A DNA stretch of 64,000 bases from Patescibacteria group bacterium (lineage in GTDB: Bacteria > Patescibacteriota > Minisyncoccia > JAHISW01 > Tagabacteraceae). The stretch lies in the NCBI GenBank assembly GCA_042577045.1, contig JBHPEK010000002.1:389-64388 (forward strand). Reading direction: 5' to 3'. Both the position numbers and the translations under genes were made by a program. A model generated the notes under the pieces. The model saw only the letters and a list, made by a program, of their open reading frames with translations, ran no database searches and was not told where the DNA came from. Position 1 is the first letter of the stretch, and every line of letters starts with the position of its first letter. Below are positions 1 through 64,000 of this stretch, piece after piece.

Positions 1-465
1 GCTTTAAATATCAAAGGTGGAAAATTTGTAATTAAAAACACTATTTTTAAAAATAATTCTTTCGACGCTATTGATATAGATTTTTCAGAGGGAGAGGTGG
101 TTGATTCCATGTTTTTAAATAATGTGGGTGTTGATGGTGATGCAATTGATTTAAGTTTTTCAGAGGTAGCAATAATAGGGAATGAAATTGAAAACTGTGG
201 AGATAAGGGCATTAGTATTGGCGAAAAATCTACCTCTGTTGTTGAAAATAACGAAATTAAAGGTTGCCAAATAGGTATTGCCGTAAAAGATAGTTCTTAT
301 GCTAAGATTGTAAACTCTAACTTGACTGAAAATGAAATCGGAATTAGTCTTTACCGAAAGAAGCAAGTTTTTGGAGGAGCTAAAGCTAGCTTAAGTAATG
401 TTGTTTTTGAAAGCAATGTTCAAGATACAAAATTGGATAACTTATCAGAACTTTACTATGAATAA
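1..465 (+). CDS. Right-handed parallel beta-helix repeat protein (NosD/pectin-lyase-like). 5'-partial: the reading frame is open from base 1.
   Basis: Frame 1 is open from position 1 to the stop at 465. It shows repeated G-x-x-I-x-x-N motifs such as IIGNEIENCGDKGISIG, NNEIKGCQIGIAV and TENEIGISL. Confidence 0.5.
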   Translation, partial: ALNIKGGKFVIKNTIFKNNSFDAIDIDFSEGEVVDSMFLNNVGVDGDAIDLSFSEVAIIGNEIENCGDKGISIGEKSTSVVENNEIKGCQIGIAVKDSSYAKIVNSNLTENEIGISLYRKKQVFGGAKASLSNVVFESNVQDTKLDNLSELYYE

Positions 466-1123
466 ATTTTCAAGGCCTGCCTTGTCTGCAAGCAGGTTTG
501 AGTTTAAATATTTGATGAACGAGCAAAAAGCGATATCTGTCTTAAGCGTTCTTAAGAAACTTGGAATGAGACCTGACCCTAAATCTTGTTCGGGGGGCGA
601 TAATTCTTATATTGTTAGTTCTCTATATTTTGATTCGTGGGCTTGGAAAGATTATCAAGATAAAGTTGGAGGTTTTTTGTCGCGAAAAAAGATAAGACTA
701 CGTTTTTACGGTGATGAACCAAAGGACATATGGGCAGAGATAAAAAGAAAACAAGATATGTCTATTTTAAAAGAGCGCTCACACGAAATTAAAAAACCTC
801 TTTTAATGTATATCATCAAAGAGGGGCTTAAACCCAAGGTTTTAGTTAGATACAAAAGAAGACCGCTTGTTTTTGGTAATTCAAATAATTTAAGGATTAC
901 TTTTGACTCAAATATTGAAACTTGCAAAACTAGCAGTTTTTTCTATAATAAGTCTATGTTTCCAGTCGGGAAAGGATTGGTTGTAATGGAGTTAAAATAT
1001 AATATCTGTATACCCAGGTGGTTCGGAGATATTGTTAAAAAATTTGATCTACAACGAGAAGCATTTTCCAAATATGCTCTTTCTGTGGAGGTCTGTAATA
1101 AATATAAACCATTGGTGCGATAA
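458..1123 (+). CDS. VTC-domain (polyphosphate-polymerase-like) protein.
   Basis: The ORF contains SLYFDS, IRLRFYGD and EIKRK motifs typical of VTC/CYTH-like domains. The internal Met at 458 (MNKFSRP) overlaps the upstream stop. It is followed by its usual DUF4956 partner. Confidence 0.5.
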   Translation: MNKFSRPALSASRFEFKYLMNEQKAISVLSVLKKLGMRPDPKSCSGGDNSYIVSSLYFDSWAWKDYQDKVGGFLSRKKIRLRFYGDEPKDIWAEIKRKQDMSILKERSHEIKKPLLMYIIKEGLKPKVLVRYKRRPLVFGNSNNLRITFDSNIETCKTSSFFYNKSMFPVGKGLVVMELKYNICIPRWFGDIVKKFDLQREAFSKYALSVEVCNKYKPLVR

Positions 1124-1130
1124 ATAAATT

Positions 1131-1808
1131 ATGTTTAGTCCTGAAAACTTTTTTAATCTTACAAGCATAGAATTGAGTAGTACAATTATTGTTTTTAATA
1201 TTTTATTTTCTTTTGTATTAGTTTTTTTTATAGCTTGGATTTATAAAAGAACGCATAGCGGTATTTCCTATTCTTCTTCTTTTGTATTTACCATTGTTTT
1301 AATGGGTGTTGTATCAACTGTTATCATGATGGTTGTTAGCCATAATCTTATAGGTGCCGTCGGGCTTTTGGGAGCTTTTTCTCTTTTGCGATTTAGAACA
1401 ATTATTAAAGATACTCGCGACATTGCTTTTGTTTTCTTTTCTTTGGCCATTGGCGTTGCTGTTGGAACTAATAATTATACAATTGCATTGTTGGCTACAA
1501 TTTTGGTCTCTCTTATAATAATTTTTCTTACAAAAATTCGTTTTGGCTCTGCATTAAAAGAAGATTTTGTTCTTACCTTTAATTTGCCGGGTGGTAGTTC
1601 AAATGTTTATAGTAAAGTTTTTTCTAATTTTTTTAAATCTCATGAACTTCTTCATGTTAAAAGTTTCGGTGAAGATAGGCAGGAGTATGCTTTTAGTTTT
1701 ATATTGCAAAAGGATAAAATTTTGGATGATTTCCTTAAAGAGCTAAAAGTTATAAATGATATAGCTGGTGTTGAAATTATCTCAATTAATTCAAGTGTAG
1801 AATATTAA
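1131..1808 (+). CDS. DUF4956-family membrane protein (usual partner of bacterial VTC-domain proteins).
   Basis: It has N-terminal transmembrane helices and a SLLRFRTIIKDTRDIAFVFFSLAIGVAVG motif. Gene order is conserved with the VTC gene. Confidence 0.5.
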   Translation: MFSPENFFNLTSIELSSTIIVFNILFSFVLVFFIAWIYKRTHSGISYSSSFVFTIVLMGVVSTVIMMVVSHNLIGAVGLLGAFSLLRFRTIIKDTRDIAFVFFSLAIGVAVGTNNYTIALLATILVSLIIIFLTKIRFGSALKEDFVLTFNLPGGSSNVYSKVFSNFFKSHELLHVKSFGEDRQEYAFSFILQKDKILDDFLKELKVINDIAGVEIISINSSVEY

Positions 1809-1809
1809 T

Positions 1810-3423
1810 TTGTTTGTTTTTAAAAATTTTCTAAAAGCACATTTTCTGTTTATTATTTTGCTGATTATTTTGGCAGTTTATTTGGGTTTGAAGACTGTTC
1901 CTGAAGACGGTTGGGATGAATGGGGATTTGGAACGGCGCAAGTCTTGATGTCTGCAAAATATTGGGCTGAAGATGGAATTGTTAATCACAAATTTCTAAC
2001 TATTCCTATGGGCTACAATAAAGTTGTCCAGTATCTTGATGAGCCAGAAATGAGGCACCACGCCAGAGGAGCGGTTACTGGCGGTTTGATTGGTCGTCGA
2101 CTTTATTATACTCATTATCCATCTGGCTATGTTTTTCCTCCAACTTTGCTAATGAAACTCGGTATTGACTATGTAGAACGTCATTGGTATAGAATTTTGT
2201 CTCTTATGTTTTCCCTTAGCGCCTTAATTTTTATGTATGCGTTTTTTTGCTATCTTTCCAATCGGTTAATTGCATTCTTGGCAACTCTTTATTATGCTGG
2301 ATCAACGATGTTTTTGGGCTTTGCTGATACGGTTTGTACTCCTCCAGTAGATGATTTTTTCAGATTTTTAATTTTGCTCTTAAGTGTTTTGGCATTTCGT
2401 AGTGTCTCGGATGTTAAAAAGTTTAGAATATACAACATCGCAATTTGGGCATCATATTTATTGTTGTCTATTTCTTCTTATGATTCCACTTTTTTTATTT
2501 TCGTTTGGCTTGTTGGTTTAGATATTATTATTTTCAAAAAGTTTTTGTGGAAAAGGTGGTTGATTTTTGCTTTGGCACCAATATTAGCATTTTGTTTGCA
2601 GGTTTTGCAAAATATTTGGTATTTTGGTGATTGGAGAACATTATGGCTTGATACAATGGGTGCCGGAGTAGCCAAAGCCCAATCTGGTAGCCTTTGGTTG
2701 CATATAAAGAGTATTTCGAGATCCTTTTATTTGTTGACTGGTTTTAGTGCGCTGTGGTCGACTCTGGGAATAGCAGGTCTATTTGTTGGATTTTGGAAGT
2801 TTAAAAAGAGCTTTCAATTGAAAAATTTTTATACAAACAATATTATTTGGATTTTAATAATTTTGTTTTTGGCTGGTTCAATTTTTCCATTTCTTTTTGC
2901 TGGAGGAGTTTTTGAATATCAGGGCAGACAAATGGCGCCATTTGTTGGTTTGTTATTTGGTTTAATAATCTACTTAGTTGGTAAAAATTTATTTTCTTTA
3001 AGAAGAAAAAAGATATTAATTGTTTTGTTTTTTATTGTTCTAGTTTTTTGGGCTGGTCAAATTATTAGAACAATTGATTATGTAAAAGATTGGCCAAACA
3101 ACACGATTGATAAAAATATTGTTGAATTTTCTAAATCGTTAAAAGAAAAGAAAGATGGAGTCGTTTTTAGAATCGATAACTTACCTTCTAAGCGTTATCC
3201 CAACATTGATCCTCGAGTTGAATATTATATAGAATTACCGGTTTTATCCTTTGAAAACCGGGAAGATTTGATCAACGATTATAACTGGCTAAAGAATCGT
3301 TCTGAATTTCCTTTTAAGGCAATTATTTTAGCCACCGACCAAGAAGAGAAAGAGAAAATAAAATTATTGTTTGAAGACAATAAAGAAGTTATAATTTTGA
3401 TTGGTCCTAGTTTAAATATTTAA
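1810..3423 (+). CDS. Polytopic membrane protein, putative GT-C glycosyltransferase of the ArnT/PMT type (GT39/83-like). Paralog of 4850..6523.
   Basis: About 12 predicted transmembrane segments. The first loop carries WDEWGFGTAQ...AEDG, which resembles the DE-x-x-Y...A..M..G motif of ArnT/PMT enzymes. There is a C-terminal soluble domain. Long near-identical blocks are shared with 4850..6523 (LIAFLATLYYAGSTMFLG, DDFFRFLILLLSVLA, KKFRIYNIAIW). A TTG start is inferred. Confidence 0.45.
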   Translation: MFVFKNFLKAHFLFIILLIILAVYLGLKTVPEDGWDEWGFGTAQVLMSAKYWAEDGIVNHKFLTIPMGYNKVVQYLDEPEMRHHARGAVTGGLIGRRLYYTHYPSGYVFPPTLLMKLGIDYVERHWYRILSLMFSLSALIFMYAFFCYLSNRLIAFLATLYYAGSTMFLGFADTVCTPPVDDFFRFLILLLSVLAFRSVSDVKKFRIYNIAIWASYLLLSISSYDSTFFIFVWLVGLDIIIFKKFLWKRWLIFALAPILAFCLQVLQNIWYFGDWRTLWLDTMGAGVAKAQSGSLWLHIKSISRSFYLLTGFSALWSTLGIAGLFVGFWKFKKSFQLKNFYTNNIIWILIILFLAGSIFPFLFAGGVFEYQGRQMAPFVGLLFGLIIYLVGKNLFSLRRKKILIVLFFIVLVFWAGQIIRTIDYVKDWPNNTIDKNIVEFSKSLKEKKDGVVFRIDNLPSKRYPNIDPRVEYYIELPVLSFENREDLINDYNWLKNRSEFPFKAIILATDQEEKEKIKLLFEDNKEVIILIGPSLNI

Positions 3424-3431
3424 GTAAACTT

Positions 3432-4853
3432 ATGAAAATTGCATTTGTTCAAAATTTAATGATGCCTTATTTTGGGATATCTTATATTTCTTCTGTCTTA
3501 AGAAAGGGGGGGCATTTGTCGGAAGTTTTTATAGAAGGGTTACATAAAGATATAGTAAAAGATATTTGTGATGCTCAGCCTGACATTGTTGGTTTTTATT
3601 GTATCACAGGCGAACATCGGTGGGTTGAGAGAACAGCAAGAGAAATAAAGAAGAAGCTGGATATTCCTGTTATAGTTGGAGGGCCGCACCCTACTTATTT
3701 TCCAGAAATGGTGGAGGAGGACGGTATTGATATGATTTGTCGAGGAGACGGGGAGATTGCTGTGTTAGAGTTGATGAATAGGATTGAGAGAAAGGAGAAT
3801 ACTAACAACATAGAAGGAATTTGGTCAAAAGAAGGCGTGGATATTCACAAAAATGGTGTTGGAGAAATGATTGAAGATTTGGAGACCCTTCCTTTGCCGG
3901 ATAGAGATCTTTATGACAAGTATGATTTTTTTAAAGAAGAAACGGAGATTCCAGTGTGTGTTTCTAGGGGGTGTCCGTTTAATTGTACTTTTTGCTACAA
4001 CGCATCCAAGAAGAAGTTATATTTGGGCAAGAAGGTGGTAAGGACAAGGAGTGTTGAGAATATTATGTCCGAGATAACATATTTGCGCAAAGAATATCCT
4101 CTTATGAAATCAATTATTTTCAACGATGATAATTTAGGTTTGTCTCCAGACTGGTTTAACGAGTTTTGTGAAAAATATGCAGGAATTAATGGTCCGCCAT
4201 ATTTTGCCAGTATTCGTGCAGACTTCATAAATGAAAAGACTATTAAAAAATTAAAAAAATCAAATTGTTTCTGTCTTTCTCTTGGGGTTGAAAGTGGAAG
4301 TGCAGAAATGAGAAGAAAGATATTACACAAGAACATACCAGACGAAGTCTATATCAATGCCGCAAAATTAATGAGAGAGAACGGTATAAAAGTAAGAACT
4401 TCGAATATGTTTTTCTTGCCAGGAGAAACTATTGACATGGCTTTTAAAACCGTTTGGTTAAATAAGAAAATGAAAACGGATTATCCGTGGGTTTATCCTC
4501 TCCAGCCTTATCCAGGAACAGAGATTTATGACTATTCGATGAAAAACAATTTCTTGAGAAAGGATTTTTCTTTTGACGACATAGACCCCCTGGGAATTTT
4601 AGAAAGTCCCTTGGAGTCAAAATTAAAAGATGGAAAAAAGATTAAAGTTTTACATAGACTTTTTTATTATGGTGTTAAGGTTCCAGGATTTGTTTATTTA
4701 TTAAAGTTATTTGTTTATATTCCAAACAATTTTGTTTTTGAATTTTTTCATCGTTTTGCAATTTTAATGACTTATGCTAATTATCATCAGGTTAGTTTTT
4801 ACAGGGCGCTAAAGGTGGCATTGCAGGCGAATAAAGTTGAAAAAAGAAAATGA
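3432..4853 (+). CDS. Cobalamin(B12)-binding radical SAM protein (class B).
   Basis: The N-terminal B12-binding Rossmann region contains IVGFYCITGEH...VIVGGPHPT. The radical SAM cluster motif is CPFNCTFC (CxxxCxxC). The stop overlaps the next start (ATGA). Confidence 0.75.
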   Translation: MKIAFVQNLMMPYFGISYISSVLRKGGHLSEVFIEGLHKDIVKDICDAQPDIVGFYCITGEHRWVERTAREIKKKLDIPVIVGGPHPTYFPEMVEEDGIDMICRGDGEIAVLELMNRIERKENTNNIEGIWSKEGVDIHKNGVGEMIEDLETLPLPDRDLYDKYDFFKEETEIPVCVSRGCPFNCTFCYNASKKKLYLGKKVVRTRSVENIMSEITYLRKEYPLMKSIIFNDDNLGLSPDWFNEFCEKYAGINGPPYFASIRADFINEKTIKKLKKSNCFCLSLGVESGSAEMRRKILHKNIPDEVYINAAKLMRENGIKVRTSNMFFLPGETIDMAFKTVWLNKKMKTDYPWVYPLQPYPGTEIYDYSMKNNFLRKDFSFDDIDPLGILESPLESKLKDGKKIKVLHRLFYYGVKVPGFVYLLKLFVYIPNNFVFEFFHRFAILMTYANYHQVSFYRALKVALQANKVEKRK

Positions 4854-6523
4854 AAAATATTTTTAGAAAACATTTTTTATTTATTTTACTATTATTTATT
4901 TTGACGGTTTATCTGGGACTGAAGGCAATACCTAGTAATAGCTGGGATGACTGGGCTTTTGGTTCAGCGCAGACAATGTTAACTATGAGGCATTGGGTTG
5001 AGGATGGAATGATTTATTCTAAGTTTTTATTTATACCGATTGGTTATAGTAAAATTGTTCAATACTTTGATGAACCAGAAATGCGTCGTCACGCCAAGGG
5101 AACAACAACGGGAGAGTTAATGGAGAACAGACTTTATTACACTCATTATCCTGCTGGGTATCTGATTCCACATGGAATTTTAGCTAAAATAGGTTTTGAG
5201 TCTAGGTATTGGTTTAGATTTTTAGCGCTACTTTTTTCTTTGTCGGCGCTTATTTTGATGTATTTCTTTTTTTGTTTTCTCTCAAATAAATTAATTGCCT
5301 TTCTGGCAACCCTCTATTATGCTGGGTCAACAATGTTTTTAGGATTGGCTGATTCTTTGGCTAATCAACCAATAGATGACTTTTTCAGATTTCTAATATT
5401 ACTTTTAAGTGTTTTGGCAGTACGGAATGCTTCCAATGTTAAAAAATTTAGAATTTATAATATCGCAATTTGGGTTTCGTATTTTTTGCTTGCTAGCTCT
5501 TCTTATGATTCCACTTTCTTTGTTTTCGTCTGGCTTGTGGGTCTAGACATTGTTACTGACTGGAATACTAACAAAGATGGTGCGAAGCCCCGTACCAAAA
5601 GATTAAAAGAAATCTTTTTGGTTCGGGGGAAAAAGTGGTTGCTGTGGGGAAGTGCTCCTGTCTTGGCATTTATTTTGCAAATGGCGCAAAATGTTTGGTA
5701 TTTAGGGTGGCGTGATATGTGGCTTGATGTTTACGGTTCTTTTAAATTTCGTACTACATCAGCGCCTGGTTCTGGTTTTTTTGAAAAACATATACGGTCA
5801 ATGTTCTCACCTCTTGTATATTTAGCTGACTTTAGAGCTCGTTTTATTATTCCTATCATTTCATTTTTATTTTTTATTTTTTGGAAATTAAAAAACAAGG
5901 TAAGTTACACTTGGCCCAAAATACAAGTATTAGTTTTGCTCGCTCTGGCTGGATTTGCTTATCCTTTTATTCTTTCTTCAACAGCATATTTCCCATATCA
6001 GGGTAGGCAAATGTTGCCTTTTGTTGGTTTACTGCTGGCTTCTTCTACTATTTTAATTTTTAAAATTTTTAAGGAAAAAAGGGAAATGTCTTTGTATTTA
6101 ATTGGCATGCTACTGCTTGTTGCTAGTCTTTGGTTTGTTCAAGCACAAAGAACATATTCTTACATTCTTGAATGGCCAAATAATACTGTTGATAAAGAGG
6201 TAATTAGTTTTACTAAAGAAATAAAAGACATTGAAGGAGAGAACAAGGTGATTTTTAAGTTAGATGGAACTATTCCTACCCGCCACCACCATGCTTCGCT
6301 GGTTCTTGAGTATTATATGAATATGCCAATTATGTCTTTTAAATATTCTTTTGACTTAGTTCGTGATTATAAGTGGTTAAAAGATCGATCTGAATATCCT
6401 TTTTATTCTGTAGTTTTAACTACTACCGAGGAAGAGTTTAATGAGGCAAATTCTTTGTTTGACGGAGAAGATCAGATCTCTATTATTTATAGACCAGATT
6501 TAAATTTTGATTTAGGAATATGA
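4850..6523 (+). CDS. Polytopic membrane protein, putative GT-C glycosyltransferase. Paralog of 1810..3423.
   Basis: Carries WDDWAFGSAQ...VEDG and the same conserved blocks as 1810..3423. Multiple transmembrane helices and a C-terminal soluble domain. Confidence 0.45.
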   Translation: MKNIFRKHFLFILLLFILTVYLGLKAIPSNSWDDWAFGSAQTMLTMRHWVEDGMIYSKFLFIPIGYSKIVQYFDEPEMRRHAKGTTTGELMENRLYYTHYPAGYLIPHGILAKIGFESRYWFRFLALLFSLSALILMYFFFCFLSNKLIAFLATLYYAGSTMFLGLADSLANQPIDDFFRFLILLLSVLAVRNASNVKKFRIYNIAIWVSYFLLASSSYDSTFFVFVWLVGLDIVTDWNTNKDGAKPRTKRLKEIFLVRGKKWLLWGSAPVLAFILQMAQNVWYLGWRDMWLDVYGSFKFRTTSAPGSGFFEKHIRSMFSPLVYLADFRARFIIPIISFLFFIFWKLKNKVSYTWPKIQVLVLLALAGFAYPFILSSTAYFPYQGRQMLPFVGLLLASSTILIFKIFKEKREMSLYLIGMLLLVASLWFVQAQRTYSYILEWPNNTVDKEVISFTKEIKDIEGENKVIFKLDGTIPTRHHHASLVLEYYMNMPIMSFKYSFDLVRDYKWLKDRSEYPFYSVVLTTTEEEFNEANSLFDGEDQISIIYRPDLNFDLGI

Positions 6524-6530
6524 TAACAAA

Positions 6531-7247
6531 ATGAACAAGAGAATTTTTAGATTTAAAAAACCAGTAGCTTTAATAGAACCCGCATATTTTTGGCTTCATG
6601 CTAAGCCAAAAGTTTTAAAATGGTTCTTAGCGTTTGCACCAATTTCTGCTTTCATTTTTGAAATTCGTTTTCTTAGAAAAATATTTTTCAAAATAGATTT
6701 TAATGAGAGAGTTGTAGAAAACACTTTTGTTTTAGCCAATATTCCTGAATTACCAGCTAAAATATTAGATTTTGGTGTTACCAGCTCTTGGTTGAGCATC
6801 AGATTGGCTTCTTTGGGGTACAAGATTACTGGTTTAGATATGCGGCCTTATGAGTTTTCTCACCCCAACATAAAACTAATTCGGGGTGATTTGTTTGAAA
6901 CATCTTTACCCAAAGAAGAGTATGATGCCATCTTAGTTGTTTCTACCCTAGAGCATGTTGATGCAGACGAGCGTGCTCTTCAAATTTTATCAGAATCATT
7001 AAAAATAGGCGGAAAATTATTTATAACTGTACCTTTTGGTCAGGAGGCAATTTTGCCTTCCCATCGAGTTTATTCTAAAAAAAGATTAGAGAAAATAGTT
7101 CCTCCAAATTTAAATATCAAAAAAATAGCTTATTATAAAAAAGACTCTTCAATGGTGTGGCTTGAGTCTAAAGAGGAAGATGTTTCTTTGGTAGATTCGT
7201 CCAGAGAATCAAATGCTGTAGTATGTTTAATTTTAGAAAAACAATAA
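6531..7247 (+). CDS. Class I SAM-dependent methyltransferase.
   Basis: ILDFGVTSSWLSIRLASLGYKITGLD (motif I), LVVSTLEHV and GGKLFITVP are typical of the Methyltransf_11/12 fold. Confidence 0.55.
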   Translation: MNKRIFRFKKPVALIEPAYFWLHAKPKVLKWFLAFAPISAFIFEIRFLRKIFFKIDFNERVVENTFVLANIPELPAKILDFGVTSSWLSIRLASLGYKITGLDMRPYEFSHPNIKLIRGDLFETSLPKEEYDAILVVSTLEHVDADERALQILSESLKIGGKLFITVPFGQEAILPSHRVYSKKRLEKIVPPNLNIKKIAYYKKDSSMVWLESKEEDVSLVDSSRESNAVVCLILEKQ

Positions 7248-8560
7248 AAAAATACTGGTTTCCCATTTTGGTACTGTTCATAATTATTTTGAGTGCTGTA
7301 ATTTGGTTACCAAAATATGGAGCATGGACGGGAGCAACTGATGTGGAGTATCAAGTGATAGCTCAGAATATGCTAGAGGGCAAGGGATATTCTTTGGATG
7401 AGGAAAAAACAATGAAACGGGAACCTGCTTACCCTACTTTCTTGTTTTTAAACTACAAAATTTTTGGAGTTAATTCTAATTTGATTAGGTTTGAACAATT
7501 AATTTTTTTGTTTTTAATTTGTTTTTTAACTTATAAACTTTCTAAAGAATTTTTTAATGAAGCAGTTGCTAAAATTGCTACACTAGCAATTGCAATTCAT
7601 CCTTTGTTTATTATTTATGTAACTGATCGAGTTTCAGAAATTTTAGCTACCTTTTTGATTTTATTGTTTTGCTTCGTTCTATTAAAAAGTGTCGGAAGAG
7701 AAAATTTATTATTTAGTTTTTTGTCTGGATCTATTTTGGGGCTTCTTGTTTTGACTAAAAGTATTTTTATCTTTATTCCTATTTTTGCAGTTATTTTTTA
7801 TTTGTTTAAGGGTGGTAATAAAAAATTAGTAAAAGCTACTTTGTTTTTTTTGGCTTTTGTTATTTTTGTTTCTCCTTGGTTTTTACGAAACTACACTTAT
7901 TTTGACACTTGGTCTATTGCTGAAAGAGGAGGCCTGATTACTTATATGCACACATTAAAAACTAAACTTTATGGGCAGGATTTGAAAGATTATCTTGTTT
8001 CTTCTTTTTTGAGTCAGTATTTTGTGCGCTTAGAAAATCCTTCCTTTAAAATAGCCGACATAAACAAGACGCCGGTAAATGAAGAAATAGACGAACTTTT
8101 GGGAGAGGGTTATTCTCGTCGAGAAATAGATATTTTGTTTGCAGAGAAAGCGAAAGAGAGCTGGAAGCAACATCCTATAAAAAATTTTCTTTTAGGTTTT
8201 ACGCAGTTAAGTAGAGCTAATTCACCGACTGTGCCGAAGGATTCTATAATGTATGTCTATGCCGTTCCAGATAGTTTGTTTATGAAGTTTGCTCGAGGAG
8301 CGGTACTAGTTTTTATTAGGTTGTTTTGGTTGATTGTATTATTGTTGATGGTTTACGGTGTTTACAAAACAATACGTTTAAAAAAATATTATCTTCTGCC
8401 GTTGATATTTTTGATTGTATATTTGAATGGCCTTCTTTCTCTTTTTGATACTGCACCACGTCATATTTTCCCAATTTATCCTCTCTATTTTATCTTTTTT
8501 GCCTTTGGCTTGTCTTTTTTGCTTTCCCCCGACCCCGGGGGTCGGGGGAAAAATCTTTAA
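7223..8560 (+). CDS. GT-C membrane glycosyltransferase (GT39/ArnT/PMT_2-like).
   Basis: TDVEYQVIAQNMLEGKGY matches the DE-x-Y...A..M..G signature of ArnT/PMT. There are more than 10 transmembrane helices. The C-terminus reads through a GC palindrome. Confidence 0.55.
   Translation: MFNFRKTIKKYWFPILVLFIIILSAVIWLPKYGAWTGATDVEYQVIAQNMLEGKGYSLDEEKTMKREPAYPTFLFLNYKIFGVNSNLIRFEQLIFLFLICFLTYKLSKEFFNEAVAKIATLAIAIHPLFIIYVTDRVSEILATFLILLFCFVLLKSVGRENLLFSFLSGSILGLLVLTKSIFIFIPIFAVIFYLFKGGNKKLVKATLFFLAFVIFVSPWFLRNYTYFDTWSIAERGGLITYMHTLKTKLYGQDLKDYLVSSFLSQYFVRLENPSFKIADINKTPVNEEIDELLGEGYSRREIDILFAEKAKESWKQHPIKNFLLGFTQLSRANSPTVPKDSIMYVYAVPDSLFMKFARGAVLVFIRLFWLIVLLLMVYGVYKTIRLKKYYLLPLIFLIVYLNGLLSLFDTAPRHIFPIYPLYFIFFAFGLSFLLSPDPGGRGKNL
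8521..8549 (+). terminator. Near-perfect GC palindrome (CCCCCGACCCCGGGGGTCGGGGG) lying across the 3' end of the preceding CDS. Possible intrinsic terminator or attenuator.
   Basis: An 11-bp G/C stem read directly, followed by AAAAATCTTT. It lies inside the last codons of 7223..8560. Confidence 0.3.
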
Positions 8561-8654
8561 GTTCTTGTGGGGGAGTGTGTGGGGGAGTTGCGTATTTTAG
8601 TTGTTTGTGATAGTTTTGAAAAAAACAAAGAACGTTGACATAAGGAGGATATCT

Positions 8655-9479
8655 ATGAAAGAGAGTAAGATTGCTTTTTTGGAGGAAAAGGCGCTTTGGG
8701 TGCGTCAGCAGGTTTTAGAAATGTGTTTAGCTGCGGGAGCTGGGCATATTGCGCCAGCATTTTCGTGCGCAGACATTTTAACGCTACTTTACTACGGTGA
8801 TATAGTACGAGTGGATCCTAGAAATAGAACTTGGGAAGATCGAGATCGTTTTATTTTGAGCAAAGGTCAGGCTTGTGCCGGTCTTTACCCCATATTGGCT
8901 GATCTTGGATTTTTTCCAGTTGAGGATCTTGTGAATTACTGCCAGAACGGTAGTTATTTGGGCGGACATACGGAATCTAAAGTTCCTGGAGTAGAAACGC
9001 TTACTGGTTCACTTGGGCATGGATTATCTATTGGTCTTGGTATGGCTTTGGCCGCCAAAATGGACAAAAGGGATTATTACACATTTGTTCTTTTGGGGGA
9101 CGGATCGCTTCAAGAAGGTTCAAATTGGGAGGCAGTGATGGCGGCGCAGAAATACGAATTGGATAACTTGATTGCCATTGTTGATAGAAACAATCTGCAA
9201 GCTCTTGATTTTACGACTAATTCTATTGACCCTGGTGACCTTGCCAAGCCATTTGAGGCTTTTGGGTGGGATGTTTATCAAGCAGATGGACATTCTTTTG
9301 AAGAGATGGATATCGTTTTTGATATGGCGACGCAGAATAGAGACGGAAGACCAACAGTTATTATTGCGCATACCACCAAAGGAAAAGGCGTATCTTTTAT
9401 GGAAAACGATCCCAAGTGGCATTTTCGGATCCCTAAAGGTGACGAAATTACCCAAGCCAGAAAGGAGTTGAAAATATGA
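8655..9479 (+). CDS. Transketolase, N-terminal (TPP-binding) subunit of a split transketolase.
   Basis: LGHGLSIGLGMALA, LLGDGSLQEGSNWEA and the HIAP..SCADIL motifs. RBS AAGGAGG lies 7 nt upstream of the ATG at 8655. Confidence 0.8.
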   Translation: MKESKIAFLEEKALWVRQQVLEMCLAAGAGHIAPAFSCADILTLLYYGDIVRVDPRNRTWEDRDRFILSKGQACAGLYPILADLGFFPVEDLVNYCQNGSYLGGHTESKVPGVETLTGSLGHGLSIGLGMALAAKMDKRDYYTFVLLGDGSLQEGSNWEAVMAAQKYELDNLIAIVDRNNLQALDFTTNSIDPGDLAKPFEAFGWDVYQADGHSFEEMDIVFDMATQNRDGRPTVIIAHTTKGKGVSFMENDPKWHFRIPKGDEITQARKELKI

Positions 9480-10414
9480 GAGAATCATTTTTTAACGGCT
9501 TATATGAAGTAATGAAAAAAGATGAGAGGGTGATTCTTTTAAGCTCTGACACAGGCTTTGGTGTAATGAGCCACATTCGGGAAGAATTTCCTGATCGTTG
9601 GTACAATGTAGGGATTGCTGAGCAGAATATGATTGGAATGGCTGCCGGTTTAGCTCTCTGCGGGAAAATTGTCTACGTTTATGCCATTTGTCCTTTTGTA
9701 ACCTTGCGTTGCATAGAGCAGATTAGGGTAGACGTTTGTATCCAAAATCTTAATGTCAATATGGTTGGAGTTGGAGCTGGGTATGATTATGGCACCCTAG
9801 GTGCAACTCATCACGCTTGTGAGGACATTGCGAGCATGAGACTTATGCCCAATATGACTATTCTCAATGCCTCCGATAGTGTTTCTGCTCAATCTTTTGC
9901 TGAATTATCTTACGATACTCCCGGGCCTGTTTATGTTAGGTTTGAACGATATGCGGGAGACGATCTCTATGACAAGAAACAGGCTTTTTTGGGTGGGCTT
10001 AGCACATTAAAGTCTGGTGATGGTGGAACGGTTATAATTTCTGGTGGTAAATTAGTTCATAAAGCGCTTGAAGTTGCCGAAAATCTTTTGGAACATCAGA
10101 TAGGTGCCACAGTAATAGATCTTTACAGAATCAAGCCCTTGAATGTGGAGCTCTTGTTAAGAATACTGTGTCGTGTCAAGAATGTCGTGACCATAGAGGA
10201 ACATAGCATTGTTGGAGGTCTTGGTAGTTCCATAGCCGAATTAATCGTTGATACTGGTTTAGAATGTTCGGTTAAGAGAATTGCTTTGCCGGATGCTTTT
10301 CTTAGAGAATATGGTGATAGAGAATGCCTTCACGAGCTAGTGGGCTTGGATGTTAAGACAATGACGAGCCAGATACTCGTTTGGTTAAGGAATATTCATG
10401 GCGAAGATGTTTGA
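9476..10414 (+). CDS. Transketolase, C-terminal (pyrimidine-binding) subunit.
   Basis: YNVGIAEQNMIGMAAGLALCGK and GATHHACEDIASMRLMPNMT motifs. Start overlaps the N-subunit stop (ATGA). Confidence 0.8.
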   Translation: MRESFFNGLYEVMKKDERVILLSSDTGFGVMSHIREEFPDRWYNVGIAEQNMIGMAAGLALCGKIVYVYAICPFVTLRCIEQIRVDVCIQNLNVNMVGVGAGYDYGTLGATHHACEDIASMRLMPNMTILNASDSVSAQSFAELSYDTPGPVYVRFERYAGDDLYDKKQAFLGGLSTLKSGDGGTVIISGGKLVHKALEVAENLLEHQIGATVIDLYRIKPLNVELLLRILCRVKNVVTIEEHSIVGGLGSSIAELIVDTGLECSVKRIALPDAFLREYGDRECLHELVGLDVKTMTSQILVWLRNIHGEDV

Positions 10415-11324
10415 TAGAAGCAGAATAAAAACAAATCCTCTAGAATCAAGAGAGAACAAGCATTTTGTAAAAGATTTTTTTTCTTTAGATTATGAACCGC
10501 CAGAGTATACTAATAAAGATTTAGATATTCTGGCAGATAGGATTGTTTCAGCTAGAGTAAAAGACAAACCCGTCATTTGGATGATGGGAGCCCATCTTAT
10601 TAGAAGAGGAAACTCTCTCTTTGTTATTGATTTAATTAAGAAGGGTGTAATAACTCACATTGCCACCAATGGTGCTTGCGCTATTCATGATTTTGAATTT
10701 GCTTATATGAATGCGACTTGTGAAGATGTAGAGCGCTATGTAAAAGACGGTCAGTTTGGAAACTGGGAAGAAACAGGCCGATTGATTAATAACGCTGTGA
10801 GTGATGGATATAGATATGGTTTGGGTTTTGGAGAATCTGTTGGAAATATGATTAATCTCAGCACCAAACATAGAGATATTAGTGTTTTTGCTTATGCATG
10901 TATGAAAGGTATCCCAATTACAGTTCACAAATCTATCGGACAAGATATTACCGATCAACATCCTAGTGCCGATTATGAAGCCCTCGGCGGAGCTTCTGGA
11001 AGAGACTTCTTGATCTTTGCAGAAACTATTTCTAAGCTGGAAGGCGGGGGAGTGTTTTTAAATCTTGGTACTCAAGTAATGGGCCCCGAGGTTTACCTCA
11101 AGGCACTTTCTATGGCCAGAAATGTTGCCAATCAAAACGGTTGGAAAATAACAGACTTTATAACTGCTGTTTTTGATATTCGTGAAGATCCTGATTATTT
11201 TTTTCGTCCCAAGAAAACAATTCTTGAAAGAACTGTTAAAGACGGCGGAGAAAGTTTCTATATCCAAGGAGATTTTGCTTTGACAACACCTCATTTATAT
11301 AGAAAAATAGTGGAAAAACTATAA
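10398..11324 (+). CDS. Deoxyhypusine synthase-like (DHS family) NAD-binding protein.
   Basis: The block VIDLIKKGVITHIATNGACAIHDFEFAY matches the DHS core pattern (LIK-G--D-I-TT-GA-IEHD). MMGAHLIRRG resembles the DHS SSGLR region. Length about 308 aa. Confidence 0.45.
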   Translation: MAKMFDRSRIKTNPLESRENKHFVKDFFSLDYEPPEYTNKDLDILADRIVSARVKDKPVIWMMGAHLIRRGNSLFVIDLIKKGVITHIATNGACAIHDFEFAYMNATCEDVERYVKDGQFGNWEETGRLINNAVSDGYRYGLGFGESVGNMINLSTKHRDISVFAYACMKGIPITVHKSIGQDITDQHPSADYEALGGASGRDFLIFAETISKLEGGGVFLNLGTQVMGPEVYLKALSMARNVANQNGWKITDFITAVFDIREDPDYFFRPKKTILERTVKDGGESFYIQGDFALTTPHLYRKIVEKL

Positions 11325-11343
11325 ATAACACAACGAGTTTAAT

Positions 11344-11380
11344 AAAGAGTCAACATTGTTTGGCTCTTTTTTTGATGTTA
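11344..11380 (+). repeat. Copy 1 of a 37-nt intergenic element (AAAGAGTCAACATTGTTTGGCTCTTTTTTTGATGTTA). Terminator-like hairpin plus T-run.
   Basis: Identical to 22391..22427. Both copies are preceded by CACAACGA and followed 40-50 nt later by (A)AGGAGG and a start codon. Confidence 0.7.
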
Positions 11381-11426
11381 CTCTGATGTCAAATGTTTTT
11401 TTTGAAAATAGAATAAGGAGGAAAAA

Positions 11427-12530
11427 ATGACAATTGCCGAAGATACAACCAGCAGACAAATGGATAGCGGAAGTAAGATATTACACCACGAAGATTGGTT
11501 GGAAAAATGGAAAAAAGATCCACTCTCGGTCTACCCTATTTATGTTGAAGCAACACCTGTAGGATATTGTAATCACCGTTGTGTTTTTTGCGCTTTTGAC
11601 TATATTGGGTACAAGAACATATCATTATCCGGTGATGTCTTAAAAAAAGTAGCAAAAGAAATGGCCGAAGGTGGAGTAAAAGCTATTCAATATGCCGGAG
11701 AGGGCGAGCCACTTCTTCACCCTGAAATAGCAGATATTATTCGCTATACCGCTGATCTAGGAATAGAGGTATCAATGCTTACCAATGGAGTCCTTCTTCG
11801 TGAAAAGTTTGTGAACAAAACAATTAAATCACTTTTGTGGTTTCAGGTGAGCTTAGATGCTGGCACAAAAGAAACCCATTCCAAAATCCATCAAACTTCG
11901 GAAAAAGATTTCGGTACAATTCTTAAGAATTTGTCTTATGCTGTCAAAGAGAGAAACAGACAAAAATCTTCTTGTGATATCGGTGTTCAATTTATTATAT
12001 TACCAGGCAACTTCAAAGAATTGGTAAGGGCTGTTGAAGTGATGAAAGAGACAGGTGTGGATTATATAACAATAAAACCATATTCACACCACTTGCTTAG
12101 CTTACACAGCAAAGAAGAGGTGCTTAAGGAAGGGTTTAATTATACAGACTTGCTGTATTTGGAAAATGATGTGAAAAAAATAGCTGGAACAGATTTGGCA
12201 GTAGATTTTAGAACTGCAGCTATGGACGAGATAGAAACAGAAAGAAACTATAACAGATGTTATGCCACCCCAACGGCCTGGGCGTATATCAGTGCCGATG
12301 GGTCGGTTTATAGTTGTAGCGCTTTTTTGGGAGATGATAGATTTAATGTGGGAAATATTAACGATAATTCCTTTAGCGAAATTTGGATGAGCGAGAAAAG
12401 AAAAAAACATCTGGAAATGATGAAAGGTTTTGACATAAACTCAAACTGTAGAAGGATTTGTAGGATGAATAGAACCAATAGAACTTTGTTTTCTTTGCGA
12501 AATCCACCTTCTAGAGTAAATTTTATCTGA
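11427..12530 (+). CDS. Radical SAM protein with a C-terminal SPASM/twitch Cys cluster. Paralog of 20739..21806.
   Basis: CNHRCVFC (CxxxCxxC). C-terminal Cys-rich region CYATPTAWAYISADGSVYSCSAF...CRRICR. The leader GAAAATAGAATAAGGAGG is shared with the 20739 gene. Confidence 0.7.
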   Translation: MTIAEDTTSRQMDSGSKILHHEDWLEKWKKDPLSVYPIYVEATPVGYCNHRCVFCAFDYIGYKNISLSGDVLKKVAKEMAEGGVKAIQYAGEGEPLLHPEIADIIRYTADLGIEVSMLTNGVLLREKFVNKTIKSLLWFQVSLDAGTKETHSKIHQTSEKDFGTILKNLSYAVKERNRQKSSCDIGVQFIILPGNFKELVRAVEVMKETGVDYITIKPYSHHLLSLHSKEEVLKEGFNYTDLLYLENDVKKIAGTDLAVDFRTAAMDEIETERNYNRCYATPTAWAYISADGSVYSCSAFLGDDRFNVGNINDNSFSEIWMSEKRKKHLEMMKGFDINSNCRRICRMNRTNRTLFSLRNPPSRVNFI

Positions 12531-12542
12531 GGAGAGGCTTAA

Positions 12543-13442
12543 ATGAAATACAGAAAACTTGGAAGAACCAATTTACAAGTATCTGAACTTGGTTTTGGGG
12601 CTTGGGCTATTGGTGGGGCTTTGAAACTCGGTGAACAAAGTTTAAGTTATGGCCAAACTAGCAATAAGGAATCGCTAAGAGCATTGAGAGTAGCTATGGA
12701 CAATGGTATCAACTTTTTTGATACGGCAGATATATATGGTGATGGTTTGAGTGAACAATTGATTGGGCAGGCAATAAAAGGGAGACGAGGTGAAGTTGTT
12801 GTCGCCACTAAAGTTGGCAATGTGGTCAAAAGAGATGAGCTTCGGTTTGATTTATCATATAGTCATATCGTAGAAGCTTGCGAGAAAAGTCTAAAGCGAT
12901 TAGGAACCGACTATATTGATCTTTATCAACTACATTTTCCACCAGAATCTGATGAATATCTCGAGGCGCTGGGAGAACTGAAAAAGGAAGGCAAGATAAG
13001 ATTCGCTGGGGTAAGCATTGCGCATCAATTTGATAAAGCGAAACAGTTTATGGAAAGTGAAGTGATAGACACACTTCTTCTGTATTACAATCTGTTACTT
13101 AGAACTGCTGAAGATGTTGTACTGAATCATGCGAGAAGGCATAATATCGGGATTATAGTTGCCTCTCCATTGTCTCGTGGTCTTTTGACAGGTAAATTTG
13201 GCAAGAATATAAATTTTTCGGCAGAAGATGTTCGGTCAAGGTGGAACGATGGAGAAAAGGACAGAGATTGGTTTTTGGAACAACTGGAGGCAGTTGCAAA
13301 AATCAAGAGTAAACTAACAGTAAACAACGAAAGGTTAACAAATTTTTCTTTAAATTTTCCACTTTGGCACCCTGCTGTTTCAACGGTTATTGCCGGAATG
13401 AAAAACGAGGAACAATTGTTACAAAATTTAAAATCTTTTTAA
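12543..13442 (+). CDS. Aldo/keto reductase family oxidoreductase.
   Basis: LGFGAWAIGG, FFDTADIYGDGLSEQLIG, IDLYQLH and IVASPLSRGLLTGK motifs. Confidence 0.8.
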   Translation: MKYRKLGRTNLQVSELGFGAWAIGGALKLGEQSLSYGQTSNKESLRALRVAMDNGINFFDTADIYGDGLSEQLIGQAIKGRRGEVVVATKVGNVVKRDELRFDLSYSHIVEACEKSLKRLGTDYIDLYQLHFPPESDEYLEALGELKKEGKIRFAGVSIAHQFDKAKQFMESEVIDTLLLYYNLLLRTAEDVVLNHARRHNIGIIVASPLSRGLLTGKFGKNINFSAEDVRSRWNDGEKDRDWFLEQLEAVAKIKSKLTVNNERLTNFSLNFPLWHPAVSTVIAGMKNEEQLLQNLKSF

Positions 13443-13445
13443 GTA

Positions 13446-13476
13446 AAATACCACTTCATATGAAGTGGTATTTTTT
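13446..13476. terminator. Bidirectional intrinsic terminator between convergent genes.
   Basis: Perfect 10-bp stem TACCACTTCA/TGAAGTGGTA flanked by an A-run and a T-run. Confidence 0.6.
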
Positions 13477-13485
13477 AATAAATAG

Positions 13486-15051
13486 TTAACGATTTTTGGG
13501 TGCAGGATATGTTATGTTTTTTTGCTTTCCTTTCATTATGGTTCTAAAAAACTCAATAAAAAGCCCTCTCACAAAATCTTTTAATCCTCTAATGGGATTT
13601 TTTATTTTAATGGGATAAATAAATTTTTTGAGGGTATATACTTTTACCAGATAAAAGAATATAAAAAAAACTGATTCAAAAAAACGTCCACGCCGGTAAA
13701 TGACGTGTTTTTTTATGAATGGAGCAAGCCAAGGTTGCCAAACAGCAAGTCCAGAAAGATAAAGAATATTTTTTTGGATATCTTTTTCTTTTTCAGAAAA
13801 GCAATTTAATGGGGATTTTCCCAGAATGGACTCACCAAAATCGTCTACTTCCATTTTGAAATATCCTTCATCTTCGCACTGTTTGCCAAGTTTAGTGCCG
13901 GGATAGGGTACTAGAATTGTTCGACTAGAAAACTTCACTCCTGCGGCAATTTCCAGATTAATAGTTTCTTCATCTGCCTTTATTATATCTTCAGTTTTTA
14001 TTGATCCTGTGGGTGGTAGCCCCAAAATCATATTATTAAAAACATTAATGCCATAATGTTTCAGTAATTTGAAATTTTCAACAACCATTTCATTAGAAAA
14101 ATTTTTGCCAATTACCTCTTTTCTTATTTGTTCACTTTCTGAGTCAATTGCAGTATTTACCGAAGTGCAACCTGCCTTTGATAAAAGTTTAGCCGTGTTT
14201 TCGTTAATAGAGTCTACTCGAAGCAAAACATTGAACGGGATACCAACTTTTTGAGGATATTTTTCAGCAAATTCCTCTAGCCAAGGGTCTTTTCCTCCCA
14301 CCACAAAAAGGTCGTCTTCAAATTTTATGAACTCAACTGGCCACCTTTTTTTGAGATCTAAAATTTCATCAATAACATGATCAACAGAATGTCTTCTTAC
14401 ATATTTTCCTAGTCCGCGATAGAGCTCCTTTAAAACAGTTTCAAAACAGTAAGAGCAATTAAATGGACAACCACGCGAGGTTATGAAAGTTTTTAGAGGG
14501 AAGTTGCCAATGCTTAAAGATTTTTCAAAAATGGTATCTCTGTCTGGGAATGGTAAAGAGTCAAGATCTGTAATCAACGGGCGGACGGGATTAGTTGGCC
14601 CATTTGGAAAGCCAAGATTAGCGATATTATAAAGATCTTCGGTTTTTGCCTCGCCGGCAAGTTTGTCTAAAAGTTCTGTGAATGCACCTTCTCCTTCGCC
14701 GATACATATTGCATCAATTGGTTGGTCTTTTACGCAGTTTGGATAAAAAGTAGGATGAGCCCCACCCATAATAGTAAATATATTTGGAAAATATTCTTTT
14801 ACTTTTTTGTTGAAAGAAAAATATTTTTGATGTGTGCCCGTAACAGCGCTATATGCGATAACATCCGGTTTGTAGTCTTCAATTTCTTTAAAAGGATTTT
14901 TGCTATTAGAAAGAATTAAAGCATTGCCATTGTGTCCAGCCTTTTTTGCTACGGCCAGAAGATAGGAAGGCCCCATTGGGTCTATAAAATCTTCGTTATC
15001 AATAATGAACAAAATCTTCAAGCCATTTTTTGAATATTCTTTTTCATGCAT
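13486..15051 (-). CDS. Cobalamin(B12)-binding radical SAM protein.
   Basis: B12-binding region (KPDVIAYSAVTG...IMGGAHPT). RGCPFNCSYC motif. Confidence 0.75.
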   Translation of the reverse strand: MHEKEYSKNGLKILFIIDNEDFIDPMGPSYLLAVAKKAGHNGNALILSNSKNPFKEIEDYKPDVIAYSAVTGTHQKYFSFNKKVKEYFPNIFTIMGGAHPTFYPNCVKDQPIDAICIGEGEGAFTELLDKLAGEAKTEDLYNIANLGFPNGPTNPVRPLITDLDSLPFPDRDTIFEKSLSIGNFPLKTFITSRGCPFNCSYCFETVLKELYRGLGKYVRRHSVDHVIDEILDLKKRWPVEFIKFEDDLFVVGGKDPWLEEFAEKYPQKVGIPFNVLLRVDSINENTAKLLSKAGCTSVNTAIDSESEQIRKEVIGKNFSNEMVVENFKLLKHYGINVFNNMILGLPPTGSIKTEDIIKADEETINLEIAAGVKFSSRTILVPYPGTKLGKQCEDEGYFKMEVDDFGESILGKSPLNCFSEKEKDIQKNILYLSGLAVWQPWLAPFIKKHVIYRRGRFFESVFFIFFYLVKVYTLKKFIYPIKIKNPIRGLKDFVRGLFIEFFRTIMKGKQKNITYPAPKNR

Positions 15052-15124
15052 TTCTTTAATATAGCGTAACTCGTTTCAAATGTAAATTTCTTTTATTTTT
15101 GTGTGTTGGAAGCTCGTTGTGTAT

Positions 15125-15332
15125 CTGTGGGAGATCCAATCTCCCACAGATGAAAATATGAGTTGAAAAACCCGCAAAATAGGGGTAGCATATGGGGGTT
15201 ATGGATAGTAGCTCCTAAACAGTGACAAGCCTTTAAAAAATGGAGGCCTTCATATCCTCCTTTGCCTTTTTCGTCTTGTCACTGTTTAGGGGTTGGTATT
15301 AAGTTTTGGCGCCTCCGCAGAGGCGCTTTTTG
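15125..15332 (+). ncRNA. Candidate structured non-coding element in a GC-rich intergenic region: three hairpins, the last a canonical intrinsic terminator.
   Basis: Hairpin 15125-15149 (CTGTGGGAGAT/ATCTCCCACAG). A 16-bp inverted repeat 15214-15229/15275-15290 (CCTAAACAGTGACAAG) encloses an inner GGAGG/CCTCC stem. Hairpin GCGCCTC-CGCA-GAGGCGC plus TTTTT lies at 15308-15332. Confidence 0.25.
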
Positions 15333-15370
15333 GTTGTCAAAAGGGTTAAAATGGAGGTAGAATTAGGGGT

Positions 15371-16747
15371 ATGAAAAACTTGTGGATTTTATCAGAAGAG
15401 AGGCCCAAACATGAAGTTGTAAAAACAATAATTAAAAAATTTACTTCAGACAAAAGAGTTTCATGTAAAATTAAAGATTTAAAAATTTTACCACTTGTGT
15501 CAGATGGATGTTTCTTGTTTAAGTATGAAGTAACTGGGTTTAAATGTAAGAAAATAGAAAAAATTTTTATAAAATTGGCAAGTGGTGAATCAAGTTTTGT
15601 TGATTTCTTGCTTTTTTACCAAAAACAAGAACCAAGGGATGATTCCGTTCCCAGTTATGCCATAGAAGAAACAAAAACAAGTGACACAGAATCTCGCAAT
15701 ACTGGTGTTTATCAGCGGTGTAGCAAGTTTGTTTTTATTGATTATTATTATCCGAAAATTAAGAAGATAATGTTGCATAATAGTTTATTGCAAAAAAACA
15801 AGAAGCCAACAGAAACCAATATATTTGGTACACGAATGCTACTCACAGACAGGGTAGAAATTATGGGTAGGAAAGTTGATAAAAACACAAAAATCTTTAA
15901 AAATCTTGAAGAGTTAATTCAAGCAAAGAACGCAATGAAAGCTCCCTTCTACGGCTTGCCTATACGTATTAAAAAACAAAAGAACAAAATTTTTATTTCT
16001 GGAAGACTTTACAAATCGAGTGGTATTAATCATGATCCAAATATCGGTGCATTAACCATGATAGCACAAAACATACGCAAGTGGGACAAAAAAAGTAAAA
16101 TTATTATTACTGACCATGGGTTGAAACAAGAGCATGTTGGAAAGAGAAATAAATTTATTCTTATTGCCAATCGATTGAATATTAAATTAGAAGGACTAAC
16201 TATTCCTAAAACAAAAGAACATAAATCATACTGGCATTATGAGACCAAGCAAGAAAAAATCGGCACGATCTTTGTTCATATGAGTATCTTGGCATTTACT
16301 AAGGGGAAAATTATTTACGAAAACCATGGCGGTTGTGAACGAGGATATTTTGTTGGTAAGTCAAATTTGGTTGCTGTCAAAAAATATCAAGACGGTAAAA
16401 GAAGAGATTACAAAAGCGGGAACAAAACAGCAATTATCTATCTTCCCGATATTGTGGTTTGGGATCCGGTAAGGGAGGAAGTTGTTAATGCAGAGGGAAA
16501 AACATATTTGAAAAGGAAAAATGGAATAAAAGAGTTATCTAATTATAATTATTTCGAAAAGAATCTTATAAAGCCAGAGTATAATCCTAAAAGTATAAAA
16601 AGAATCGTTATTACTTTTGGCGGAAAAAAGAACAAAATTCGCGAGAAAAAAATAGGTTTTCATCTCAACGAAAACGGAGGAATTATTATAGGAAAAAATA
16701 CTCCTAAAATTATCACTGAGGCAGTAAATAAACTATTGTCTGCTTAA
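15371..16747 (+). CDS. Hypothetical 458-aa protein, convergent with two Dam-family methyltransferases. Speculative restriction-endonuclease candidate.
   Basis: No recognisable family motif. A possible D-x10-E-T-K (PD-ExK-like) stretch lies at RDDSVPSYAIEETK. Call rests on gene context only. Confidence 0.2.
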   Translation: MKNLWILSEERPKHEVVKTIIKKFTSDKRVSCKIKDLKILPLVSDGCFLFKYEVTGFKCKKIEKIFIKLASGESSFVDFLLFYQKQEPRDDSVPSYAIEETKTSDTESRNTGVYQRCSKFVFIDYYYPKIKKIMLHNSLLQKNKKPTETNIFGTRMLLTDRVEIMGRKVDKNTKIFKNLEELIQAKNAMKAPFYGLPIRIKKQKNKIFISGRLYKSSGINHDPNIGALTMIAQNIRKWDKKSKIIITDHGLKQEHVGKRNKFILIANRLNIKLEGLTIPKTKEHKSYWHYETKQEKIGTIFVHMSILAFTKGKIIYENHGGCERGYFVGKSNLVAVKKYQDGKRRDYKSGNKTAIIYLPDIVVWDPVREEVVNAEGKTYLKRKNGIKELSNYNYFEKNLIKPEYNPKSIKRIVITFGGKKNKIREKKIGFHLNENGGIIIGKNTPKIITEAVNKLLSA

Positions 16748-17794
16748 TAAATATAATTGTTCTCGTATGCGCTTTTTGTGTTGCGAGTCTCCGTTACTAT
16801 TACTTTTGAATCTTAAATAATCAATCTCTTTTAATTTTACATCGCCGTATTTTTTAAGAGTTTTCATTATTTCTTTTTGGGGCATAATTCCTTCAGAATT
16901 ATAGCTTAGCACTAAAGTTTTATATTTTGCCGAGAGAGCTATTTTATCAAGCGCTTCTATTGCTGTTTTTACATTACAAAACTCTGATTTTTGATGACTA
17001 TAATTACGCATTCCAGTCACGCCTTTAATTTCTGGGTTGTCATATTTTGCAACAGTTTCTAGTAGATGATAATTACCTCCATACTGCCTGCTGTTATACG
17101 GAGGGTCGATATACAAAACATCTGTTTCTAAATTATCCAAAAGATGCATGCTGTCTTGGTTATATACCCAGTGTTTTTTGTTTCCTGCATAAATCTTTAT
17201 TGGTTTTAGTTCAAATTTCTTTGTTGCGCGGGGATCATAATTTTTAAGGAAGGCGGCATAAACACCAGAAATATTTGCATAAAACGGCACACTTTCTACC
17301 AACATTGCCAGTAATACAAAATATTCATTTTTACTTATCAATTTTTGTTCGTTCCATTTTTCTATTTGTATTCTTATTGCATCAATTTTTTTTCCATTAT
17401 TACCTGTAAAATATTTTCTTGGATATTCTTGTTTGTTTGTTCCTTCAGGTGTGTAATTTTTATAAATAAAACCACTAACTCCTTTGAGGCTATTTAAATA
17501 TTCTCGCATTTTATCCAATGGAGAAATGAAAAGAGTGGTTCGCGGAATAGTGATTGTTTTTGAAAGTTTTGAAAAGTCAGGTTCCTTGTTGTTTTTTATA
17601 TAAGCTTTTTGAAGGACATAAGAAAAATAAAGTACATCGGAAGAAATAACCTGAAATCCTTTCTCTTTAAAATACCTGCCTACATTACTGGTGCCAGAAA
17701 AAAAATCACAAAATACACCATCTTTTATTTCTGTGGAACAGATAACTTCGTAAATATTCTCTAACAGTTTTTCTTTATTGCCTATAAAACGCAT
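16733..17794 (-). CDS. N6-adenine DNA methyltransferase, D12 class (T4 Dam-like, alpha group).
   Basis: N-terminal FIGNKEKLL and FCDFFSGTSNVG (motif I), then LYIDPPYN (motif IV) about 190 aa later. Confidence 0.75.
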   Translation of the reverse strand: MRFIGNKEKLLENIYEVICSTEIKDGVFCDFFSGTSNVGRYFKEKGFQVISSDVLYFSYVLQKAYIKNNKEPDFSKLSKTITIPRTTLFISPLDKMREYLNSLKGVSGFIYKNYTPEGTNKQEYPRKYFTGNNGKKIDAIRIQIEKWNEQKLISKNEYFVLLAMLVESVPFYANISGVYAAFLKNYDPRATKKFELKPIKIYAGNKKHWVYNQDSMHLLDNLETDVLYIDPPYNSRQYGGNYHLLETVAKYDNPEIKGVTGMRNYSHQKSEFCNVKTAIEALDKIALSAKYKTLVLSYNSEGIMPQKEIMKTLKKYGDVKLKEIDYLRFKSNSNGDSQHKKRIREQLYLLSRQ

Positions 17795-17795
17795 T

Positions 17796-19304
17796 TTAGT
17801 AATTCATTATCAATACCTCGCTTACTTTACCTCTTTTGTCAGCTTTACAGTTGAGCGATCTGTTGGATTCTACTTTTTCAATTTTATAATCCTTATAAAG
17901 AGTATTTATAAATTTGCAGTTGGAATTAGAAAGCATTATTTTTACTCCTTTTTTAGTAAGTTTGTTTATTAAGGTCTTTAAGCGTTCCTGATCCTCTTTA
18001 AAAAATTTTTCTTTTGTATATCGAGTAAAATTAGAATATTCCGAAATTGGATGATAGGGCGGATCAAGATAAACAAAATCGTCCTTTTTGGCTCCCTGAA
18101 GTGTTTTTTCAAAATCATCACATTTTATATCAGCCTCTTTAAGAATTTTGCTATCAGCTTTTATTGTTCCTTCGTCGCATATTAATCGATTTAAAGAACT
18201 ACCGATTGGAACATTGAATTGACTTTTTTTATTAACGCGATAAACACCATTAAACCCTGCTTGATTTAAATAAATCATGCGAGCAGCAATCTCTGCACTG
18301 TTTAATTCGTTGAAAATATTTATCTCGCGATCGAGTACACGAATTTTCATATATAATTCTTTTGAATGACGCTTTTTTAATTCTTTCAATAATTTAATTA
18401 CTTCTTCTGGATTGTCTCTAATTCCTTCGCAGGTCTTAATAAGTTCTAAGTTATTATCGTTGAGAACGGCCTTGTTTGGTTTTAAGTAAAAATACATTGC
18501 TCCGCCTCCCAAAAAGGGTTCATAAAAAGTATTGAATTTTGTGGGGAGAAATTTTTTGTATTGAGAAATCATTCCCCGTTTTCCTCCAACCCATTGAAGA
18601 AATGGCTTAATTTCTTTTTTTGTATCACTGGTTATTCTTCTCGCATGACTTGTGTAAGGGAATCGATAAATAATGTCTGCGAGTATTTCGATTTCATCTT
18701 TTTTAATTTCGAGGTTTCTAATTATGTTTATTACCACACCTCTTATTTCCACATCGGTTCTAAAGAAGGGGAGCATGGCTTGATTCATTGGCTGGAGTCT
18801 GATTCTGTCTTTTTCTTTGTATATTTTTTTTAGCGTTGCTTGGTTGTTGTCAATAATGGCCACAACTGTCTGGCCGTTATCTGCAGTTTTTTGTTCTTTA
18901 ATTACGACTGTGTCTCCGTCAAAAATTCCTTCTTCAATCATACTATCGCCCTTAACGCGTAGAGCGTAATGCTTACCCGAAGCGCTTAAGGTATTTTTTG
19001 CTACAGATATTGTTTCGCCAGGAATTTCTATGGCTTCTATTGGTTCACCAGCCGAGATGGTTCCAAGTAGTGGAATTTCTAGGATTGTTTTTGTTTCCAT
19101 TAGTTCAATAGATCGGGCGTGGCCTTTATTTTGTTTGATGTAGCCCTTTGTATCCAAAGCAGAAAGATGTTGGTGGACTGTTGGTTTTGATAACTTAAAC
19201 TTTTTTCCTGTTTCCTCGAGAGTAGGAGAGAATCCATTCTTTTCCTGAAAAGATTTTATGAAGTCTAGAACATTTTTTTGCTTCTTGGTAAGTGGTGTTG
19301 TCAT
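17796..19304 (-). CDS. Fusion protein: LexA-like repressor (winged HTH plus S24 peptidase) N-terminal to an E. coli Dam-like N6-adenine methyltransferase.
   Basis: N-terminal part: KQKNVLDFIKSFQEKNGFSPTLEE...SKPTVHQHL (LexA DNA-binding domain), then LLGTISAGEPIEA...RVKGDSMIEEGIFDGDTVVI and ATLKKI (S24 Ser/Lys dyad). C-terminal part: FLQWVGGKRG, EPFLGGGA, LNQAGFNGVYRVN...FNVPIG and YLDPPY, which align with E. coli Dam. Confidence 0.7.
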   Translation of the reverse strand: MTTPLTKKQKNVLDFIKSFQEKNGFSPTLEETGKKFKLSKPTVHQHLSALDTKGYIKQNKGHARSIELMETKTILEIPLLGTISAGEPIEAIEIPGETISVAKNTLSASGKHYALRVKGDSMIEEGIFDGDTVVIKEQKTADNGQTVVAIIDNNQATLKKIYKEKDRIRLQPMNQAMLPFFRTDVEIRGVVINIIRNLEIKKDEIEILADIIYRFPYTSHARRITSDTKKEIKPFLQWVGGKRGMISQYKKFLPTKFNTFYEPFLGGGAMYFYLKPNKAVLNDNNLELIKTCEGIRDNPEEVIKLLKELKKRHSKELYMKIRVLDREINIFNELNSAEIAARMIYLNQAGFNGVYRVNKKSQFNVPIGSSLNRLICDEGTIKADSKILKEADIKCDDFEKTLQGAKKDDFVYLDPPYHPISEYSNFTRYTKEKFFKEDQERLKTLINKLTKKGVKIMLSNSNCKFINTLYKDYKIEKVESNRSLNCKADKRGKVSEVLIMNY

Positions 19305-19456
19305 TTATATTTTTTATCCGCAATGGCATTTGTGGATTTTTGTTTTTATACTATAATTATATCAGATACCTAACAAAATACGAATTTAGAATGTGGGGAT
19401 AAGTATTTAGGTTCGGGTCGATGGTATAAATTATTATTAATTAACAGTAAAAAAAG

Positions 19457-19744
19457 ATGAAAGTAGTTAACATAAACAACACTAGCGACAACACCTGTAG
19501 TTGCGGTAGTTGGCTTGAGCACTGGAAGGATTTTAGTAATCAATCCCTTCCAAGTTGTTGTCCAGAAAAGAGTTGTCCCAACAAGCCTGATGTAGGAGCT
19601 CATGTGCAAAAGGATAGTGTCAATGACAATAATTGGTACATTGTTCCACTTTGCAAAGATTGTAACGCAAAAGCTGGGGGTTCGTTAGAAATTGGAGATG
19701 ATATTGCCTTGGTGGCTGCCAGTGTAAATGAAACTTGTGGTTAA
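19457..19744 (+). CDS. Small Cys-rich hypothetical protein (possible Zn-binding).
   Basis: Contains CSCGSWLEHW...CCPEKSC...PLCKDCN. It is divergent from the LexA-Dam gene. Confidence 0.3.
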   Translation: MKVVNINNTSDNTCSCGSWLEHWKDFSNQSLPSCCPEKSCPNKPDVGAHVQKDSVNDNNWYIVPLCKDCNAKAGGSLEIGDDIALVAASVNETCG

Positions 19745-19864
19745 AGACTGGTTCTTGGAAAACGGATTTTAGTAGATAGAGCTTGAAAGTTCGATGTGTG
19801 TTCAGAGCGGAAGTTTGCACAGAATTGCATACATTGATGGCGATCGAAAAATCCACCTTCTAAT

Positions 19865-19890
19865 AAAAACCACCCTGCGAGGTGGTTTTT
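19865..19890. terminator. Intrinsic terminator (ACCACC-ctgcga-GGTGGT flanked by A/T runs).
   Basis: AAAAACCACCCTGCGAGGTGGTTTTT. Confidence 0.5.
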
Positions 19891-19990
19891 ATGCTAAAAT
19901 AAACCCATGAATTACATATACATACTAATTGCTGGGGGTTTTGGGGTTTATGATTGTAAAGAGAACTAATTTATAGTAGCATTTAGTAAA

Positions 19991-20683
19991 ATGAACAACT
20001 CTGTATCAGTTGTAATTCCAGCTTTGAACGAGGATCAAACCTTAGAAAAAGTGACTGTAAATTTAGATGCTTTTTTAAAAAAAGGTGGTTTTGACTATGA
20101 AATAATAATTGTTGATGATGGCTCAACAGACAAAACTGGTCAAATTGCCGACCAATTGATGTCTCAAAATGAAAGAGTTAGAACACTACACAACACCAAA
20201 AATATGGGCTTTGGTTACGCTTTTAAAAGGGGGATTGAAAATGCTTCAAAGACATGGGCAACTCTTGTTACTGCAGATGATGAAGTAGAAATAGAAGACA
20301 TACCACTTTTTCTTCCCCATGCAGAAAAATCGGATATTATTATTGGCTATATAAACAATAAGTGGATAAGATCAAGGATGCGTAGATTTTTGTCGTGGGG
20401 TTTCAGGACTACCGTAAGAATATTATTTAAAATGAATTTTGAAGGTATCAATGGCATGCCATTCTATAGGGTTTCTGAAGTTAATAAACTAGACATTATG
20501 TCTGACGATTTTAGTATTCAAGCTGAGATTTTAGTTAAAGGAGCTAAGAAAGGTTTGCGGGTTGGTAAGTTCGGGTATCGTATTAAGCCTCGTCTTGCTG
20601 GTGAGGCCAAAGCAACACAACCTAAGCATATATGGAGAGCCCTTGTTTCAACTATGAAGTTGTGGCAGGATATAAAAAAGTAA
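19991..20683 (+). CDS. GT2 family glycosyltransferase (polyprenol-phosphate sugar synthase-like).
   Basis: VSVVIPALNE and IIIVDDGSTDKT motifs. About 230 aa. Confidence 0.7.
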   Translation: MNNSVSVVIPALNEDQTLEKVTVNLDAFLKKGGFDYEIIIVDDGSTDKTGQIADQLMSQNERVRTLHNTKNMGFGYAFKRGIENASKTWATLVTADDEVEIEDIPLFLPHAEKSDIIIGYINNKWIRSRMRRFLSWGFRTTVRILFKMNFEGINGMPFYRVSEVNKLDIMSDDFSIQAEILVKGAKKGLRVGKFGYRIKPRLAGEAKATQPKHIWRALVSTMKLWQDIKK

Positions 20684-20738
20684 ATGTTTTCCGCCGAAGG
20701 CGGACAGGTTTGAAAATAGAATAACGGAGGTTGTAAAC

Positions 20739-21806
20739 ATGAATTTACAGTTATCAGGCAACAAATTACTTTATCACCTTGACGCTTTAAGGAAGTGGCA
20801 AGAAGGTCGGGATTTTTATCCCCTAAATTTAGAGATTGGTCCCACTTCGGCTTGTAATGTTAGGTGTGTTCATTGTTACGTTCAACATCTAGAGCACAAA
20901 CGAGTATATTTACCAGATGATGCTTATCTGAATTTGATTACGGATATTATCACAGCAAAGATTAAAGCGATTGTTTTTTGTGGAACTGGTGAACCTCTTT
21001 TGCACAAGAAAACACCCGAAGCAATAGTTTTGGCTGAACAGGGTGGCATTGATGTTGGCATGATAACAAATGGAACATTGCTTACACCTAGTGTTGCCAA
21101 ACAAATTTTGCCCAAAATGACATGGATGCGTTTCAGCATTTTAGGGATAAAAGAGGAGACATATAATAAGCTTCATGGAATAAAAGGAAAAATATGGGAA
21201 AGGTTATATTCTAATCTGGAAGAAGCTTCTCGCTTGAAAAGAGAGAATGGGTATAAAGTTACTTTCGGCGTTTCCTGTGCTTTAATGCCAGAAAATGGGC
21301 ACGAGATTCATCTAATGGCAAAAAAATTTAGTGATTTAGGTTTTGATTATTTTGTGATTAGACCCGTTGGGCAAGATATGGCACATGCCATAGTTGCAGA
21401 TACGGATCTTTCCAAAAGGTTTGAAAAGGAATTGGAAATGGCTGAAAATTATTCTTCAGACACCTTTAAAGTTGTTGTTAGAAGAGAACTATTTGGTTAT
21501 GAAGAGGATCAGGAAACCAAAAGACATTATGAAAAGTGTTTAGCTCTGCCATTTCTTGCTTGCGTTGATGCCGATGGTTCTTTGTACACCTGCAATGGTC
21601 GTTGGGGGGAAGAAGATTATACTTACGGCAATATTAATCAGAAATCTTTTTTAGATATCTGGAATTCACCCGAACATAAGAAAAAAATGAAGAACTTAAT
21701 GGCTACAACAGATGTTAAAACATGCGGGATTGTATGTCGCCAGAATAGTATGAATGAATTACTCCAGCAAATTTCCGATATTCCCGACCATGTGAATTTC
21801 CTATGA
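20739..21806 (+). CDS. Radical SAM protein with a SPASM/twitch C-terminal domain. Paralog of 11427..12530.
   Basis: CNVRCVHC motif. C-terminal CLALPFLACVDADGSLYTCNG...CGIVCRQ. The stop overlaps the next start. Confidence 0.7.
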   Translation: MNLQLSGNKLLYHLDALRKWQEGRDFYPLNLEIGPTSACNVRCVHCYVQHLEHKRVYLPDDAYLNLITDIITAKIKAIVFCGTGEPLLHKKTPEAIVLAEQGGIDVGMITNGTLLTPSVAKQILPKMTWMRFSILGIKEETYNKLHGIKGKIWERLYSNLEEASRLKRENGYKVTFGVSCALMPENGHEIHLMAKKFSDLGFDYFVIRPVGQDMAHAIVADTDLSKRFEKELEMAENYSSDTFKVVVRRELFGYEEDQETKRHYEKCLALPFLACVDADGSLYTCNGRWGEEDYTYGNINQKSFLDIWNSPEHKKKMKNLMATTDVKTCGIVCRQNSMNELLQQISDIPDHVNFL

Positions 21807-22375
21807 TGAATTTTACTTTTGAACATGTTTCCGGTTCTTGTAAATATCATCGGGATATAGGGCGGGTGTATACTTTTAAAGACTTAGTTCCTGAAGGGCT
21901 TTGTCCGCATGCATACTTTGTTGCTTATCCATATTGCTTGGGTTTATTACATGAGGCAAAGTTTAGCTGGATGAAAAATATAGATGAAAATACAGTAATA
22001 GCTCAATGTCCAGCTCCGTCAAATCCTATTGTTATGAAAATTTGGCGAGACTTAATTCCAAAAGAAAAAAGAAAAACAGACAAGGATGACGACAGATATA
22101 ACATCTTTATTGAACTAGTAGAGAAGTTGGAAGATTCTACAAAAGTTTATAAAAGTTGTCAGAATTGCGCTCAAACAATGAAAGTAGAAAGAAAATGGGA
22201 GTTTAACAAAGGTCAACTTGCTGGTATTTGTCCAGCGGCGTTTAATCAAATGTTTCCCTACCTTGTGGCGCTAGAAAATGGTGGGCATCTTGATTGGCAA
22301 AATAAAGATGGAAGTGTTACATTGCCTTGCCCAGACAATATTAGTAAGGTTAATTTCTTAGTTAAAGTAGTATAG
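21803..22375 (+). CDS. Small Cys-rich protein with a duplicated G-[LI]-C-P-x-A-[FY]...PY motif, translationally coupled to the SPASM radical SAM protein (possibly TIGR04076-like).
   Basis: GLCPHAYFVAYPY and GICPAAFNQMFPY, plus CQNC and LPCP. ATGA overlap with the upstream gene. Confidence 0.4.
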   Translation: MMNFTFEHVSGSCKYHRDIGRVYTFKDLVPEGLCPHAYFVAYPYCLGLLHEAKFSWMKNIDENTVIAQCPAPSNPIVMKIWRDLIPKEKRKTDKDDDRYNIFIELVEKLEDSTKVYKSCQNCAQTMKVERKWEFNKGQLAGICPAAFNQMFPYLVALENGGHLDWQNKDGSVTLPCPDNISKVNFLVKVV

Positions 22376-22390
22376 CACAACGAAATTCAA

Positions 22391-22427
22391 AAAGAGTCAA
22401 CATTGTTTGGCTCTTTTTTTGATGTTA
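22391..22427 (+). repeat. Copy 2 of the 37-nt intergenic element.
   Basis: Identical 37-mer to 11344..11380. Confidence 0.7.
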
Positions 22428-22474
22428 GTTTTAAGCCAAACAGTCTTTGAAAACAAAATAAAGGAGGTTATAAA

Positions 22475-24001
22475 TTGGAAACTGACAAAATTATATCTCT
22501 AGAAAACTTGATTAAAAAATTAGAGTATATTAAAAAAACAGGTGAAAAAATTATCCACTGTCATGGTTGCTTTGATTTGATACATCCTGGCCACATCAAA
22601 CATTTTCAAGCGGCAAAAAAACTTGGAGATATTTTGGTTGTTACGGTTACTTCGGATAGGCTTGTAAATAAGGGGCCGGGACGACCTGTCTTTAATCAAG
22701 ATTTAAGGATGGAGACAGTTGCGGCAATTGGTTGTGTTGATTTCGTAGTCTTAAATGATGATAGTGATTCAGTTAGTTTGATTACAACACTAAAGCCAGA
22801 CTATTTCGTGAAAGATCAAGAGTTTCAAGAAGCAGCTTGGAATGATCCAGAATCTGCTATTTATAGAGAGCGAATTGCCGTTGAGTCAGTTGGTGGAAAA
22901 TTTCATGCTACTACCGAAATACGTTTTAGTTCTAGTCGTCTTTTGGGTGATTTTTTTGGTACTCAATCTGAATCTGCTGTGGGCTTTTTGAGTTCGTTTC
23001 GCGATAGATACGCACCAGAAGAAATTATAGAAAGATTTGAATTGCTGAAGAATTTGAAAGTTTTAGTTATTGGCGATGCTATCATAGATGTTTATTCGTA
23101 TGTTGACCCAATGGGTAAATCCACGAAAGCTAATGATGTTATTGCCTGCAACTATTTATCTGAAGAAACTTTTGCCGGTGGCATAATGGCATGCGCTAAT
23201 CATCTTGCTGGTTTTTGCGAGCAAGTTGATATGTTAACATGTCTTGGAAAAAAAGGGCGTTCTTACCATGATTTTATCGTCAGTAATTTAAAAGATAATG
23301 TGAGTCCTCTTTTTTTGTTCAGAGAGGATGCGCCTACTGTTTGCAAAAGGCGGTTTATAGATGAACCTTTTCTAAACAAAATATTTGAACTTTATTATTT
23401 TGACGATCGCATGGTTTTCGAAGATGTTGAGAATGAAGCGCTAGAGGTGTTGCAGAATATTCAAGATTATGATCTTGTCTTGGTGTCTGACTTTGGTCAT
23501 GGCTTTTTAAGTCCTGAGTTGATTAACTTGATCTGCCAAAAATCTAATTTTTTGGCTCTCAATGTTCAAACCAATACTGGTAATTTTGGTTACAACTTGG
23601 TAACAAAGTATCCTCGAGCAGATTTTGTTTGTATTGATAGGCCGGAAGTTTCTTTGGCCTGTCACAAAAAAGGCGGTAACTACGAAGAAATGCTGTCGTT
23701 TTTGAGAAAAAAATTGAGCTGTCAAAACATAATTATGACTGGTGGACATGAAAGTACTTGGACTCTTGGTCCTGAGGGTTTTGGGCAGGTGCCAATTTTT
23801 TCGTCTAAAGTTGTTGATACTGTTGGTGCTGGGTGTGCTTTTTTATCGGTAGTTTCGCCGTGTGCTTTTTGGGGATGGCCTACCGAATTATTGGCTTTTG
23901 TTGGAAATGTTGTTGGCGCTTTGGCGGTTGGTATTGTTGGCAACCGTTCTTCTGTTGAGCCAAAAGATTTCTTTCGGTTCCTTACTACTCTATTGAAATA
24001 A
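22475..24001 (+). CDS. Bifunctional cytidylyltransferase-like nucleotidyltransferase (N-terminal) plus PfkB-family sugar kinase (C-terminal). HldE-like but with reversed domain order.
   Basis: N-terminal HCHGCFDLIHPGHIKHF...ILVVTVTSD resembles RfaE domain II/TagD. C-terminal VLVIGDAIIDVY and DTVGAGCAF match PfkB motifs. TTG start after AAGGAGG. Confidence 0.65.
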   Translation: METDKIISLENLIKKLEYIKKTGEKIIHCHGCFDLIHPGHIKHFQAAKKLGDILVVTVTSDRLVNKGPGRPVFNQDLRMETVAAIGCVDFVVLNDDSDSVSLITTLKPDYFVKDQEFQEAAWNDPESAIYRERIAVESVGGKFHATTEIRFSSSRLLGDFFGTQSESAVGFLSSFRDRYAPEEIIERFELLKNLKVLVIGDAIIDVYSYVDPMGKSTKANDVIACNYLSEETFAGGIMACANHLAGFCEQVDMLTCLGKKGRSYHDFIVSNLKDNVSPLFLFREDAPTVCKRRFIDEPFLNKIFELYYFDDRMVFEDVENEALEVLQNIQDYDLVLVSDFGHGFLSPELINLICQKSNFLALNVQTNTGNFGYNLVTKYPRADFVCIDRPEVSLACHKKGGNYEEMLSFLRKKLSCQNIIMTGGHESTWTLGPEGFGQVPIFSSKVVDTVGAGCAFLSVVSPCAFWGWPTELLAFVGNVVGALAVGIVGNRSSVEPKDFFRFLTTLLK

Positions 24002-24011
24002 GGAGAATGCA

Positions 24012-25937
24012 ATGAGACAACAAAAGCTACTGGATCTTTTTAAAGAAATTTATTTGATTCGTCGAGTAGAAGAAAGGGTAATTGAACTTGCTAAGGAAGG
24101 ATATGTTAATCCATTGGTTCATTTATCTATTGGGCAAGAGGCTTGTGCCGTTGGTATGTGTCAGGCCTTGAAGCAGATAGATTATGTTTGGAGTAATCAT
24201 AGATGCCATGCTCATTATTTGGCCAAAGGTGGAAATCTTGCGCGGATGTTTGCTGAACTTGCTGGAAAAGAAAACGGTTGTGCTGGTGGGTGGGGAGGTT
24301 CCATGCATTTAGTTGATCCTGCTGTTAATATGATGGGATCGTCCTCAATTGTGGGAAGTAGCATTCCTCTAGCAGCTGGTTCTGCTTTGGCTTCTAAATT
24401 GAGAGAAGATGAGAGGGTTTCTGTTGTTTTTATGGGAGATGGCGCAGTTGAAGAAGGCGCTTTTTGGGAAACACTCAACTTTTCTGTTGTCCACAACTTG
24501 CCGATTATATTTTTCTGTGAGAATAATTTGTATGCCACGCATCTGCATATTTCTAAGCGTCAACCAAAAGGAGAGATTATAGATAGAGTTGGCTCTTTTG
24601 GTATTAAAACTTTTTCTGTTGATGGAAATGATGTGGAGGCAGTTTATCAAAAAGCCACAGAGGCAGTATCTGTTGCCAGAGGTTGCGTTCCAGTTTTTAT
24701 TGAAGCTAAAACTTACAGATGGAGAGAGCATTGGGGTTTTGGCGAGGATGATAGTCTAGGTTATCGGAGTCCCGAAGAAATTGCTAATTGGAAAGAAAAA
24801 TGTCCTATCAAACTTTTGGAAGAAAAAATTCCTTTAAAAGAAATTACTTGTACAAAAAAAGCAATAAGCAAGAAAATTGATCAGGCATGGCTAGGAGCTG
24901 TTACTGAGGAAAATGTTGACATTGTTGCTAAAAAAGAACGAAATTTTACTGTTCACAGTTCAGAAAGGGAATTAAGTTATCGGGAGGCAGTGGAGGAAGC
25001 TTATCTTCAAGCTATGGAGGCAGACCCAGAAGTTTTTCTTTTGGGGGAAGGGGTGGATGGTATTGCTGGTATTTATGGAACCACGCTTCATGCTTTCAGC
25101 AAGTTCGGCCCCAATAGAGTTATTGACACTCCGTTGAGCGAGGTGGCTATTACAGGAATAGCAATTGGTTCGGCTATTGCTGGGATGAGACCAGTTATTA
25201 TGCATCAAAGAATGGATTTTCTTTTACTTGCATTAAGTCAAGTTGTTCACACGGCTGCCTCTTGGAAAAGTATGACTGGTGGCCGGTTAAGTTGTCCGGT
25301 AACCATAAGGGCTTATATTGCCAGAAAGCCTGGCGAAGGAGCCCAGCATACTGGCGCTTGGCACTCTATATTTGGTCATATTCCTGGATTAAAAACAGTA
25401 ATGCCTTCTAATTCTTATGACGTAAAGGGTTTGACTGTCTCTGCAATTTTTGACGATGATCCGGTATTGATTTTAGAACACAGAGACCTGAACGAGAGTA
25501 AATCTCTAGTGCCGGACGGTTTATACAAAGTTCCTATCGGTGAGTCAAGAATTATACGAGAGGGTATGGGTATTACAATTGTTTCTGTCTCAGCGGAAAT
25601 AGAAAAAGTGCTTGAAGCTGCAGGTTCCTTGGGTGAAAAAAATATTTCTGTTGAAGTGATAGATCTTGTAAGCGTAAGGCCAATTGATAAAAGGACAATT
25701 ATTTCTTCGGTTGAAAAAACGGGCAAGTTACTAGTTGTTGATACCGGGTTTCCAACTTATGGTGTTAGCGCTGAAATATGCGCAATAGTTGTAGAAGAAG
25801 TGGGAATGAAGAAGAAGTCAGTTAGAAGGATGGGAACGCTAGAATTCCCTGCGCCAGCATCCAAGTTACTTTTAGGTAATTATCACCCAAGTGTTGGGCA
25901 GATTATTACCACTGTTCTTGAGATGGTCGGAAGTTAA
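24012..25937 (+). CDS. Fused 2-oxoacid dehydrogenase E1 alpha+beta (TPP-dependent, pyruvate-dehydrogenase-E1-like).
   Basis: Alpha part: HLSIGQEA, GCAGGWGGSMHL and MGDGAVEEG (TPP motif). Beta part: SYREAVEEAYLQAMEADPEVFLLGEGV and a transketolase C-like end. Confidence 0.75.
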   Translation: MRQQKLLDLFKEIYLIRRVEERVIELAKEGYVNPLVHLSIGQEACAVGMCQALKQIDYVWSNHRCHAHYLAKGGNLARMFAELAGKENGCAGGWGGSMHLVDPAVNMMGSSSIVGSSIPLAAGSALASKLREDERVSVVFMGDGAVEEGAFWETLNFSVVHNLPIIFFCENNLYATHLHISKRQPKGEIIDRVGSFGIKTFSVDGNDVEAVYQKATEAVSVARGCVPVFIEAKTYRWREHWGFGEDDSLGYRSPEEIANWKEKCPIKLLEEKIPLKEITCTKKAISKKIDQAWLGAVTEENVDIVAKKERNFTVHSSERELSYREAVEEAYLQAMEADPEVFLLGEGVDGIAGIYGTTLHAFSKFGPNRVIDTPLSEVAITGIAIGSAIAGMRPVIMHQRMDFLLLALSQVVHTAASWKSMTGGRLSCPVTIRAYIARKPGEGAQHTGAWHSIFGHIPGLKTVMPSNSYDVKGLTVSAIFDDDPVLILEHRDLNESKSLVPDGLYKVPIGESRIIREGMGITIVSVSAEIEKVLEAAGSLGEKNISVEVIDLVSVRPIDKRTIISSVEKTGKLLVVDTGFPTYGVSAEICAIVVEEVGMKKKSVRRMGTLEFPAPASKLLLGNYHPSVGQIITTVLEMVGS

Positions 25938-25950
25938 TATAAAAAACAAA

Positions 25951-25977
25951 AAGGGATTGCTTCGGCAATCCTTTTTT
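25951..25977 (+). terminator. Intrinsic terminator.
   Basis: AAGGGATTGC-TTCG-GCAATCCTT followed by TTTTTT. Confidence 0.6.
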
Positions 25978-26058
25978 ATTTTGTCAATATTGCCTTGTTT
26001 TTAATGGTTGTGGTAATTTAGATTTAGATAAGAACTTTGAAAAAGGTGGTGATACCGT

Positions 26059-27582
26059 ATGTCAGAAGAAAAGATAAAAAGTCTAGAAGAATTAAGACCC
26101 ATAATTGACGACCTTAAAAAAAGAGGAAAGAAGATTGTTTTGAGTCATGGAGCTTTTGACTCAATTCAACATGGTCATCGTCATTATCTGAGAGAATCCA
26201 AGAAATTAGGAGATATTCTTGTTGTTTCTGTGGTGGCTGATAAATTTGTCCGGAAAGGGCTAACTAATCCTATCTTTAATCAAGATGTTCGTATGGAAAC
26301 CATTGTATCTTTTGAGTTTGTTGACTTTGTTGTGCTTTGTGAAGAGTTGGGTGCTTGGGACATTATCCAAGGTATTGAACCAGATATTTATGCCAAAGGT
26401 ACAGATTCCAAAAGACAGCTAGACAATCCTGCTAGCGGTCTAAGCAAAGAACGCAATGCAGTAGAAAGACATGGGGGTGAGATTTGCTTTACGCAGTCTT
26501 TTCCTATTCATAGTGTGAATATTTTAAATAGGTACTCGAACAATATACCTGAAGATATTTTAGTTTTTCTCGGGGAATTTGGTGAAAAATACAACATGGC
26601 TGATATAACAGAATTTTTAGATAGATTGTGTGGCTTAAAAGTTTTAGTTATTGGAGAGACGGTTGTAGACGAGTATCGTTTCATGTCTCCTTTGGGAAAA
26701 CCATCAAAAGCAACTGTATTGTGTGCGCAATATAAGAACAAGGAGATATTTGCCGGCGGTGCAATAGTATTAGCTAATCATATAGCCAGCATTTGTTCTA
26801 ATGTTGATTTGATTAGTTCTTTAGGAAGAAAGGATTCTCAAGAGAGTTTTATAAGGAGTTCCTTAAAATATAATGTTACTCCATACTTTCTTTTTCAAGA
26901 TGATATACCAACCACTGTTAAGCGCCGATTTATCGATCAAACCAGTGGCTCTAAGTTGTTTGAAGAGTATATATATGAAAAAAAGGCTCTTTTGGTGAGT
27001 GATGAAAAGAAACTAGCCCAACACCTTAAGAAGTCTTTGCCAAAGTATGACTTGGTAATTGTTCTAGACTATGGACAAGGTTTTTTTTCTGAGAATGTTA
27101 TAGATGTTTTGTCTAAAGAATCCAAATTTTTAGCCGTTAATGCTCAGACAAACAGTGGGAATACTGGATTTAATTATGTAACTAAATATCCAGAAACTGA
27201 TTTTGTTTGTATTGATGAAATGGAAGCTAGGCTTGCTGTGCAAGACGATGAAATGGGTTTAAAAAAAGTAATTGGATCTATTTGTGAAAAAACCGGAGCA
27301 GATAAAATTATTGTTACCTTGGGGGGTGCTGGGTGTTTGTCCTATGAAAGAAATGGCAAATTTGTAAAAACTCCTTCTTTTGCTTTCAGCGTATTAGACC
27401 CAGTTGGCGCTGGCGATACTTTTTTAGCGTTTTCGTCTCCGTGTGTGGCAAGTAACTTTCCAATGGAAGTAGTTTCTTTTATTGGTTCTGTTGCTAGTGC
27501 CGTAGCCGTCGGTATTTTGGGGAATAAGTCTTCTGTAAGTAAAGAAGAGTTCCTAAAAGTTGCTGGCAGTCTTTTAGAATAA
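26059..27582 (+). CDS. Bifunctional nucleotidyltransferase (N-terminal) plus PfkB sugar kinase (C-terminal). Paralog of 22475..24001.
   Basis: LSHGAFDSIQHGHRHYL...ILVVSVVAD, VLVIGETVVDEY and DPVGAGDTF. Confidence 0.65.
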   Translation: MSEEKIKSLEELRPIIDDLKKRGKKIVLSHGAFDSIQHGHRHYLRESKKLGDILVVSVVADKFVRKGLTNPIFNQDVRMETIVSFEFVDFVVLCEELGAWDIIQGIEPDIYAKGTDSKRQLDNPASGLSKERNAVERHGGEICFTQSFPIHSVNILNRYSNNIPEDILVFLGEFGEKYNMADITEFLDRLCGLKVLVIGETVVDEYRFMSPLGKPSKATVLCAQYKNKEIFAGGAIVLANHIASICSNVDLISSLGRKDSQESFIRSSLKYNVTPYFLFQDDIPTTVKRRFIDQTSGSKLFEEYIYEKKALLVSDEKKLAQHLKKSLPKYDLVIVLDYGQGFFSENVIDVLSKESKFLAVNAQTNSGNTGFNYVTKYPETDFVCIDEMEARLAVQDDEMGLKKVIGSICEKTGADKIIVTLGGAGCLSYERNGKFVKTPSFAFSVLDPVGAGDTFLAFSSPCVASNFPMEVVSFIGSVASAVAVGILGNKSSVSKEEFLKVAGSLLE

Positions 27583-27612
27583 AAAGTCAAATCATATAGA
27601 TTTGACTTTTTT
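27583..27612 (+). terminator. Intrinsic terminator.
   Basis: AAAGTCAAATC-atata-GATTTGACTTT plus a T-run. Confidence 0.6.
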
Positions 27613-27706
27613 AGTTTTGTGTTATATTTTCTTATTAACTGACGATTAGAGAACATTGAAAACCAACCCTGCTTCGCCAAGGCTTTGCAGGGCAAGGGAG
27701 GACTTT

Positions 27707-29356
27707 ATGAAAATTGCCTTTGTGATTTACAATGTGCTAAGCACAGAACGCATGGGAATTATGTTGATGTCTTCTTTGGTCAAACAGAAATTTCCGCACG
27801 CCGAAGTTGAACTTTTTGTTTATACAGATGGAAGACTAAAAGAACAAATATTATCGTTCAAGCCAGATATCGTGGCATATAGTGCTTCGACAGGAGAGCA
27901 TGTTCACTATCTGACTATTGCTAGAGAAGTAAAAAACCTAGGCAAAGTTTTGGGGAAAAAGATCTTTCAAGTTATGGGTGGTCCTCATTGCACATTTGCT
28001 CCAGAGACCTTATTGGGCAGTAGTTTAGATGCTGTTGGGGTTGGAGAGTGTGACGATGCCTGGGTAGAACTCCTCGAAAGTCTAGAAATAGGGGGAAATA
28101 TAAGTAACATACCTGATATAGTAACTCGGGGAAATTTTAACGAGATCGTTTTTCCGGCTAATATACAGAGCGAAGGTTATGTTCGATATCGCGTTACCAA
28201 CATTAGACCCAGAACATGTCGAGATCCAGAAAATCACCAAACTTGTCTTGATCATTTACCATTTTTGGATTGGGACCTGTATCTTTCCAGAACCAATTTC
28301 GAACAAAGCAACAGTCTTCTGAAAAGAACTATAATGACAAGACGCGGGTGTCCGTTTCAGTGTACTTATTGTTTCAACAGAGTTTTTAATGCTATTCACC
28401 CAGGAGAAAGACCGGTTCACAACTATAGCATAGAGCGGGTGATTCAGGAATGTGAATGGGTTACTGCCAATTATCCTACCGAGTTTTGGAAGTTTTATGA
28501 TGACATAGCATTCTTCTCGTCTAGCGGACAAGAGGGGGAGAGATTAAGAGAATTTTCTGAAAAATGGAAACGGCGCATCAACCTTCCTTTCTTTGTTTTA
28601 ACTAGGGCTGATTTGGTTGCTAAAGATCCAGATATTTTGAGAATTTTGAAAGATGCCGGTTGCCAGTCTTGTACTATGTCTATTGAGGGTGGAAATGAAT
28701 ATGTAAGAAACAATATTCTAGAAAGATCCATGTCGGATGAAGATGTTGTTTTTGCGCATCGTTTGGCTTGGGATTTAGGAATAAAAACTTTTAGTAATGT
28801 TATCTTTTCGGTCCCTGTCAAAAGTACTGAAATAGAGAAACATAATCTTCCACGAAAATCGATCAATCGTGACATAGAATCTGTTAAACTTTGTTTAGAC
28901 TCGCGGGTTCATTTTGTAGAATGCCCTATGTTGTTTCCCTATCCAGGCACCAAACTAGGAGAATATTGCAAAGAAGAGGGTTTTTTTGATGGTGATGCAG
29001 AAAAATTAGACCAAAGCTATCAAACTCTATCGCCATTTGATGTTTTAAGCGAAAAGGAAAAGAGATGGTCGCAAAACTTAGCCTTTTTATCTATGTGGTG
29101 TGTTTTTCTTGGAAGTCGTCAAAACAAGCTGGTTCGTAATTTTATTTCCCCATTGTTTTTTAGATTTACTACTAGCTTCCTTATCAAAATACCAAGTGTT
29201 TGGTTTTCAAAATTGTATTTTATTTTGTATGCAGTTCTTCAGCAGTATTTATGTGGTGCTGAGATTTACAGACCAAAATACAGAACCCCATTAAAAACAA
29301 TGACCAATGGATTTTGGGGAAGGCTTAGATATGAATTTAAAAAACAATTTCCATAG
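27707..29356 (+). CDS. Cobalamin(B12)-binding radical SAM protein.
   Basis: MKIAFVIYN start after AGGGAGG. KPDIVAYSASTG...MGGPHCT (B12 domain). RRGCPFQCTYC motif. Confidence 0.75.
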   Translation: MKIAFVIYNVLSTERMGIMLMSSLVKQKFPHAEVELFVYTDGRLKEQILSFKPDIVAYSASTGEHVHYLTIAREVKNLGKVLGKKIFQVMGGPHCTFAPETLLGSSLDAVGVGECDDAWVELLESLEIGGNISNIPDIVTRGNFNEIVFPANIQSEGYVRYRVTNIRPRTCRDPENHQTCLDHLPFLDWDLYLSRTNFEQSNSLLKRTIMTRRGCPFQCTYCFNRVFNAIHPGERPVHNYSIERVIQECEWVTANYPTEFWKFYDDIAFFSSSGQEGERLREFSEKWKRRINLPFFVLTRADLVAKDPDILRILKDAGCQSCTMSIEGGNEYVRNNILERSMSDEDVVFAHRLAWDLGIKTFSNVIFSVPVKSTEIEKHNLPRKSINRDIESVKLCLDSRVHFVECPMLFPYPGTKLGEYCKEEGFFDGDAEKLDQSYQTLSPFDVLSEKEKRWSQNLAFLSMWCVFLGSRQNKLVRNFISPLFFRFTTSFLIKIPSVWFSKLYFILYAVLQQYLCGAEIYRPKYRTPLKTMTNGFWGRLRYEFKKQFP

Positions 29357-29440
29357 AAACAGTAAAGAAATAAAAATCCGTCTTTTAGTGGGCGGATTTT
29401 TTTGACTTGAATTACTAGTTTGTTAAGTTATGATATTAAG

Positions 29441-30187
29441 ATGACAAAATTTGATAATTCTATTTCCATAATTATGCCTGCCTATAACGAGGCCAAAGGT
29501 ATTTATGGTGCATATGAAAGTACTAAACGATCAATACAAAAAGCTGGAATTGGTGATTATGAAATTTTAATTACGACCAATATATCTCCTAGTGGCACTC
29601 ATGATGGCACTCCAGATGTAGTAGACAAAATAGCCAAAAATGATTCTCACGTAAAACATATTTTTCATAACAAATATGCTGGTCTAGGTTTTAAATATAG
29701 AGACGCTCTGAACAAAGCTCAAAAAAAGTACGCCATGATGGTTCCCGGTGATAATGACACCATAGAAAGTTCCCTAGTTAATATTTTAAAAAATGTGGGA
29801 AAATTTCCAGCTATTGTTGTCTATACCTCTAATTCCAAAGCGAGACCTTTTTACATTAGGGCTGTTTCTAGATCTTTTGTTTTTCTTTGCAATTTGTTGT
29901 TTGGCTTAAGAATGAAATATTATAATGGTATGTGTGTTTTTCCAATTGAACTTCTAAAAATAGTTCCTACGACGGCAAATAATCCAGCTTATATGGCAGA
30001 AACGTTAATCTACTTATTGAAATCTGGTTTAAAATATACAGAGATGCCACAAGAAATTAAGTACACGCCTCTTCCCGGAAAGACTTTTCGTTTGAAGAGT
30101 GTTTGGGATGTGTTGATCACCCTAACTTTGTTGTTTTGGAAGATTAATATAAAAAGGGTTAGACTTGATATTTCTAAGTGGATTTAG
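29441..30187 (+). CDS. GT2-like glycosyltransferase.
   Basis: ISIIMPAYNEAKGI motif. The start could be 29420. Confidence 0.5.
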   Translation: MTKFDNSISIIMPAYNEAKGIYGAYESTKRSIQKAGIGDYEILITTNISPSGTHDGTPDVVDKIAKNDSHVKHIFHNKYAGLGFKYRDALNKAQKKYAMMVPGDNDTIESSLVNILKNVGKFPAIVVYTSNSKARPFYIRAVSRSFVFLCNLLFGLRMKYYNGMCVFPIELLKIVPTTANNPAYMAETLIYLLKSGLKYTEMPQEIKYTPLPGKTFRLKSVWDVLITLTLLFWKINIKRVRLDISKWI

Positions 30188-30250
30188 TTGACACGTGACA
30201 ACATTTAACTTACTTTAATATCAGATGTTTCGTTGAAAAAAGGAGTCCTT

Positions 30251-31093
30251 ATGCGATACAAAGTAACAAGGAAAGATTGTCAGAGAGTTATAGGAGAATT
30301 GATTAGGATTTTCAAAGAAGTAGAGTTGTCAAATGAAATAGATTTTTTGGTTTATGGAACCTATTTTGGCAAATGGCGAAACGGGTTAAGCGATCTTGAT
30401 GGTGTTTTAAGTTTTTCAAAATCTTTTATCGATCCACAACTACGATTCAAAATATTAGCTTTTCAGATGAAGATGAGAGAGCTATATGAGAATATAGAAT
30501 TTTTAAAAACTGGTCATTTTTTTGCTGATGTTTTTGTTTTGGATAAAGAATTGGTTGAAGACGGCCGTTTTATGATATACGACAAGGGGTTTATCGACAG
30601 AATTGTAAATGGCCAAACCAAGCAAGCTGTATTATTTGGAGAAGACTTTGTAAGAAAATTAAATCCTGTATCTTTAAGGCATCAGGACGAATTTGAGCTG
30701 GCTGCGGGTGTTCAGAAACTAAGGAATTATTTATTGTTTGAAATTCCTAAGCCAGTGAACATTATAGACTTAAATTGTGCCATAGGAGTGACAAAGTTTT
30801 TCAAAATTCTTCCCAGAACAGTTGCTATTATTTTAGGAGAATCCTTGATTAGCACTATTGAAGAAATGACAAAACTTCGAAATTACTTGGAAGAAATAGA
30901 TTATAGTTATCTAGAAAGATTTTTTGAAGCTAGTTTTGATCCTGATTTTATTGTTGAACACATACGATCATGGCATGAGATTGGTAATGAAGCTTTCTTA
31001 GACTATCTTGTCTGTTTTGAGAAAGTGCTACAAGCTGTTATCAAAAACGAATCAATGTTAAGTTTGGGGGGAAACCGTGGAATTAATGAATGA
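30251..31093 (+). CDS. Nucleotidyltransferase-domain protein (Pol-beta-like minimal NTase fold).
   Basis: LVYGTYFGKWRNGLSDLDGV (hG[GS]...DhD). AAGGAG RBS before the ATG at 30251. Confidence 0.4.
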   Translation: MRYKVTRKDCQRVIGELIRIFKEVELSNEIDFLVYGTYFGKWRNGLSDLDGVLSFSKSFIDPQLRFKILAFQMKMRELYENIEFLKTGHFFADVFVLDKELVEDGRFMIYDKGFIDRIVNGQTKQAVLFGEDFVRKLNPVSLRHQDEFELAAGVQKLRNYLLFEIPKPVNIIDLNCAIGVTKFFKILPRTVAIILGESLISTIEEMTKLRNYLEEIDYSYLERFFEASFDPDFIVEHIRSWHEIGNEAFLDYLVCFEKVLQAVIKNESMLSLGGNRGINE

Positions 31094-31757
31094 GAGGAGG
31101 CTTGTCGGTCTTTGGCGACATTTCTTTAAAAAAGAAGCAAGTGTTGTTTTAATGAGACATGCTCCAAAATATGGTTCAGATTCTAGCGGTTTGTCTAAAG
31201 AGGGTCGATTGTTTGCCCAAAAATATGGTTGCGTGTTGGCTAGAGCAAATTATTTGAAAGATATTACATTTGTAGACACAGATAAACAGAGAACAACCGA
31301 TACACTTAATTTGATGTTTAATATCTCGGGTGGCGCTATGCGTTTTAACGATTTAAATTCTCCTCGAATTTCTAGTTTTGTTCAGAGGCAGGTTGAGGAC
31401 TTGCATATGAAAGTGGGTCGTTTTAGAAATTATTTTTTGAACCACACATATTATTTTCTTGAAAGATTGGGTGGGGAATATGATGCAGAGCATTTACATA
31501 AGGTTGTGGCTTTGCGAATGGCAACTGGTATTATTAAGTTGTTTGAGTTTGAACAAAACCTAGTTGTCTATTGTGGGCACTCTCCTTCTATTGAAGTTGG
31601 GTGTGAAAAGTTACTAGGAAAGAATTTATCTGAGATTGGTGGCTTTTTAAATCCCCTGGACTCTATACATCTTAAAAAGACCAATAACCAAATTGAGTTT
31701 GTTGGTAGGATTAATCCTATTTTGGGATATGTAGATCTTGAAAGTGAAAATTATTAA
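31077..31757 (+). CDS. Histidine phosphatase (phosphoglycerate-mutase-like) family protein.
   Basis: VVLMRHAPK is an RHG-like motif. About 226 aa. GTG or ATG start is uncertain. Confidence 0.35.
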   Translation: MELMNERRLVGLWRHFFKKEASVVLMRHAPKYGSDSSGLSKEGRLFAQKYGCVLARANYLKDITFVDTDKQRTTDTLNLMFNISGGAMRFNDLNSPRISSFVQRQVEDLHMKVGRFRNYFLNHTYYFLERLGGEYDAEHLHKVVALRMATGIIKLFEFEQNLVVYCGHSPSIEVGCEKLLGKNLSEIGGFLNPLDSIHLKKTNNQIEFVGRINPILGYVDLESENY

Positions 31758-31814
31758 AGGGAGACCAAGGGCCTCCCTTTTTTGTTTTATGTTTATATAA
31801 TAAGATTAAATTAA

Positions 31815-33665
31815 ATGTGCGCAATAAATGGCTTTGATTTTGCCGACCAAAAATTGATTTTAAAAATGAACGCTATCACTAAGCATCGAGGCCCAGATGA
31901 TAGCGGTTTTTATGTTGGAAATAACATTTCTCTTGGGCACAATAGACTCTCTATTATTGATCTTTCCAAGCAAGGGCGTCAGCCGTTGTGGAACAAAGAC
32001 GAAACAAAGTGCATAGTTTTCAATGGAGAGATTTATAATTTTAGGGAATTAAAAAAAGAACTTGAAAGTACGGGGTATGTATTTTATTCAAAAACAGACA
32101 CAGAAGTTGTTCTTAGTTTGTTTGAAGAATTTGGAGAAAAATGTTTAGAAAAATTAAATGGAATTTTTGCTTTTGCAATTTTGGACACCCAAAGTGGCGA
32201 ATTATTTTTGGCGCGTGATCGGCTTGGCATAAAACCACTTTATTATTATCATAAAGCAGGAAAATTTATTTTTTCGTCTGAAATAAAAGCAATATTTGAA
32301 CATAATGTTAAAAGAGAAGTGAACTTGGAGTCTTTTAATCATTTTTTTCGTTTGCGTTACGTTCCGGCCCCTCTTACGATGTTTAATAATATTTTTAAGT
32401 TACCCGCTGGTCATTTTGCGAAATTTTCTAATGGGAATTTGGAAATTAGAAAATACTGGGATATTGAAGATTTTGAGAACTTAGACTGTTCAAGGCAAGA
32501 AATTGTTCAGAAAATTAATTTTTTGATGAAAGATTCTGTAAAACGACAGCTCATTTCAGATAGGCCAGTCGGGGTGTTTTTAAGTGGCGGAATAGATTCT
32601 ACTTCAGTTTTGGGGATTGCGGATGAAGTTTTGGGTGGAGAAGTCAAAACATATTCTATTGGGTTTGATATATCGGTTGAGTCAGAAAAATTTAATGCTG
32701 ATTTTAAAATTGCCAGAAGAACAGGTAAATATTATAAAACAGATCATCACGAGTTCTTGTTTTCTGAAAAAAATTTTTTAGAGAACATAGACGATGCAGT
32801 TTTTTTCAATGATGAACCACTTGCTGATCCAATTAGAGTGGTAAACCTTTTTCTTGCCAAGGAAGCCAAGAAAGATGTCGCGGTTGTTTTGGGTGGTGAT
32901 GGTGGAGACGAACTTTTCGGTGGTTATCGCAGGTACTATTTAAGTACCCTAATTGATACCTTTCAGGGTTTTCCTTCTTTGGCTCAAAAACCATTATTAT
33001 TTTTAATCAAAAATTTTTCTAAAAACAAAACTGCGATAGAGAAGCTAAAATTACCGTTGGGACACAAGCGGTATTTGGCCTTTATGATCCAGAAAAACGA
33101 TGTTTTAGAGAGGGTTCTTAAAAAAGACTTTTTCCAGGAGAATTTGGTTGATTCTTTTTTTGAAAAAAATTATCAAAATTGTTTATTAACCAAAGACTCG
33201 GCCAAGCAAATGATGTATTATGATGTAAAAAATTGGCTTTTGGAGGAGTCATTAATGAGAACTGATAGAATGACTATGGGGCATGGTTTAGAGGGTAGAG
33301 TTCCTATTCTAGATCATCGTCTCGTAGAATTGGCTTTTAAAATCCCAACCTCCTTAAAAATAAAAAACAGACATGGCGGTAAGGATATCTTTAAAGAGGC
33401 GATGGAAGATTATTTACCTAAGTATGTTTTGAATCAGCCGAAAAGAGGATGGTTTTCTCCATCAGCAAAATGGCTAAGGTTTGGATTAAAAGATTTTGCT
33501 TATGAGATTTTATCCGAGAACTATAATTCAGAAACTGTTAAATATTTTAATTTTGATTCAATTAAAAAAATACTAGACGATCATATTTCCAAAAAAGAAT
33601 ATAATGCAACAATTATTTGGATGTTAATTTCTTTCCAGCTTTGGCATAAAAAATTTATAAAATAA
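31815..33665 (+). CDS. asnB: Asparagine synthase (glutamine-hydrolysing)-like amidotransferase.
   Basis: MCAING (Ntn Cys2), GIFAFAILD, LARDRLGIKPLYY and VFLSGGIDS (PP-loop). Confidence 0.85.
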   Translation: MCAINGFDFADQKLILKMNAITKHRGPDDSGFYVGNNISLGHNRLSIIDLSKQGRQPLWNKDETKCIVFNGEIYNFRELKKELESTGYVFYSKTDTEVVLSLFEEFGEKCLEKLNGIFAFAILDTQSGELFLARDRLGIKPLYYYHKAGKFIFSSEIKAIFEHNVKREVNLESFNHFFRLRYVPAPLTMFNNIFKLPAGHFAKFSNGNLEIRKYWDIEDFENLDCSRQEIVQKINFLMKDSVKRQLISDRPVGVFLSGGIDSTSVLGIADEVLGGEVKTYSIGFDISVESEKFNADFKIARRTGKYYKTDHHEFLFSEKNFLENIDDAVFFNDEPLADPIRVVNLFLAKEAKKDVAVVLGGDGGDELFGGYRRYYLSTLIDTFQGFPSLAQKPLLFLIKNFSKNKTAIEKLKLPLGHKRYLAFMIQKNDVLERVLKKDFFQENLVDSFFEKNYQNCLLTKDSAKQMMYYDVKNWLLEESLMRTDRMTMGHGLEGRVPILDHRLVELAFKIPTSLKIKNRHGGKDIFKEAMEDYLPKYVLNQPKRGWFSPSAKWLRFGLKDFAYEILSENYNSETVKYFNFDSIKKILDDHISKKEYNATIIWMLISFQLWHKKFIK

Positions 33666-33667
33666 TT

Positions 33668-34723
33668 ATGAAGATTTGTTTTTTAGTTCCAAATTTAGAC
33701 AAAAAGGCCGGTTGGGGTAGATTTTCAATGGAAATAGTCAACAGGGTTTCCGAAAGGGGTTTTGATGTTGAAATTGTTAAGATCGGTAAAAAACTGGGAA
33801 GAGGAGTGATATTTTCTATTTTTAAAAATGCTCTTTTGGTAAGAAAAAAAATAAAAAATTGTGACATTGTACATTGTTTTGACGGGTTTCCTTACGGAAT
33901 TATCGGCGCATTGTCCAATGTTGGTATAAACAAGAAATTGGTAATTAATGGTGTTGGTACTTGGTCGGTTTTGCCCTTGTATCAAAAGAGGTATCAATGG
34001 TTACTTGTTTGGGCGTATAAAAGAGCGGATAGGGTTTTGTGTATTAGTAGATTCGTCAGGGACGAAATAAAGAAAAAGGTCAATTTGGGAAATTTGGAGG
34101 TTGTGAATTTGGGTGTTGATTTAAATAAATTTAACTGTATAAACAGTTTGCAAAAAAAGAAGGAAAAAATAATTTTAAGTGTAGGAGCTTTGGTTTCTAG
34201 AAAGGGTTATCACGTTTCAATTCCTGCAATTGCAGAGGTTAAGAAGATATATCCACATATAAAGTATTGTGTAGTGGGAAATCAGTCAAATTTGGAATAT
34301 TTTTCTGAATTGAAAAAGCTTGTAAAAAAATATGATTTAGTAGAAAATATTGAATTTTTAAATAACTTATCGGATGAAGAGTTGCGTGATTTGTACACCA
34401 TTAGCGATTTGTTTATACTAACCTCAATAAATGACGGGCATGCTTTTGAGGGATTCGGTTTGGTTTATTTAGAAGCTAATGCGTGCGGAAAACCTGTAAT
34501 TGGTACTTATGGTTGTGGCGCGGAAGATGCAATAAAAGATGGTTATAATGGTTTTTTGGTTCCTCAAAATAATGTGGTGGCAACCGCAGAAGCAATAATA
34601 AAGTTTTTTGGTGGTCAAAGTTTACAGAAAGAGATGCACAAAAACGCTCTAAAATGGGCAAAGAATCATGGTTGGGATAAAACCGTAGACGGATATTTAA
34701 GTGTTTATAAAAGCCTTACTTAG
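33668..34723 (+). CDS. GT4 family glycosyltransferase (GT-B).
   Basis: EGFGLVYLEANACGKPVIGT (E-x7-E). Confidence 0.8.
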   Translation: MKICFLVPNLDKKAGWGRFSMEIVNRVSERGFDVEIVKIGKKLGRGVIFSIFKNALLVRKKIKNCDIVHCFDGFPYGIIGALSNVGINKKLVINGVGTWSVLPLYQKRYQWLLVWAYKRADRVLCISRFVRDEIKKKVNLGNLEVVNLGVDLNKFNCINSLQKKKEKIILSVGALVSRKGYHVSIPAIAEVKKIYPHIKYCVVGNQSNLEYFSELKKLVKKYDLVENIEFLNNLSDEELRDLYTISDLFILTSINDGHAFEGFGLVYLEANACGKPVIGTYGCGAEDAIKDGYNGFLVPQNNVVATAEAIIKFFGGQSLQKEMHKNALKWAKNHGWDKTVDGYLSVYKSLT

Positions 34724-35966
34724 CAAATGATTTTTTGAAGAGATAAATACTGAAAATAGATGATATTGTCTTTGAGATTAATTGTGCATAAATAAGACCC
34801 CACACTCCGTAAAGTGGAATCAGTGAAAATAAGAGTATTATTTCGGCAATGGCCGTAAGAGTATTCCACTGATAGAGCTCTTTTTGCATTTTTTTAGCTT
34901 GAAATATCAAAGGCAAAAAACTCAGAGGAAAAAACAAAACTAGAAGGAAAAGCATTCTAGAGTACTTCACTGCTTCCATGTAGGTTGGAAAAAATATTCT
35001 ATAAAGATAAGGAGATATTAGTATATATAAAGCCACACCTACAGACACAAAGACTGTTACTAAGAGAAGTTTTCTTATCCAGACTTTAATTTGAATGTCT
35101 TTATTTTTTTCTGCTAGTTTAGGGTAAGCAATGCTTCTCAAGTTAGCTAAAAAAGCAGTGGCTTGTTTTTGAGGAATGTCGGCAAAAGCATAGATGGCTA
35201 ATTGAATCGCTCCTACATAATGGAAAATCAAAATTTTATTCAGGTGCTTGGCAATTGTGGTGATTACCCCCATAAGAGATAAGTGTTTGCCGTATTTAAC
35301 CATGGTTGCGTCTACTTTCTTTCCTTTTACTTTTTTAATGATAGAGTAATTGAAGAACCACTTAACAAGAATTGCAATTACAGCATAACCAAGAAAAAGA
35401 GGAAGTAGTTGGGGGTAGAAGTAGATTATTATCAAAACAACTGTTGTGTAGGCAAATTGATAAAAAATATTTAACTTTGCTAGGTGTTTAAAGTTTTTTT
35501 TGCCTTCAAAATAAGCCGTATATGTATCAGCTGTTTCCATAAAGGGAATGAGTAAGGCAATAAAGGCAGATCCAATAGCAAGGACATCGTTACCCTTTAA
35601 AATATAATATCCAGACAAAACTAGGGCTACGGCGGAACCAATCAGTGACCAAACAAATTTTTTCTTGATTGCTAAATTAAAACTACCTTCAAAACCACGT
35701 GCAGTAGATCTAGTTAGGGACGCTGAAATTCCTCGCAAAGAAAAAATTCCCAGAAGAGACATAATGGAAAGTAGGTATTGATAATGAGCGTAAATTTCTT
35801 TTGGCACAAAACGAGCAAAAGCCATTGCGGTTAATAACCCCAGGACAAAAACAATTGTGTAATTGACACTAATAAAAAACCCTTGAGTTCCCAAATAAAC
35901 ATTGTCAGTCTTACTGAATTTCTGAGTTTTCATTAGTAAGCTTAAGATCCTCTTCTTTATTTTCAT
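34716..35966 (-). CDS. Oligosaccharide flippase (Wzx/MOP superfamily).
   Basis: About 12 transmembrane helices, 416 aa, located in the glycan locus. Confidence 0.55.
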   Translation of the reverse strand: MKIKKRILSLLMKTQKFSKTDNVYLGTQGFFISVNYTIVFVLGLLTAMAFARFVPKEIYAHYQYLLSIMSLLGIFSLRGISASLTRSTARGFEGSFNLAIKKKFVWSLIGSAVALVLSGYYILKGNDVLAIGSAFIALLIPFMETADTYTAYFEGKKNFKHLAKLNIFYQFAYTTVVLIIIYFYPQLLPLFLGYAVIAILVKWFFNYSIIKKVKGKKVDATMVKYGKHLSLMGVITTIAKHLNKILIFHYVGAIQLAIYAFADIPQKQATAFLANLRSIAYPKLAEKNKDIQIKVWIRKLLLVTVFVSVGVALYILISPYLYRIFFPTYMEAVKYSRMLFLLVLFFPLSFLPLIFQAKKMQKELYQWNTLTAIAEIILLFSLIPLYGVWGLIYAQLISKTISSIFSIYLFKKSFAK

Positions 35967-35987
35967 TAATATATATTATAGTATATT

Positions 35988-36593
35988 ATGGTGTATATTT
36001 ATCAACCACATAGAATATTACTAGAAAGAATCGTTAATGACCTAAAGGGCTACATTGAAGGAGATATTTTGAATGCTGGTTGTGGAAGTTATGATAGATA
36101 TGAATTTGACGGAAATGTAATCAAAATGGATATTATAAAAAAGGAAGGAGTTGTGTATGGAGACATACACGATATACCTTTTGAAGACAAAAAATTTGAC
36201 AACATAGTCTGCACCGAAGTTTTAGAGCATGTAAAAGACCCGCAACTTGCTTTAAAAGAAATATACCGTGTTTTAAAAGATGGTGGCAAGGTGCTCCTAA
36301 CAGTTCCTCAAGGCGTAGAAGTTCATGAAGCCCCACACCACTACTGGAAATTTACAGAATATGGAATAAAAATGTTGGCAGAAAATGTAGGTTTTAGAAT
36401 AATCAAACAACAATCATTTGGTAACTGGTACTCATCAGTTCACCATATAATAATTCGGAAACTAATAAAGAAATTTGATTTATATAACCGACCTATTGTG
36501 GGGAGAATTGTCAGTCGTTTATCGAGATTAATGATGCGTTTTAAAAACAACGATGACCATATTTTAGGGTGGTGTTTTGTACTAAAAAAATGA
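35988..36593 (+). CDS. Class I SAM-dependent methyltransferase.
   Basis: ILNAGCGSYD, NIVCTEVLEHV and DGGKVLLTVP. Confidence 0.6.
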   Translation: MVYIYQPHRILLERIVNDLKGYIEGDILNAGCGSYDRYEFDGNVIKMDIIKKEGVVYGDIHDIPFEDKKFDNIVCTEVLEHVKDPQLALKEIYRVLKDGGKVLLTVPQGVEVHEAPHHYWKFTEYGIKMLAENVGFRIIKQQSFGNWYSSVHHIIIRKLIKKFDLYNRPIVGRIVSRLSRLMMRFKNNDDHILGWCFVLKK

Positions 36594-37825
36594 GGATAAT
36601 AATATTACAAGACCACTTTCCACCGAATAATTATGGTGGCGCGGGTACTGTCGCATATAGTATTTCAAGAGAACTTTTGAATAGGGGGCATCATGTTTTT
36701 GTGATTACGACAGTAGACCAAAAAGAAAAGGAAGGCGAAGAAAATTATAATGGTTTAAAAATTTTTAAAATTTATTCCAGTTATCACGAAAGATGGAGAT
36801 CCTACTTAAGTTTGTTTAATCCGGGAACAGTTTTTCATGTAAAGAAAATTATGAAAAAACTTAATCCCGACATTGTTCATGCTCATAACATACATTTTCA
36901 ATTATCTTATTATTGTTTGAAATTGGCAAAAAAATTAGGAGCTAAGGTTTTCTTGACTGCTCATGATGCCATGTTGTTTCATTATGGAAAATATACAGAA
37001 TATTCAAACAATGAAAAAGAAACAGGGGTAAAAGAGAATTATAAAGTTTCACAATTTCAGCTATTAAAGAAATACAAGAAAAGATATAATCCGTTTCGTA
37101 ATTTAATTATCCGCAAATATCTCAAATATACTGACAATATTTTTGCAGTAAGCAGTGTTTTAAAAAAAGTCTTAGATCAAAATGGGATTAATAATGTGGA
37201 AATTATTTATAACGGTGTTGATGTAGATGAATGGAAGATTAAAGAAGATTTTATTAACAACTTTAAAAATAAATATAAAATCATTGATAAAAAAGTAATT
37301 TTGTTTGGTGGAAGGTTGAGTGATGCTAAGGGTGGAGAAAAAATAATTTTATCAATGAAAAATATTGTTGAAAAAGAACCAAAAGCTATTCTATTAATTT
37401 GTGGCAAAAAAGATAGATATACTGACAAGCTGATAGCGTTATCACGCAAATTGGGCGTACATAAACATGTTATTTTTACAGATTGGCTAAGTGGAAAAGA
37501 GTTGAAGTTTGCTTATTGGTCTAGTTGTCTGGTGGTTGTACCTTCTATCTTTTTTGAATCATTTGGAATGCAAGCGCTTGAAGCTATGGCGTGTAAAAAA
37601 CCCGTAGTAGCAACTTGCTTTGGGGGTACGTCAGAAATAGTTCAGAATAATGTTACTGGTTACGTTGTAAATCCGTATAAGTTAGAATTATTATCGAAAT
37701 ACGTCTTAGAACTGCTGGGCGACAAAGAAAAAGCAGACTTAATGGGAGAAGCTGGATTTCAAAGAGCAAAAGATAGATTTTCTTTAAAACTTCAAATTGA
37801 CAAACTTTTAAATTACTATAGATAA
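36590..37825 (+). CDS. GT4 family glycosyltransferase.
   Basis: ESFGMQALEAMACKKPVVAT. ATGA overlap with the upstream stop. Confidence 0.8.
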   Translation: MRIIILQDHFPPNNYGGAGTVAYSISRELLNRGHHVFVITTVDQKEKEGEENYNGLKIFKIYSSYHERWRSYLSLFNPGTVFHVKKIMKKLNPDIVHAHNIHFQLSYYCLKLAKKLGAKVFLTAHDAMLFHYGKYTEYSNNEKETGVKENYKVSQFQLLKKYKKRYNPFRNLIIRKYLKYTDNIFAVSSVLKKVLDQNGINNVEIIYNGVDVDEWKIKEDFINNFKNKYKIIDKKVILFGGRLSDAKGGEKIILSMKNIVEKEPKAILLICGKKDRYTDKLIALSRKLGVHKHVIFTDWLSGKELKFAYWSSCLVVVPSIFFESFGMQALEAMACKKPVVATCFGGTSEIVQNNVTGYVVNPYKLELLSKYVLELLGDKEKADLMGEAGFQRAKDRFSLKLQIDKLLNYYR

Positions 37826-37826
37826 A

Positions 37827-39290
37827 ATGATAGATATAGTTTTATTTTATCCCAAACTAGAAACAGTCAAACCAAGGCTTTTGCCAATGGGTGTTTTAAG
37901 TATAGCAGGTCCTTTGGTGGAGGCAGGCTTTAACGTAAAAATCATTGATCAAAGAGTTGATAATGATTGGCGCAATACACTTCTCAATTCTTTAAATAAA
38001 AAACCGTTATTGGTTGGTTTTTCTGTGATGACAGGTATTCAGATTTTGAATGCCCTAGAGGCGACAAAACTAGTAAAAAAGAACAGCAATATCTTGACTG
38101 TTTGGGGCGGTGTTCATCCAAGTTTATTGCCAGAACAAACTTTGGAAAACAGCAACATAGACTTTGCGGTGGTTGGTGAAGGAGAAAACATTTTGTTGAA
38201 TTTGGTAAAAAGTTTAAAATCTAACCAATCTTATAAAGATATTCCAGGACTTGGCTATAAAGAGGGAAATGAAATAGTTGTTAATCCTGCGATGGCCTTT
38301 ATTGATCTGGATACTTTGCCCGACATTCCTTATCATTTGGTAGATATAGAAAAATATATTCAAGAATATTCTTATGCAAGTGGCAAAAAAGCGAGGTCTA
38401 TAGATTTTTACACAAGCCGAGGGTGTCCTCACAGATGCGCTTTTTGCTATAATCAAGAGTTTAATAAAAGAAAATGGAGAGGAAACTCGGCGCAGAAAGT
38501 CGTAGAGCAAATAAAAAAGCTCATAGATAATTATCAAATTTCCGCTTTAGATATTGAAGATGACGAATTTTTTGTAGATATGAAAAGGGCCAAAGAAATT
38601 TGCGAACTTTTAATTAAAGAAAATATAAATATCGAAATAATGACGACTTGCCGTGTAAATTATGTGTCTCAAAGAATGGATGGTGAACTTCTTAATCTTT
38701 GTAAAAAAGCAGGTTTCAATGCTTTGTCTTTTGGTGTTGAGTCGGGTTCTTCAAAAATACAAAAAATGATGTCAAAAGATATCACCACTGAACAGGTTTT
38801 TGATACAATAAAGAAACTAAAAAAAGCCGACATCGGATCCAAATATTTTTTTATGGCAGGCATTCCAAGAGAGCAAATCGAAGATTTATATGCCACAACT
38901 GATTTAATACGGCAGATGAAAGAATTAGACAATGGAGTTCGAATTCCTGCTTGGCGTGTCTTTACGCCATATCCGGGCACAGAGTTGTATGGTAAAAGTA
39001 TAGAGTTAGGTTTTAATCCTCCGAAGAATCTTGAAAATTGGGCAAAATATGATTTCAAGACTATAAATATGCCATGGGTAAGCAAGAAAGCAAAAAAAAT
39101 CATAAAAAATGTAATTTATTCCATAAAATTTCTAGAACTTGAAAAAGAAAGTTCAAACAGTTTTTATTTCAACTTAAGTCGACTATATGGGAAGACGGTG
39201 GATTATCGTTGGAGAAAACATTGGTTCTTTTTTCCTGAAAAAAATATTATATTGTTGTTTTTAAAAATTAAGTCTTTTTTGACGAAATGA
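37827..39290 (+). CDS. Cobalamin(B12)-binding radical SAM protein.
   Basis: LLVGFSVMTG...VWGGVHPS. SRGCPHRCAFC motif. Confidence 0.75.
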   Translation: MIDIVLFYPKLETVKPRLLPMGVLSIAGPLVEAGFNVKIIDQRVDNDWRNTLLNSLNKKPLLVGFSVMTGIQILNALEATKLVKKNSNILTVWGGVHPSLLPEQTLENSNIDFAVVGEGENILLNLVKSLKSNQSYKDIPGLGYKEGNEIVVNPAMAFIDLDTLPDIPYHLVDIEKYIQEYSYASGKKARSIDFYTSRGCPHRCAFCYNQEFNKRKWRGNSAQKVVEQIKKLIDNYQISALDIEDDEFFVDMKRAKEICELLIKENINIEIMTTCRVNYVSQRMDGELLNLCKKAGFNALSFGVESGSSKIQKMMSKDITTEQVFDTIKKLKKADIGSKYFFMAGIPREQIEDLYATTDLIRQMKELDNGVRIPAWRVFTPYPGTELYGKSIELGFNPPKNLENWAKYDFKTINMPWVSKKAKKIIKNVIYSIKFLELEKESSNSFYFNLSRLYGKTVDYRWRKHWFFFPEKNIILLFLKIKSFLTK

Positions 39291-40093
39291 AAACTTTTTA
39301 TAAAAACTATTTGAAGAAACAAGGCATTTTAGGATTACCCAAAAAAGATATTTTTTTGGTCGTCGGAGTGTCTAGGAGTGGAACTAGTTTGCTAATGAGC
39401 CTTCTAGATAATATGGGAGTATTTATTGGTAATTCTGATGATTTTGTTCCGTCAGACACGTCAAACCCACGTGGCTATTTTGAACACGCAAAGGTTCTTG
39501 GTATTAATTACTCTATTTTAAAGCAGGCCAGAGCTAAAAAGGAAGATATTTGGGGAAAATATGATATAAGTGCCAGGGGGCCCATAAAAAAATTTCAGAG
39601 AGCTATCGTTAGGCTAAAAATAAATAAGTTTTTGAAAAAAATGCACAGTCAACCTGAAGACAGTTGGGCTATGAAAAGTCATTTAGCAACTTTTCCTTTG
39701 TGGCAAGAATATATTCCAGAATTTAAACTTATTATTGCTTTTAAGGACCCCACAACAGTTGCTCATTCTAACGTTAAACTAAAAAATTTTTCAGCTCCAT
39801 TTTCTGAATATCTTTCAAGATGGGAAAAAATCAATAGAGAATTAATTTATTTTAGTTACCGATTTCAAAGTCTGGTTATTAATTACAATGATTTGTTAGA
39901 TTTGGGTAGTAAAGATCGGGTTTTAAATAAATTAATAGAATTTGTTGGTAAGGGGAACATAGAAACATTAAGGGATGTAGTGGATCCATCCCTCAATCGT
40001 TCTCGTAGCGAGGTAGAAAAATTAGAAGAAATCTACCCATTATTGCCAAGCCAGAAAGAAGTATTCAGGGTTTTAGAAAAAATAAAAACTTAA
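39287..40093 (+). CDS. Sulfotransferase family protein.
   Basis: FLVVGVSRSGTSLL (5'-PSB P-loop-like). About 268 aa. Confidence 0.5.
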   Translation: MKTFYKNYLKKQGILGLPKKDIFLVVGVSRSGTSLLMSLLDNMGVFIGNSDDFVPSDTSNPRGYFEHAKVLGINYSILKQARAKKEDIWGKYDISARGPIKKFQRAIVRLKINKFLKKMHSQPEDSWAMKSHLATFPLWQEYIPEFKLIIAFKDPTTVAHSNVKLKNFSAPFSEYLSRWEKINRELIYFSYRFQSLVINYNDLLDLGSKDRVLNKLIEFVGKGNIETLRDVVDPSLNRSRSEVEKLEEIYPLLPSQKEVFRVLEKIKT

Positions 40094-40096
40094 AAA

Positions 40097-41563
40097 ATGA
40101 GTAAAAAAATTATTATTCTTACGCTCCTTGTTTTGTTTTTACTTTCTTTAGTAAGGGTAGCTCCTCTTATCTACAAGGGGTATGCACCAACGGGATCACA
40201 CGGAAATCTTGTTTTGGCAAGAAACCTCGCTCTTAATAGTGGATACAAATCAGAAAATAGTGAGAATGTTGTTCTTGCTTCTTCGCAGGTAGCAGAAAAA
40301 GGACTCAATTCAACAACAGGAAACAAGCTTACTTCTTATCTAATTTCATATGTTTTTAGGGTCTTTGGTTTTAGCCCAAATCTACCTTTTTATGTTTCTG
40401 TTTTTATGTTTGCTTTGTCTGGTGTTTTAATTTTTCTTCTCGTTTTAAGGTTATTTAATAATTATTGGTTGGCTTTGTCTGCTTTCTTCCTAGATCTTTT
40501 TATGCCTTTTGTTTGGAAGGGTAGTTTGTGGGCTGGTTTTTACGAGTTTGCCTCTGTTTTTTTCTTGTTGGGACTTTTGTTTTATTTTTGGAATAAACAA
40601 CCAGCAACATATAATTTTTTGGGTGCCGGCATATTTTTAGGTTTGGCAACGATTTCTCGTAATGCCTTCGTGCTATCTGTTATTCCGATAGTCCTTTTTC
40701 AATTTTTGAAAACTAGATCTTACAAAAATATTCTTTGCTTTGCTTTGCCAATTTTAATTATTTTTGGCTTTATTGGATTGTTCAATAATTCTTATTTAAC
40801 AGATAAGCCGTCTGCAGATTATGGTCATTTATTCCCCGACTCATACATATATCACTTTGAAAAGGAGACTTATTTGAATGAAGTAGATAGCACAGGTAAT
40901 CATGAAATTGCTCAATTCATGCTTCAATATGGATACAAGGTTCCTTTTGCACAAAAAATAAAAATGTACTTAAATTCTGTTATTTTTTATCCAAAACAGT
41001 TATTTTCTGTTATAAACTTTGGTGGTTCGATATTTTTGTTTTTTGCAATCTTGGGTGGAACTGTTTTGTTTAAAGAAAAGAAAAAACTGTTTAATTTTTT
41101 AGTTTTTTGGCTGATCTTTTGGTATCTTGGGCTTGTCCTAATGAAAACAAATAACTGGGATCACTTTCTGGAGATTAGGTTTGTGCTGATTTTGCTGATT
41201 ACTCTTGGTGCTTGGAAACTAATTGAGATTTTTGGGAAACAGAAAATTTTGTTTGGGACAGGGTTAATTTTGCTTATGTCCCTACAATTATTCTCTTCTA
41301 ATAAATGGCTTTTTCATCAGGATTATGATTCCAGCTTCTTTCCAGAAGCTTTTGAGATTATAGATGTTATAAACAAGCAAGATTTTGGGGATGATGATAT
41401 TATTGCCGTAAGTTTTAACCAGGGTGCACCAAAAATTTTAAATTATTATACAGACAAGAGTTTTATCTATTTTGCGCCGGAGACCATAGAAAAACTAAAA
41501 AAAGAGAATAAACTTGAAGAAATATTCAAAGAGTTTGGAGTAACTTATTTTTTGCAGATATAG
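40097..41563 (+). CDS. Polytopic membrane protein, putative GT-C glycosyltransferase.
   Basis: Multiple transmembrane helices. GSHGNLVLARNLALNSGY in the first loop. Confidence 0.4.
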   Translation: MSKKIIILTLLVLFLLSLVRVAPLIYKGYAPTGSHGNLVLARNLALNSGYKSENSENVVLASSQVAEKGLNSTTGNKLTSYLISYVFRVFGFSPNLPFYVSVFMFALSGVLIFLLVLRLFNNYWLALSAFFLDLFMPFVWKGSLWAGFYEFASVFFLLGLLFYFWNKQPATYNFLGAGIFLGLATISRNAFVLSVIPIVLFQFLKTRSYKNILCFALPILIIFGFIGLFNNSYLTDKPSADYGHLFPDSYIYHFEKETYLNEVDSTGNHEIAQFMLQYGYKVPFAQKIKMYLNSVIFYPKQLFSVINFGGSIFLFFAILGGTVLFKEKKKLFNFLVFWLIFWYLGLVLMKTNNWDHFLEIRFVLILLITLGAWKLIEIFGKQKILFGTGLILLMSLQLFSSNKWLFHQDYDSSFFPEAFEIIDVINKQDFGDDDIIAVSFNQGAPKILNYYTDKSFIYFAPETIEKLKKENKLEEIFKEFGVTYFLQI

Positions 41564-42306
41564 ATTCTTCGTAGTCCCAAAAGTGTGACAATAAAGTTTG
41601 GTAAAACTTTTTCAAGCCATTCTCCAAACTTTATTAAAAATTTAGGTCCACATGGGATTAAAATAAAAGTTTTTTGTTTTAGTATTTTAAAGTTGTTTTC
41701 TTTGAGCCATTTTTTTACTTTTCTATGCCTGATAAACCGATGAGGTCCTTCGCTGTGGTGAATATTAAAAATTGCTGCTATCCAGTGGATCGGTTCCCAC
41801 AATATGTTTGGCATTGTTAAAACTAGGTGTCCATTTGGCTGAAGTATTCTGTGTAATTCTTTTACAAATTTTTTGGGGTTGGGCAAATGTTCTATGGATT
41901 CAAAACTTAAAATGGTTTCGAACTGATTGTCCCCAAATGGTAAGGGATATTCTACAAACTGTTTGGTGGTAAATTCTAGGGGGTGTTTTTTGAGATTTGA
42001 TGCACAGATTTCTTGCATTTTTTTGGTAACATCAGCGCATACCACTTTGGAAATTTTTTCATTTTTCCAAAAATATAAACTTCCGTTTCCGGTTCTGGAG
42101 CAGATATCTAATGTATATTTGTTTTCGGGTAAATCGAAAAGTTCGTAAGCATCAATAAACCGGCGAAAATAAGTATACGTTTTTTCGTTTATGTCATCAT
42201 AGTCCGTTGTGTTGTCCCAGTGTTCACCTACATCTTTGAATGTCCAAGAAGGACTAAAGATGTATTTTAGTTCATTACTCAATCTCTGGAAAAAATTATA
42301 TTGCAC
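41545..42306 (-). CDS. Class I SAM-dependent methyltransferase.
   Basis: LDICSRTGNGSLYF, ILSFESIEHL and NGHLVLTMPN. Confidence 0.6.
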   Translation of the reverse strand: MQYNFFQRLSNELKYIFSPSWTFKDVGEHWDNTTDYDDINEKTYTYFRRFIDAYELFDLPENKYTLDICSRTGNGSLYFWKNEKISKVVCADVTKKMQEICASNLKKHPLEFTTKQFVEYPLPFGDNQFETILSFESIEHLPNPKKFVKELHRILQPNGHLVLTMPNILWEPIHWIAAIFNIHHSEGPHRFIRHRKVKKWLKENNFKILKQKTFILIPCGPKFLIKFGEWLEKVLPNFIVTLLGLRRIYICKK

Positions 42307-43747
42307 GTTTTTTTAGTTTGATCACTTTTAGCCCCGCCCTTACTTTACGAATTAGTTCAGGAAAAGATCTTATTTTTATAAGCCGTTTCAAAATATAACT
42401 GGGTCGCACATAAAATTGTTTATAGGCATAGTTTAAAAGACTTTGAAGTTCTTCGTTGCTAAGTTCTTTTGTCCAGTATTTTGTTTTAAAGCTCCGTTGA
42501 GGATTCTTGGCAAACTCAAGCCAGTAATCATTTTCGAAAACTTTTTGTTCTAGCGCCCAGTTGTAAACTCTAGTTGCTGGGAAAGGTGTTAGGAGTGTTA
42601 TTTGAACAAAGTCTGGGTTCAATTTTTTAGCAAATTTTATAGTTTCTAAAATATCTTCTTTGGTCTCGGTGGGGGAGCCAATCATGAAATAAGCCAAAGT
42701 GTCTATACCCATTTTTTTAGTAAGTTTAAATATTTTTAAAACCTGCTCAAGGTTTATGTTTTTATTTAGGACTTTTAAAATTTTTGGAGTTCCTCCTTCT
42801 ACGCCATAGTGAATTCGTTCACATCCGGCTTTTTTAAGTAGTTTTAATACTTCTTCATTTACTGTGTCCACTCTTGCTCGTATATCCCAGCTAAATTTAA
42901 GTTTGCGTCTTAAAATTTCTTCACAGATATCAATTACTCGTTGATTGTCTACAGTAAAAGTGTCGTCATAAACAAATATCTCTTTAATTCCTAGATTCAA
43001 ACATTCTTCCATTTCGTCAACTACATTTTCAGCAGATCTTTTTCTAAAAATTTTCCCCATGTTAGGTCTGTCGCAAAAAGCACACTGGAAAGGGCAACCT
43101 CTACTGGTAAACATTGTTGTAATCGGGCTCTTTTTTGCCAAAAGAGAAAAGTATTTTTTGTAAGGTAGCATTTCTCGTGGAGGGAATGGCAAGGAGTCTA
43201 AATCTTCACAATATTTTTTTATACCCGTATTTATAATTTCTCCGTTGTGTTTAAAAACAAGTCCAGAGATTTTTTTAAGCTCGTCCGAATTATTAATATT
43301 CTCTAAAAGTTTATGAAAGGTTTCTTCTCCTTCTCCAGACACCACAAAATCAACATCTTTTAAATTAATAGTTTCTTCTGGGTAAATATGTACATGTGGA
43401 CCACCAAGAACAATTTTTACTTGTGGAGAGACCCTTTTAGATATTTCAGCTGTTTTTAAAACGTCTAACAGGGTAAAGGTCATTGTAGTAATACCCACAA
43501 CATCTGGAGAGTATTTTTTTATTTTTTCTTGTAGTTTTTGGTAATTAAGTTTTTCTACTTGAGCGTCAATTATTTTTAGCTCATGATTGGAATGTTTTTT
43601 TAAATATCCAGCTAAATACAAAAGACCTAGTGGGGGGTCAAACCCTCTCTCTGTTTTGATTATCTCTGGATTACAGCTTAAAATTTCGTTTTGCGACGGT
43701 GGATTTATTAAAAGTATTTTCATTTTAGTTTTTGAACTTTTTAACAA
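42296..43747 (-). CDS. Cobalamin(B12)-binding radical SAM protein.
   Basis: SPDVVGITTMTF...VLGGPHVH. SRGCPFQCAFC motif. Confidence 0.75.
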   Translation of the reverse strand: MLKSSKTKMKILLINPPSQNEILSCNPEIIKTERGFDPPLGLLYLAGYLKKHSNHELKIIDAQVEKLNYQKLQEKIKKYSPDVVGITTMTFTLLDVLKTAEISKRVSPQVKIVLGGPHVHIYPEETINLKDVDFVVSGEGEETFHKLLENINNSDELKKISGLVFKHNGEIINTGIKKYCEDLDSLPFPPREMLPYKKYFSLLAKKSPITTMFTSRGCPFQCAFCDRPNMGKIFRKRSAENVVDEMEECLNLGIKEIFVYDDTFTVDNQRVIDICEEILRRKLKFSWDIRARVDTVNEEVLKLLKKAGCERIHYGVEGGTPKILKVLNKNINLEQVLKIFKLTKKMGIDTLAYFMIGSPTETKEDILETIKFAKKLNPDFVQITLLTPFPATRVYNWALEQKVFENDYWLEFAKNPQRSFKTKYWTKELSNEELQSLLNYAYKQFYVRPSYILKRLIKIRSFPELIRKVRAGLKVIKLKKRAI

Positions 43748-44369
43748 ATTTGTCTACAAGTGGGGAAATTATTTTTTTAACAAACAAGGGAAGTTTGTAG
43801 TATATTTTTCTGGCGACTCTTTTAAAATGTATATTTAGAGACGTTTTTTGTTGTGGCCAAGAGAATTTATTAAAAGAATAAATGTTTTCAATTTTATTTT
43901 TTCTGGGTATAGAAATTGAGGTTTGTTTGGGATATCCGAAAGCTACATAGGCAACAGGGGAATATGACTCTTTGATATTAAAGATTTTTTTAAGAGTTTT
44001 TTTGCTAGGCAGGTGGCACACCCAGCAAGCTCCCAATCCTAGATCATGTATAGTTAGAAGCATATTTTGAATAGCAGCGGAACTACTTTGAATCCAATCA
44101 AGATACTCTAGATTATCTGAATCTGATTTATTGTATAGAACTAAAATTCCATAAGGAGCACTTTTTATAACTGGGGCGCTTCCGTTTTCAAAAATCTTAT
44201 TTTTTATTTCTTGGTCATCTACTATGATAAACTTCCAGCTTTGTGTGTTGCAATGGCTGGGTGCCCAATTACCAGCCTCTAGAATTTTCTCTAGAGTTTC
44301 TTGGTTTATTTTTTGATCAGAAAAAACTCGAACGCTTCTTCTATTTTTAATTACTTGTTCTATTTCCAT
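43725..44369 (-). CDS. Nitroreductase family protein.
   Basis: IKNRRSVRVF and WAPSHCNTQSWKFIIV. The start at MEIEQ overlaps the upstream gene. Confidence 0.8.
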   Translation of the reverse strand: MEIEQVIKNRRSVRVFSDQKINQETLEKILEAGNWAPSHCNTQSWKFIIVDDQEIKNKIFENGSAPVIKSAPYGILVLYNKSDSDNLEYLDWIQSSSAAIQNMLLTIHDLGLGACWVCHLPSKKTLKKIFNIKESYSPVAYVAFGYPKQTSISIPRKNKIENIYSFNKFSWPQQKTSLNIHFKRVARKIYYKLPLFVKKIISPLVDKFVKKFKN

Positions 44370-45433
44370 AAAGAGTGTTTTAAAATTGATAAATATTCTT
44401 TGGGATTGAAAATTATACCGGTACGAATAGCACACTCCCAGGTGCAATTACACTGTTTGTTTTTTATTTTTTCATATTCTTTTTTAGCAAAATCAGATTT
44501 AACTATTTTATTTATGTCATAATCAAAATCTCGTAAATTTCCTAGGGATGTTGGTAAAATCTCACAAATTTTTATTTTGCCATCGTCTTCCAATACTATC
44601 ATTTTTTTAATAGCATAACAGTTGAAATTTCGTTTTCTTGTTGTAAGGTTTTCAAAAACTTTTTCGCGAGCAGTAATAGTTGCTCCCCAAATAAAACCAG
44701 ATAAAGGATGATTTTTAAATTTGTTTCTGTTTAATTTTGAAAGATATTCTGTTGCTTTTTTGTATTTTTCAATATAAAGATTTTCTTTGTTATCTTTAGA
44801 ACGGGCATCTCCTCTAATAAAGGTCATACTCATTGAATCTACATCTAAGTTTTTCTTTATAAAATCTAAAACTTCCATTACCTTATCCTGATTTGTTTTC
44901 ATAAAACAAGTGTTGGTAATTAGAGAAAAGTTTTTGTATTTATTCTTTAGTTTTTTGACTTGTTTTACTGTTTCGATTACTTTATCAAAACCTCCAGGAA
45001 CACCTCGTATCTTATCGTGCATTTCACCGATACCGTCAATAGAAAAAGAAAATCTAAAATGTATTTTAGGATATTTTTGTAATATTTTTTCCGCTGTATT
45101 TACAATTTTTTCGGTCGAGAAGCCATTAGATGGAATACCAACCATATCTACACCTGTATATTTTTTAAATAATTCAATAATGTCTATTAAATCGTCTCTT
45201 AAGTATGGTTCACCTCCAGACAAATTTAGAAAAAGCATACTGCCCCAATTTTTGGCAATTTTTTCTATTTCTTCTAAAGAGAGCTCTTTTCTGTTTGGTG
45301 CCTCGTCAACCAATTTCCAATTAAAACAATGAGAACAACGAGCATTGCACTTAGATGTTATATAAAAAATTGTGTAGAAAGGTGTTTGGCTAAAATAAAA
45401 TTTTAACCATCTGATATATTTTGGTAATTTCAT
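44360..45433 (-). CDS. Radical SAM protein with a C-terminal SPASM-like Cys cluster.
   Basis: SKCNARCSHC (CxxxCxxC). C-terminal CNCTWECAIRTG. Confidence 0.7.
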   Translation of the reverse strand: MKLPKYIRWLKFYFSQTPFYTIFYITSKCNARCSHCFNWKLVDEAPNRKELSLEEIEKIAKNWGSMLFLNLSGGEPYLRDDLIDIIELFKKYTGVDMVGIPSNGFSTEKIVNTAEKILQKYPKIHFRFSFSIDGIGEMHDKIRGVPGGFDKVIETVKQVKKLKNKYKNFSLITNTCFMKTNQDKVMEVLDFIKKNLDVDSMSMTFIRGDARSKDNKENLYIEKYKKATEYLSKLNRNKFKNHPLSGFIWGATITAREKVFENLTTRKRNFNCYAIKKMIVLEDDGKIKICEILPTSLGNLRDFDYDINKIVKSDFAKKEYEKIKNKQCNCTWECAIRTGIIFNPKEYLSILKHSLWK

Positions 45434-46413
45434 AAAGATTTTTTTTTCTTGGTTAAGTGGGCAAATATTAGTCCTGTGGTTCCAGCAATAGAAACAACAA
45501 GAATATAAAAATAGTGTAACAAGGTTGTTCTAAAACTGAAAATGGCTCCATGTTTTTTATAAAATTTGTTATATAAAGATCGGTTTAGGAAGAAAAAAAC
45601 AAAGTAAAATAGCAAAGCTAAATATAATAGTGGTCGAAAAAATAAACCCAGAACAACAAATAATAAAACTACTCCTGAAAGAAGGTAAAGTATTTTAAAC
45701 ATCTTGCTGTTGTAAGATGTTTCTGTTTTGTTTTTGATTTGATACAAAACCATAGCCCTAAGAAAAGCTCTTTGGCAATATTTTTTCATACCTTCAAAAA
45801 AGAAGCTATCAAGATAAGAATTTTTCATTAAGATTTTCTTATCTAGGTCTATCTTGTACCCTTTATTAAATAATTTTAAGCCAAAATAAAAATCTTCAGC
45901 GTTGGCTGTTTTGAAATTTTCATCAAATCCACCCTCTTTTAAAAATAGATCTTTGTAAATTGCCGAACCGTTACTTCCGAAACTTTTGGTAATCAAATTG
46001 GTGAATAAATAGTTTCCTTCAACAGCTTTAAATTTGTTAAAGAAATTATTTTTTATGGACTCGTCACTCCAAGAAATTGTAAGACCTTGAAGCTTAGGAT
46101 CTTTTTGAAATCGTTCGTATATTTTTTCAAAAGTGTCTGGATAAACTTGGGCATCGGAGTCAAGAAAGAAAACAATATTACCTGTGGCTTTTTTAACCCC
46201 AAAGTTTCTAGCTACAGCTGGACCTTTGTTTTTTTCAAAAGTAAATAATTTAGTATTTGGGTATTTGGCAACAATTTCTTCTACACTTACTTTAGTGGAA
46301 CCATCATCAATCACGATTATTTCTGGTAGAACATTTTTTGAATTAAAAATAGAATCAAGGCATTGGTTTAAGAGAGGATCATTATACGTAGCAATTATAA
46401 CAGAGATTTTCAT
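45430..46413 (-). CDS. GT2 family glycosyltransferase.
   Basis: ISVIIATYND, IIVIDDGST and FLDSD. Confidence 0.75.
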   Translation of the reverse strand: MKISVIIATYNDPLLNQCLDSIFNSKNVLPEIIVIDDGSTKVSVEEIVAKYPNTKLFTFEKNKGPAVARNFGVKKATGNIVFFLDSDAQVYPDTFEKIYERFQKDPKLQGLTISWSDESIKNNFFNKFKAVEGNYLFTNLITKSFGSNGSAIYKDLFLKEGGFDENFKTANAEDFYFGLKLFNKGYKIDLDKKILMKNSYLDSFFFEGMKKYCQRAFLRAMVLYQIKNKTETSYNSKMFKILYLLSGVVLLFVVLGLFFRPLLYLALLFYFVFFFLNRSLYNKFYKKHGAIFSFRTTLLHYFYILVVSIAGTTGLIFAHLTKKKKSL

Positions 46414-47300
46414 TATTTATTATAGATAACGATTTCAGCAAGAAGGCCAAAGAAAAGAGTTTGAAGCGCCGTAGCAAAAAGAATTAAAATTGTTGTGTCA
46501 TAGAAGGTGGAAATAATTCCAAGAAAAAACAGAACAGTTAAAACTAGAGGTACAGCAAGTAAAAGCAAACTTAAGGGCAAGAAAACTTTAATTGGCCTGA
46601 AGAAAAGAGAAAGTTTTGTTACTAGCTTCAAGAAATTTATAAAGTCTACAGCTCGGATAGAAGATTTTCCTTTTCTTTTGTAATATTCAATGGGAATAAA
46701 TTTAGTTGGATAGCTGTGACTTAGGCATACCATTGTCAGAGTAGAGGTAAAAGAAAATTTTTCTGGAAAAAGATCCCAATATTTTATAACTATATCTTTT
46801 TTAAACATTCGCAGTCCACAGTTTAAATCTGGTATCTTTGAGCTTACCAGGTAACTAGTAAACCTATTTAGAAAGTTTTTTGCCCATCTTCTTTCAAAAG
46901 GAATTCCTTTTCCGTTTATTTGTCGGTGGCCGGTAATTAGGTCGTAGTTGTTAGATTGTTTTATGAGGTCAGGAATAGAATGAACTGGATAAGTGCCATC
47001 CCCGTCCATAATAATTATCCAATTGTATTTGCTATGCCGAATACCAGTCTTCAAGCTGGCGCCGTATCCTTTATTGATAGGGTGATGTAGTACAATTGTT
47101 GGATCAGGGGAATTGTGAATCTGTTCTAGGATTTCTTCACATTTGTCGGTAGAACAATCATTAACAAGTATTATTTCGTAATTTCTAGAAAATTGTGGTT
47201 CAAGAGTATCAATAATACCAGAAACTGTGTTTTTTATCGTTTCGGCTTCATTATATACAGGAATAATTATAGAAAAATTTTTAGCAATTTCACTTTGCAT
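46413..47300 (-). CDS. GT2 polyprenol-phosphate glycosyltransferase (DPM-synthase/ArnC/GtrB-like) with a C-terminal transmembrane region.
   Basis: FSIIIPVYNEAETI and ILVNDCSTD. C-terminal hydrophobic helices. Confidence 0.7.
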   Translation of the reverse strand: MQSEIAKNFSIIIPVYNEAETIKNTVSGIIDTLEPQFSRNYEIILVNDCSTDKCEEILEQIHNSPDPTIVLHHPINKGYGASLKTGIRHSKYNWIIIMDGDGTYPVHSIPDLIKQSNNYDLITGHRQINGKGIPFERRWAKNFLNRFTSYLVSSKIPDLNCGLRMFKKDIVIKYWDLFPEKFSFTSTLTMVCLSHSYPTKFIPIEYYKRKGKSSIRAVDFINFLKLVTKLSLFFRPIKVFLPLSLLLLAVPLVLTVLFFLGIISTFYDTTILILFATALQTLFFGLLAEIVIYNK

Positions 47301-47358
47301 AATGCTGTTATTTTAGGCTTATTTGCCTTTTTTTTCAAGTTTGTTAGAATATCTACTA

Positions 47359-47586
47359 ATGGTAAAAATTATTCAAAAACTAGATGGTTGTATTGGTTGT
47401 GGAACCTGTGTCGTTCTCTGTCCAAAATATTGGGAAATGAACGAAGACGGGAATAAAGCTGTCCTTAAGGGGTCCACTCAAAATACTAGTGGCGATTGGG
47501 AATTAGAGGTAAATGACTCAGAATGTAATAAGGATGCAGAGGAAGCTTGCCCGGTTAGTGTTATCTCCCAGAGTGATCAAGCATAA
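47359..47586 (+). CDS. Small 4Fe-4S ferredoxin.
   Basis: CIGCGTCVVLCP ... C...EACP. The start could be 47323. Confidence 0.6.
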   Translation: MVKIIQKLDGCIGCGTCVVLCPKYWEMNEDGNKAVLKGSTQNTSGDWELEVNDSECNKDAEEACPVSVISQSDQA

Positions 47587-48886
47587 CCATTATTGTTTTC
47601 AAAAACGTAGATAAGTCTAAAACAATAGATCTATTTTTTATGTAGTATAAGTCATACTGCAATTTTTTTATGGCGTCTTCTACAGATGAGCCGTATCGGT
47701 AATTTATTTGCGCCCAACCGGAAGCTCCAGGTTTTACCAAAAGGCGCATTGAATAGTGGGGGATTTTTTCTGTAAGTTGTTGAACAAACTCTGGTCTTTC
47801 TGGGCGTGGACCAATGAAAGATAAATCTCCCATAAGAATGTTTAAGAGTTGTGGAAGTTCATCTAGTCTAGTTCTTCTTAACATTTTTCCTATTTTTGTA
47901 ATTCTTTTGTCTTTTTCTGTGGCCCAAGTTGCTCCATTTTTTTCGGCATTCTGAATCATTGATCTAAATTTTATAATTTCAAAAATCTTTCCGTTTTTAC
48001 CAACTCGTTGGTGTTTATAAAAAACAGGACCCTTGCTGTTGCTTTTTATGGCTATGGCTATTATGGGCGTGAATAATAAAGTAGGAATACCAAGAATGAT
48101 TGCTCCCAGAATATCAAAAAACCTTTTAAGTGTTTCAAACATTTTTTTATCTAGAGTGGAAAGATTTTCCAAAAACCAATTTTCATTGATCATTGATAGC
48201 GGAACTTTTCCTCGAATTATTTCATAAAAGTTTTGAAAATTTACAACGTCAACACCAAGAGGAAGAACTTCGTAAAATTTTTTCATTCCATCTTCAGAGC
48301 GAGTGATACTTTCGGAGGCAACTATCAACTGGATGTTGTGCTCCTTAATTATTTTTTGAAGATTGTTGTTCACAGAAGGAAGGACGGTTGTTGGTTCGTA
48401 GCCAATTTGAGGATTGTTTTTTAAATGATTTGCTAGTTCTTCTACCTCTTTTGATGATCCAAAAAATAAAACTTTTATTTTTGACACCTTCCTGCTAAAA
48501 GACCAAAACAATCTTCTCCAAAGGATGAGGAAGAATGCTACCAAAACAATATCTAAGAATAAGATAGTTTTTGGAGCAATGCCTGTTTGGGGAATAAAAT
48601 AAAAGATAATGGTTGATAGTATTGTGATTATTAGAAGAGCGTTAGCTGTTCTTTTTAAAATTATTTTAAAAGAACCAAATCCTTTTATATCGTAAAGATC
48701 ACTGATATAGAATACAAAAAGCCAGAGAATGTGAATAAATAAAAATGGCACTTGGTGTAAGTCCCAAGTTTCTTTTACTAGCGAAAATCCTGTTCTGATA
48801 CTCAAAGCCAAATAAAGGCTTAAGTAAAACATTATTAAGTCTCCAGCTAGCAGTAAAACTGTTTTGATGCGGTTAGATAAAATCAT
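47561..48886 (-). CDS. Polyprenyl-phosphate glycosyl-1-phosphate transferase (WbaP/EpsE-like initiating sugar transferase).
   Basis: N-terminal transmembrane helices. C-terminal bacterial sugar-transferase domain (KPGASGWAQINYRYG, LDLSTFLKTI). Confidence 0.8.
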   Translation of the reverse strand: MILSNRIKTVLLLAGDLIMFYLSLYLALSIRTGFSLVKETWDLHQVPFLFIHILWLFVFYISDLYDIKGFGSFKIILKRTANALLIITILSTIIFYFIPQTGIAPKTILFLDIVLVAFFLILWRRLFWSFSRKVSKIKVLFFGSSKEVEELANHLKNNPQIGYEPTTVLPSVNNNLQKIIKEHNIQLIVASESITRSEDGMKKFYEVLPLGVDVVNFQNFYEIIRGKVPLSMINENWFLENLSTLDKKMFETLKRFFDILGAIILGIPTLLFTPIIAIAIKSNSKGPVFYKHQRVGKNGKIFEIIKFRSMIQNAEKNGATWATEKDKRITKIGKMLRRTRLDELPQLLNILMGDLSFIGPRPERPEFVQQLTEKIPHYSMRLLVKPGASGWAQINYRYGSSVEDAIKKLQYDLYYIKNRSIVLDLSTFLKTIMVMLDHSGR

Positions 48887-48934
48887 AATATATTGCTAAA
48901 ACCTGCAATTATATGCTAGTTTAATAATTATAAC

Positions 48935-51115
48935 ATGTCTAGTAGATCAATAAGTTATATAGTTTATGCAATTAAAGCGGGCCTTTTTATTTTACCCCTG
49001 CTTTGTCTGATTGTCGTCGAGTCTTTATTTTTTCCTTTTATTACTGGAAAAAATTTCTTTTTTAGAATAATTGTTGAGATTCTATTACTTTTGTGGGTGT
49101 TTGTGATGGTTTTTGATTCCAAATATAGGCCACGAATAAGTCCAATTCTTATTTCTCTTTCTGCCGTCTTGTTGTTTTTGAGTTTGGCTACAATTTTTGG
49201 AGAGAGTCCTTATCGTAGTTTCTGGTCTAATTATGAAAGAATGGAAGGTCTAGTAAGCCATGTTCATCTTTTTTTGTATTTTCTAATCTTAACTAGTATT
49301 TTTCAAAGCCAAAAAGAATGGAAGCAGTTTTTTGGTGTTGTTTTGGGTGCCAATGTTCTTCTTGTTGGCTATGGTTTTTTACAGCTTGCTGGTAAAGCAG
49401 CTATCCATCAGAGTGGTACCCGGCTTGATGCTAGCTTTGGGAATTCTGGATACCTCGCAATTTATCTAATTTTTGGTATTTTCGTTACAGCCCTGTTTTT
49501 GTATTGGTTCAAAAATTTTTGGCTTCGGCTTGGTTTGGCCACCCTGCTTATTTTAGAGGCCTTAATTGTTTTCTTTACAGCTACTAGAGGTGCCATTCTG
49601 GGTCTTTTTGGTGGCTTGATACTTTTCTCTGTCTTGATGTCCATTTTTTCAAAAAATAAACCAATGCGCGTTACTGCTTTAGCACTTTTAACATTCTTGG
49701 TTATTATTTTGTCTTTGTTTTTTGTGTTCAGGAATGCTCAATTTATGAGCAACAATTATGTGCTTGCCCGATTATCAACAATGACAGTAGAGGAAACTAC
49801 TATACAATCTAGGCTTACTATTTGGGGAATGTCTTGGGAGGGCTTTAAAGAACACCCTATTCTTGGTTGGGGGCCCGAGAATTACAATTTAGTTTTCAAT
49901 AAATATTATAAACCCGAATTGTTTAGGCAAGAGCCTTGGTTTGATCGGTCTCACAATATAGTTTTTGACTGGTTGATAAGTTCAGGTATCTTGGGATTTC
50001 TTGCTTATATAAGTATTTTCACGTCTACTTTTTATATGATTTGGCGCAAGAAGTTTGATTTGTTTCAAACCTCTCTAATTGTTTCACTTTTTGCAGCCTA
50101 TCTTTTCCATAATCTTTTTGTTTTTGACAATCTAACTTCTTATTTTATGTTCTTTTCTGTTTTGGGATATATTCATACCTCATCGTTTGAAAAAGAAAAA
50201 GAGTCTGTGAACAAGAAAGATATTCCATTTTCTAGTTATTTTGTTGTTACCTTTGTGTTTTGTTTGGTTGTTTTTTCCTTATATTTTGTAAACGCCAAAC
50301 CAATTATGGCTGCCAACAGTCTTTTAAGAACTCTTATTCTACAAAGACAACCTGTATCTGCTGGTGTTGTTGTAGATAAATACGACGAGGTTTTTTCTTT
50401 TCGTACTTTTGGTAGCGGAGAGGCTAGAGAGCAACTGAGTGGCTTTGCCAATAACGTTGTGGTCGCGCAAGACGTTTCTGTGGAAGATAAAAATCTGATT
50501 CTTGGAAAAGCTATTGAGCAGATGGAGTTGCAAGTAGAAGCATTTCCGAAACAAACAAGATATAGAGTTTTTTTAGGAGCTTTGTATTCTAGAGGAATGT
50601 TAATTGATGAATCTTTAAAAATGCTTCTTTCTGCTTTAGAACTTTCACCAAACAAACAACATATTTCGTTTGCTGTTGCCGATGCTTATTTGTCTTACGG
50701 GCAAAAAGAAAAAGCTTTAGAAATCTTACAGAAAACCTATGAATTAAGTCCTGTGTATAGCGAGGCCGCCAAAAACTATGTAATGGTATCTATTATTGTA
50801 AATTTAGATAATGCTCAAGTTCTTTTAAACCAAATGATGAAGATTTTTGGTGAAGACTTTAGATATGACAAAAAATTTATTTCCGCTTATGCCCAAGTGG
50901 GTGAATATGGAAAAGTAAAAGAAATATGGGAGTATCAGATTAAATTAAATCCTGAAAATTTGCAGTATTATCTGAATTTAGCTGCTACGCAAGTGGAGTT
51001 GGGTGAGCGAGAGGGGGCGATAAAGCAAATAGAATATATAATTAGTGTTCAGCCAAACTTTAAAGAACAAGGAGGGCAAATTATAAGAGACATCCGTGCT
51101 GGGAAGACTTTTTAA
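48935..51115 (+). CDS. O-antigen ligase/Wzy-like membrane protein with a C-terminal TPR-repeat domain.
   Basis: More than 10 transmembrane helices with a WFDRSHN-type motif. The C-terminal 250 aa has TPR-like repeats (ALEILQKTYELSP...). Confidence 0.55.
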   Translation: MSSRSISYIVYAIKAGLFILPLLCLIVVESLFFPFITGKNFFFRIIVEILLLLWVFVMVFDSKYRPRISPILISLSAVLLFLSLATIFGESPYRSFWSNYERMEGLVSHVHLFLYFLILTSIFQSQKEWKQFFGVVLGANVLLVGYGFLQLAGKAAIHQSGTRLDASFGNSGYLAIYLIFGIFVTALFLYWFKNFWLRLGLATLLILEALIVFFTATRGAILGLFGGLILFSVLMSIFSKNKPMRVTALALLTFLVIILSLFFVFRNAQFMSNNYVLARLSTMTVEETTIQSRLTIWGMSWEGFKEHPILGWGPENYNLVFNKYYKPELFRQEPWFDRSHNIVFDWLISSGILGFLAYISIFTSTFYMIWRKKFDLFQTSLIVSLFAAYLFHNLFVFDNLTSYFMFFSVLGYIHTSSFEKEKESVNKKDIPFSSYFVVTFVFCLVVFSLYFVNAKPIMAANSLLRTLILQRQPVSAGVVVDKYDEVFSFRTFGSGEAREQLSGFANNVVVAQDVSVEDKNLILGKAIEQMELQVEAFPKQTRYRVFLGALYSRGMLIDESLKMLLSALELSPNKQHISFAVADAYLSYGQKEKALEILQKTYELSPVYSEAAKNYVMVSIIVNLDNAQVLLNQMMKIFGEDFRYDKKFISAYAQVGEYGKVKEIWEYQIKLNPENLQYYLNLAATQVELGEREGAIKQIEYIISVQPNFKEQGGQIIRDIRAGKTF

Positions 51116-51323
51116 TTTTGTCTGATACAAATGTCCATTATATTGACTTGCTAGTAAGGCGAGTTTTTTATTGTTATCCACAGTTTTTTTGTTTTTGTTT
51201 TTTACTTAATTTTTAAAAGGTTTAAACTATAAACAAGGGTTTATGAACTCAACATTGTTGTGTTACAAAATCTTTTTATAAAAAAGTCGAAAACGTTATA
51301 AATTATTAGTAATTATTAGGTTT

Positions 51324-52727
51324 ATGAAAAAATTTTATAAGAGCAATAATTTTTTAAGTATTGTTGCTTCTATGTTAGTTTCGGTTCTTTTTGTCGCTGC
51401 CTCTGTTCAAGGTGCGACGACTATTAGTACCAACATAGAAACTGCGGGCACTCTTTCTGTAACAAGTACCAGTGCTTTAACTGGTGCGGTTACTATAACT
51501 GGCGATATCATTGCTGATACAGATACTCTATATGTTGATGTTTCTGCAGATAGGGTTGGTGTTGGTACAACAACTCCGTCAGCTATGTTTTCTGTTGGTG
51601 AAGGTACTGGTACTGTAACTGGAGATGCTTACTTTACGGGCGGATTAACAATTGGTGCCGAGGCTGCCATTAACGGCGTAGATGGAACCATTGTCTTCTC
51701 GGGAAAAGCCGCGGACCCTACAGGCGCGGCTGGAATGGTTTATTATGATTCCACAAACAAGTCGCTTAAGCTTCACGATGGAGAGTTCTGGTTTACAGTT
51801 GGTACCACGACTACTGGAATTCAGTTGAGCGCTCCACGAGTTTCTTTGGGCGACTTAACCACACAATATATGACGATTGGTACTACTACGCAAGAAGGTC
51901 TCTCAATTTTGACCTTGTCGGCTACAACAACCACTTCTATCCCACTGTCCATTATGGGTGAAGAAAGTTCAACAGCTAACTACATGCAAATTATCGATTC
52001 TGAAGCGGCTGAAATATTTGCTATTGATAACAATGCAAATGCCTCAACTACTGGAATATGGGCTTTTACTGGTGATGTTTGGTTTAATGGATATGCAACC
52101 ACAACTATCGCCAATGGTAATTTTGCCACAGATGGATCACTAACTGTTGGTGAAGATGATGAAGGCACAGATGTAACATTTTACACGGATACTGCCGGGG
52201 AAGAACTTTTGTGGGACGCTTCTGCAAATGCACTTCTTTTCGATGGCATGGCCACAACAACTGTAACCACAGGAAATATTGAAACTGAAGGAACTGTGAC
52301 TGCTGCAAGTCTTGCTACTCTCGGCGGTGGACAATTAAGAAGTTATGCAAATTCTACCTCAACTACAGATACCACATATACTCTTATAGAAGCAGATTTG
52401 CTTAACTATGACACCATGATAATGGTTCTTAATGTGGATTCAGCGACATTTACGCTTCCAGCAACATCAACTTTAACTTCTATGGTTCCTACAACTGGTG
52501 ACATGCAAGAACTTTGTATTCACAACGCTACTACCACAGATGGAATTGATTTAACTTTTGCTGCTGGTGCAGGAATAGACTTGGAGACATCTTCAAGTAC
52601 ACCTGTTGATTTGACAATTGAGGATGGTGCTTTTGGTTGTTTCAAATTTATTAGACAATTAGACAGAGCTGGTGGTGGTGGCGGTGATGTATCAGTCTTA
52701 TTAACAATTTTTAACGACGCTGACTAG
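51324..52727 (+). CDS. Secreted Thr/Gly-rich beta-rich surface protein (tail-fibre or S-layer-like).
   Basis: Signal peptide followed by TG-rich repeats. Motif RVGVGTTTPSAMFSV. Confidence 0.4.
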   Translation: MKKFYKSNNFLSIVASMLVSVLFVAASVQGATTISTNIETAGTLSVTSTSALTGAVTITGDIIADTDTLYVDVSADRVGVGTTTPSAMFSVGEGTGTVTGDAYFTGGLTIGAEAAINGVDGTIVFSGKAADPTGAAGMVYYDSTNKSLKLHDGEFWFTVGTTTTGIQLSAPRVSLGDLTTQYMTIGTTTQEGLSILTLSATTTTSIPLSIMGEESSTANYMQIIDSEAAEIFAIDNNANASTTGIWAFTGDVWFNGYATTTIANGNFATDGSLTVGEDDEGTDVTFYTDTAGEELLWDASANALLFDGMATTTVTTGNIETEGTVTAASLATLGGGQLRSYANSTSTTDTTYTLIEADLLNYDTMIMVLNVDSATFTLPATSTLTSMVPTTGDMQELCIHNATTTDGIDLTFAAGAGIDLETSSSTPVDLTIEDGAFGCFKFIRQLDRAGGGGGDVSVLLTIFNDAD

Positions 52728-52751
52728 ATTAATTTAATTTCTTTATAAATT

Positions 52752-54029
52752 ATGAAAATTTATTTAACAATTTTTCTGTCGCTTCTACTTGCTCCTTTTG
52801 CTGTCTTTGCTGCTAGTACAGATGTGTTGATGTCGGCGTCCTCTATCATTAGTGTCGGTGGGTATAGTTTGGTGGTAAGTGGTACTGCCAGTTTTGATTC
52901 TATTACTGTTTCAGCCAGCTCTTTTTCACTAAGTTTGTCAGAAGGTGCGGAATTGATTATAACTTCTACAGATAGAAGGAGTTATACAGTTTCCCCTGCT
53001 GAATATAAAAAGAGTTTTTCTTGTGGAACTTCTCAGTCTATAATGACAGTGAAAAATGATATTTGGGCTGGACCTCAAACAGTGACGATAACTCCAACTA
53101 CTGTTGCTTGTGTGGGAAGTGGTGGTGGTGGTTCGGTTTCTAGCGGGGGTGGTGGCGGCGGTGGTGGATCTGTTCCAACACCAGTATATACTGTTATCCC
53201 TGGAACCGACCCTATACCCACTACAGCATCCACACCAGCGGTAACTTCTACTCAAGCTTTGACTTCTGTCTCAGCAATGTTTACAAAAACAATGAGGTTG
53301 GGACAATCTAGTGCCGACATTAAACGCTTACAGCAACTTCTAAACTCAGACTCAGATACGCAAATTGCGTCTTCTGGAGTTGGTTCTCCGGGAAATGAGA
53401 CCGAGTACTTTGGTTCATTGACTAGAGTTGCCCTTAAGAAATTCCAAGCAAAATATGGTATAGTTTCTTCTGGAAGTGAAGATACAACTGGATATGGTTT
53501 GGTTGGTCCGTCAACTAGGGCTAAATTAGCAGAAGTGTTTGCGAATGCTCCAGCCTCGCCGAGTCTAGGCGGGCAGACAACAGCACCAAGTATTGCTCAG
53601 CCATCGGCTGTAGCTGTAGGTGTTTCCCCTGTGTTTAGTTCTGGTATGGCAAAAGGAGAGTCAAATTCTAGTATTAAGCGCTTACAGCAACTTCTAAACT
53701 CTGACCCAGATACGCAAATTGCATCTTCCGGTGTTGGTTCACCAGGAAGTGAGACCAATTATTACGGCTCACTAACTGAAAAAGCTGTTCAGAAATTCCA
53801 AATGAAATATGGAATTGTCAGTTCAGCAAGTGATGCTGGTTATGGATATGTTGGACCAAAGACACGCGCTAAAATACAAGAGGTGTTTAGTGCTAGTGCT
53901 ACTCCAGCTACTCCAGCAACCCCTGCGACTCCTGCAGCTTCAGTAACCCAAACAGAGATAGAAGCACAAATTCAGACATTGTTACAACAACTAGAAGCAA
54001 TGCAGGCAGAGTTGAACGCTATGCAATAA
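52752..54029 (+). CDS. Secreted protein with two peptidoglycan-binding (PG_binding_1-like) repeats, a Gly-rich linker, a PATPATPATPA low-complexity region and a C-terminal coiled coil.
   Basis: Signal peptide. Two repeats of about 80 aa (IKRLQQLLNSD.DTQIASSGVGSPG.ET.Y(F/Y)GSLT...KFQ.KYGIVSS...GYG.VGP.TRAKL). The Gly run SGGGGGGGGS. Confidence 0.55.
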   Translation: MKIYLTIFLSLLLAPFAVFAASTDVLMSASSIISVGGYSLVVSGTASFDSITVSASSFSLSLSEGAELIITSTDRRSYTVSPAEYKKSFSCGTSQSIMTVKNDIWAGPQTVTITPTTVACVGSGGGGSVSSGGGGGGGGSVPTPVYTVIPGTDPIPTTASTPAVTSTQALTSVSAMFTKTMRLGQSSADIKRLQQLLNSDSDTQIASSGVGSPGNETEYFGSLTRVALKKFQAKYGIVSSGSEDTTGYGLVGPSTRAKLAEVFANAPASPSLGGQTTAPSIAQPSAVAVGVSPVFSSGMAKGESNSSIKRLQQLLNSDPDTQIASSGVGSPGSETNYYGSLTEKAVQKFQMKYGIVSSASDAGYGYVGPKTRAKIQEVFSASATPATPATPATPAASVTQTEIEAQIQTLLQQLEAMQAELNAMQ

Positions 54030-54054
54030 GAACGACAGGAATTTTCAGATATCA

Positions 54055-54098
54055 ACAGCCCTACCCAGCCTAATGATTGGGTGGGGTTGTTTTTTTAT
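54055..54098 (+). terminator. Intrinsic terminator.
   Basis: CCCTACCCA...TGGGTGGGG stem followed by TTGTTTTTTT. Confidence 0.5.
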
Positions 54099-54369
54099 TT
54101 AAAGTATGTTATATATATAAATATGTGAGTGTTTTGTATTTGCGGAACCACTCTATGTCTGCATAAAATCCCTATTTCGGTAGGGATTTTATGTTTCTAA
54201 AGCAACTTGTTGATTAAATATATTGTTGTATAATTAAAGTATGGTTTACCAGCGTTTTGGTGGCTGGAGAGTATTTGGCACTCACATAAAGACATAGTCA
54301 TGAGGTTTAGCCTTCTCCAGCCTCTAAAGCGCTGATGAACACTTTAGTGGTTTATTTTTTTATAAAATT

Positions 54370-55122
54370 ATGAAAAGGATAATTTTTGTCTCGTTGGTTC
54401 TTATTTTGAGTACTAGTTTTGTGTTTGCCCAAAACGACGTTTCTTTAGATGAGATTACTCCAGAAGACTTGGGTGTCATTGACCCAAAACTTTTACCAGA
54501 TAGTCCTTTATATTTTTTAAAAGAGTGGGGAAGAGGTTTGGGAAATTTTCTTACTTTTAATCCTGTAAAAAAAGTAGAGAGGCAATTAAGACATGCTAAT
54601 GAAAAACTCATTGAAGCTCGAAAACTAGCTGAGAAGAAAGAAAATGAAGAAATAGCTACTCGTGCTATGGAAAATTACCAGAATATCATTGGAAAAGTGG
54701 AGGGCAGAATAGAACAAATAAGGGAAAGAGAAAAAAATAATCCGAAATTTCAAAAATTAGTTGATAAGTTTTCCGAAGACAGTTTAAAGCATCGTCGGCT
54801 AACTGCCATCATTAGAAACAAATTTAATAAAGAAGAAAAACAAGGAGAAACGCAAATTGCTAACCCGGCATCTGTTTATTGCGAAGAGCAGGGTGGGAAG
54901 TTGCGTATGGAACAGACCGATAAAGGAACGCATGGTATTTGTGTTTTGCAAAATGGCACAGAGTGTGAAGAGTGGTTATTTTTTAGAAAACAATGCGGAG
55001 GGAATCTTATAAAAGAAAAGGAAATAATTAAAGAAAAAAAGAAACCTACTCAAAACACAAATAGATCTCTTTTAAAAATTTTTCAACCAATTACAAATAC
55101 AATCTCTCCGAAAAATAACTAA
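54370..55122 (+). CDS. Secreted protein with an N-terminal DUF5667-like region and a C-terminal DUF333 (putative hemolysin) domain.
   Basis: Signal peptide. DSPLYFLKEWGR, then NPASVYCEEQGG...GICVLQNGTECEEWLFFRKQCG. Confidence 0.5.
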   Translation: MKRIIFVSLVLILSTSFVFAQNDVSLDEITPEDLGVIDPKLLPDSPLYFLKEWGRGLGNFLTFNPVKKVERQLRHANEKLIEARKLAEKKENEEIATRAMENYQNIIGKVEGRIEQIREREKNNPKFQKLVDKFSEDSLKHRRLTAIIRNKFNKEEKQGETQIANPASVYCEEQGGKLRMEQTDKGTHGICVLQNGTECEEWLFFRKQCGGNLIKEKEIIKEKKKPTQNTNRSLLKIFQPITNTISPKNN

Positions 55123-56096
55123 TGGTAAATATTCAAAAAAATGTTTTGTTGGCTCCATATACGACTTTTAAAATAGGCGGACCTGCTAAATATTTTGTTG
55201 AAGCAAAAAGTATTGAAGAAGTACAAGAGTTTTGTGTTTTTGCTAAAGAAAAAGAATTACCTATTTTCATTTTGGGTGGAGGCTCCAATGTTTTAATATC
55301 TGACCAAGGTTTTAAGGGGTTAGTGATTAAAATAAAGGATTCTGAAAACAAAGAATCAAATTTTCGGTTTGGTGGCAATGGTCATGGAGTTAAACTACTT
55401 GAGGTTTGGGTGGGAACGCCACTTTCCAAACTAGTTGCCAACACAACAAATACCGGACTTTCTGGGCTGGAGTGGGCTATAGGGATTCCCGGAACAGTGG
55501 GGGGTGCAATTTGTGGGAATACAGGAGCTTTTGGGAAAGAAATGGCCGATTCCATTCAGTCGGTCAAGGTCTTTAATCATCAAGATGCTTCCATTTCTGA
55601 TTTTAAAAAAGAAAACTGCGACTTCTCTTATCGAGATTCTATCTTTAAGCAGGGCGACAATTTAACAATTATTGGAGCGACTCTTACTTTCAAAAAAGAT
55701 GCGCCAGAATTGATTCAAGAAAGACTCAGAAAAAATATTAAACAGCGAACAGAATCTTTTGCTCATAATTACAAGTGCGCAGGGTGCTTTTTTAAAAATA
55801 TTGAATGGAAGAGAAGAGGCATAAACAAAGAAGATGTTCTTAAGAGATTTCCAGAACTAGGGCAGTTTGCTGATAGGTCAAAAATCTCGGCTGGTTTTTT
55901 GATTGAATCGGTTGGCCTAAGAGGAAAAAAGATTGATGATGTAGTTGTCTCTGAAGAGCATGCTAATTTTATTTTAAATTTAGGAAATGCCAATGCCGAA
56001 CAAATTTTAATGCTTTCAGGATTAGTAAAAGACAGAGTTTACTCCAAGTATGGCTTTAGTTTAGAAGAAGAAGTTAATCTAATAGGATTTGACTAA
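55122..56096 (+). CDS. murB: UDP-N-acetylenolpyruvoylglucosamine reductase.
   Basis: LAPYTTFKIGGPAKYF and IFILGGGSNVLISD (FAD-binding). About 324 aa. Confidence 0.8.
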   Translation: MVNIQKNVLLAPYTTFKIGGPAKYFVEAKSIEEVQEFCVFAKEKELPIFILGGGSNVLISDQGFKGLVIKIKDSENKESNFRFGGNGHGVKLLEVWVGTPLSKLVANTTNTGLSGLEWAIGIPGTVGGAICGNTGAFGKEMADSIQSVKVFNHQDASISDFKKENCDFSYRDSIFKQGDNLTIIGATLTFKKDAPELIQERLRKNIKQRTESFAHNYKCAGCFFKNIEWKRRGINKEDVLKRFPELGQFADRSKISAGFLIESVGLRGKKIDDVVVSEEHANFILNLGNANAEQILMLSGLVKDRVYSKYGFSLEEEVNLIGFD

Positions 56097-56152
56097 AATC
56101 AAATCCTATTAGAAATTCGAAGCACGAAATTCGAAATAACAAACAAATTCAA

Positions 56153-56518
56153 ATGATCAAAATTCAAAATACAAAACAATACGATTTAGAAGAACGTACT
56201 TTAGAATTTGCTAAACGAGTGCGCGTTTTTGTTAAAAAACTCCCTAAAATAACAGCAAATTTCGAAGACGGAAAACAAGTTATTAGATCTTCGGGTTCAA
56301 TGGGTGCTAATTATATTGAAGCAAACGAGGCTTTGAGCAAGAAAGATTTCTCTATGAGAATTAAAATTTCAAGAAAAGAATCAAAAGAAACTATTTATTG
56401 GTTATCGTTGATAGATGTTGGCGGAAATCAAGAATTAGAAAAAGAACGACAAGAACTTCTAAAGGAGGCTACAGAATTAATGAAAATATTTAGTGCAATA
56501 ATGAGAAAGTCAACATAG
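56153..56518 (+). CDS. Four-helix-bundle protein (TIGR02436; 23S rRNA intervening-sequence protein family).
   Basis: YDLEERTLEFAKRVRVFVKKLPK, IRSSGSMGANYIEANEA and ISRKESKETIYWLSLI. Flanked by 13-bp inverted repeats. Confidence 0.65.
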   Translation: MIKIQNTKQYDLEERTLEFAKRVRVFVKKLPKITANFEDGKQVIRSSGSMGANYIEANEALSKKDFSMRIKISRKESKETIYWLSLIDVGGNQELEKERQELLKEATELMKIFSAIMRKST

Positions 56519-56799
56519 TCGATGTTTAGAACATTATAATTTATGATTTAGATATTGTTTCGAATTTCGATATTCGGATTTCGGATTTTCTTCTTAAAAA
56601 ATTATTAGTTAACAATTTTTTAAGAATGTTATCCACATTTTTTTATTTCTTTTGTTTCTTTTTATTCAAAATTTATTTAAAATTAATATAGGAATGCAGA
56701 AAATTTTTTAATTTTTTCTTTTAAAATTTTTTAGCACCCTGCATTTCTGAAGCAAATATTTGGCGGTCGATGTTTGTTATTTTAAAAACGTAAATAAAA

Positions 56800-57066
56800 A
56801 TGATTCGACGCAAAAAGAAAGTCAAGAAAGTAGTCAAGAAAAAGCCAGCCAAGAAAGCACCTGCTAAGAGAAAAGTAGCTAAGAGAAAGGTGGTTAAGAG
56901 AAAAGTAGCCAAGAAAGTACCTGCTAAGAGAAAAGTAGCTAAGAGAAAGGTGGTTAAGAAGAAGGTGGCAAAAAGAAAACCGGCCAAGAAGAAGGTAGTA
57001 AAGAAAAAGCCAGCCAAGAAAGCACCTGCTAAGAGAAAAGTAGTACGCAGAAAAAAGAAGAAATAA
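56800..57066 (+). CDS. Histone H1-like, Lys/Ala-rich basic DNA-binding protein.
   Basis: 88 aa made almost entirely of KKxPAKRKVAKRKVV repeats. The DNA consists of tandem repeats of about 36 nt. Antisense ORFs are artefacts. Confidence 0.6.
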   Translation: MIRRKKKVKKVVKKKPAKKAPAKRKVAKRKVVKRKVAKKVPAKRKVAKRKVVKKKVAKRKPAKKKVVKKKPAKKAPAKRKVVRRKKKK

Positions 57067-57081
57067 TTTCTTTCTTGAACT

Positions 57082-57118
57082 AAACACAACCCCTCTCGCG
57101 AGGGGTTGTGTTTTTTGT
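57082..57118 (+). terminator. Intrinsic terminator.
   Basis: ACACAACCCCTC-GCGA-GAGGGGTTGTGT plus TTTTTT. Confidence 0.7.
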
Positions 57119-57184
57119 TTACACTTAGCTTGCTCGCCTCGCTGATGCTTTATCGAAGCGGGTGGAGGTGTTATACTAAGCGCC

Positions 57185-59623
57185 ATGGGAATACTAACTA
57201 AAATTTTAGGAAACTCTGACGACCAGTTTATAAAAAAAAATCAACTAATAGAAAAAAAAATTAGTGATTTTGAAGATAAGTTTAAAAAACTTTCAGATCA
57301 AGGCCTAAAAAATAAAACATTGGAATTTAAAGACCGCTTACTGAAAGAATCGCTAGACGACATTTTGCCAGAGGCTTTTGCTGTGGTTAGAGAGGCTGCC
57401 AAAAGAACATTGGGGCAATGGGCTTTTGATACTCAGATTTTGGGGGGTATAATTTTGCATCAAGGAAAGATTGTGGAGATGAAAACAGGAGAAGGAAAAA
57501 CACTAACTTCTACATTTCCAATATACTTGAATGCTTTAACTGATAAGGGTGTTCATGTTATTACGGTCAACGATTATCTAACAAGACGTGATGTTGTTTG
57601 GATGGGCCAGATTTACCATGCACTTGGTTTAAGTGTTGGGTGCCTAAGTCATGAATCAACATATCTTTATGACCCAGAACATTCGTTCGACAGCCGTGTG
57701 GACCAAGAGTTAGACAAAGAACGTGATAAGCTAGGGTCTTTTAAAATAATCTATAAATTTTTAAAACCTTGTAGCAGACAAGAGGCTTATCGTGCGGATA
57801 TAACCTATGGTACGAATAATGAATTTGGTTTTGATTATTTACGCGACAGTATGGCTTATCAAAAGGAACAGCTTGTTCAAAGAGCGGGAGATGATGCTTA
57901 TAATTTTGCGATTGTGGATGAAATCGATTCCGTTTTAATTGACGAAGCTAGAACGCCTTTAATTATTTCTGCTCCAGATGAAGACTCGGCGGATCTTTAT
58001 AAGGTTTTTGCGAATGTTGTTCCAAAGCTGGATCAAAATGATTATTCTGTTGACGAAAAACAAAAGGCGGCCTCAATAAATGATGCTGGTATTGAAAAAA
58101 TAGAGAAACTACTAAACATAGGTGATATTTATACAGAGAAAGGAATTAAATATGTTCATCATCTGAATCAAGCATTACGAGCGCGTGCAATTTTTAAGAA
58201 AGATAGAGATTATGTTGTAAAAAATAATGAAATTGTAATAGTGGATGAATTTACCGGCAGAATGATGCCTGGTCGGCGTTGGTCTGAAGGTTTGCATCAA
58301 GCCATTGAAGCAAAAGAAGGTGTTACTATTCAAAAAGAGTCTCGCACCATGGCCAGTATTACATTTCAAAATTATTTTAGAATGTATAAAAAACTTTCTG
58401 GCATGACAGGTACTGCCCTAACTTCCGCAGAAGAATTTCATAAGGTCTATAACTCAGAGGTGGTGGAGCTCCCGACAAATAGACCTTTAATAAGAAAAGA
58501 TCAGGCAGATTTTGTTTTTCCGACAGAACAAGGAAAATTTGAAGCGGTGGTACGGGAAGTAAAAGAAAGGCATCAGAAGGGTCAGCCAGTATTAGTAGGA
58601 ACGGTTTCTATTGAAAAAAACGAATATTTGTCAGCTTTATTGAAAAAGGAAGGCGTTCCTCATCGCCTCTTGAATGCCAAGCACCACGAAGAAGAGGGGG
58701 AAATTATCGCTCAAGCTGGAAAATCTGGAATGGTGACAGTTGCTACAAATATGGCGGGAAGAGGAGTTGACATTGTCCTCGGGGGTGCGCCCGAGAATAA
58801 GGAGCAAAGTAGCCAGGTTAAAGATCTTGGAGGTTTGTTTGTACTTGGTACTGAAAGGCATGAGGCTAGAAGAATAGATAACCAGCTTAGGGGGCGCTCT
58901 GGGCGACAAGGTGATCCAGGAGGAAGTCGGTTCTTTGTTTCCTTGGAAGATGATTTGATGCGCATATTTGGTTCGGAAAAAATTAAAAATATGATGCATA
59001 CCATGGGAGTTCCTGATGACCAACCAATTGAGAATAAACTTGTCGCGCGAGCAATTGAGTCTGCTCAATCTAAAATAGAAGGGATGAATTTTGATGCTCG
59101 TAAACATTTATTAGACTACGATGATGTTATGAATAAGCAACGAGTAAAAATATATACCGTAAGGCGCGAAGTACTTTTTGAAAACGAAAAAGATTTAGAA
59201 AAAAGAATACAAGATGTTTTTGATAAAGAAGGTTTGGATTTACAAAAACTTGAAGACAAGAAAAAAGATTTTGGAGATGACTTTTTCAGAGTTCAAAAAA
59301 ATATCTTTTTACAGGTTATAGATATGCTTTGGGTGGGGCATTTGGAAGAGATGGGTTATATGCGTTCGTCGGTTAGTTTGCGTGCTTATGGAAATCAAGA
59401 TCCGTTGGTTGAATATAAAAACGAAGGACTCAAGATGTTTAAGTCTCTTCAGGATTCTGTTGGTGCCACTTTTGTTAAATTAATATTAAATGTTCAAAAG
59501 AAATTTCCGTCAACGATTCCAGCACCCTCTTTGATTAAAACTTCCGAGGATAAAAAGGTTGGACGTAATGACCAGTGTCCTTGTGGAAGTGGTAAAAAAT
59601 ACAAAAAGTGCCACGGGCAGTAA
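57185..59623 (+). CDS. secA: Preprotein translocase ATPase SecA.
   Basis: DEAD-like motor motifs (GEGKT, DEIDSVLIDEARTPLIIS) and the C-terminal zinc-finger CPCGSGKKYKKCHG. Confidence 0.95.
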   Translation: MGILTKILGNSDDQFIKKNQLIEKKISDFEDKFKKLSDQGLKNKTLEFKDRLLKESLDDILPEAFAVVREAAKRTLGQWAFDTQILGGIILHQGKIVEMKTGEGKTLTSTFPIYLNALTDKGVHVITVNDYLTRRDVVWMGQIYHALGLSVGCLSHESTYLYDPEHSFDSRVDQELDKERDKLGSFKIIYKFLKPCSRQEAYRADITYGTNNEFGFDYLRDSMAYQKEQLVQRAGDDAYNFAIVDEIDSVLIDEARTPLIISAPDEDSADLYKVFANVVPKLDQNDYSVDEKQKAASINDAGIEKIEKLLNIGDIYTEKGIKYVHHLNQALRARAIFKKDRDYVVKNNEIVIVDEFTGRMMPGRRWSEGLHQAIEAKEGVTIQKESRTMASITFQNYFRMYKKLSGMTGTALTSAEEFHKVYNSEVVELPTNRPLIRKDQADFVFPTEQGKFEAVVREVKERHQKGQPVLVGTVSIEKNEYLSALLKKEGVPHRLLNAKHHEEEGEIIAQAGKSGMVTVATNMAGRGVDIVLGGAPENKEQSSQVKDLGGLFVLGTERHEARRIDNQLRGRSGRQGDPGGSRFFVSLEDDLMRIFGSEKIKNMMHTMGVPDDQPIENKLVARAIESAQSKIEGMNFDARKHLLDYDDVMNKQRVKIYTVRREVLFENEKDLEKRIQDVFDKEGLDLQKLEDKKKDFGDDFFRVQKNIFLQVIDMLWVGHLEEMGYMRSSVSLRAYGNQDPLVEYKNEGLKMFKSLQDSVGATFVKLILNVQKKFPSTIPAPSLIKTSEDKKVGRNDQCPCGSGKKYKKCHGQ

Positions 59624-59646
59624 AATATGTTAAAATAGAACCTATA

Positions 59647-60777
59647 ATGATCTCAATAGAAAAAATTATAAAGATACTGGGAGCTGAAGAAGCCACACTT
59701 GTTGATTGTGTCGGCAATGACATTTTAGAGAAGGTTGCCAAAGAAAATGAGGCAAAAATTAAGGAAAAGTTAAATTCTTTGGGGGTTCAAGAAGATATCT
59801 CAGAAATAGAAATTTTTAATGTTTTGCTTGAGAAAGCAGAACAAGACGACAAAAAGTTACTGCAAGAATATCCAGACTTACTTAAGTTGTCACATGAAAT
59901 AGCCAATCTGGGCACAGGATTTTTTATAAAAGAAAATAAGGCTAAAGAGTTTCTTTTAAACATTCCTCCCGAAAACGTGGTTAAATTTTTGGGTTATGCC
60001 GACATTGAAGAAACACTCAAAAATGAAGACTTTTTTGAAGTATTCAGTGCAATGCGCTTTGTGGAGGATGACGAATGGATGAACAAACTTTTCTTCAAAC
60101 AATTTGAAACTTTAACAATAGAAGACTTTGAAGAAAGACCAATTCAAACAATCAAGCTAAGTGATAAGTGGCAAAAAATTGCGCAGCAATTTTTGAAAAA
60201 GAAGTACCACAACATTAGCCATTTGAAAGAGTTGGGCGTTATTTTTATGCTCCCAGCGACGCTAGGAGTGGCAGGAGAGGGGCTTAGAACGTTAAGTTTA
60301 CTACTACACTACCACCACGAAATAGATTTCTATTCTAGGCTTTTTAGAAATTTCTCTCAAACTAGTGACTTTGCAGAAAGAATGATAAGTTCTCTAAGAG
60401 GTGATGTTTTAGACCAAAAACTTGAAGCGGGACAATGGATGATTGTTCAACAATATTTGGCCAAAAAAGATGAGACAGACTGGCGCTTATTTCAACCACA
60501 CATAAATCCAGAGGCTTTGCATTGGAAGAAGGCCGAAGATGGCATAAGCTCTGTTCTTAGTTTTTGGAAAGATTTAGAGTGTGTCGGTAGTGAAGCTTAT
60601 AGTTTTAATTTAGTTGATGTTGTGATGTCTTTGGTTAGAAAAAGAGACGGGACAAAATATTTATACCATCAAAAAGAAGCTCTTTGGAATAAAATATTTT
60701 CTGAACTTATAGGAGAAGAAAAAATGGAAGAATTAATTATTGATAATTTTGAAAAAGGATTCATCAAATTGACCTAG
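59647..60777 (+). CDS. Hypothetical protein.
   Basis: ORF only; no recognised motifs. Alternative start at 59608. Confidence 0.4.
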   Translation: MISIEKIIKILGAEEATLVDCVGNDILEKVAKENEAKIKEKLNSLGVQEDISEIEIFNVLLEKAEQDDKKLLQEYPDLLKLSHEIANLGTGFFIKENKAKEFLLNIPPENVVKFLGYADIEETLKNEDFFEVFSAMRFVEDDEWMNKLFFKQFETLTIEDFEERPIQTIKLSDKWQKIAQQFLKKKYHNISHLKELGVIFMLPATLGVAGEGLRTLSLLLHYHHEIDFYSRLFRNFSQTSDFAERMISSLRGDVLDQKLEAGQWMIVQQYLAKKDETDWRLFQPHINPEALHWKKAEDGISSVLSFWKDLECVGSEAYSFNLVDVVMSLVRKRDGTKYLYHQKEALWNKIFSELIGEEKMEELIIDNFEKGFIKLT

Positions 60778-60806
60778 TTACTAATTAATCTAATTAACCT
60801 AAAACT

Positions 60807-61670
60807 ATGGACAAACTAGACGACATTTTAAAAAGGGCGACAAAAGAGCATTGGTCTACGGGTCATTTTAATATTTCTAATTTAGAACAACTTAAAGCAA
60901 TTATTTCTGCTGCCGAGGAGTTAAGATCCCCTATTATTATTGGTCTTTCGGAAGGAGAGAGAAAATTTTTCGGTATTCGTCAAGCAGTGGAAATGGTAAA
61001 AATTGTCAGAGAAGAAAGCAAATTGCCTGTTTTTTTGAATCCTGACCATTCTAGTTCTGTGGATTTAGCTAAAGAGGCTTTTGATGCTGGTTTTGACTCT
61101 GTTCATATCGATCTTTCAAAACTATCATTAACTGAAAATATAGAAGGCACGAAAGAAGTTGTTGATTATGTAAAATCAAAAAACTCAGATGTTTCTGTGG
61201 AAGGTGAGCTTAGTTACTTGCCAGGTGAATCCAAGATACAGAAAGAAGTCATAGAAATTAAGCCTGAAGACATGACTAAGCCCGAAGAAGCTCAAGAGTT
61301 CGTGTCCAAGACGGGCATAGACAGGTTCGCAGGTGTTTATGGGAATTTGCACGGCATTGCAGCCAACGTGCCTAATTTAGACATAGAAAGGATAAAAGAA
61401 ACAAGAAAACTCTTGTCAGAAAATGTTTCGTTGGTTCTTCATGGGGGTTCGGGTATTGCAGATGAGGAAATGAAACAAGCCATAAACGCTGGCATAGCCA
61501 ACATCCATATAAATACAGATATCCGAATTGCCTTCACTGAAACCTTAAGAAAAGAGCTGGACACTACTGATGAAGTGGCACCTTACAAAATTATGCCCTC
61601 AGCCATAGAAGCAGTTAAAAATAAGGTAAAAGAAAAGTTAGAACTTTTCGGTAGTGTAAATAGGAATTAA
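60807..61670 (+). CDS. Class II fructose-bisphosphate/tagatose-bisphosphate aldolase.
   Basis: HFNISNLEQLKAII, LNPDHSSS, VHIDLS and VLHGGSG. Confidence 0.8.
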   Translation: MDKLDDILKRATKEHWSTGHFNISNLEQLKAIISAAEELRSPIIIGLSEGERKFFGIRQAVEMVKIVREESKLPVFLNPDHSSSVDLAKEAFDAGFDSVHIDLSKLSLTENIEGTKEVVDYVKSKNSDVSVEGELSYLPGESKIQKEVIEIKPEDMTKPEEAQEFVSKTGIDRFAGVYGNLHGIAANVPNLDIERIKETRKLLSENVSLVLHGGSGIADEEMKQAINAGIANIHINTDIRIAFTETLRKELDTTDEVAPYKIMPSAIEAVKNKVKEKLELFGSVNRN

Positions 61671-61691
61671 AATTAAAAAACCAATTTTTTT

Positions 61692-62672
61692 ATGAATGTA
61701 TATGTAACACGCCAGATTCCCGAAGCAGGAATTATTAAATTAAAAGAAGCAGGTTATGAAGTTGACATTAATCCAGACAACAGAGTTTTGTCCAAGGAAG
61801 AGTTAATTACCAACCTTAAGAAGAAATCTTATGATGCAGTTTTGTGTCTTCTTACGGATAGTATAGACGGGGAGGTTTTTTCTTCTGCTCCTCAAGCTAA
61901 AATTTTTGCTAATTATGCTGTTGGGTATAATAATATAAATTTGGTAGATGCTAAGAGCGCTGGGATACATATTAGCAACACTCCCGGTGTTCTCACAGAA
62001 ACAGTTGCTGAACATGCATTCGCACTTCTAATGGCAATCTCTAAGAGGATCACGGAGGCGGATAGGTTTACTCGGGCAGGGGAGTATGAGGGGTGGGCGC
62101 CCATGTTATTCTTGGGCTCAGATTTGAACAAAAAAACTTTGGGAGTTGTTGGTTTGGGTAGGATAGGTGCGCGAGTTGCTCATCATGCCGCCCGAGGTTT
62201 TGATATGAGGGTAATTTATTACGACATAAAACGTAATGAAGAATTTGAAAAAAAATACAGCGCTGAGTTCAGAGAAAATGTTGACGATGTTTTGAGAGAG
62301 TCAGATTTTGTTTCTGTTCATGTACCTCTTCTAGATTCTACAAAGCATTTGATAAACTTCGAGCGTCTGTCTTTAATGAAAGACTCTGCTTATTTAATTA
62401 ACACTTCCCGAGGCCCAGTTGTAGATGAAAAAGCTTTGGTGGAAGTTTTAAAAACCAAAAAGATAAAAGGAGCAGCGTTAGATGTTTTTGAAGAGGAACC
62501 TTTATTGGCTCCGGGACTTGTTGATCTTGAAAATGTTATTCTTACTCCTCACATCGCGTCTGCTACGGAAAGGACACGTTCCAAAATGTCTGAGATAGCA
62601 GCCGATAATATTATTGCTGTCTTGGGGGGAGGTAACCCAATAAACCCTGTTGTGGAATTGTTACACATATAG
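61692..62672 (+). CDS. D-isomer-specific 2-hydroxyacid dehydrogenase (glycerate/phosphoglycerate dehydrogenase-like).
   Basis: LGVVGLGRIGARVA (NAD site), INTSRGPVVDE and ALDVFEEEP. Confidence 0.8.
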   Translation: MNVYVTRQIPEAGIIKLKEAGYEVDINPDNRVLSKEELITNLKKKSYDAVLCLLTDSIDGEVFSSAPQAKIFANYAVGYNNINLVDAKSAGIHISNTPGVLTETVAEHAFALLMAISKRITEADRFTRAGEYEGWAPMLFLGSDLNKKTLGVVGLGRIGARVAHHAARGFDMRVIYYDIKRNEEFEKKYSAEFRENVDDVLRESDFVSVHVPLLDSTKHLINFERLSLMKDSAYLINTSRGPVVDEKALVEVLKTKKIKGAALDVFEEEPLLAPGLVDLENVILTPHIASATERTRSKMSEIAADNIIAVLGGGNPINPVVELLHI

Positions 62673-62766
62673 TTTCACGCCTGTTTTAATGTAGTTGCGG
62701 AATCAATTTCAAAATCTTAACTTGAGGCTGTTGAATAAAGTTTTTAATTTTGCTAATCTCTAAATC

Positions 62767-63471
62767 ATGACTGAAAATAATAAAAAACAAGAAAATAGAG
62801 TGTTAAAGGCTGAAAAAAGAGATATTTTTGGTAAAGCTCTTGTTAGTGCTCGAAATGAAGGGAAACTTCCTGTGGTGGTTTATGGCGCCAAAGAAAAAAA
62901 CACACCACTTTTTGTGAGTTTTGGCGAATTTCAAAAGATTTGGGAGCAAGTAGGTGAATCTACAGTAGTAGATTTAGATGTTGATGGAAAAATTGTTCCA
63001 GTACTTATTTATGATGTTGCCTTGGATCCTGTTTCGGGTAGGTCAGTCCATGTTGATTTTTATGCAGTAGACATGACCAAGAAGATTACCACAAATGTAG
63101 TTGTTGAATTTATTGGTGATGCGCCAGCAGTTAAGCTTGGGGGAACATTGGTGAAAGTTTTTCATGAAATTGAAGTAGAGACCATGCCAAAAAATTTGCC
63201 ATCAGAAATTAAAGTAGATATCTCTAGCTTAGTAACTTTTGAAGATAAAATTCTTATTAAAGATATTAAATTAGGTGAAGGCGTAAAACTGTTGGCTGAT
63301 GAAGAAGATACAGTCGCATTTGTTGAAGAAGCCAAGGAGGAAGAGGAAGAAGAAGCACCAGTAAGCATAGAAAACATTGAAAGGATCGGAGAAAAGGAGA
63401 AGTCTGAAAAAGCCGAATCTGAATCCGAATCCGGAGACGGAGACGGAGATAAAAAAGAAGAGGGAAAATAA
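62767..63471 (+). CDS. rplY: 50S ribosomal protein L25 (general stress protein Ctc form with an acidic C-terminal tail).
   Basis: LKAEKRDIFGK..ARNEGKLPVVVYG and VDFYAVD. Acidic EEEEEE tail. Confidence 0.8.
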   Translation: MTENNKKQENRVLKAEKRDIFGKALVSARNEGKLPVVVYGAKEKNTPLFVSFGEFQKIWEQVGESTVVDLDVDGKIVPVLIYDVALDPVSGRSVHVDFYAVDMTKKITTNVVVEFIGDAPAVKLGGTLVKVFHEIEVETMPKNLPSEIKVDISSLVTFEDKILIKDIKLGEGVKLLADEEDTVAFVEEAKEEEEEEAPVSIENIERIGEKEKSEKAESESESGDGDGDKKEEGK

Positions 63472-63475
63472 TTTA

Positions 63476-64000
63476 ATGACAAAAATTCAAAATTCAAAAA
63501 TTATTCTGTTTCTGCTTCTGACAGGGTTGTTTTGTGGTGCTTATGCTGAAAGCATAGACCCTAATTCGGTTTTAGAAGAGCGAGCCAAGTTGGAAGCAGA
63601 ATTGGCCGATCTTGAAGCACAAATGACTGGATATGAAGACGTAATTAAGGAAAAGCAGAGGGAAGCATCCACTTTTGAAAGAGATATTACCATCTTAGAT
63701 GCTCAAATAAATAAAGCTAAAACTGGCATTCGTGTTCGGGATTTGGCTATTAATAAATTAAGTACTGGAATTGTAGAGCGATCCGGTTTGATTGGGGAAT
63801 TTCAAGAAAAAATTGAGGCTGAAAAAATTTCTCTTTCTGAGCTTTTGCGTCAAGTAAACGAAATGGACTCCACAAGTTTAGTGGAGATACTTTTGGGTTA
63901 CGATAGTTTGTCTGAATTTTTTGAAGATTTTTCTTCTTCTGAATCTGTTCAAAGAGAACTGCAATTTTCTCTGGAAGATATGAGGGGAACACAGAAAAGA
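63476..64000 (+). CDS. N-terminal part of a secreted coiled-coil protein (EnvC/M23-peptidase-activator-like). 3'-partial at the window end.
   Basis: ATG at 63476, signal peptide, long heptad-like coiled coil. Frame is open to base 64000. Confidence 0.45.
   Translation, partial: MTKIQNSKIILFLLLTGLFCGAYAESIDPNSVLEERAKLEAELADLEAQMTGYEDVIKEKQREASTFERDITILDAQINKAKTGIRVRDLAINKLSTGIVERSGLIGEFQEKIEAEKISLSELLRQVNEMDSTSLVEILLGYDSLSEFFEDFSSSESVQRELQFSLEDMRGTQKR

What the first reader, a model, noticed from the sequence alone, without database searches (positions are those of the whole stretch)
17796..19304. Full-length LexA-like repressor fused in frame to a Dam methyltransferase
The N-terminal 200 aa has the LexA winged-helix domain and a complete S24 autopeptidase domain, with the GDSM serine and the downstream TLKK lysine in the catalytic positions. 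It runs directly into a Dam-type N6-adenine methyltransferase whose FLQWVGGK, EPFLGGGA, NGVYRVN...FNVPIG and YLDPPY motifs are colinear with E. coli Dam. Methyltransferases with short N-terminal HTH autoregulatory domains are established in restriction-modification systems, but a whole autocleavable LexA joined to the enzyme is, to my knowledge, unusual. It implies DNA-damage (RecA*)-triggered self-cleavage that would release or inactivate the methyltransferase or derepress the module. That is a plausible SOS-responsive switch for restriction-modification, phage-defence or epigenetic control.
Basis: partly seen in the sequence, partly recalled or inferred. Interest (0 to 1): 0.85.

Follow-up and report, generated by a model that had tools for sequence, protein, structure and literature searches.

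The report
LexA repressor fused to restriction methyltransferase
The first methyltransferase of a restriction-modification system carries a complete, apparently still self-cleaving LexA DNA-damage repressor at its front end; this design is widespread in Patescibacteria, I found no description of it, and it would tie protective DNA methylation to DNA damage.

Summary
Window 17796-19304 (-) is one uninterrupted 502-aa ORF. It holds a LexA winged-helix domain, an S24 autopeptidase with the Ala85-Gly86 cleavage site, Ser121 and Lys159, a 45-residue linker, and a DpnM/Dam-type D12 methyltransferase.

It is not an assembly artefact. About 57 protein clusters and 11 species-level Patescibacteria MAGs share the architecture, and the catalytic residues are invariant.

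The gene is M1 of a conserved mobile three-gene module: M1, a second D12 methyltransferase, and a convergent BsmI-like type IIS endonuclease. In sister lineages the same M1 carries a short Cro/C1 HTH at the same junction.

The nearest LexA relatives are fused to every class of DNA methyltransferase. Their promoters carry an 11-bp-period direct repeat, TTTC(G/T)(G/A)T-N4-TTTC(G/T)(G/A)T. The half-site co-varies perfectly with one recognition-helix residue (24/0/0/41). Two contigs carry two fusions each, with different helix and operator pairs.

Best reading: a portable, autorepressing, damage-cleavable controller of methyltransferase expression. Binding is strongly inferred. Cleavage and its consequence are untested. 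The window's own operator is degenerate. I found no literature on this.

The parts
17796..19304 (-). M1: the LexA-S24-D12 methyltransferase fusion gene (502 aa plus stop)
   Evidence: ORF. Pfam and NCBIfam hits. AF2 model with pLDDT 77.9 and pTM 0.73. Foldseek gives DpnM TMt 0.88 and LexA C-terminal domain 0.73-0.76.
19113..19298 (-). LexA winged-helix DNA-binding domain (residues 3-64). The recognition helix is SKPTVHQHLSAL.
   Evidence: PF01726, E 8.6e-16. Helices 7-23, 29-36 and 40-52 plus a wing in the model. The Q in the H-x-H position predicts a CGG-type half-site.
18729..19073 (-). S24 autopeptidase and dimerisation domain (residues 78-192). Cleavage site A85-G86 is at 19047-19052, Ser121 at 18942-18944 and Lys159 at 18828-18830.
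   Evidence: PF00717, E 1.8e-29. Alignment to E. coli LexA. Codons verified. These residues are invariant in alignments A1 and A2.
18594..18728 (-). Linker (residues 193-237) with the motif FPxTxxxxR...KPFLQ. It belongs ancestrally to the methyltransferase.
   Evidence: The same motif precedes QWVGGK in the HTH_26-fused and the bare M1 relatives. tblastn homology to non-LexA relatives starts at residues 202-208.
17799..18593 (-). D12-class (DpnM/Dam-like) N6-adenine DNA methyltransferase domain (residues 238-502)
   Evidence: PF02086, E 5.9e-57. TIGR00571, 263.5 bits. 2dpm, E 6e-72.
19368..19385 (-). Degenerate LexA-type operator ATTCGTA-TTTT-GTTAGGT, an 11-bp-period direct repeat at the position homologous to the operators of relatives. 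It overlaps the -35 hexamer and the spacer.
   Evidence: Sequence. The PWM built from CGG-type operators scores it 8.7 bits, rank 4 of 127,966 window positions. True sites score 19-28 bits.
19356..19361 (-). Putative -10 hexamer TATAAT of the M1-M2 operon. A weak -35, TTCGTA, lies at 19379-19384.
   Evidence: Read directly. It sits in the same place relative to the repeat as in L002, L004 and L081.
19392..19402 (-). Degenerate DnaA-box-like element TTATCCcCACA upstream of the promoter
   Evidence: Sequence. The exact 9-mer TTATCCACA is about 140-fold enriched upstream of LexA-methyltransferase genes in relatives.
19316..19337 (-). Inverted repeat ATCCACAA-N6-TTGCGGAT in the 5' leader. Each arm resembles a DnaA box. 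On the + strand it reads as a terminator-like hairpin.
16733..17794 (-). M2: second D12-class methyltransferase (353 aa). Its start codon is one base after the M1 stop (TAA-A-ATG).
   Evidence: PF02086, E 6e-38. Junction read directly. It lies directly downstream of M1 in all of L001-L015, L027, L161 and L162.
15371..16747 (+). Putative type IIS restriction endonuclease (458 aa). It is convergent with M2 and overlaps it by 15 bp.
15334..15363 (+). Promoter-like site TTGTCA-18-TAGAAT of the endonuclease gene, with no LexA-type repeat
   Evidence: Endonuclease upstream regions of 14 relatives show no LexA box.

Best explanation
The gene encodes the first methyltransferase (M1) of a mobile type IIS restriction-modification module. 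The module consists of M1, M2 and a convergent BsmI-like endonuclease.

**What the LexA part is.** The usual short N-terminal autoregulatory HTH of M1 has been replaced by a whole LexA.

**Resting state.** The LexA part dimerises through its S24 domain. It binds an 11-bp-period direct repeat that overlaps the -35/-10 region of the M1-M2 promoter. This holds methyltransferase expression low (negative autoregulation). This step is strongly inferred from comparative data.

**After DNA damage.** When single-stranded DNA and RecA filaments appear, for instance after self-restriction of under-methylated DNA, the S24 domain cleaves at A85-G86. The DNA-binding domain is detached, the M1-M2 operon is derepressed, and the S24-methyltransferase fragment is left untethered. 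The endonuclease keeps its own promoter, which has no LexA box. The net effect is a shift towards modification, a built-in form of restriction alleviation. This step is inferred and not shown.

**The wider family.** The LexA cassette (promoter, operator and LexA coding part) is portable. In Patescibacteria it is joined to every class of DNA methyltransferase. It exists in several operator specificities, so that co-resident systems can be regulated independently.
For: **Architecture and catalytic residues.**. A-G, Ser and Lys are invariant in 56 close fusions and in 52 distant fusions.

**Restriction-modification context.**
- M2 and the 458-aa ORF follow M1 in every relative.
- The M1 stop and M2 start are one base apart.

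**Swap of the N-terminal domain.**
- The closest non-LexA M1 proteins carry HTH_26.
- The junction is the same.
- Their promoters carry the palindrome TATCAAC-N6-GTTGATA instead of the direct repeat.

**Operator.**
- 64 of 77 distinct upstream regions match TTTCNNT-N4-TTTCNNT at 9/10 or better. About 7% of random 130-nt segments from the same loci do so.
- 73 loose matches lie within 160 nt upstream of 85 fusion genes, against 144 in the remaining 1.5 Mb.
- The sites lie between -35 and -10, or just downstream of -10, in either orientation.

**Specificity co-variation.** In the helix motif ..H-x-H, x = Q/E goes with the half-site CGG and x = F/H/Y goes with C(T/G)A. Counts are 24/0/0/41, Fisher p = 2.5e-18.

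**Two fusions on one contig.** L126 and L097 each carry two fusions with different helix and operator pairs.

**Generality.**
- The nearest LexA representatives are mostly 378-890 aa.
- 52 of 52 scanned have LexA plus S24 plus a DNA methyltransferase: N6_N4 31, Eco57I 7, D12 5, N6_Mtase 5, C5 3.
- The C-terminal parts form at least 6 unrelated clusters, interspersed on the LexA tree.

**Endonuclease promoters** lack the box.
Against: **The window's own operator is weak.** It scores 8.7 bits against 19-28 for true sites and has C to A in the second half-site. Autoregulation in this particular genome may therefore be weak or lost. Its closest relatives L161 and L162 have perfect boxes.

**Nothing here shows cleavage, RecA dependence or DNA binding.**
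- No recA was found in the window or in any Patescibacteria locus.
- The fate and activity of the S24-methyltransferase fragment are unknown. If it is degraded, the outcome reverses.

**Statistical limits.**
- The Fisher test is not corrected for phylogeny.
- The NJ tree is rough.
- The loci were collected by similarity to the query, so the share of fused LexAs is biased upward.

**Other gaps.**
- The recognition sequence is unknown; k-mer depletion was uninformative.
- Endonuclease function rests on fold and neighbourhood only.
Confidence: 0.6

Rival explanations
1. **Suicide or abortive-infection switch.** RecA*-triggered cleavage destabilises the methyltransferase: the S24-methyltransferase fragment is degraded, as the LexA fragments are in E. 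coli. Methylation falls while the endonuclease persists. Damaged or phage-infected cells then restrict their own DNA and the phage's newly replicated DNA.
For: - The same intact cleavage machinery applies.
- The endonuclease has an independent promoter without a LexA box.
- The residues left at the new C-terminus after cleavage (family consensus ..IAA, window ..ISA) resemble the VAA end that marks the E. coli LexA N-terminal fragment for ClpXP (my own knowledge, Neher et al. 2003).
Against: - Cleavage also derepresses the operon, so synthesis of M1 and of the unfused M2 rises.
- M2 is not attached to LexA and would increase regardless.
- The degron-like end is on the DNA-binding fragment, not on the methyltransferase fragment.
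- No data exist on proteolysis in Patescibacteria.
Confidence: 0.15
2. **Housekeeping LexA with a passenger enzyme.** The fusion is the organism's only LexA. It governs the SOS regulon as a whole, and the methyltransferase is simply co-translated with it.
For: - It passes the NCBIfam lexA equivalog cut-off.
- Only one LexA-like ORF lies in the 64-kb window.
- The nearest LexA relatives are almost all fused, and canonical LexAs of about 200 aa appear only at about 46-49% identity.
- A direct-repeat LexA motif is cited as the known Patescibacteria SOS box (citing Sanchez-Osuna et al. 2017).
Against: - The same M1-M2-R module occurs with a Cro/C1 HTH or with no N-terminal domain in other lineages.
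- Flanking genes are not conserved, so the module is mobile.
- Two contigs carry two fusions each, with different operator specificities.
- No other strong box occurs in the window or in the flanks of 85 loci.
Confidence: 0.15
3. **DNA-binding and dimerisation module only.** LexA is used as a ready-made repressor. Self-cleavage is not used physiologically, or it responds to a signal other than RecA*.
For: - The Cro/C1 HTH in sister proteins does the presumed regulatory job without any protease.
- RecA dependence could not be examined.
Against: The Ala-Gly site, the Ser and the Lys are invariant across 108 sequences that are only 29-77% identical overall. That is not expected if cleavage were dispensable.
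Confidence: 0.09
4. **Assembly or gene-calling artefact** joining a lexA gene and a dam gene.
For: None found. Some NCBI members of a related cluster are annotated as 338-aa methylases without the LexA part.
Against: - Same frame, no stop.
- Dozens of independent assemblies from JGI, ENA, Logan and NCBI have the same architecture.
- The junction and linker are conserved.
Confidence: 0.01

Closest known systems
LexA, the SOS repressor (TIGR00498; E. coli 1jhh, T. maritima 3k2z)
   Same: - Winged-helix DNA-binding domain.
- S24 domain with the Ala-Gly site and the Ser/Lys dyad.
- An operator in its own promoter.
- An 11-bp-period direct-repeat operator of the kind reported for Alphaproteobacteria (GTTC-N7-GTTC) and cited for Patescibacteria.
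   Different: - It is covalently joined to a 300-aa DNA methyltransferase.
- It is part of a mobile restriction-modification module.
- It occurs in several specificity variants, sometimes two per contig.
- There is no evidence that it controls repair genes.
Methyltransferases with an N-terminal autoregulatory HTH (M.SsoII, M.EcoRII, M.MspI type; my own knowledge), and the HTH_26-M1 sister proteins found here
   Same: A DNA-binding domain at the N-terminus of the modification enzyme, with an operator in the enzyme's own promoter. The sister proteins of this very family carry HTH_26 at the same junction, with a palindromic operator.
   Different: Here the domain is a full LexA with a dimerisation and autoprotease domain. 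This adds a damage-sensing, irreversible off-switch that the short HTH lacks.
Controller (C) proteins of type II restriction-modification systems (my own knowledge)
   Same: A small dimeric HTH regulator sets the balance of methyltransferase to endonuclease through operators in the system's own promoters.
   Different: C proteins are separate polypeptides. They usually activate the endonuclease gene and have no known input from DNA damage.
DpnM / Dam (D12 class, TIGR00571; 2dpm, 2g1p)
   Same: Fold, motif order, and the FxGxG and DPPY motifs. 40% identity to DpnM in the structural alignment.
   Different: - The residue equivalent to Dam K9 is an invariant Gln (FLQW; and my own knowledge of Dam-DNA contacts).
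- The enzyme is paired with a second D12 methyltransferase and a BsmI-like enzyme, so the target is probably an asymmetric site rather than GATC.
BsmI-type type IIS endonucleases (9ezd)
   Different: About 10% identity, 458 aa against 667 aa, and no Pfam family. All 2216 homologues are annotated as hypothetical.
SOS-linked restriction alleviation (type I systems, ClpXP-dependent; my own knowledge)
   Same: DNA damage shifts the balance away from restriction to protect the host chromosome.
   Different: That mechanism acts by proteolysis of the endonuclease subunit. The one proposed here acts by derepressing the methyltransferase operon through a LexA domain built into the enzyme.

Membership tests
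LexA (TIGR00498) | N-terminal LexA-type winged-helix DNA-binding domain | tested here: met
   PF01726, residues 3-64, E 8.6e-16. TIGR00498, 182.5 bits against a cut-off of 110.95. Three helices plus a wing in the model.
LexA (TIGR00498) | S24 domain with the Ala-Gly cleavage site and the Ser/Lys dyad | tested here: met
   A85-G86, S121 and K159 align with E. coli A84-G85, S119 and K156. They are invariant in alignments A1 and A2.
LexA (TIGR00498) | Stand-alone protein of about 200 aa | tested here: not met
   502 aa. The methyltransferase continues in frame.
LexA (TIGR00498) | Binds an operator in its own promoter | tested here: inconclusive
   The family has a conserved direct repeat with helix-operator co-variation. 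The window's own site is degenerate at 8.7 bits, rank 4 of 127,966. No binding assay was possible.
LexA (TIGR00498) | RecA*-stimulated autocleavage | not testable with these tools
   This needs biochemistry. No recA was found in the sequences held.
LexA (TIGR00498) | Represses DNA-repair (SOS) genes | tested here: inconclusive
   No further strong box in the 64-kb window or in the flanks of 85 loci. No repair genes were available to examine.
Dam/DpnM family, D12 class (TIGR00571, PF02086) | Alpha-class motif order with the FxGxG AdoMet motif and the DPPY catalytic motif | tested here: met
   263.5 bits against a cut-off of 114.85. EPFLGGGA and LDPPY are invariant. 2dpm TMt 0.88.
Dam/DpnM family, D12 class (TIGR00571, PF02086) | GATC specificity | tested here: inconclusive
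   It falls below the cut-off of the E. coli Dam equivalog NF008152 (139 bits against 441). The K9-equivalent is Gln. GATC observed/expected is 0.83, which is uninformative.
Type IIS restriction-modification system | Endonuclease gene adjacent to the methyltransferase gene(s) | tested here: met
Type IIS restriction-modification system | Two methyltransferase activities for the two strands of an asymmetric site | tested here: met
   M1 and M2 are both D12 class and are always adjacent. Strand specificity itself was not tested.
Type IIS restriction-modification system | Sequence-specific cleavage at a defined offset | not testable with these tools
   Needs an enzyme assay.
Methyltransferases with an N-terminal autoregulatory DNA-binding domain | DNA-binding domain fused N-terminally to the methyltransferase, with a cognate operator in its own promoter | tested here: met
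   The operator type switches with the domain type. LexA goes with the direct repeat and HTH_26 goes with the palindrome.
Methyltransferases with an N-terminal autoregulatory DNA-binding domain | Demonstrated repression of its own transcription | not testable with these tools
   Needs a reporter or in vitro transcription assay.

The most novel reading that the evidence does not exclude
In Patescibacteria the LexA clade nearest to this protein is not primarily a repair regulator. It is a family of portable, self-cleaving controller cassettes for restriction-modification methyltransferases. Each cassette comprises a promoter, a DnaA-box-like element, a direct-repeat operator and the LexA coding part. 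The cassettes have been recombined onto every class of DNA methyltransferase and have diversified into mutually orthogonal helix-operator pairs. DNA damage caused by self-restriction would then feed back directly on methylation, and several systems in one small genome could each be tuned independently.
Probability: 0.45. Interest if true: 0.88.

Novelty: new variant of a known kind. Interest (0 to 1): 0.78.

Why it matters
**A new control principle.** Restriction-modification systems must keep methylation ahead of cleavage, yet low enough not to protect invaders. Known solutions are C proteins and short HTH domains on the methyltransferase. A complete LexA built into the enzyme would add a direct DNA-damage input, so the cell could sense its own restriction damage and respond by raising modification. 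I found no description of such a control principle.

**Relevance to Patescibacteria.** These bacteria are reported largely to lack CRISPR (my own knowledge) and would then depend more on restriction-modification.

**A test set for engineering.** The family offers a natural set of orthogonal LexA helix-operator pairs. One residue, Q/E against F/H/Y, tracks CGG against C(T/G)A. This is directly testable and useful for engineering.

**Annotation.** Many proteins annotated as "transcriptional repressor LexA" or "DNA adenine methylase" in these genomes are in fact both.

Tried and rejected
**Assembly artefact.** Rejected.

**GATC or other site depletion in the window.** Maximal-order Markov k-mer analysis gave no usable signal. 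GATC was 0.83 of expected, and the most depleted words are unrelated palindromes.

**Sequence-based identification of the endonuclease and of M2.**
- No PDB hit by sequence for either the endonuclease or M2.
- No NCBIfam hit for the endonuclease, and only a far-sub-threshold RsmD match for M2.
- All 2216 endonuclease homologues are annotated "hypothetical".
- Only the fold search gave an answer for the endonuclease.

**LexA boxes elsewhere.**
- In front of the endonuclease gene: none.
- Elsewhere in the window: the best hit is 13.8 bits, inside a coding region at 46910, probably chance.
- In the flanks of 85 loci: only mixed half-site chance-like hits, apart from the second fusions in L126 and L097.

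**recA, to test an SOS regulon.** Only an irrelevant Binataceae locus was found.

**Other checks.**
- A second LexA in the window: none.
- Phage origin: no LexA-fused relative among IMG/VR contigs, only bare methyltransferases.
- The 95-aa Cys-rich ORF upstream is not part of the module, because it has no counterpart next to M1 in relatives.

**Literature.** Nine full-text searches found no paper on natural LexA-methyltransferase fusions. The one paper most likely to mention them, Sanchez-Osuna et al. 2017, Environ Microbiol, on the Patescibacteria SOS network, is not held. Prior description therefore cannot be excluded.
Full report
**1.

Window 17796..19304 on the minus strand is a single ATG-initiated ORF of 502 codons with no interruption.
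- Pfam finds LexA_DNA_bind (residues 3-64), Peptidase_S24 (78-192) and MethyltransfD12 (238-483), all far above their curated cut-offs.
- NCBIfam places residues 3-198 in the lexA equivalog (182.5 bits, cut-off 110.95) and residues 232-501 in the Dam family model (263.5 bits, cut-off 114.85).
- Against solved structures, the N-terminal 200 residues align end to end with Thermotoga and E. coli LexA. E. coli A84-G85, S119 and K156 fall on A85-G86 (ISAGEP), S121 (KGDSM) and K159 (TLKK). I checked those codons in the DNA.
- The C-terminal half is closest to DpnM (2dpm, E 6e-72).
- An AlphaFold model built on 56 homologues (pLDDT 77.9, pTM 0.73) shows a three-helix winged domain and a beta-rich S24 domain with a low-confidence cleavage loop (87-93). 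A linker follows, then a Dam-fold domain. The Dam-fold domain superposes on DpnM and Dam at TM 0.88, and the S24 domain on LexA C-domains at 0.73-0.76.

**2. It is not an artefact**

- The identical protein is in NCBI, named [quoted passage not shown], on a 69-kb contig.
- About 57 further clusters at 56-77% identity, from JGI, ENA, Logan and NCBI assemblies, have the same three domains and the same length.
- In an alignment of 56 of them, the cleavage-site Ala-Gly, the Ser, the Lys, FxGxG and DPPY are invariant.
- Eleven species-representative MAGs carry it: Buchananbacteria, Nealsonbacteria, Nomurabacteria, Taylorbacteria, Komeilibacteria, Paceibacterota and others.
- No LexA-fused relative was found on IMG/VR viral contigs.

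**3. The gene belongs to a restriction-modification module**

- Immediately downstream (TAA-A-ATG) lies a second D12 methyltransferase (16733-17794). Convergent with it, and overlapping by 15 bp, lies a 458-aa ORF (15371-16747).
- This trio is present in every relative examined, whereas the genes flanking it in the window are not. The module is therefore mobile.
- The 458-aa protein has thousands of homologues, all annotated hypothetical and without a Pfam family.
- A type IIS enzyme with an asymmetric site explains the two methyltransferases.
- It also cautions against assuming GATC. The residue equivalent to Dam K9 is an invariant Gln (FLQW; Dam contacts from my own knowledge). The E. coli Dam equivalog model is not reached. 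Word-depletion analysis in the window was uninformative.

**4. The LexA part sits where other members have a short regulator**

- The nearest M1 relatives without LexA are either bare or carry a Cro/C1-type HTH_26 domain.
- Homology to them begins at residue 202-208 of the window protein.
- The linker motif FPxTxNxxR...KPF(L/I)QWVGGK is shared by all three forms. The N-terminal domain has therefore been exchanged at a fixed junction.
- The HTH_26 forms have the palindrome TATCAAC-N6-GTTGATA in their promoters and no direct repeat. The operator type changes with the N-terminal domain. This is what is expected if that domain is the autoregulator.

**5. The fusion is one case of a general pattern**

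- A metagenome scan seeded with the family returned many LexA-containing ORFs of 500-712 aa rather than about 200 aa.
- Ten of these were scanned. Nine were LexA + S24 fused to D12, N6_N4 or C5 methyltransferases, and the tenth was a 248-aa LexA with no methyltransferase domain.
- An exhaustive HMMER search with residues 1-205 against 1.84 billion representatives found 448 hits below 1e-30. Among the best 60 or so, most are 378-890 aa with LexA at residues 2-200. Canonical LexAs of about 200 aa appear only at 46-49% identity and below.
- All 52 long representatives scanned have LexA_DNA_bind and S24. Their C-terminal parts are N6_N4_Mtase (31), Eco57I-type (7), D12 (5), gamma-class N6_Mtase (5) or C5 DNA_methylase (3).
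- The Ala-Gly, Ser and Lys are again invariant.
- The C-terminal parts fall into at least six BLAST-unrelated clusters.
- On a rough NJ tree of the LexA parts, the C-terminal class changes at least 24 times. This points to repeated recombination of a LexA cassette onto different enzymes.
- All members that carry an organism name are Patescibacteria.

**6. The operator**

- Upstream of these genes there is almost always a direct repeat with an 11-bp period, (T/G)TTC(G/T)(G/A)T-N4-(T/G)TTC(G/T)(G/A)T.
- It lies either between a -35-like hexamer and a TATAAT box or, in the opposite orientation, just downstream of the -10.
- 64 of 77 distinct upstream regions match the core at 9/10 or better. About 7% of random 130-nt segments from the same loci do so.
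- With a looser pattern, 73 hits lie within 160 nt of 85 start codons, against 144 in the other 1.5 Mb.
- The half-site co-varies with one residue of the recognition helix..T(A/V/I)H-x-H... Q or E goes with CGG, and F, H or Y goes with C(T/G)A. There are no exceptions in 65 distinct helix-operator pairs (24/0/0/41, Fisher p = 2.5e-18, not corrected for phylogeny).
- Further variants exist, GTTCGGT and ATCGGG, each with its own helix variant.
- Two contigs each carry two LexA-methyltransferase genes about 1 kb apart, with different helices and matching different boxes. L126 has STAHHH with TTTCTAT and STVHEH with TTTCGGT. L097 has GTIHEH with TTTCGG and FSTVHEH with TATCGG.
- This is strong comparative evidence that the LexA domain of these fusions binds the repeat, and that the family has diversified into insulated specificities.
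- Direct-repeat LexA boxes are known elsewhere (GTTC-N7-GTTC in Alphaproteobacteria). One is cited for Patescibacteria, but I could not read that paper.

**7. The window's own promoter is the weak point**

- The helix (PTVHQH) predicts a CGG-type box.
- At the homologous position (19385-19368, minus strand), just upstream of TATAAT (19361-19356), the sequence is ATTCGTA-TTTT-GTTAGGT.
- A PWM from CGG-type sites ranks it 4th of 127,966 positions in the window. Its score is only 8.7 bits against 19-28 for true sites.
- The two closest relatives (77% and 70% identical proteins) have perfect boxes.
- Autoregulation in this genome may therefore be weakened.
- The endonuclease gene has its own promoter-like site (15334-15363) and no box, here or in relatives.

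**8. Mechanism**

*Shown by sequence:* a complete LexA with intact catalytic residues, fused upstream of an intact methyltransferase, in an operon with M2 and opposite a type IIS-like nuclease.

*Strongly inferred:* dimeric binding to the direct repeat, and negative autoregulation of M1-M2.

*Inferred without test:* RecA*-stimulated cleavage at A85-G86.
- Cleavage would free the 85-residue DNA-binding domain, derepress the operon and leave the S24-methyltransferase untethered.
- M2 is a separate polypeptide and the endonuclease promoter is independent. The simplest outcome is therefore a damage-induced shift towards modification, a hard-wired form of restriction alleviation that could quench self-restriction.

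*Rivals:*
- The opposite outcome: loss of the methyltransferase, giving suicide or abortive infection.
- A housekeeping-LexA reading.
- A "repressor only" reading, in which cleavage is not used.

The invariance of the cleavage residues argues against the "repressor only" reading. The mobility of the module, the HTH_26 alternatives and the paired fusions argue against the housekeeping reading. Neither recA nor repair genes were available to test a regulon.

**9. Novelty and limits**

- Methyltransferases with short N-terminal HTH regulators, and separate C proteins, are established (my own knowledge). A full self-cleaving LexA in that role, spread over all methyltransferase classes with orthogonal operators, is a new variant of that kind.
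- Nine full-text searches found nothing on it. The library lacks most subscription papers, including the one most likely to mention it.
- The loci were gathered by similarity to the query, so the fraction of fused LexAs is an overestimate for the phylum.
- The trees are rough.
- No biochemical step has been tested.

Noticed in passing
L001-L162 upstream regions; window 19392-19402 (-) and 19316-19337 (-); exact copies at window 51174 and 56629 (+): The perfect DnaA-box 9-mer TTATCCACA is about 140-fold enriched just upstream of LexA-methyltransferase genes. Of 56 exact copies in 603 kb, 42 lie within 150 nt of the start codons, in 40 of 85 loci, in either orientation and usually abutting the -35. 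The window has only degenerate copies at its fusion gene. Its two exact copies lie upstream of unrelated genes. This may link methyltransferase expression to DnaA and replication.
   Followed up: partly
L126 3971-5863 and 7056-8582; L097 2615-4225 and 5242-7092: Two LexA-methyltransferase fusion genes lie about 1 kb apart on the same contig. They have different recognition helices and matching different operator half-sites. In L126 a small convergent ORF (a possible endonuclease) lies between them.
   Followed up: yes
L013 and L014, about 40 nt upstream of position 7785; L012 about 7760: The HTH_26-fused versions of the same methyltransferase carry the palindrome TATCAAC-N6-GTTGATA in their promoters, presumably their own operator.
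   Followed up: partly
window 56558-56590 (+): Four tandem heptamers, TTTCGAA TTTCGAT ATTCGGA TTTCGGA, resemble LexA half-sites but have a 7-bp period. They lie 40 nt upstream of an exact GTTATCCACA. About 210 nt further downstream is a small ORF (about 56800-57066, +) encoding a lysine-rich, histone-H1-like repeat protein (KKVAKRK...).
   Followed up: no
window 19457-19744 (+): A divergent 95-aa Cys/His-rich ORF (CSCGSW...CCPEKSC...VPLCKDCN) has no Pfam or NCBIfam hit. It is not found next to the module in relatives. It may be a small zinc-finger or HNH-like protein.
   Followed up: partly
window about 15217-15287 and 15308-15327 (+): A long inverted repeat, AAACAGTGACAAG ... CTTGTCACTGTTT, and a GC-rich terminator-like hairpin (GGCGCCTCCGCAGAGGCGCT plus a T run) lie just upstream of the endonuclease promoter.
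   Followed up: no
cluster of P0122: Within one 90%-identity cluster of a 512-aa LexA-D12 fusion, NCBI holds 338-aa members annotated "DNA adenine methylase" without the LexA part. They may be alternative start calls, truncated genes or genuinely unfused variants.
   Followed up: no
window 13486-15051 (-), 19991-24001 (+): The module is inserted among B12-binding radical SAM, glycosyltransferase and sugar-nucleotide genes. SecA, MurB and an O-antigen ligase-like gene lie further along, so the context is chromosomal rather than phage or plasmid.
   Followed up: partly

What the first reader, a model, noticed from the sequence alone, without database searches (positions are those of the whole stretch)
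22475..27582. Reverse-order HldE-like bifunctional enzymes (two paralogs) bracketing a fused E1 alpha/beta TPP enzyme
Both 507/508-aa proteins have a cytidylyltransferase-like NTase domain first and a PfkB sugar kinase second, the opposite of the HldE order. Between them lies a 641-aa fused pyruvate-dehydrogenase-E1-like alpha+beta protein. E1 alpha/beta pairs in sugar clusters (avilamycin AviB1/B2 and the trioxacarcin/yersiniose-type branch formation) attach two-carbon branches to NDP-ketosugars. The arrangement suggests synthesis of an NDP-activated C-branched, or acetyl-branched, sugar.
Basis: partly seen in the sequence, partly recalled or inferred. Interest (0 to 1): 0.6.

Follow-up and report, generated by a model that had tools for sequence, protein, structure and literature searches.

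The report
Split-role HldE-like pair with sugar-pathway E1
In a surface-sugar gene cluster of an ultra-small (Patescibacteria) bacterium, two copies of a reverse-order sugar kinase/nucleotidyltransferase appear to have divided the two jobs between them around a thiamine enzyme that has lost its usual dehydrogenase partners, pointing to an uncharacterised route to an unusual activated sugar.

Summary
ORFs 22475-24001 (508 aa) and 26059-27582 (507 aa) are both cytidylyltransferase-like NTase followed by PfkB kinase, the reverse of HldE. ORF 24012-25937 (641 aa) is a fused E1 alpha+beta ThDP enzyme.

Three points change the picture.

1. The reverse order is not new. The family has thousands of members and normally sits with a GmhA-like isomerase. 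One member, Coxiella CBU0678, is genetically required for phase I LPS, but its biochemistry is unknown.

2. The two copies are 40% identical and come from different clades. ORF A has lost the invariant PfkB catalytic Asp (GAGD to GAGC) but keeps HxGH. ORF C keeps the Asp but has QHGH and a deviant second NTase motif. Related loci carry a second kinase-dead copy, or an NTase-only domain fused to E1.

3. The E1 belongs to an E2-less clade that always sits beside a sugar kinase plus an NTase. Most other fused E1s are followed by an E2. The window has no E2 or E3.

Best reading: this is a nucleotide-sugar pathway, probably heptose-type, with an E2-independent ThDP C2 carboligase. The exact E1 step, whether branch formation or chain building, is inferred and not shown.

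The parts
22475..24001 (+). ORF A, 508 aa. NTase (HPGH and SSS motifs intact) followed by a PfkB domain whose catalytic Asp is replaced by Cys454 (codon TGT at 23834-23836). Proposed role: nucleotidyltransferase with a catalytically dead but conserved kinase-fold domain.
   Evidence: Domains. Asp is present in 233/233 homologues. TGT versus GAY is two base changes. The kinase domain is still 49% identical to mainstream members, so it is not decaying. Nearest relatives P0122-P0128 (55-61% id) keep GAGD.
24012..25937 (+). ORF B, 641 aa. Fused E1 alpha+beta ThDP enzyme starting 10 nt after ORF A. ThDP motif GDG-X26-NN at residues 142-172. Beta-subunit Glu377 (DTPLSE) and conserved His99, His240 and His446 are present.
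   Evidence: E2-less clade. Loss of acidic residues that are invariant in E2-linked E1s (G347, T578, K601, L621).
26059..27582 (+). ORF C, 507 aa. NTase-like domain with QHGH (first His replaced by Gln37, codon CAA) and HSV in place of SS[ST], followed by a PfkB domain with intact GAGD. Proposed role: the sugar-phosphate kinase of the pathway.
   Evidence: (alignment to HldA 4e84 across GAGD). It belongs to a CPR-centred subclade (P0002-P0025) whose NTase domain is more diverged than its kinase domain.
27656..29356 (+). B12-binding radical SAM enzyme. It is the most conserved partner of the C-type kinase in CPR loci (60-67% identity in L001, L006 and L007).
29420..30187 (+). GT2 glycosyltransferase, conserved in the CPR module (47-53% id in L001, L006, L007).
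30233..31093 (+). Conserved 286-aa protein with a pol-beta-type nucleotidyltransferase signature (G[TS]..G.WR.GLSDLD ... DVF..D). No Pfam or PDB sequence match.
31077..31757 (+). Conserved 226-aa protein of unknown function. By eye it has an RHA...SRT...GHS pattern reminiscent of histidine phosphatases, but no test supports this.
   Evidence: Conserved in L001, L006 and L007. No Pfam, PDB or hhalign support. The single-sequence AF2 model is unusable, pLDDT 33.
20739..21806 (+). Radical SAM/SPASM enzyme upstream of ORF A. Weak similarity to sugar-acting rSAMs (DesII) and to W-cofactor and NirJ maturases.
21803..22375 (+). TIGR04076-family protein (two repeats), overlapping the rSAM/SPASM stop codon. 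Not found in any related locus.
19991..20683 (+). GT2 glycosyltransferase, first gene of the co-directional run 19991-34723.
8601..10414 (+). Split transketolase (N subunit 8601-9479, C subunit 9476-10414). It is the same kind of ThDP enzyme found beside mainstream reverse-order HldE-like cassettes (L004, L089, L090).
   Evidence: loci.
10398..11324 (+). GSU2086-family protein. The family lies next to the HldE-like gene and gmhA in Geobacter, L089 and L090, and next to the E1 genes in L001 and L007. Predicted deoxyhypusine-synthase/LOR-SDH-like NAD-binding fold.
   Evidence: NCBIfam 352.6 bits against a cut-off of 250. Context: PMC5585712. AF2 pLDDT 89.5. Foldseek TM 0.5-0.57, E about 1e-7.
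11427..12530 (+). Radical SAM/SPASM enzyme. It is the closer orthologue (37-43% id) of the rSAM/SPASM next to E1 in L007 and L008 and next to SIS in L090.
25948..25977 (+). Terminator-like hairpin plus T run between E1 and ORF C. Similar ones lie at 22389-22418 and 27581-27611. ORF A and E1 therefore look like one unit and ORF C like its own unit.
   Evidence: consensus scan only: 16 found against 10.8 +/- 3.5 in shuffles.

Best explanation
The three genes are the core of a nucleotide-sugar biosynthesis module inside a very large surface-glycan island of a Patescibacteria (CPR) bacterium.

The reverse-order NTase-PfkB family is the HldE-type activation system: an anomeric kinase acting on a sugar phosphate, then a nucleotidyltransferase. 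Elsewhere it is paired with a GmhA-like sedoheptulose-7-P isomerase.

In this window the two copies have split the work. ORF C supplies the kinase. Its NTase signature is damaged. ORF A supplies the nucleotidyltransferase. Its PfkB domain has lost the catalytic base but is otherwise conserved, so it probably still binds ligand or a partner.

ORF A is translationally adjacent to the fused E1. The E1 is an E2-independent ThDP enzyme that decarboxylates a 2-oxo acid, most likely pyruvate. It transfers the resulting C2 unit onto a carbonyl of the sugar intermediate, as AviB1/B2-type enzymes are thought to do. Radical-SAM enzymes (rSAM/SPASM and B12-rSAM) supply the oxidation and C-methylation chemistry that SDRs and SAM methyltransferases supply in aerobes. 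GT2 enzymes then transfer the product.

Shown: domain architecture, active-site states, absence of E2/E3, clade membership and conserved gene neighbourhoods.

Inferred: the substrate (heptose-type), the division of labour, and the chemical step catalysed by E1.
For: Architecture.

Family context (GmhA-like SIS, with SDRs in L003, L004 and L089 and a GSU2086-family gene in L089 and L090) in Azospirillum, Omnitrophota, Marinimicrobia and CPR. In Geobacter the order is hldE-GSU2086-gmhA. In Coxiella, CBU0674, CBU0676, CBU0677 and CBU0678 form the same set, and CBU0678 is essential for phase I LPS.

Active sites:
- The GAGD Asp is present in 233/233 homologues. It is absent only in ORF A (Cys) and in the second paralogue of locus L006 (Ser).
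- The first His of HxGH is present in 231/233 homologues but is Gln in ORF C.
- In L008 the equivalent of ORF A is an NTase-only domain fused to the C-terminus of the E1 fusion.
- In an archaeal locus (L025) the NTase and PfkB are separate genes beside E1 alpha/beta and SIS.
- Among 149 clustered representatives, 3 have lost only the kinase Asp, about 11 have lost only HxGH, and none has lost both.

E1:
- No E2 or E3 in the window.
- 46 of 77 other E1 loci have an E2, which lies directly downstream in 34 of the 65 loci whose downstream gene was scanned.
- The eight cluster-linked E1s group together. They are sister to an E2-less group whose module is SDR, B12-rSAM, GHMP kinase, E1ab, DegT, NTP_transferase, GT2 and an ABC-2 exporter.
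- Four acidic residues invariant in E2-linked E1s are replaced in the E2-less clades.
- ThDP motif and catalytic Glu and His are intact.
- Precedent for E1ab sugar branchers: PMC4425429.
Against: - No GmhA-like isomerase is detectable in the 64-kb window, and no recognisable sugar-bisphosphate phosphatase. The heptose assignment therefore rests on relatives.
- No SDR 4,6-dehydratase is present to make an NDP-4-ketosugar acceptor. The oxidising role of the rSAM/SPASM is conjecture.
- ORF C's His-to-Gln change is a single third-base change (CAA versus CAY). It could be a sequencing error or could be tolerated. Most of its clade keeps HxGH, and the 'HST' form of motif 2 also occurs in NTase domains that look active.
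- Bootstrap support for the cluster-linked E1 group is only 57/100 in a simple NJ tree.
- In sister cassettes the ThDP enzyme is a transketolase, which acts on sugar phosphates and not on NDP-sugars.
Confidence: 0.5

Rival explanations
1. Chain-builder model. The E1, like the split transketolase of sister cassettes, acts before activation. It condenses a C2 unit from a 2-oxo acid (hydroxypyruvate or pyruvate) with an aldose phosphate to give a longer ketose phosphate. That product is then isomerised (SIS), phosphorylated at the anomeric carbon (PfkB), dephosphorylated and nucleotidylated. This would be a higher-carbon-sugar assembly line, analogous in logic to the lincosamide octose route.
For: E1ab and split transketolase occupy equivalent places in otherwise similar cassettes, usually with an rSAM/SPASM gene as well. 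Transketolase is seen in L004, L089 and L090. E1ab is seen in L001, L007, L024, L025 and L028. The E2-less E1 clade always co-occurs with an anomeric-type kinase plus an NTase, in three unrelated family combinations. That pairing is needed only when the sugar skeleton is made at the free-sugar or sugar-phosphate level. The lincosamide comparison is from my own knowledge.
Against: The characterised E1ab sugar enzymes are proposed to act on glycosylated or NDP-keto sugars. The transketolases may simply supply sedoheptulose-7-P. A pyruvate-derived 1-deoxy-ketose could not be a substrate for an aldose-ketose isomerase. The window itself has both a split transketolase and the E1, and it has no SIS.
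Confidence: 0.25
2. Both paralogues are complete bifunctional enzymes, and each activates a different sugar.
For: Both have full-length copies of both domains above Pfam thresholds. ORF A's kinase domain keeps 52 of 55 family-conserved positions, and ORF C's NTase domain keeps 25 of 28.
Against: ORF A lacks the catalytic Asp, which is invariant in 233 homologues and was designated the predicted active-site residue (D455) in CBU0678. The same loss recurs independently in L006. The same role is filled by an NTase-only domain in L008.
Confidence: 0.1
3. Phosphodiester-polymer model. The TagD-family NTase makes a CDP-linked sugar- or polyol-phosphate. This is transferred as a phosphodiester, as in teichoic acids, by the pol-beta-type protein (30233-31093) or by TagF-like enzymes. 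This model is compatible with either E1 model.
For: PF01467 is the TagD/ECT/CCT family. ORF A also weakly matches the cytidylyltransferase domain of the 5x3d chain (deposited as phosphoenolpyruvate phosphomutase; it is Fom1 from my own knowledge), E 5e-5. A conserved pol-beta NTase-signature gene lies in the module. A Glyphos_transf gene lies next to SIS in L007.
Against: The best family matches are to the heptose-1-P adenylyltransferase domain and HldC. No TagF-like gene is in the window. The fold and function of the pol-beta-like protein are untested.
Confidence: 0.12
4. The E1 is an ordinary catabolic pyruvate, acetoin or branched-chain 2-oxoacid dehydrogenase E1 whose E2 and E3 are encoded elsewhere.
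For: The best sequence matches are PDH E1 alpha and beta. The catalytic residues, including the active-site His residues, are retained. Most fused E1s in other phyla do have an adjacent E2.
Against: There is no E2 or E3 in the 64-kb window or in any of the seven related loci. Scores are below all equivalog cut-offs. The protein lies in a separate E2-less clade that has lost acidic residues invariant in E2-linked enzymes. It is fused to an NTase in L008. It is embedded in a co-directional glycan gene run.
Confidence: 0.03

Closest known systems
[quoted passage not shown]
   Same: CBU0678 is described as an HldE homologue with an 'unconventional, reversed domain arrangement'. Its predicted kinase active-site residue is D455, and it is essential for phase I LPS and virenose production. 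It sits with a phosphoheptose isomerase and SDRs, like the mainstream cassettes found here. E1-like genes lie in the same LPS region.
   Different: Coxiella has one copy with the Asp intact. Here there are two copies from different clades with complementary defects. The E1 here is fused and adjacent. The context here is radical-SAM rich and lacks SDRs. The biochemical function of CBU0678 is itself unknown.
HldE (RfaE) of E. coli, and HldA/HldC of Burkholderia
   Same: Both domains are homologous. The best NCBIfam hits are rfaE domain I and domain II. The best PDB hits are the HldA kinase 4e84 and, for the NTase, 5x9q, a 'putative cytidylyltransferase' that I take from memory to be HldC. The family associates with GmhA-like isomerases.
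   Different: The domain order is reversed. Scores of 118 and 144 bits are far below the equivalog cut-off of 521. One copy is kinase-dead and the other has a defective HxGH. No gmhA or gmhB is in the window.
AviB1/AviB2 (avilamycin) and Pau11/Pau12 (paulomycin), E1 alpha/beta-like sugar two-carbon branch enzymes
   Same: They are E1 alpha/beta-type ThDP proteins with no E2, located in a glycan or sugar cluster, and proposed to take a C2 unit from pyruvate.
   Different: Those are separate alpha and beta subunits in actinomycete antibiotic clusters. They act on 4-keto sugars derived from NDP-hexoses through SDR dehydratases. Here the protein is fused, sits with a kinase/NTase system and radical-SAM enzymes, and no SDR is present. 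Phylogenetic relatedness is untested.
GDP-heptose route (HddA GHMP kinase and HddC NTP_transferase) as seen in the sister E1 clade
   Same: The sister E2-less E1 clade sits with a GHMP kinase and an NTP_transferase. This gives the same kinase-plus-NTase logic with different protein families. Naming them HddA/HddC-like is from my own knowledge of those families.
   Different: The enzyme families for activation differ. SDR and DegT are present there but not in the window.

Membership tests
HldE (NF008454 / PRK11316 equivalog) | N-terminal PfkB heptose-7-P kinase followed by a C-terminal adenylyltransferase | tested here: not met
   The order is reversed in both ORFs. Model positions 320-438 match residues 4-120. 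Pfam coordinates agree.
HldE (NF008454 / PRK11316 equivalog) | Whole-protein score at or above the curated cut-off (521 bits) | tested here: not met
   118.3 bits for ORF A and 143.9 bits for ORF C.
HldE-type pathway | Genomic association with GmhA (SIS) and a 1,7-bisphosphate phosphatase | tested here: inconclusive
   The family-level SIS association is strong. No SIS is found in this window by tblastn, and no phosphatase was recognised.
PfkB / ribokinase-family kinase (PF00294) | Pfam match above the gathering score | tested here: met
   51.3 and 57.9 bits against 25.8.
PfkB / ribokinase-family kinase (PF00294) | GAGD anion-hole motif with the catalytic Asp | tested here: not met
   ORF A has GAGC (Cys454), whereas 233/233 homologues have Asp. 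ORF C meets this feature with GAGD at D453, aligned to the HldA GAGD.
Cytidylyltransferase-like NTase (PF01467) | HxGH signature and the second (RTxGISTT-type) motif | tested here: inconclusive
   ORF A has HPGH and FSSS, like the mainstream family, so it meets this feature. ORF C has QHGH and IHSV. The first His is conserved in 231/233 homologues. The effect of Gln is not known.
Reverse-order NTase-PfkB family (CBU0678-like) | About 510 aa, PF01467 then PF00294, full-length homology | tested here: met
   Hundreds to thousands of full-length hits share the same architecture. The positions of mutated or active-site residues reported for CBU0678 (P74, G369, D455) fall within 3 residues of invariant P71, G372 and D454 here. 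The direct alignment was not done.
Pyruvate / 2-oxoacid dehydrogenase E1 component (TIGR03182, NF006667, NF008854) | Score at or above the equivalog cut-offs | tested here: not met
   276.9 against 393.85, 272.3 against 321, and 252.4 against 454.
Pyruvate / 2-oxoacid dehydrogenase E1 component | Cognate E2 (lipoyl, E3_binding, 2-oxoacid_dh) and E3 nearby | tested here: not met
   None is found in the window or in the related loci. By contrast, 46 of 77 other E1 loci have an E2.
Pyruvate / 2-oxoacid dehydrogenase E1 component | ThDP-binding motif and the cofactor-activating Glu | tested here: met
   GDG-X26-NN at residues 142-172. Glu377 in DTPLSE. Both are conserved across all 77 E1s.
AviB1/AviB2-type sugar C2-branching E1-like enzymes | E1 alpha/beta homologue without E2 inside a sugar or glycan cluster | tested here: met
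   The definition comes from PMC4425429.
AviB1/AviB2-type sugar C2-branching E1-like enzymes | Phylogenetic grouping with AviB1/B2 or Pau11/12 | not tested
   These sequences could not be obtained with the tools.
AviB1/AviB2-type sugar C2-branching E1-like enzymes | Transfer of a pyruvate-derived C2 unit to a 4-keto sugar | not testable with these tools
   This needs an enzyme assay. No SDR dehydratase that would make the acceptor is present in the window.

The most novel reading that the evidence does not exclude
The module may be a widespread, uncharacterised pathway. Its components are a reverse-order HldE-like kinase/NTase, a GmhA-like isomerase, a GSU2086-family NAD-fold protein, a ThDP C2 enzyme (E2-less E1 or split transketolase) and an rSAM/SPASM enzyme. 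It would build a C-branched or chain-extended heptose-derived nucleotide sugar. It would be shared by CPR bacteria, DPANN archaea and Bdellovibrionota, and possibly by the Coxiella burnetii virenose/phase I LPS locus. In anaerobes, radical-SAM chemistry would replace SDR chemistry. Pseudo-enzyme domains (kinase-dead or NTase-dead copies) would act as obligate partners or scaffolds for the E1.
Probability: 0.3. Interest if true: 0.8.

Novelty: new variant of a known kind. Interest (0 to 1): 0.55.

Why it matters
Surface glycans of CPR/Patescibacteria are essentially unknown chemically, and they probably mediate attachment to host cells.

The same enzyme set appears to underlie a step in Coxiella phase I LPS, its key virulence determinant. 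That step has been genetically defined since 2018 but is still biochemically unexplained ('The function of CBU0678 is unknown').

A tractable, compact version makes that question directly testable in vitro. This version has a fused E1, an E1-NTase fusion in a relative, and naturally separated kinase and NTase activities.

It would also add an E2-independent E1 clade, and radical-SAM partners, to the small set of ThDP enzymes known to make C-C bonds on sugars.

Tried and rejected
1. Canonical PDH/BCKDH reading. Rejected. There is no E2 or E3. Scores are below the equivalog cut-offs. The protein lies in an E2-less clade.

2. Recent tandem duplication of the two paralogues. Rejected. They are 40% identical to each other. 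ORF A is 55-61% identical to mainstream members, and ORF C is 44-54% identical to a separate CPR subclade.

3. ORF A's kinase domain as a decaying pseudodomain. Rejected. Its identity to the family equals that of its NTase domain.

4. The 226-aa ORF 31077-31757 as the missing histidine phosphatase. Not supported by Pfam, PDB profile search, BLASTP or hhalign. The single-sequence AF2 model failed, with pLDDT 33.

5. The GSU2086-family protein as the missing phosphatase. Rejected in favour of an NAD-binding deoxyhypusine-synthase-like fold.

6. PDB profile searches for the GSU2086 family and the 286-aa protein gave nothing useful by sequence.

7. Phosphonate-type logic (Fom1/Fom3-like). Considered because of the weak match to the 5x3d cytidylyltransferase domain (Fom1, from memory) and the B12-rSAM. 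No PEP mutase is in the window.

8. tRNA and Rfam scans of the window found nothing.

9. Reading nucleotide specificity from the 'STTR5' rule of Tang et al.. The motif register in this family is too different to apply the rule.

10. Retrieval of McArthur et al. 2005 for the HldE Asp mutagenesis failed. It is cited only through Beare et al.

Full report
**1. Observation**

The window is a low-GC (about 35%) contig of a Patescibacteria-group bacterium. Both HldE-like ORFs have exact matches in an NCBI record of that name on a 69-kb contig.

- ORF A (22475-24001, 508 aa, TTG start): PF01467 cytidylyltransferase-like domain at residues 30-154, and a PF00294 PfkB kinase domain at 195-493.
- ORF C (26059-27582, 507 aa): the same two domains at 31-135 and 194-486.
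- ORF B (24012-25937, 641 aa): E1_dh, Transket_pyr and Transketolase_C in one frame. It matches PDH E1 alpha and beta models and solved E1 chains along its whole length.

Against the NCBIfam HldE model, the N-termini of A and C match the model's C-terminal NTase part (positions 320-438 of 475). Their C-terminal two thirds match the kinase-domain model. The order is therefore reversed relative to HldE. A and C are 40% identical.

**2. The reverse order is a family trait and is already in the literature**

ORF A has at least 4,688 database relatives, counted among only 8,000 scored candidates. Every one of the 120 listed has the same architecture and a length of about 510 aa in nearly all cases. 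ORF C gives 692 relatives. A profile of the C-type clade finds 2,814 cluster representatives at E<=1e-30. Members come from Patescibacteria, Omnitrophota, Marinimicrobia, Elusimicrobia, Alphaproteobacteria and others.

Their usual neighbourhood contains a GmhA-like SIS isomerase, with SDR epimerases/dehydratases (L003, L004, L089) and often a GSU2086-family protein (L089, L090):
- Azospirillum L003
- Omnitrophota L004
- Marinimicrobia L089
- CPR L090

In Geobacter sulfurreducens, GSU2086 lies between hldE and gmhA (PMC5585712).

Beare et al. 2018 described Coxiella burnetii CBU0678 as an HldE homologue with 'an unconventional, reversed domain arrangement'. They named Asp455 as the predicted kinase active site. 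They showed that truncation, P74A and G369R abolish or alter phase I LPS. They stated that 'The function of CBU0678 is unknown'. A 2026 review ties it to virenose production. Its neighbours are a phosphoheptose isomerase (CBU0674) and two SDRs.

The architecture is therefore known and has a genetic phenotype, but it has no biochemistry.

**3. The two copies are not equivalent**

In an alignment with 233 homologues, the Asp of the PfkB GAGD motif is invariant. ORF A has Cys454. The codon is TGT, two changes away from GAY, so a single-base error is excluded. ORF A also deviates at two other near-invariant kinase positions, R393S and G427S. It keeps 52 of 55 conserved kinase columns and all but one NTase column, including HPGH and FSSS.

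ORF A's kinase domain is as similar to the family (49%) as its NTase domain is (50%). The domain is therefore maintained and is not decaying.

ORF C keeps GAGD. This motif aligns with the GAGD of Burkholderia HldA, PDB 4e84. ORF C has Gln in place of the first His of HxGH, which is conserved in 231/233 homologues. It has HSV where the family has SS[ST]. Its His-to-Gln change is a single third-base difference, so this half of the argument is weaker.

The two copies have different origins.
- ORF A is 55-61% identical to mainstream members that keep GAGD.
- ORF C belongs to a CPR-centred subclade (P0002-P0025, 43-54% id). In this subclade the NTase domain is more diverged from the mainstream (33-44% identity) than the kinase domain is (41-47%). 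HxGH is sometimes broken there: HHGL, HHGY, RYGH, RYDH.

**4. Independent support for a division of labour**

- In CPR locus L006, the C-type gene is accompanied by a second paralogue with intact HRGH but GAGS. This is an independent loss of the Asp.
- In L008, the C-type gene is preceded by an 873-aa protein that is E1 alpha + E1 beta + an NTase-only domain with intact HSGH.
- In a Woesearchaeota locus (L025), E1 alpha, E1 beta, a stand-alone NTase, SIS and a stand-alone PfkB kinase are neighbours.
- Among 149 representatives clustered at 50% identity, 128 have both signatures, 3 have lost only the kinase Asp, about 11 have lost only HxGH, and none has lost both.

In the window, ORF A ends 10 nt before the E1 start. 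Hairpin-plus-T-run elements separate this pair from the upstream genes and from ORF C (this is a consensus scan only).

I infer that ORF C is the kinase, that ORF A is the nucleotidyltransferase working next to the E1, and that ORF A's dead kinase fold is kept for binding or assembly.

**5. The E1**

Pfam scans of all ORFs of 150 aa or more in the window (with some smaller ones) find no lipoyl, E3-binding, 2-oxoacid_dh or pyridine-nucleotide-disulfide oxidoreductase domain. An E2 search over ORFs of 80 aa or more also finds none.

The E1 scores below every NCBIfam E1 equivalog cut-off.

A scan of one genome per GTDB species returned 80 loci with fused or adjacent E1 alpha/beta relatives. Fusion as such is therefore common.
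- In 34 of the 65 non-cluster loci whose downstream gene was scanned, that gene is a complete E2.
- 46 of the 77 non-cluster loci contain an E2-like ORF.
- None of the window, L001, L006, L007, L008, L024, L025 or L028 does.
- Only the three most similar GTDB E1s also carry NT-PfkB (or split NTase and PfkB) plus SIS, with rSAM/SPASM in L024 and L028. They are L025 (Woesearchaeota, 51% id), L024 (Pseudobdellovibrionaceae, 44%) and L028 (Oligoflexia, 43%).

In an NJ tree of 77 E1s, the eight cluster-linked sequences group together, with bootstrap support of only 57/100. They are sister to another E2-less group: L009, L030, L033, L034 and L036. The conserved module of that sister group is SDR, B12-rSAM, GHMP kinase, E1 alpha, E1 beta, DegT aminotransferase, NTP_transferase, GT2s and an ABC-2 exporter.

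This E2-less E1 lineage is therefore always embedded with a sugar kinase and a nucleotidyltransferase, in three different protein-family combinations.

Four positions differ between the two kinds of E1. At these positions the E2-linked E1s have an (almost) invariant acidic residue: D 98%, E 100%, D 98% and E 100%. The window protein has G347, T578, K601 and L621. The first three are replaced throughout both E2-less clades; the fourth is replaced in most cluster-linked E1s but kept in the sister group. Three of the four lie in the beta C-terminal domain (positions mapped onto human and Geobacillus E1 beta).

I read this as loss of an E2-docking surface. The equivalence to published PSBD contact residues was not verified.

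The ThDP motif, the cofactor-activating Glu and the conserved His residues are intact. The enzyme should therefore be an active ThDP decarboxylase/carboligase.

**6. Surroundings**

The three genes sit in a co-directional run from 19991 to 34723:
- GT2
- rSAM/SPASM
- TIGR04076 protein
- ORF A
- E1
- ORF C
- B12-rSAM
- GT2
- a 286-aa protein with a pol-beta NTase signature
- a conserved 226-aa unknown
- an AsnB-like amidotransferase
- GT4

B12-rSAM, GT2b, the 286-aa protein and the 226-aa protein are conserved with the C-type kinase and E1 in CPR loci L001, L006 and L007. B12-rSAM is 60-67% identical there.

Eleven kilobases upstream lies a second related block: split transketolase, GSU2086-family protein, rSAM/SPASM, aldo-keto reductase and another B12-rSAM. 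An inserted R-M-like block (15371-19304) separates the two blocks.
- This rSAM/SPASM is the closer orthologue of the one next to E1 in L007 and L008.
- The GSU2086-family gene is the orthologue of the gene preceding E1 in L001 and L007.
- The left end of the window is syntenic with L090, where an ORF-A-like but Asp-intact NT-PfkB sits with GSU2086, SIS, rSAM/SPASM and a split transketolase.

The functional unit therefore probably spans about 8.6-34.7 kb.

The rest of the window carries a Wzx flippase, methyltransferases, more B12-rSAMs, a sulfotransferase, a Bac_transf priming transferase and a Wzy_C/TPR protein. This makes it a surface-polysaccharide island.

Missing from the window are any SIS isomerase, any SDR, and any recognisable phosphatase.

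**7. Mechanism**

The best-supported scheme has five steps.
1. ORF C phosphorylates a heptose-type sugar phosphate at the anomeric position.
2. The distal phosphate is removed by an unidentified phosphatase.
3. ORF A nucleotidylates the 1-phosphate.
4. The E1 transfers a 2-oxoacid-derived C2 unit to a carbonyl on the sugar.
5. Radical-SAM enzymes provide oxidation and methylation, and GT2s transfer the product.

The precedent for step 4 is the AviB1/B2 and Pau11/12 class (PMC4425429).

The main rival is that the E1 acts earlier, on sugar phosphates, as a chain builder. Split transketolases replace it in sister cassettes, and the whole lineage depends on an anomeric kinase. That dependence is typical of sugars whose skeleton is assembled before activation.

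I cannot discriminate between these two with sequence data. I give the branch model about 0.35, the chain-builder model about 0.25, and the general statement (an E2-independent ThDP C2 step in a nucleotide-sugar pathway with split kinase and NTase roles) about 0.5.

**8. Side result**

The GSU2086 family has at least 7,053 members, all annotated 'hypothetical'. It gives a confident AF2 model (pLDDT 89.5). The model resembles deoxyhypusine synthase, LOR/SDH proteins and the ArgZ/AgrE C-terminal NAD domain (TM 0.5-0.57, E about 1e-7).

This suggests an NAD-dependent redox or epimerase step in reverse-order HldE cassettes. It does not suggest the missing phosphatase.

**9. Novelty**

The reverse order, the E1-like sugar enzymes and fused E1s are each known.

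New here:
- the complementary active-site losses in two non-sister paralogues flanking the E1
- their recurrence in L006, L008, L025 and in about 10% of family representatives
- the definition of an E2-less E1 lineage tied to kinase/NTase sugar activation across CPR, DPANN, Bdellovibrionota and several other phyla
- the likely link to the unexplained Coxiella CBU0678/'pyruvate dehydrogenase' LPS genes, which the literature had read as fatty-acid metabolism

I rate this a new variant of a known kind, with interest 0.55.

Noticed in passing
window 15371-19304: An R-M-like block interrupts the glycan island. ORF 17796-19304(-) is a single protein with LexA DNA-binding, S24 peptidase and D12 N6-adenine methyltransferase domains, which makes it a LexA-like repressor fused to a Dam-type MTase. 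Next to it are a second D12 MTase (16733-17794, -) and an ORF with a weak type IIS RE_Alw26IDE match (15371-16747, +).
   Followed up: no
window 10398-11324 (and L001 1520-2512, L007 3019-4065, L089 8888-9859, L090 8976-9962): This is a GSU2086-family 'hypothetical' protein. The family has at least 7,053 members with 55-70% identity across phyla, always beside reverse-order HldE-like and gmhA genes. It is predicted to have a deoxyhypusine-synthase/LOR-SDH-like NAD-binding fold.
   Followed up: yes
L008 7405-10026: An 873-aa triple fusion: E1 alpha + E1 beta + a cytidylyltransferase-like NTase with intact HSGH. It lies directly upstream of a C-type NT-PfkB and downstream of NeuB/NeuC/DegT-type nonulosonic-acid genes.
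   Followed up: partly
window 30233-31093: A conserved 286-aa protein with an invariant pol-beta nucleotidyltransferase signature (LVYG[TS]..G.WR.GLSDLD, then DVF..D). It has no Pfam or PDB sequence match. It could be a LicD-like phosphotransferase or a minimal NTase.
   Followed up: partly
window 3432-4853, 13486-15051(-), 27656-29356, 37827-39290, 42296-43747(-); 11427-12530, 20739-21806, 44360-45433(-): Five B12-binding radical SAM genes and three further radical SAM genes (two with a SPASM domain, one without) lie in one 64-kb glycan island that has no SDR-type sugar dehydratase or epimerase. This suggests radical chemistry replaces the usual NAD-dependent sugar tailoring.
   Followed up: partly
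window 22389-22418, 25948-25977, 27581-27611, 31767-31779: Hairpins with A-rich and T-rich flanks (bidirectional-terminator-like) sit in each of the ~60-120-nt intergenic gaps around ORF A-E1, ORF C and the 226-aa ORF. The scan found 16 sites against 10.8 +/- 3.5 in shuffles.
   Followed up: no
literature: Coxiella burnetii CBU_0686, CBU_0692, CBU_0693: Three horizontally acquired 'pyruvate dehydrogenase' genes lie in the LPS (virenose) region near the reverse-order HldE-like gene CBU0678. They were interpreted as boosting fatty-acid metabolism (PMC5423948). The comparative pattern found here suggests they may instead be sugar-pathway E1-like enzymes.
   Followed up: partly
family-wide (P0356-P0504): About 10% of the 50%-identity representatives of the reverse-order family carry a single dead domain. 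Three have lost only the kinase Asp, about 11 have a broken HxGH only, and none has lost both.
   Followed up: partly
window 398-8560 versus L090 3839-8995: The left end of the window (VTC domain, DUF4956, unknown, methyltransferase, PMT_2) is syntenic with a CPR contig. On that contig an Asp-intact relative of ORF A sits with GSU2086, SIS, rSAM/SPASM and a split transketolase. The window appears to be a rearranged, SIS-less derivative.
   Followed up: partly
window 21803-22375: A TIGR04076-family protein with two repeats overlaps the stop codon of the rSAM/SPASM gene. It is absent from all related loci examined.
   Followed up: no
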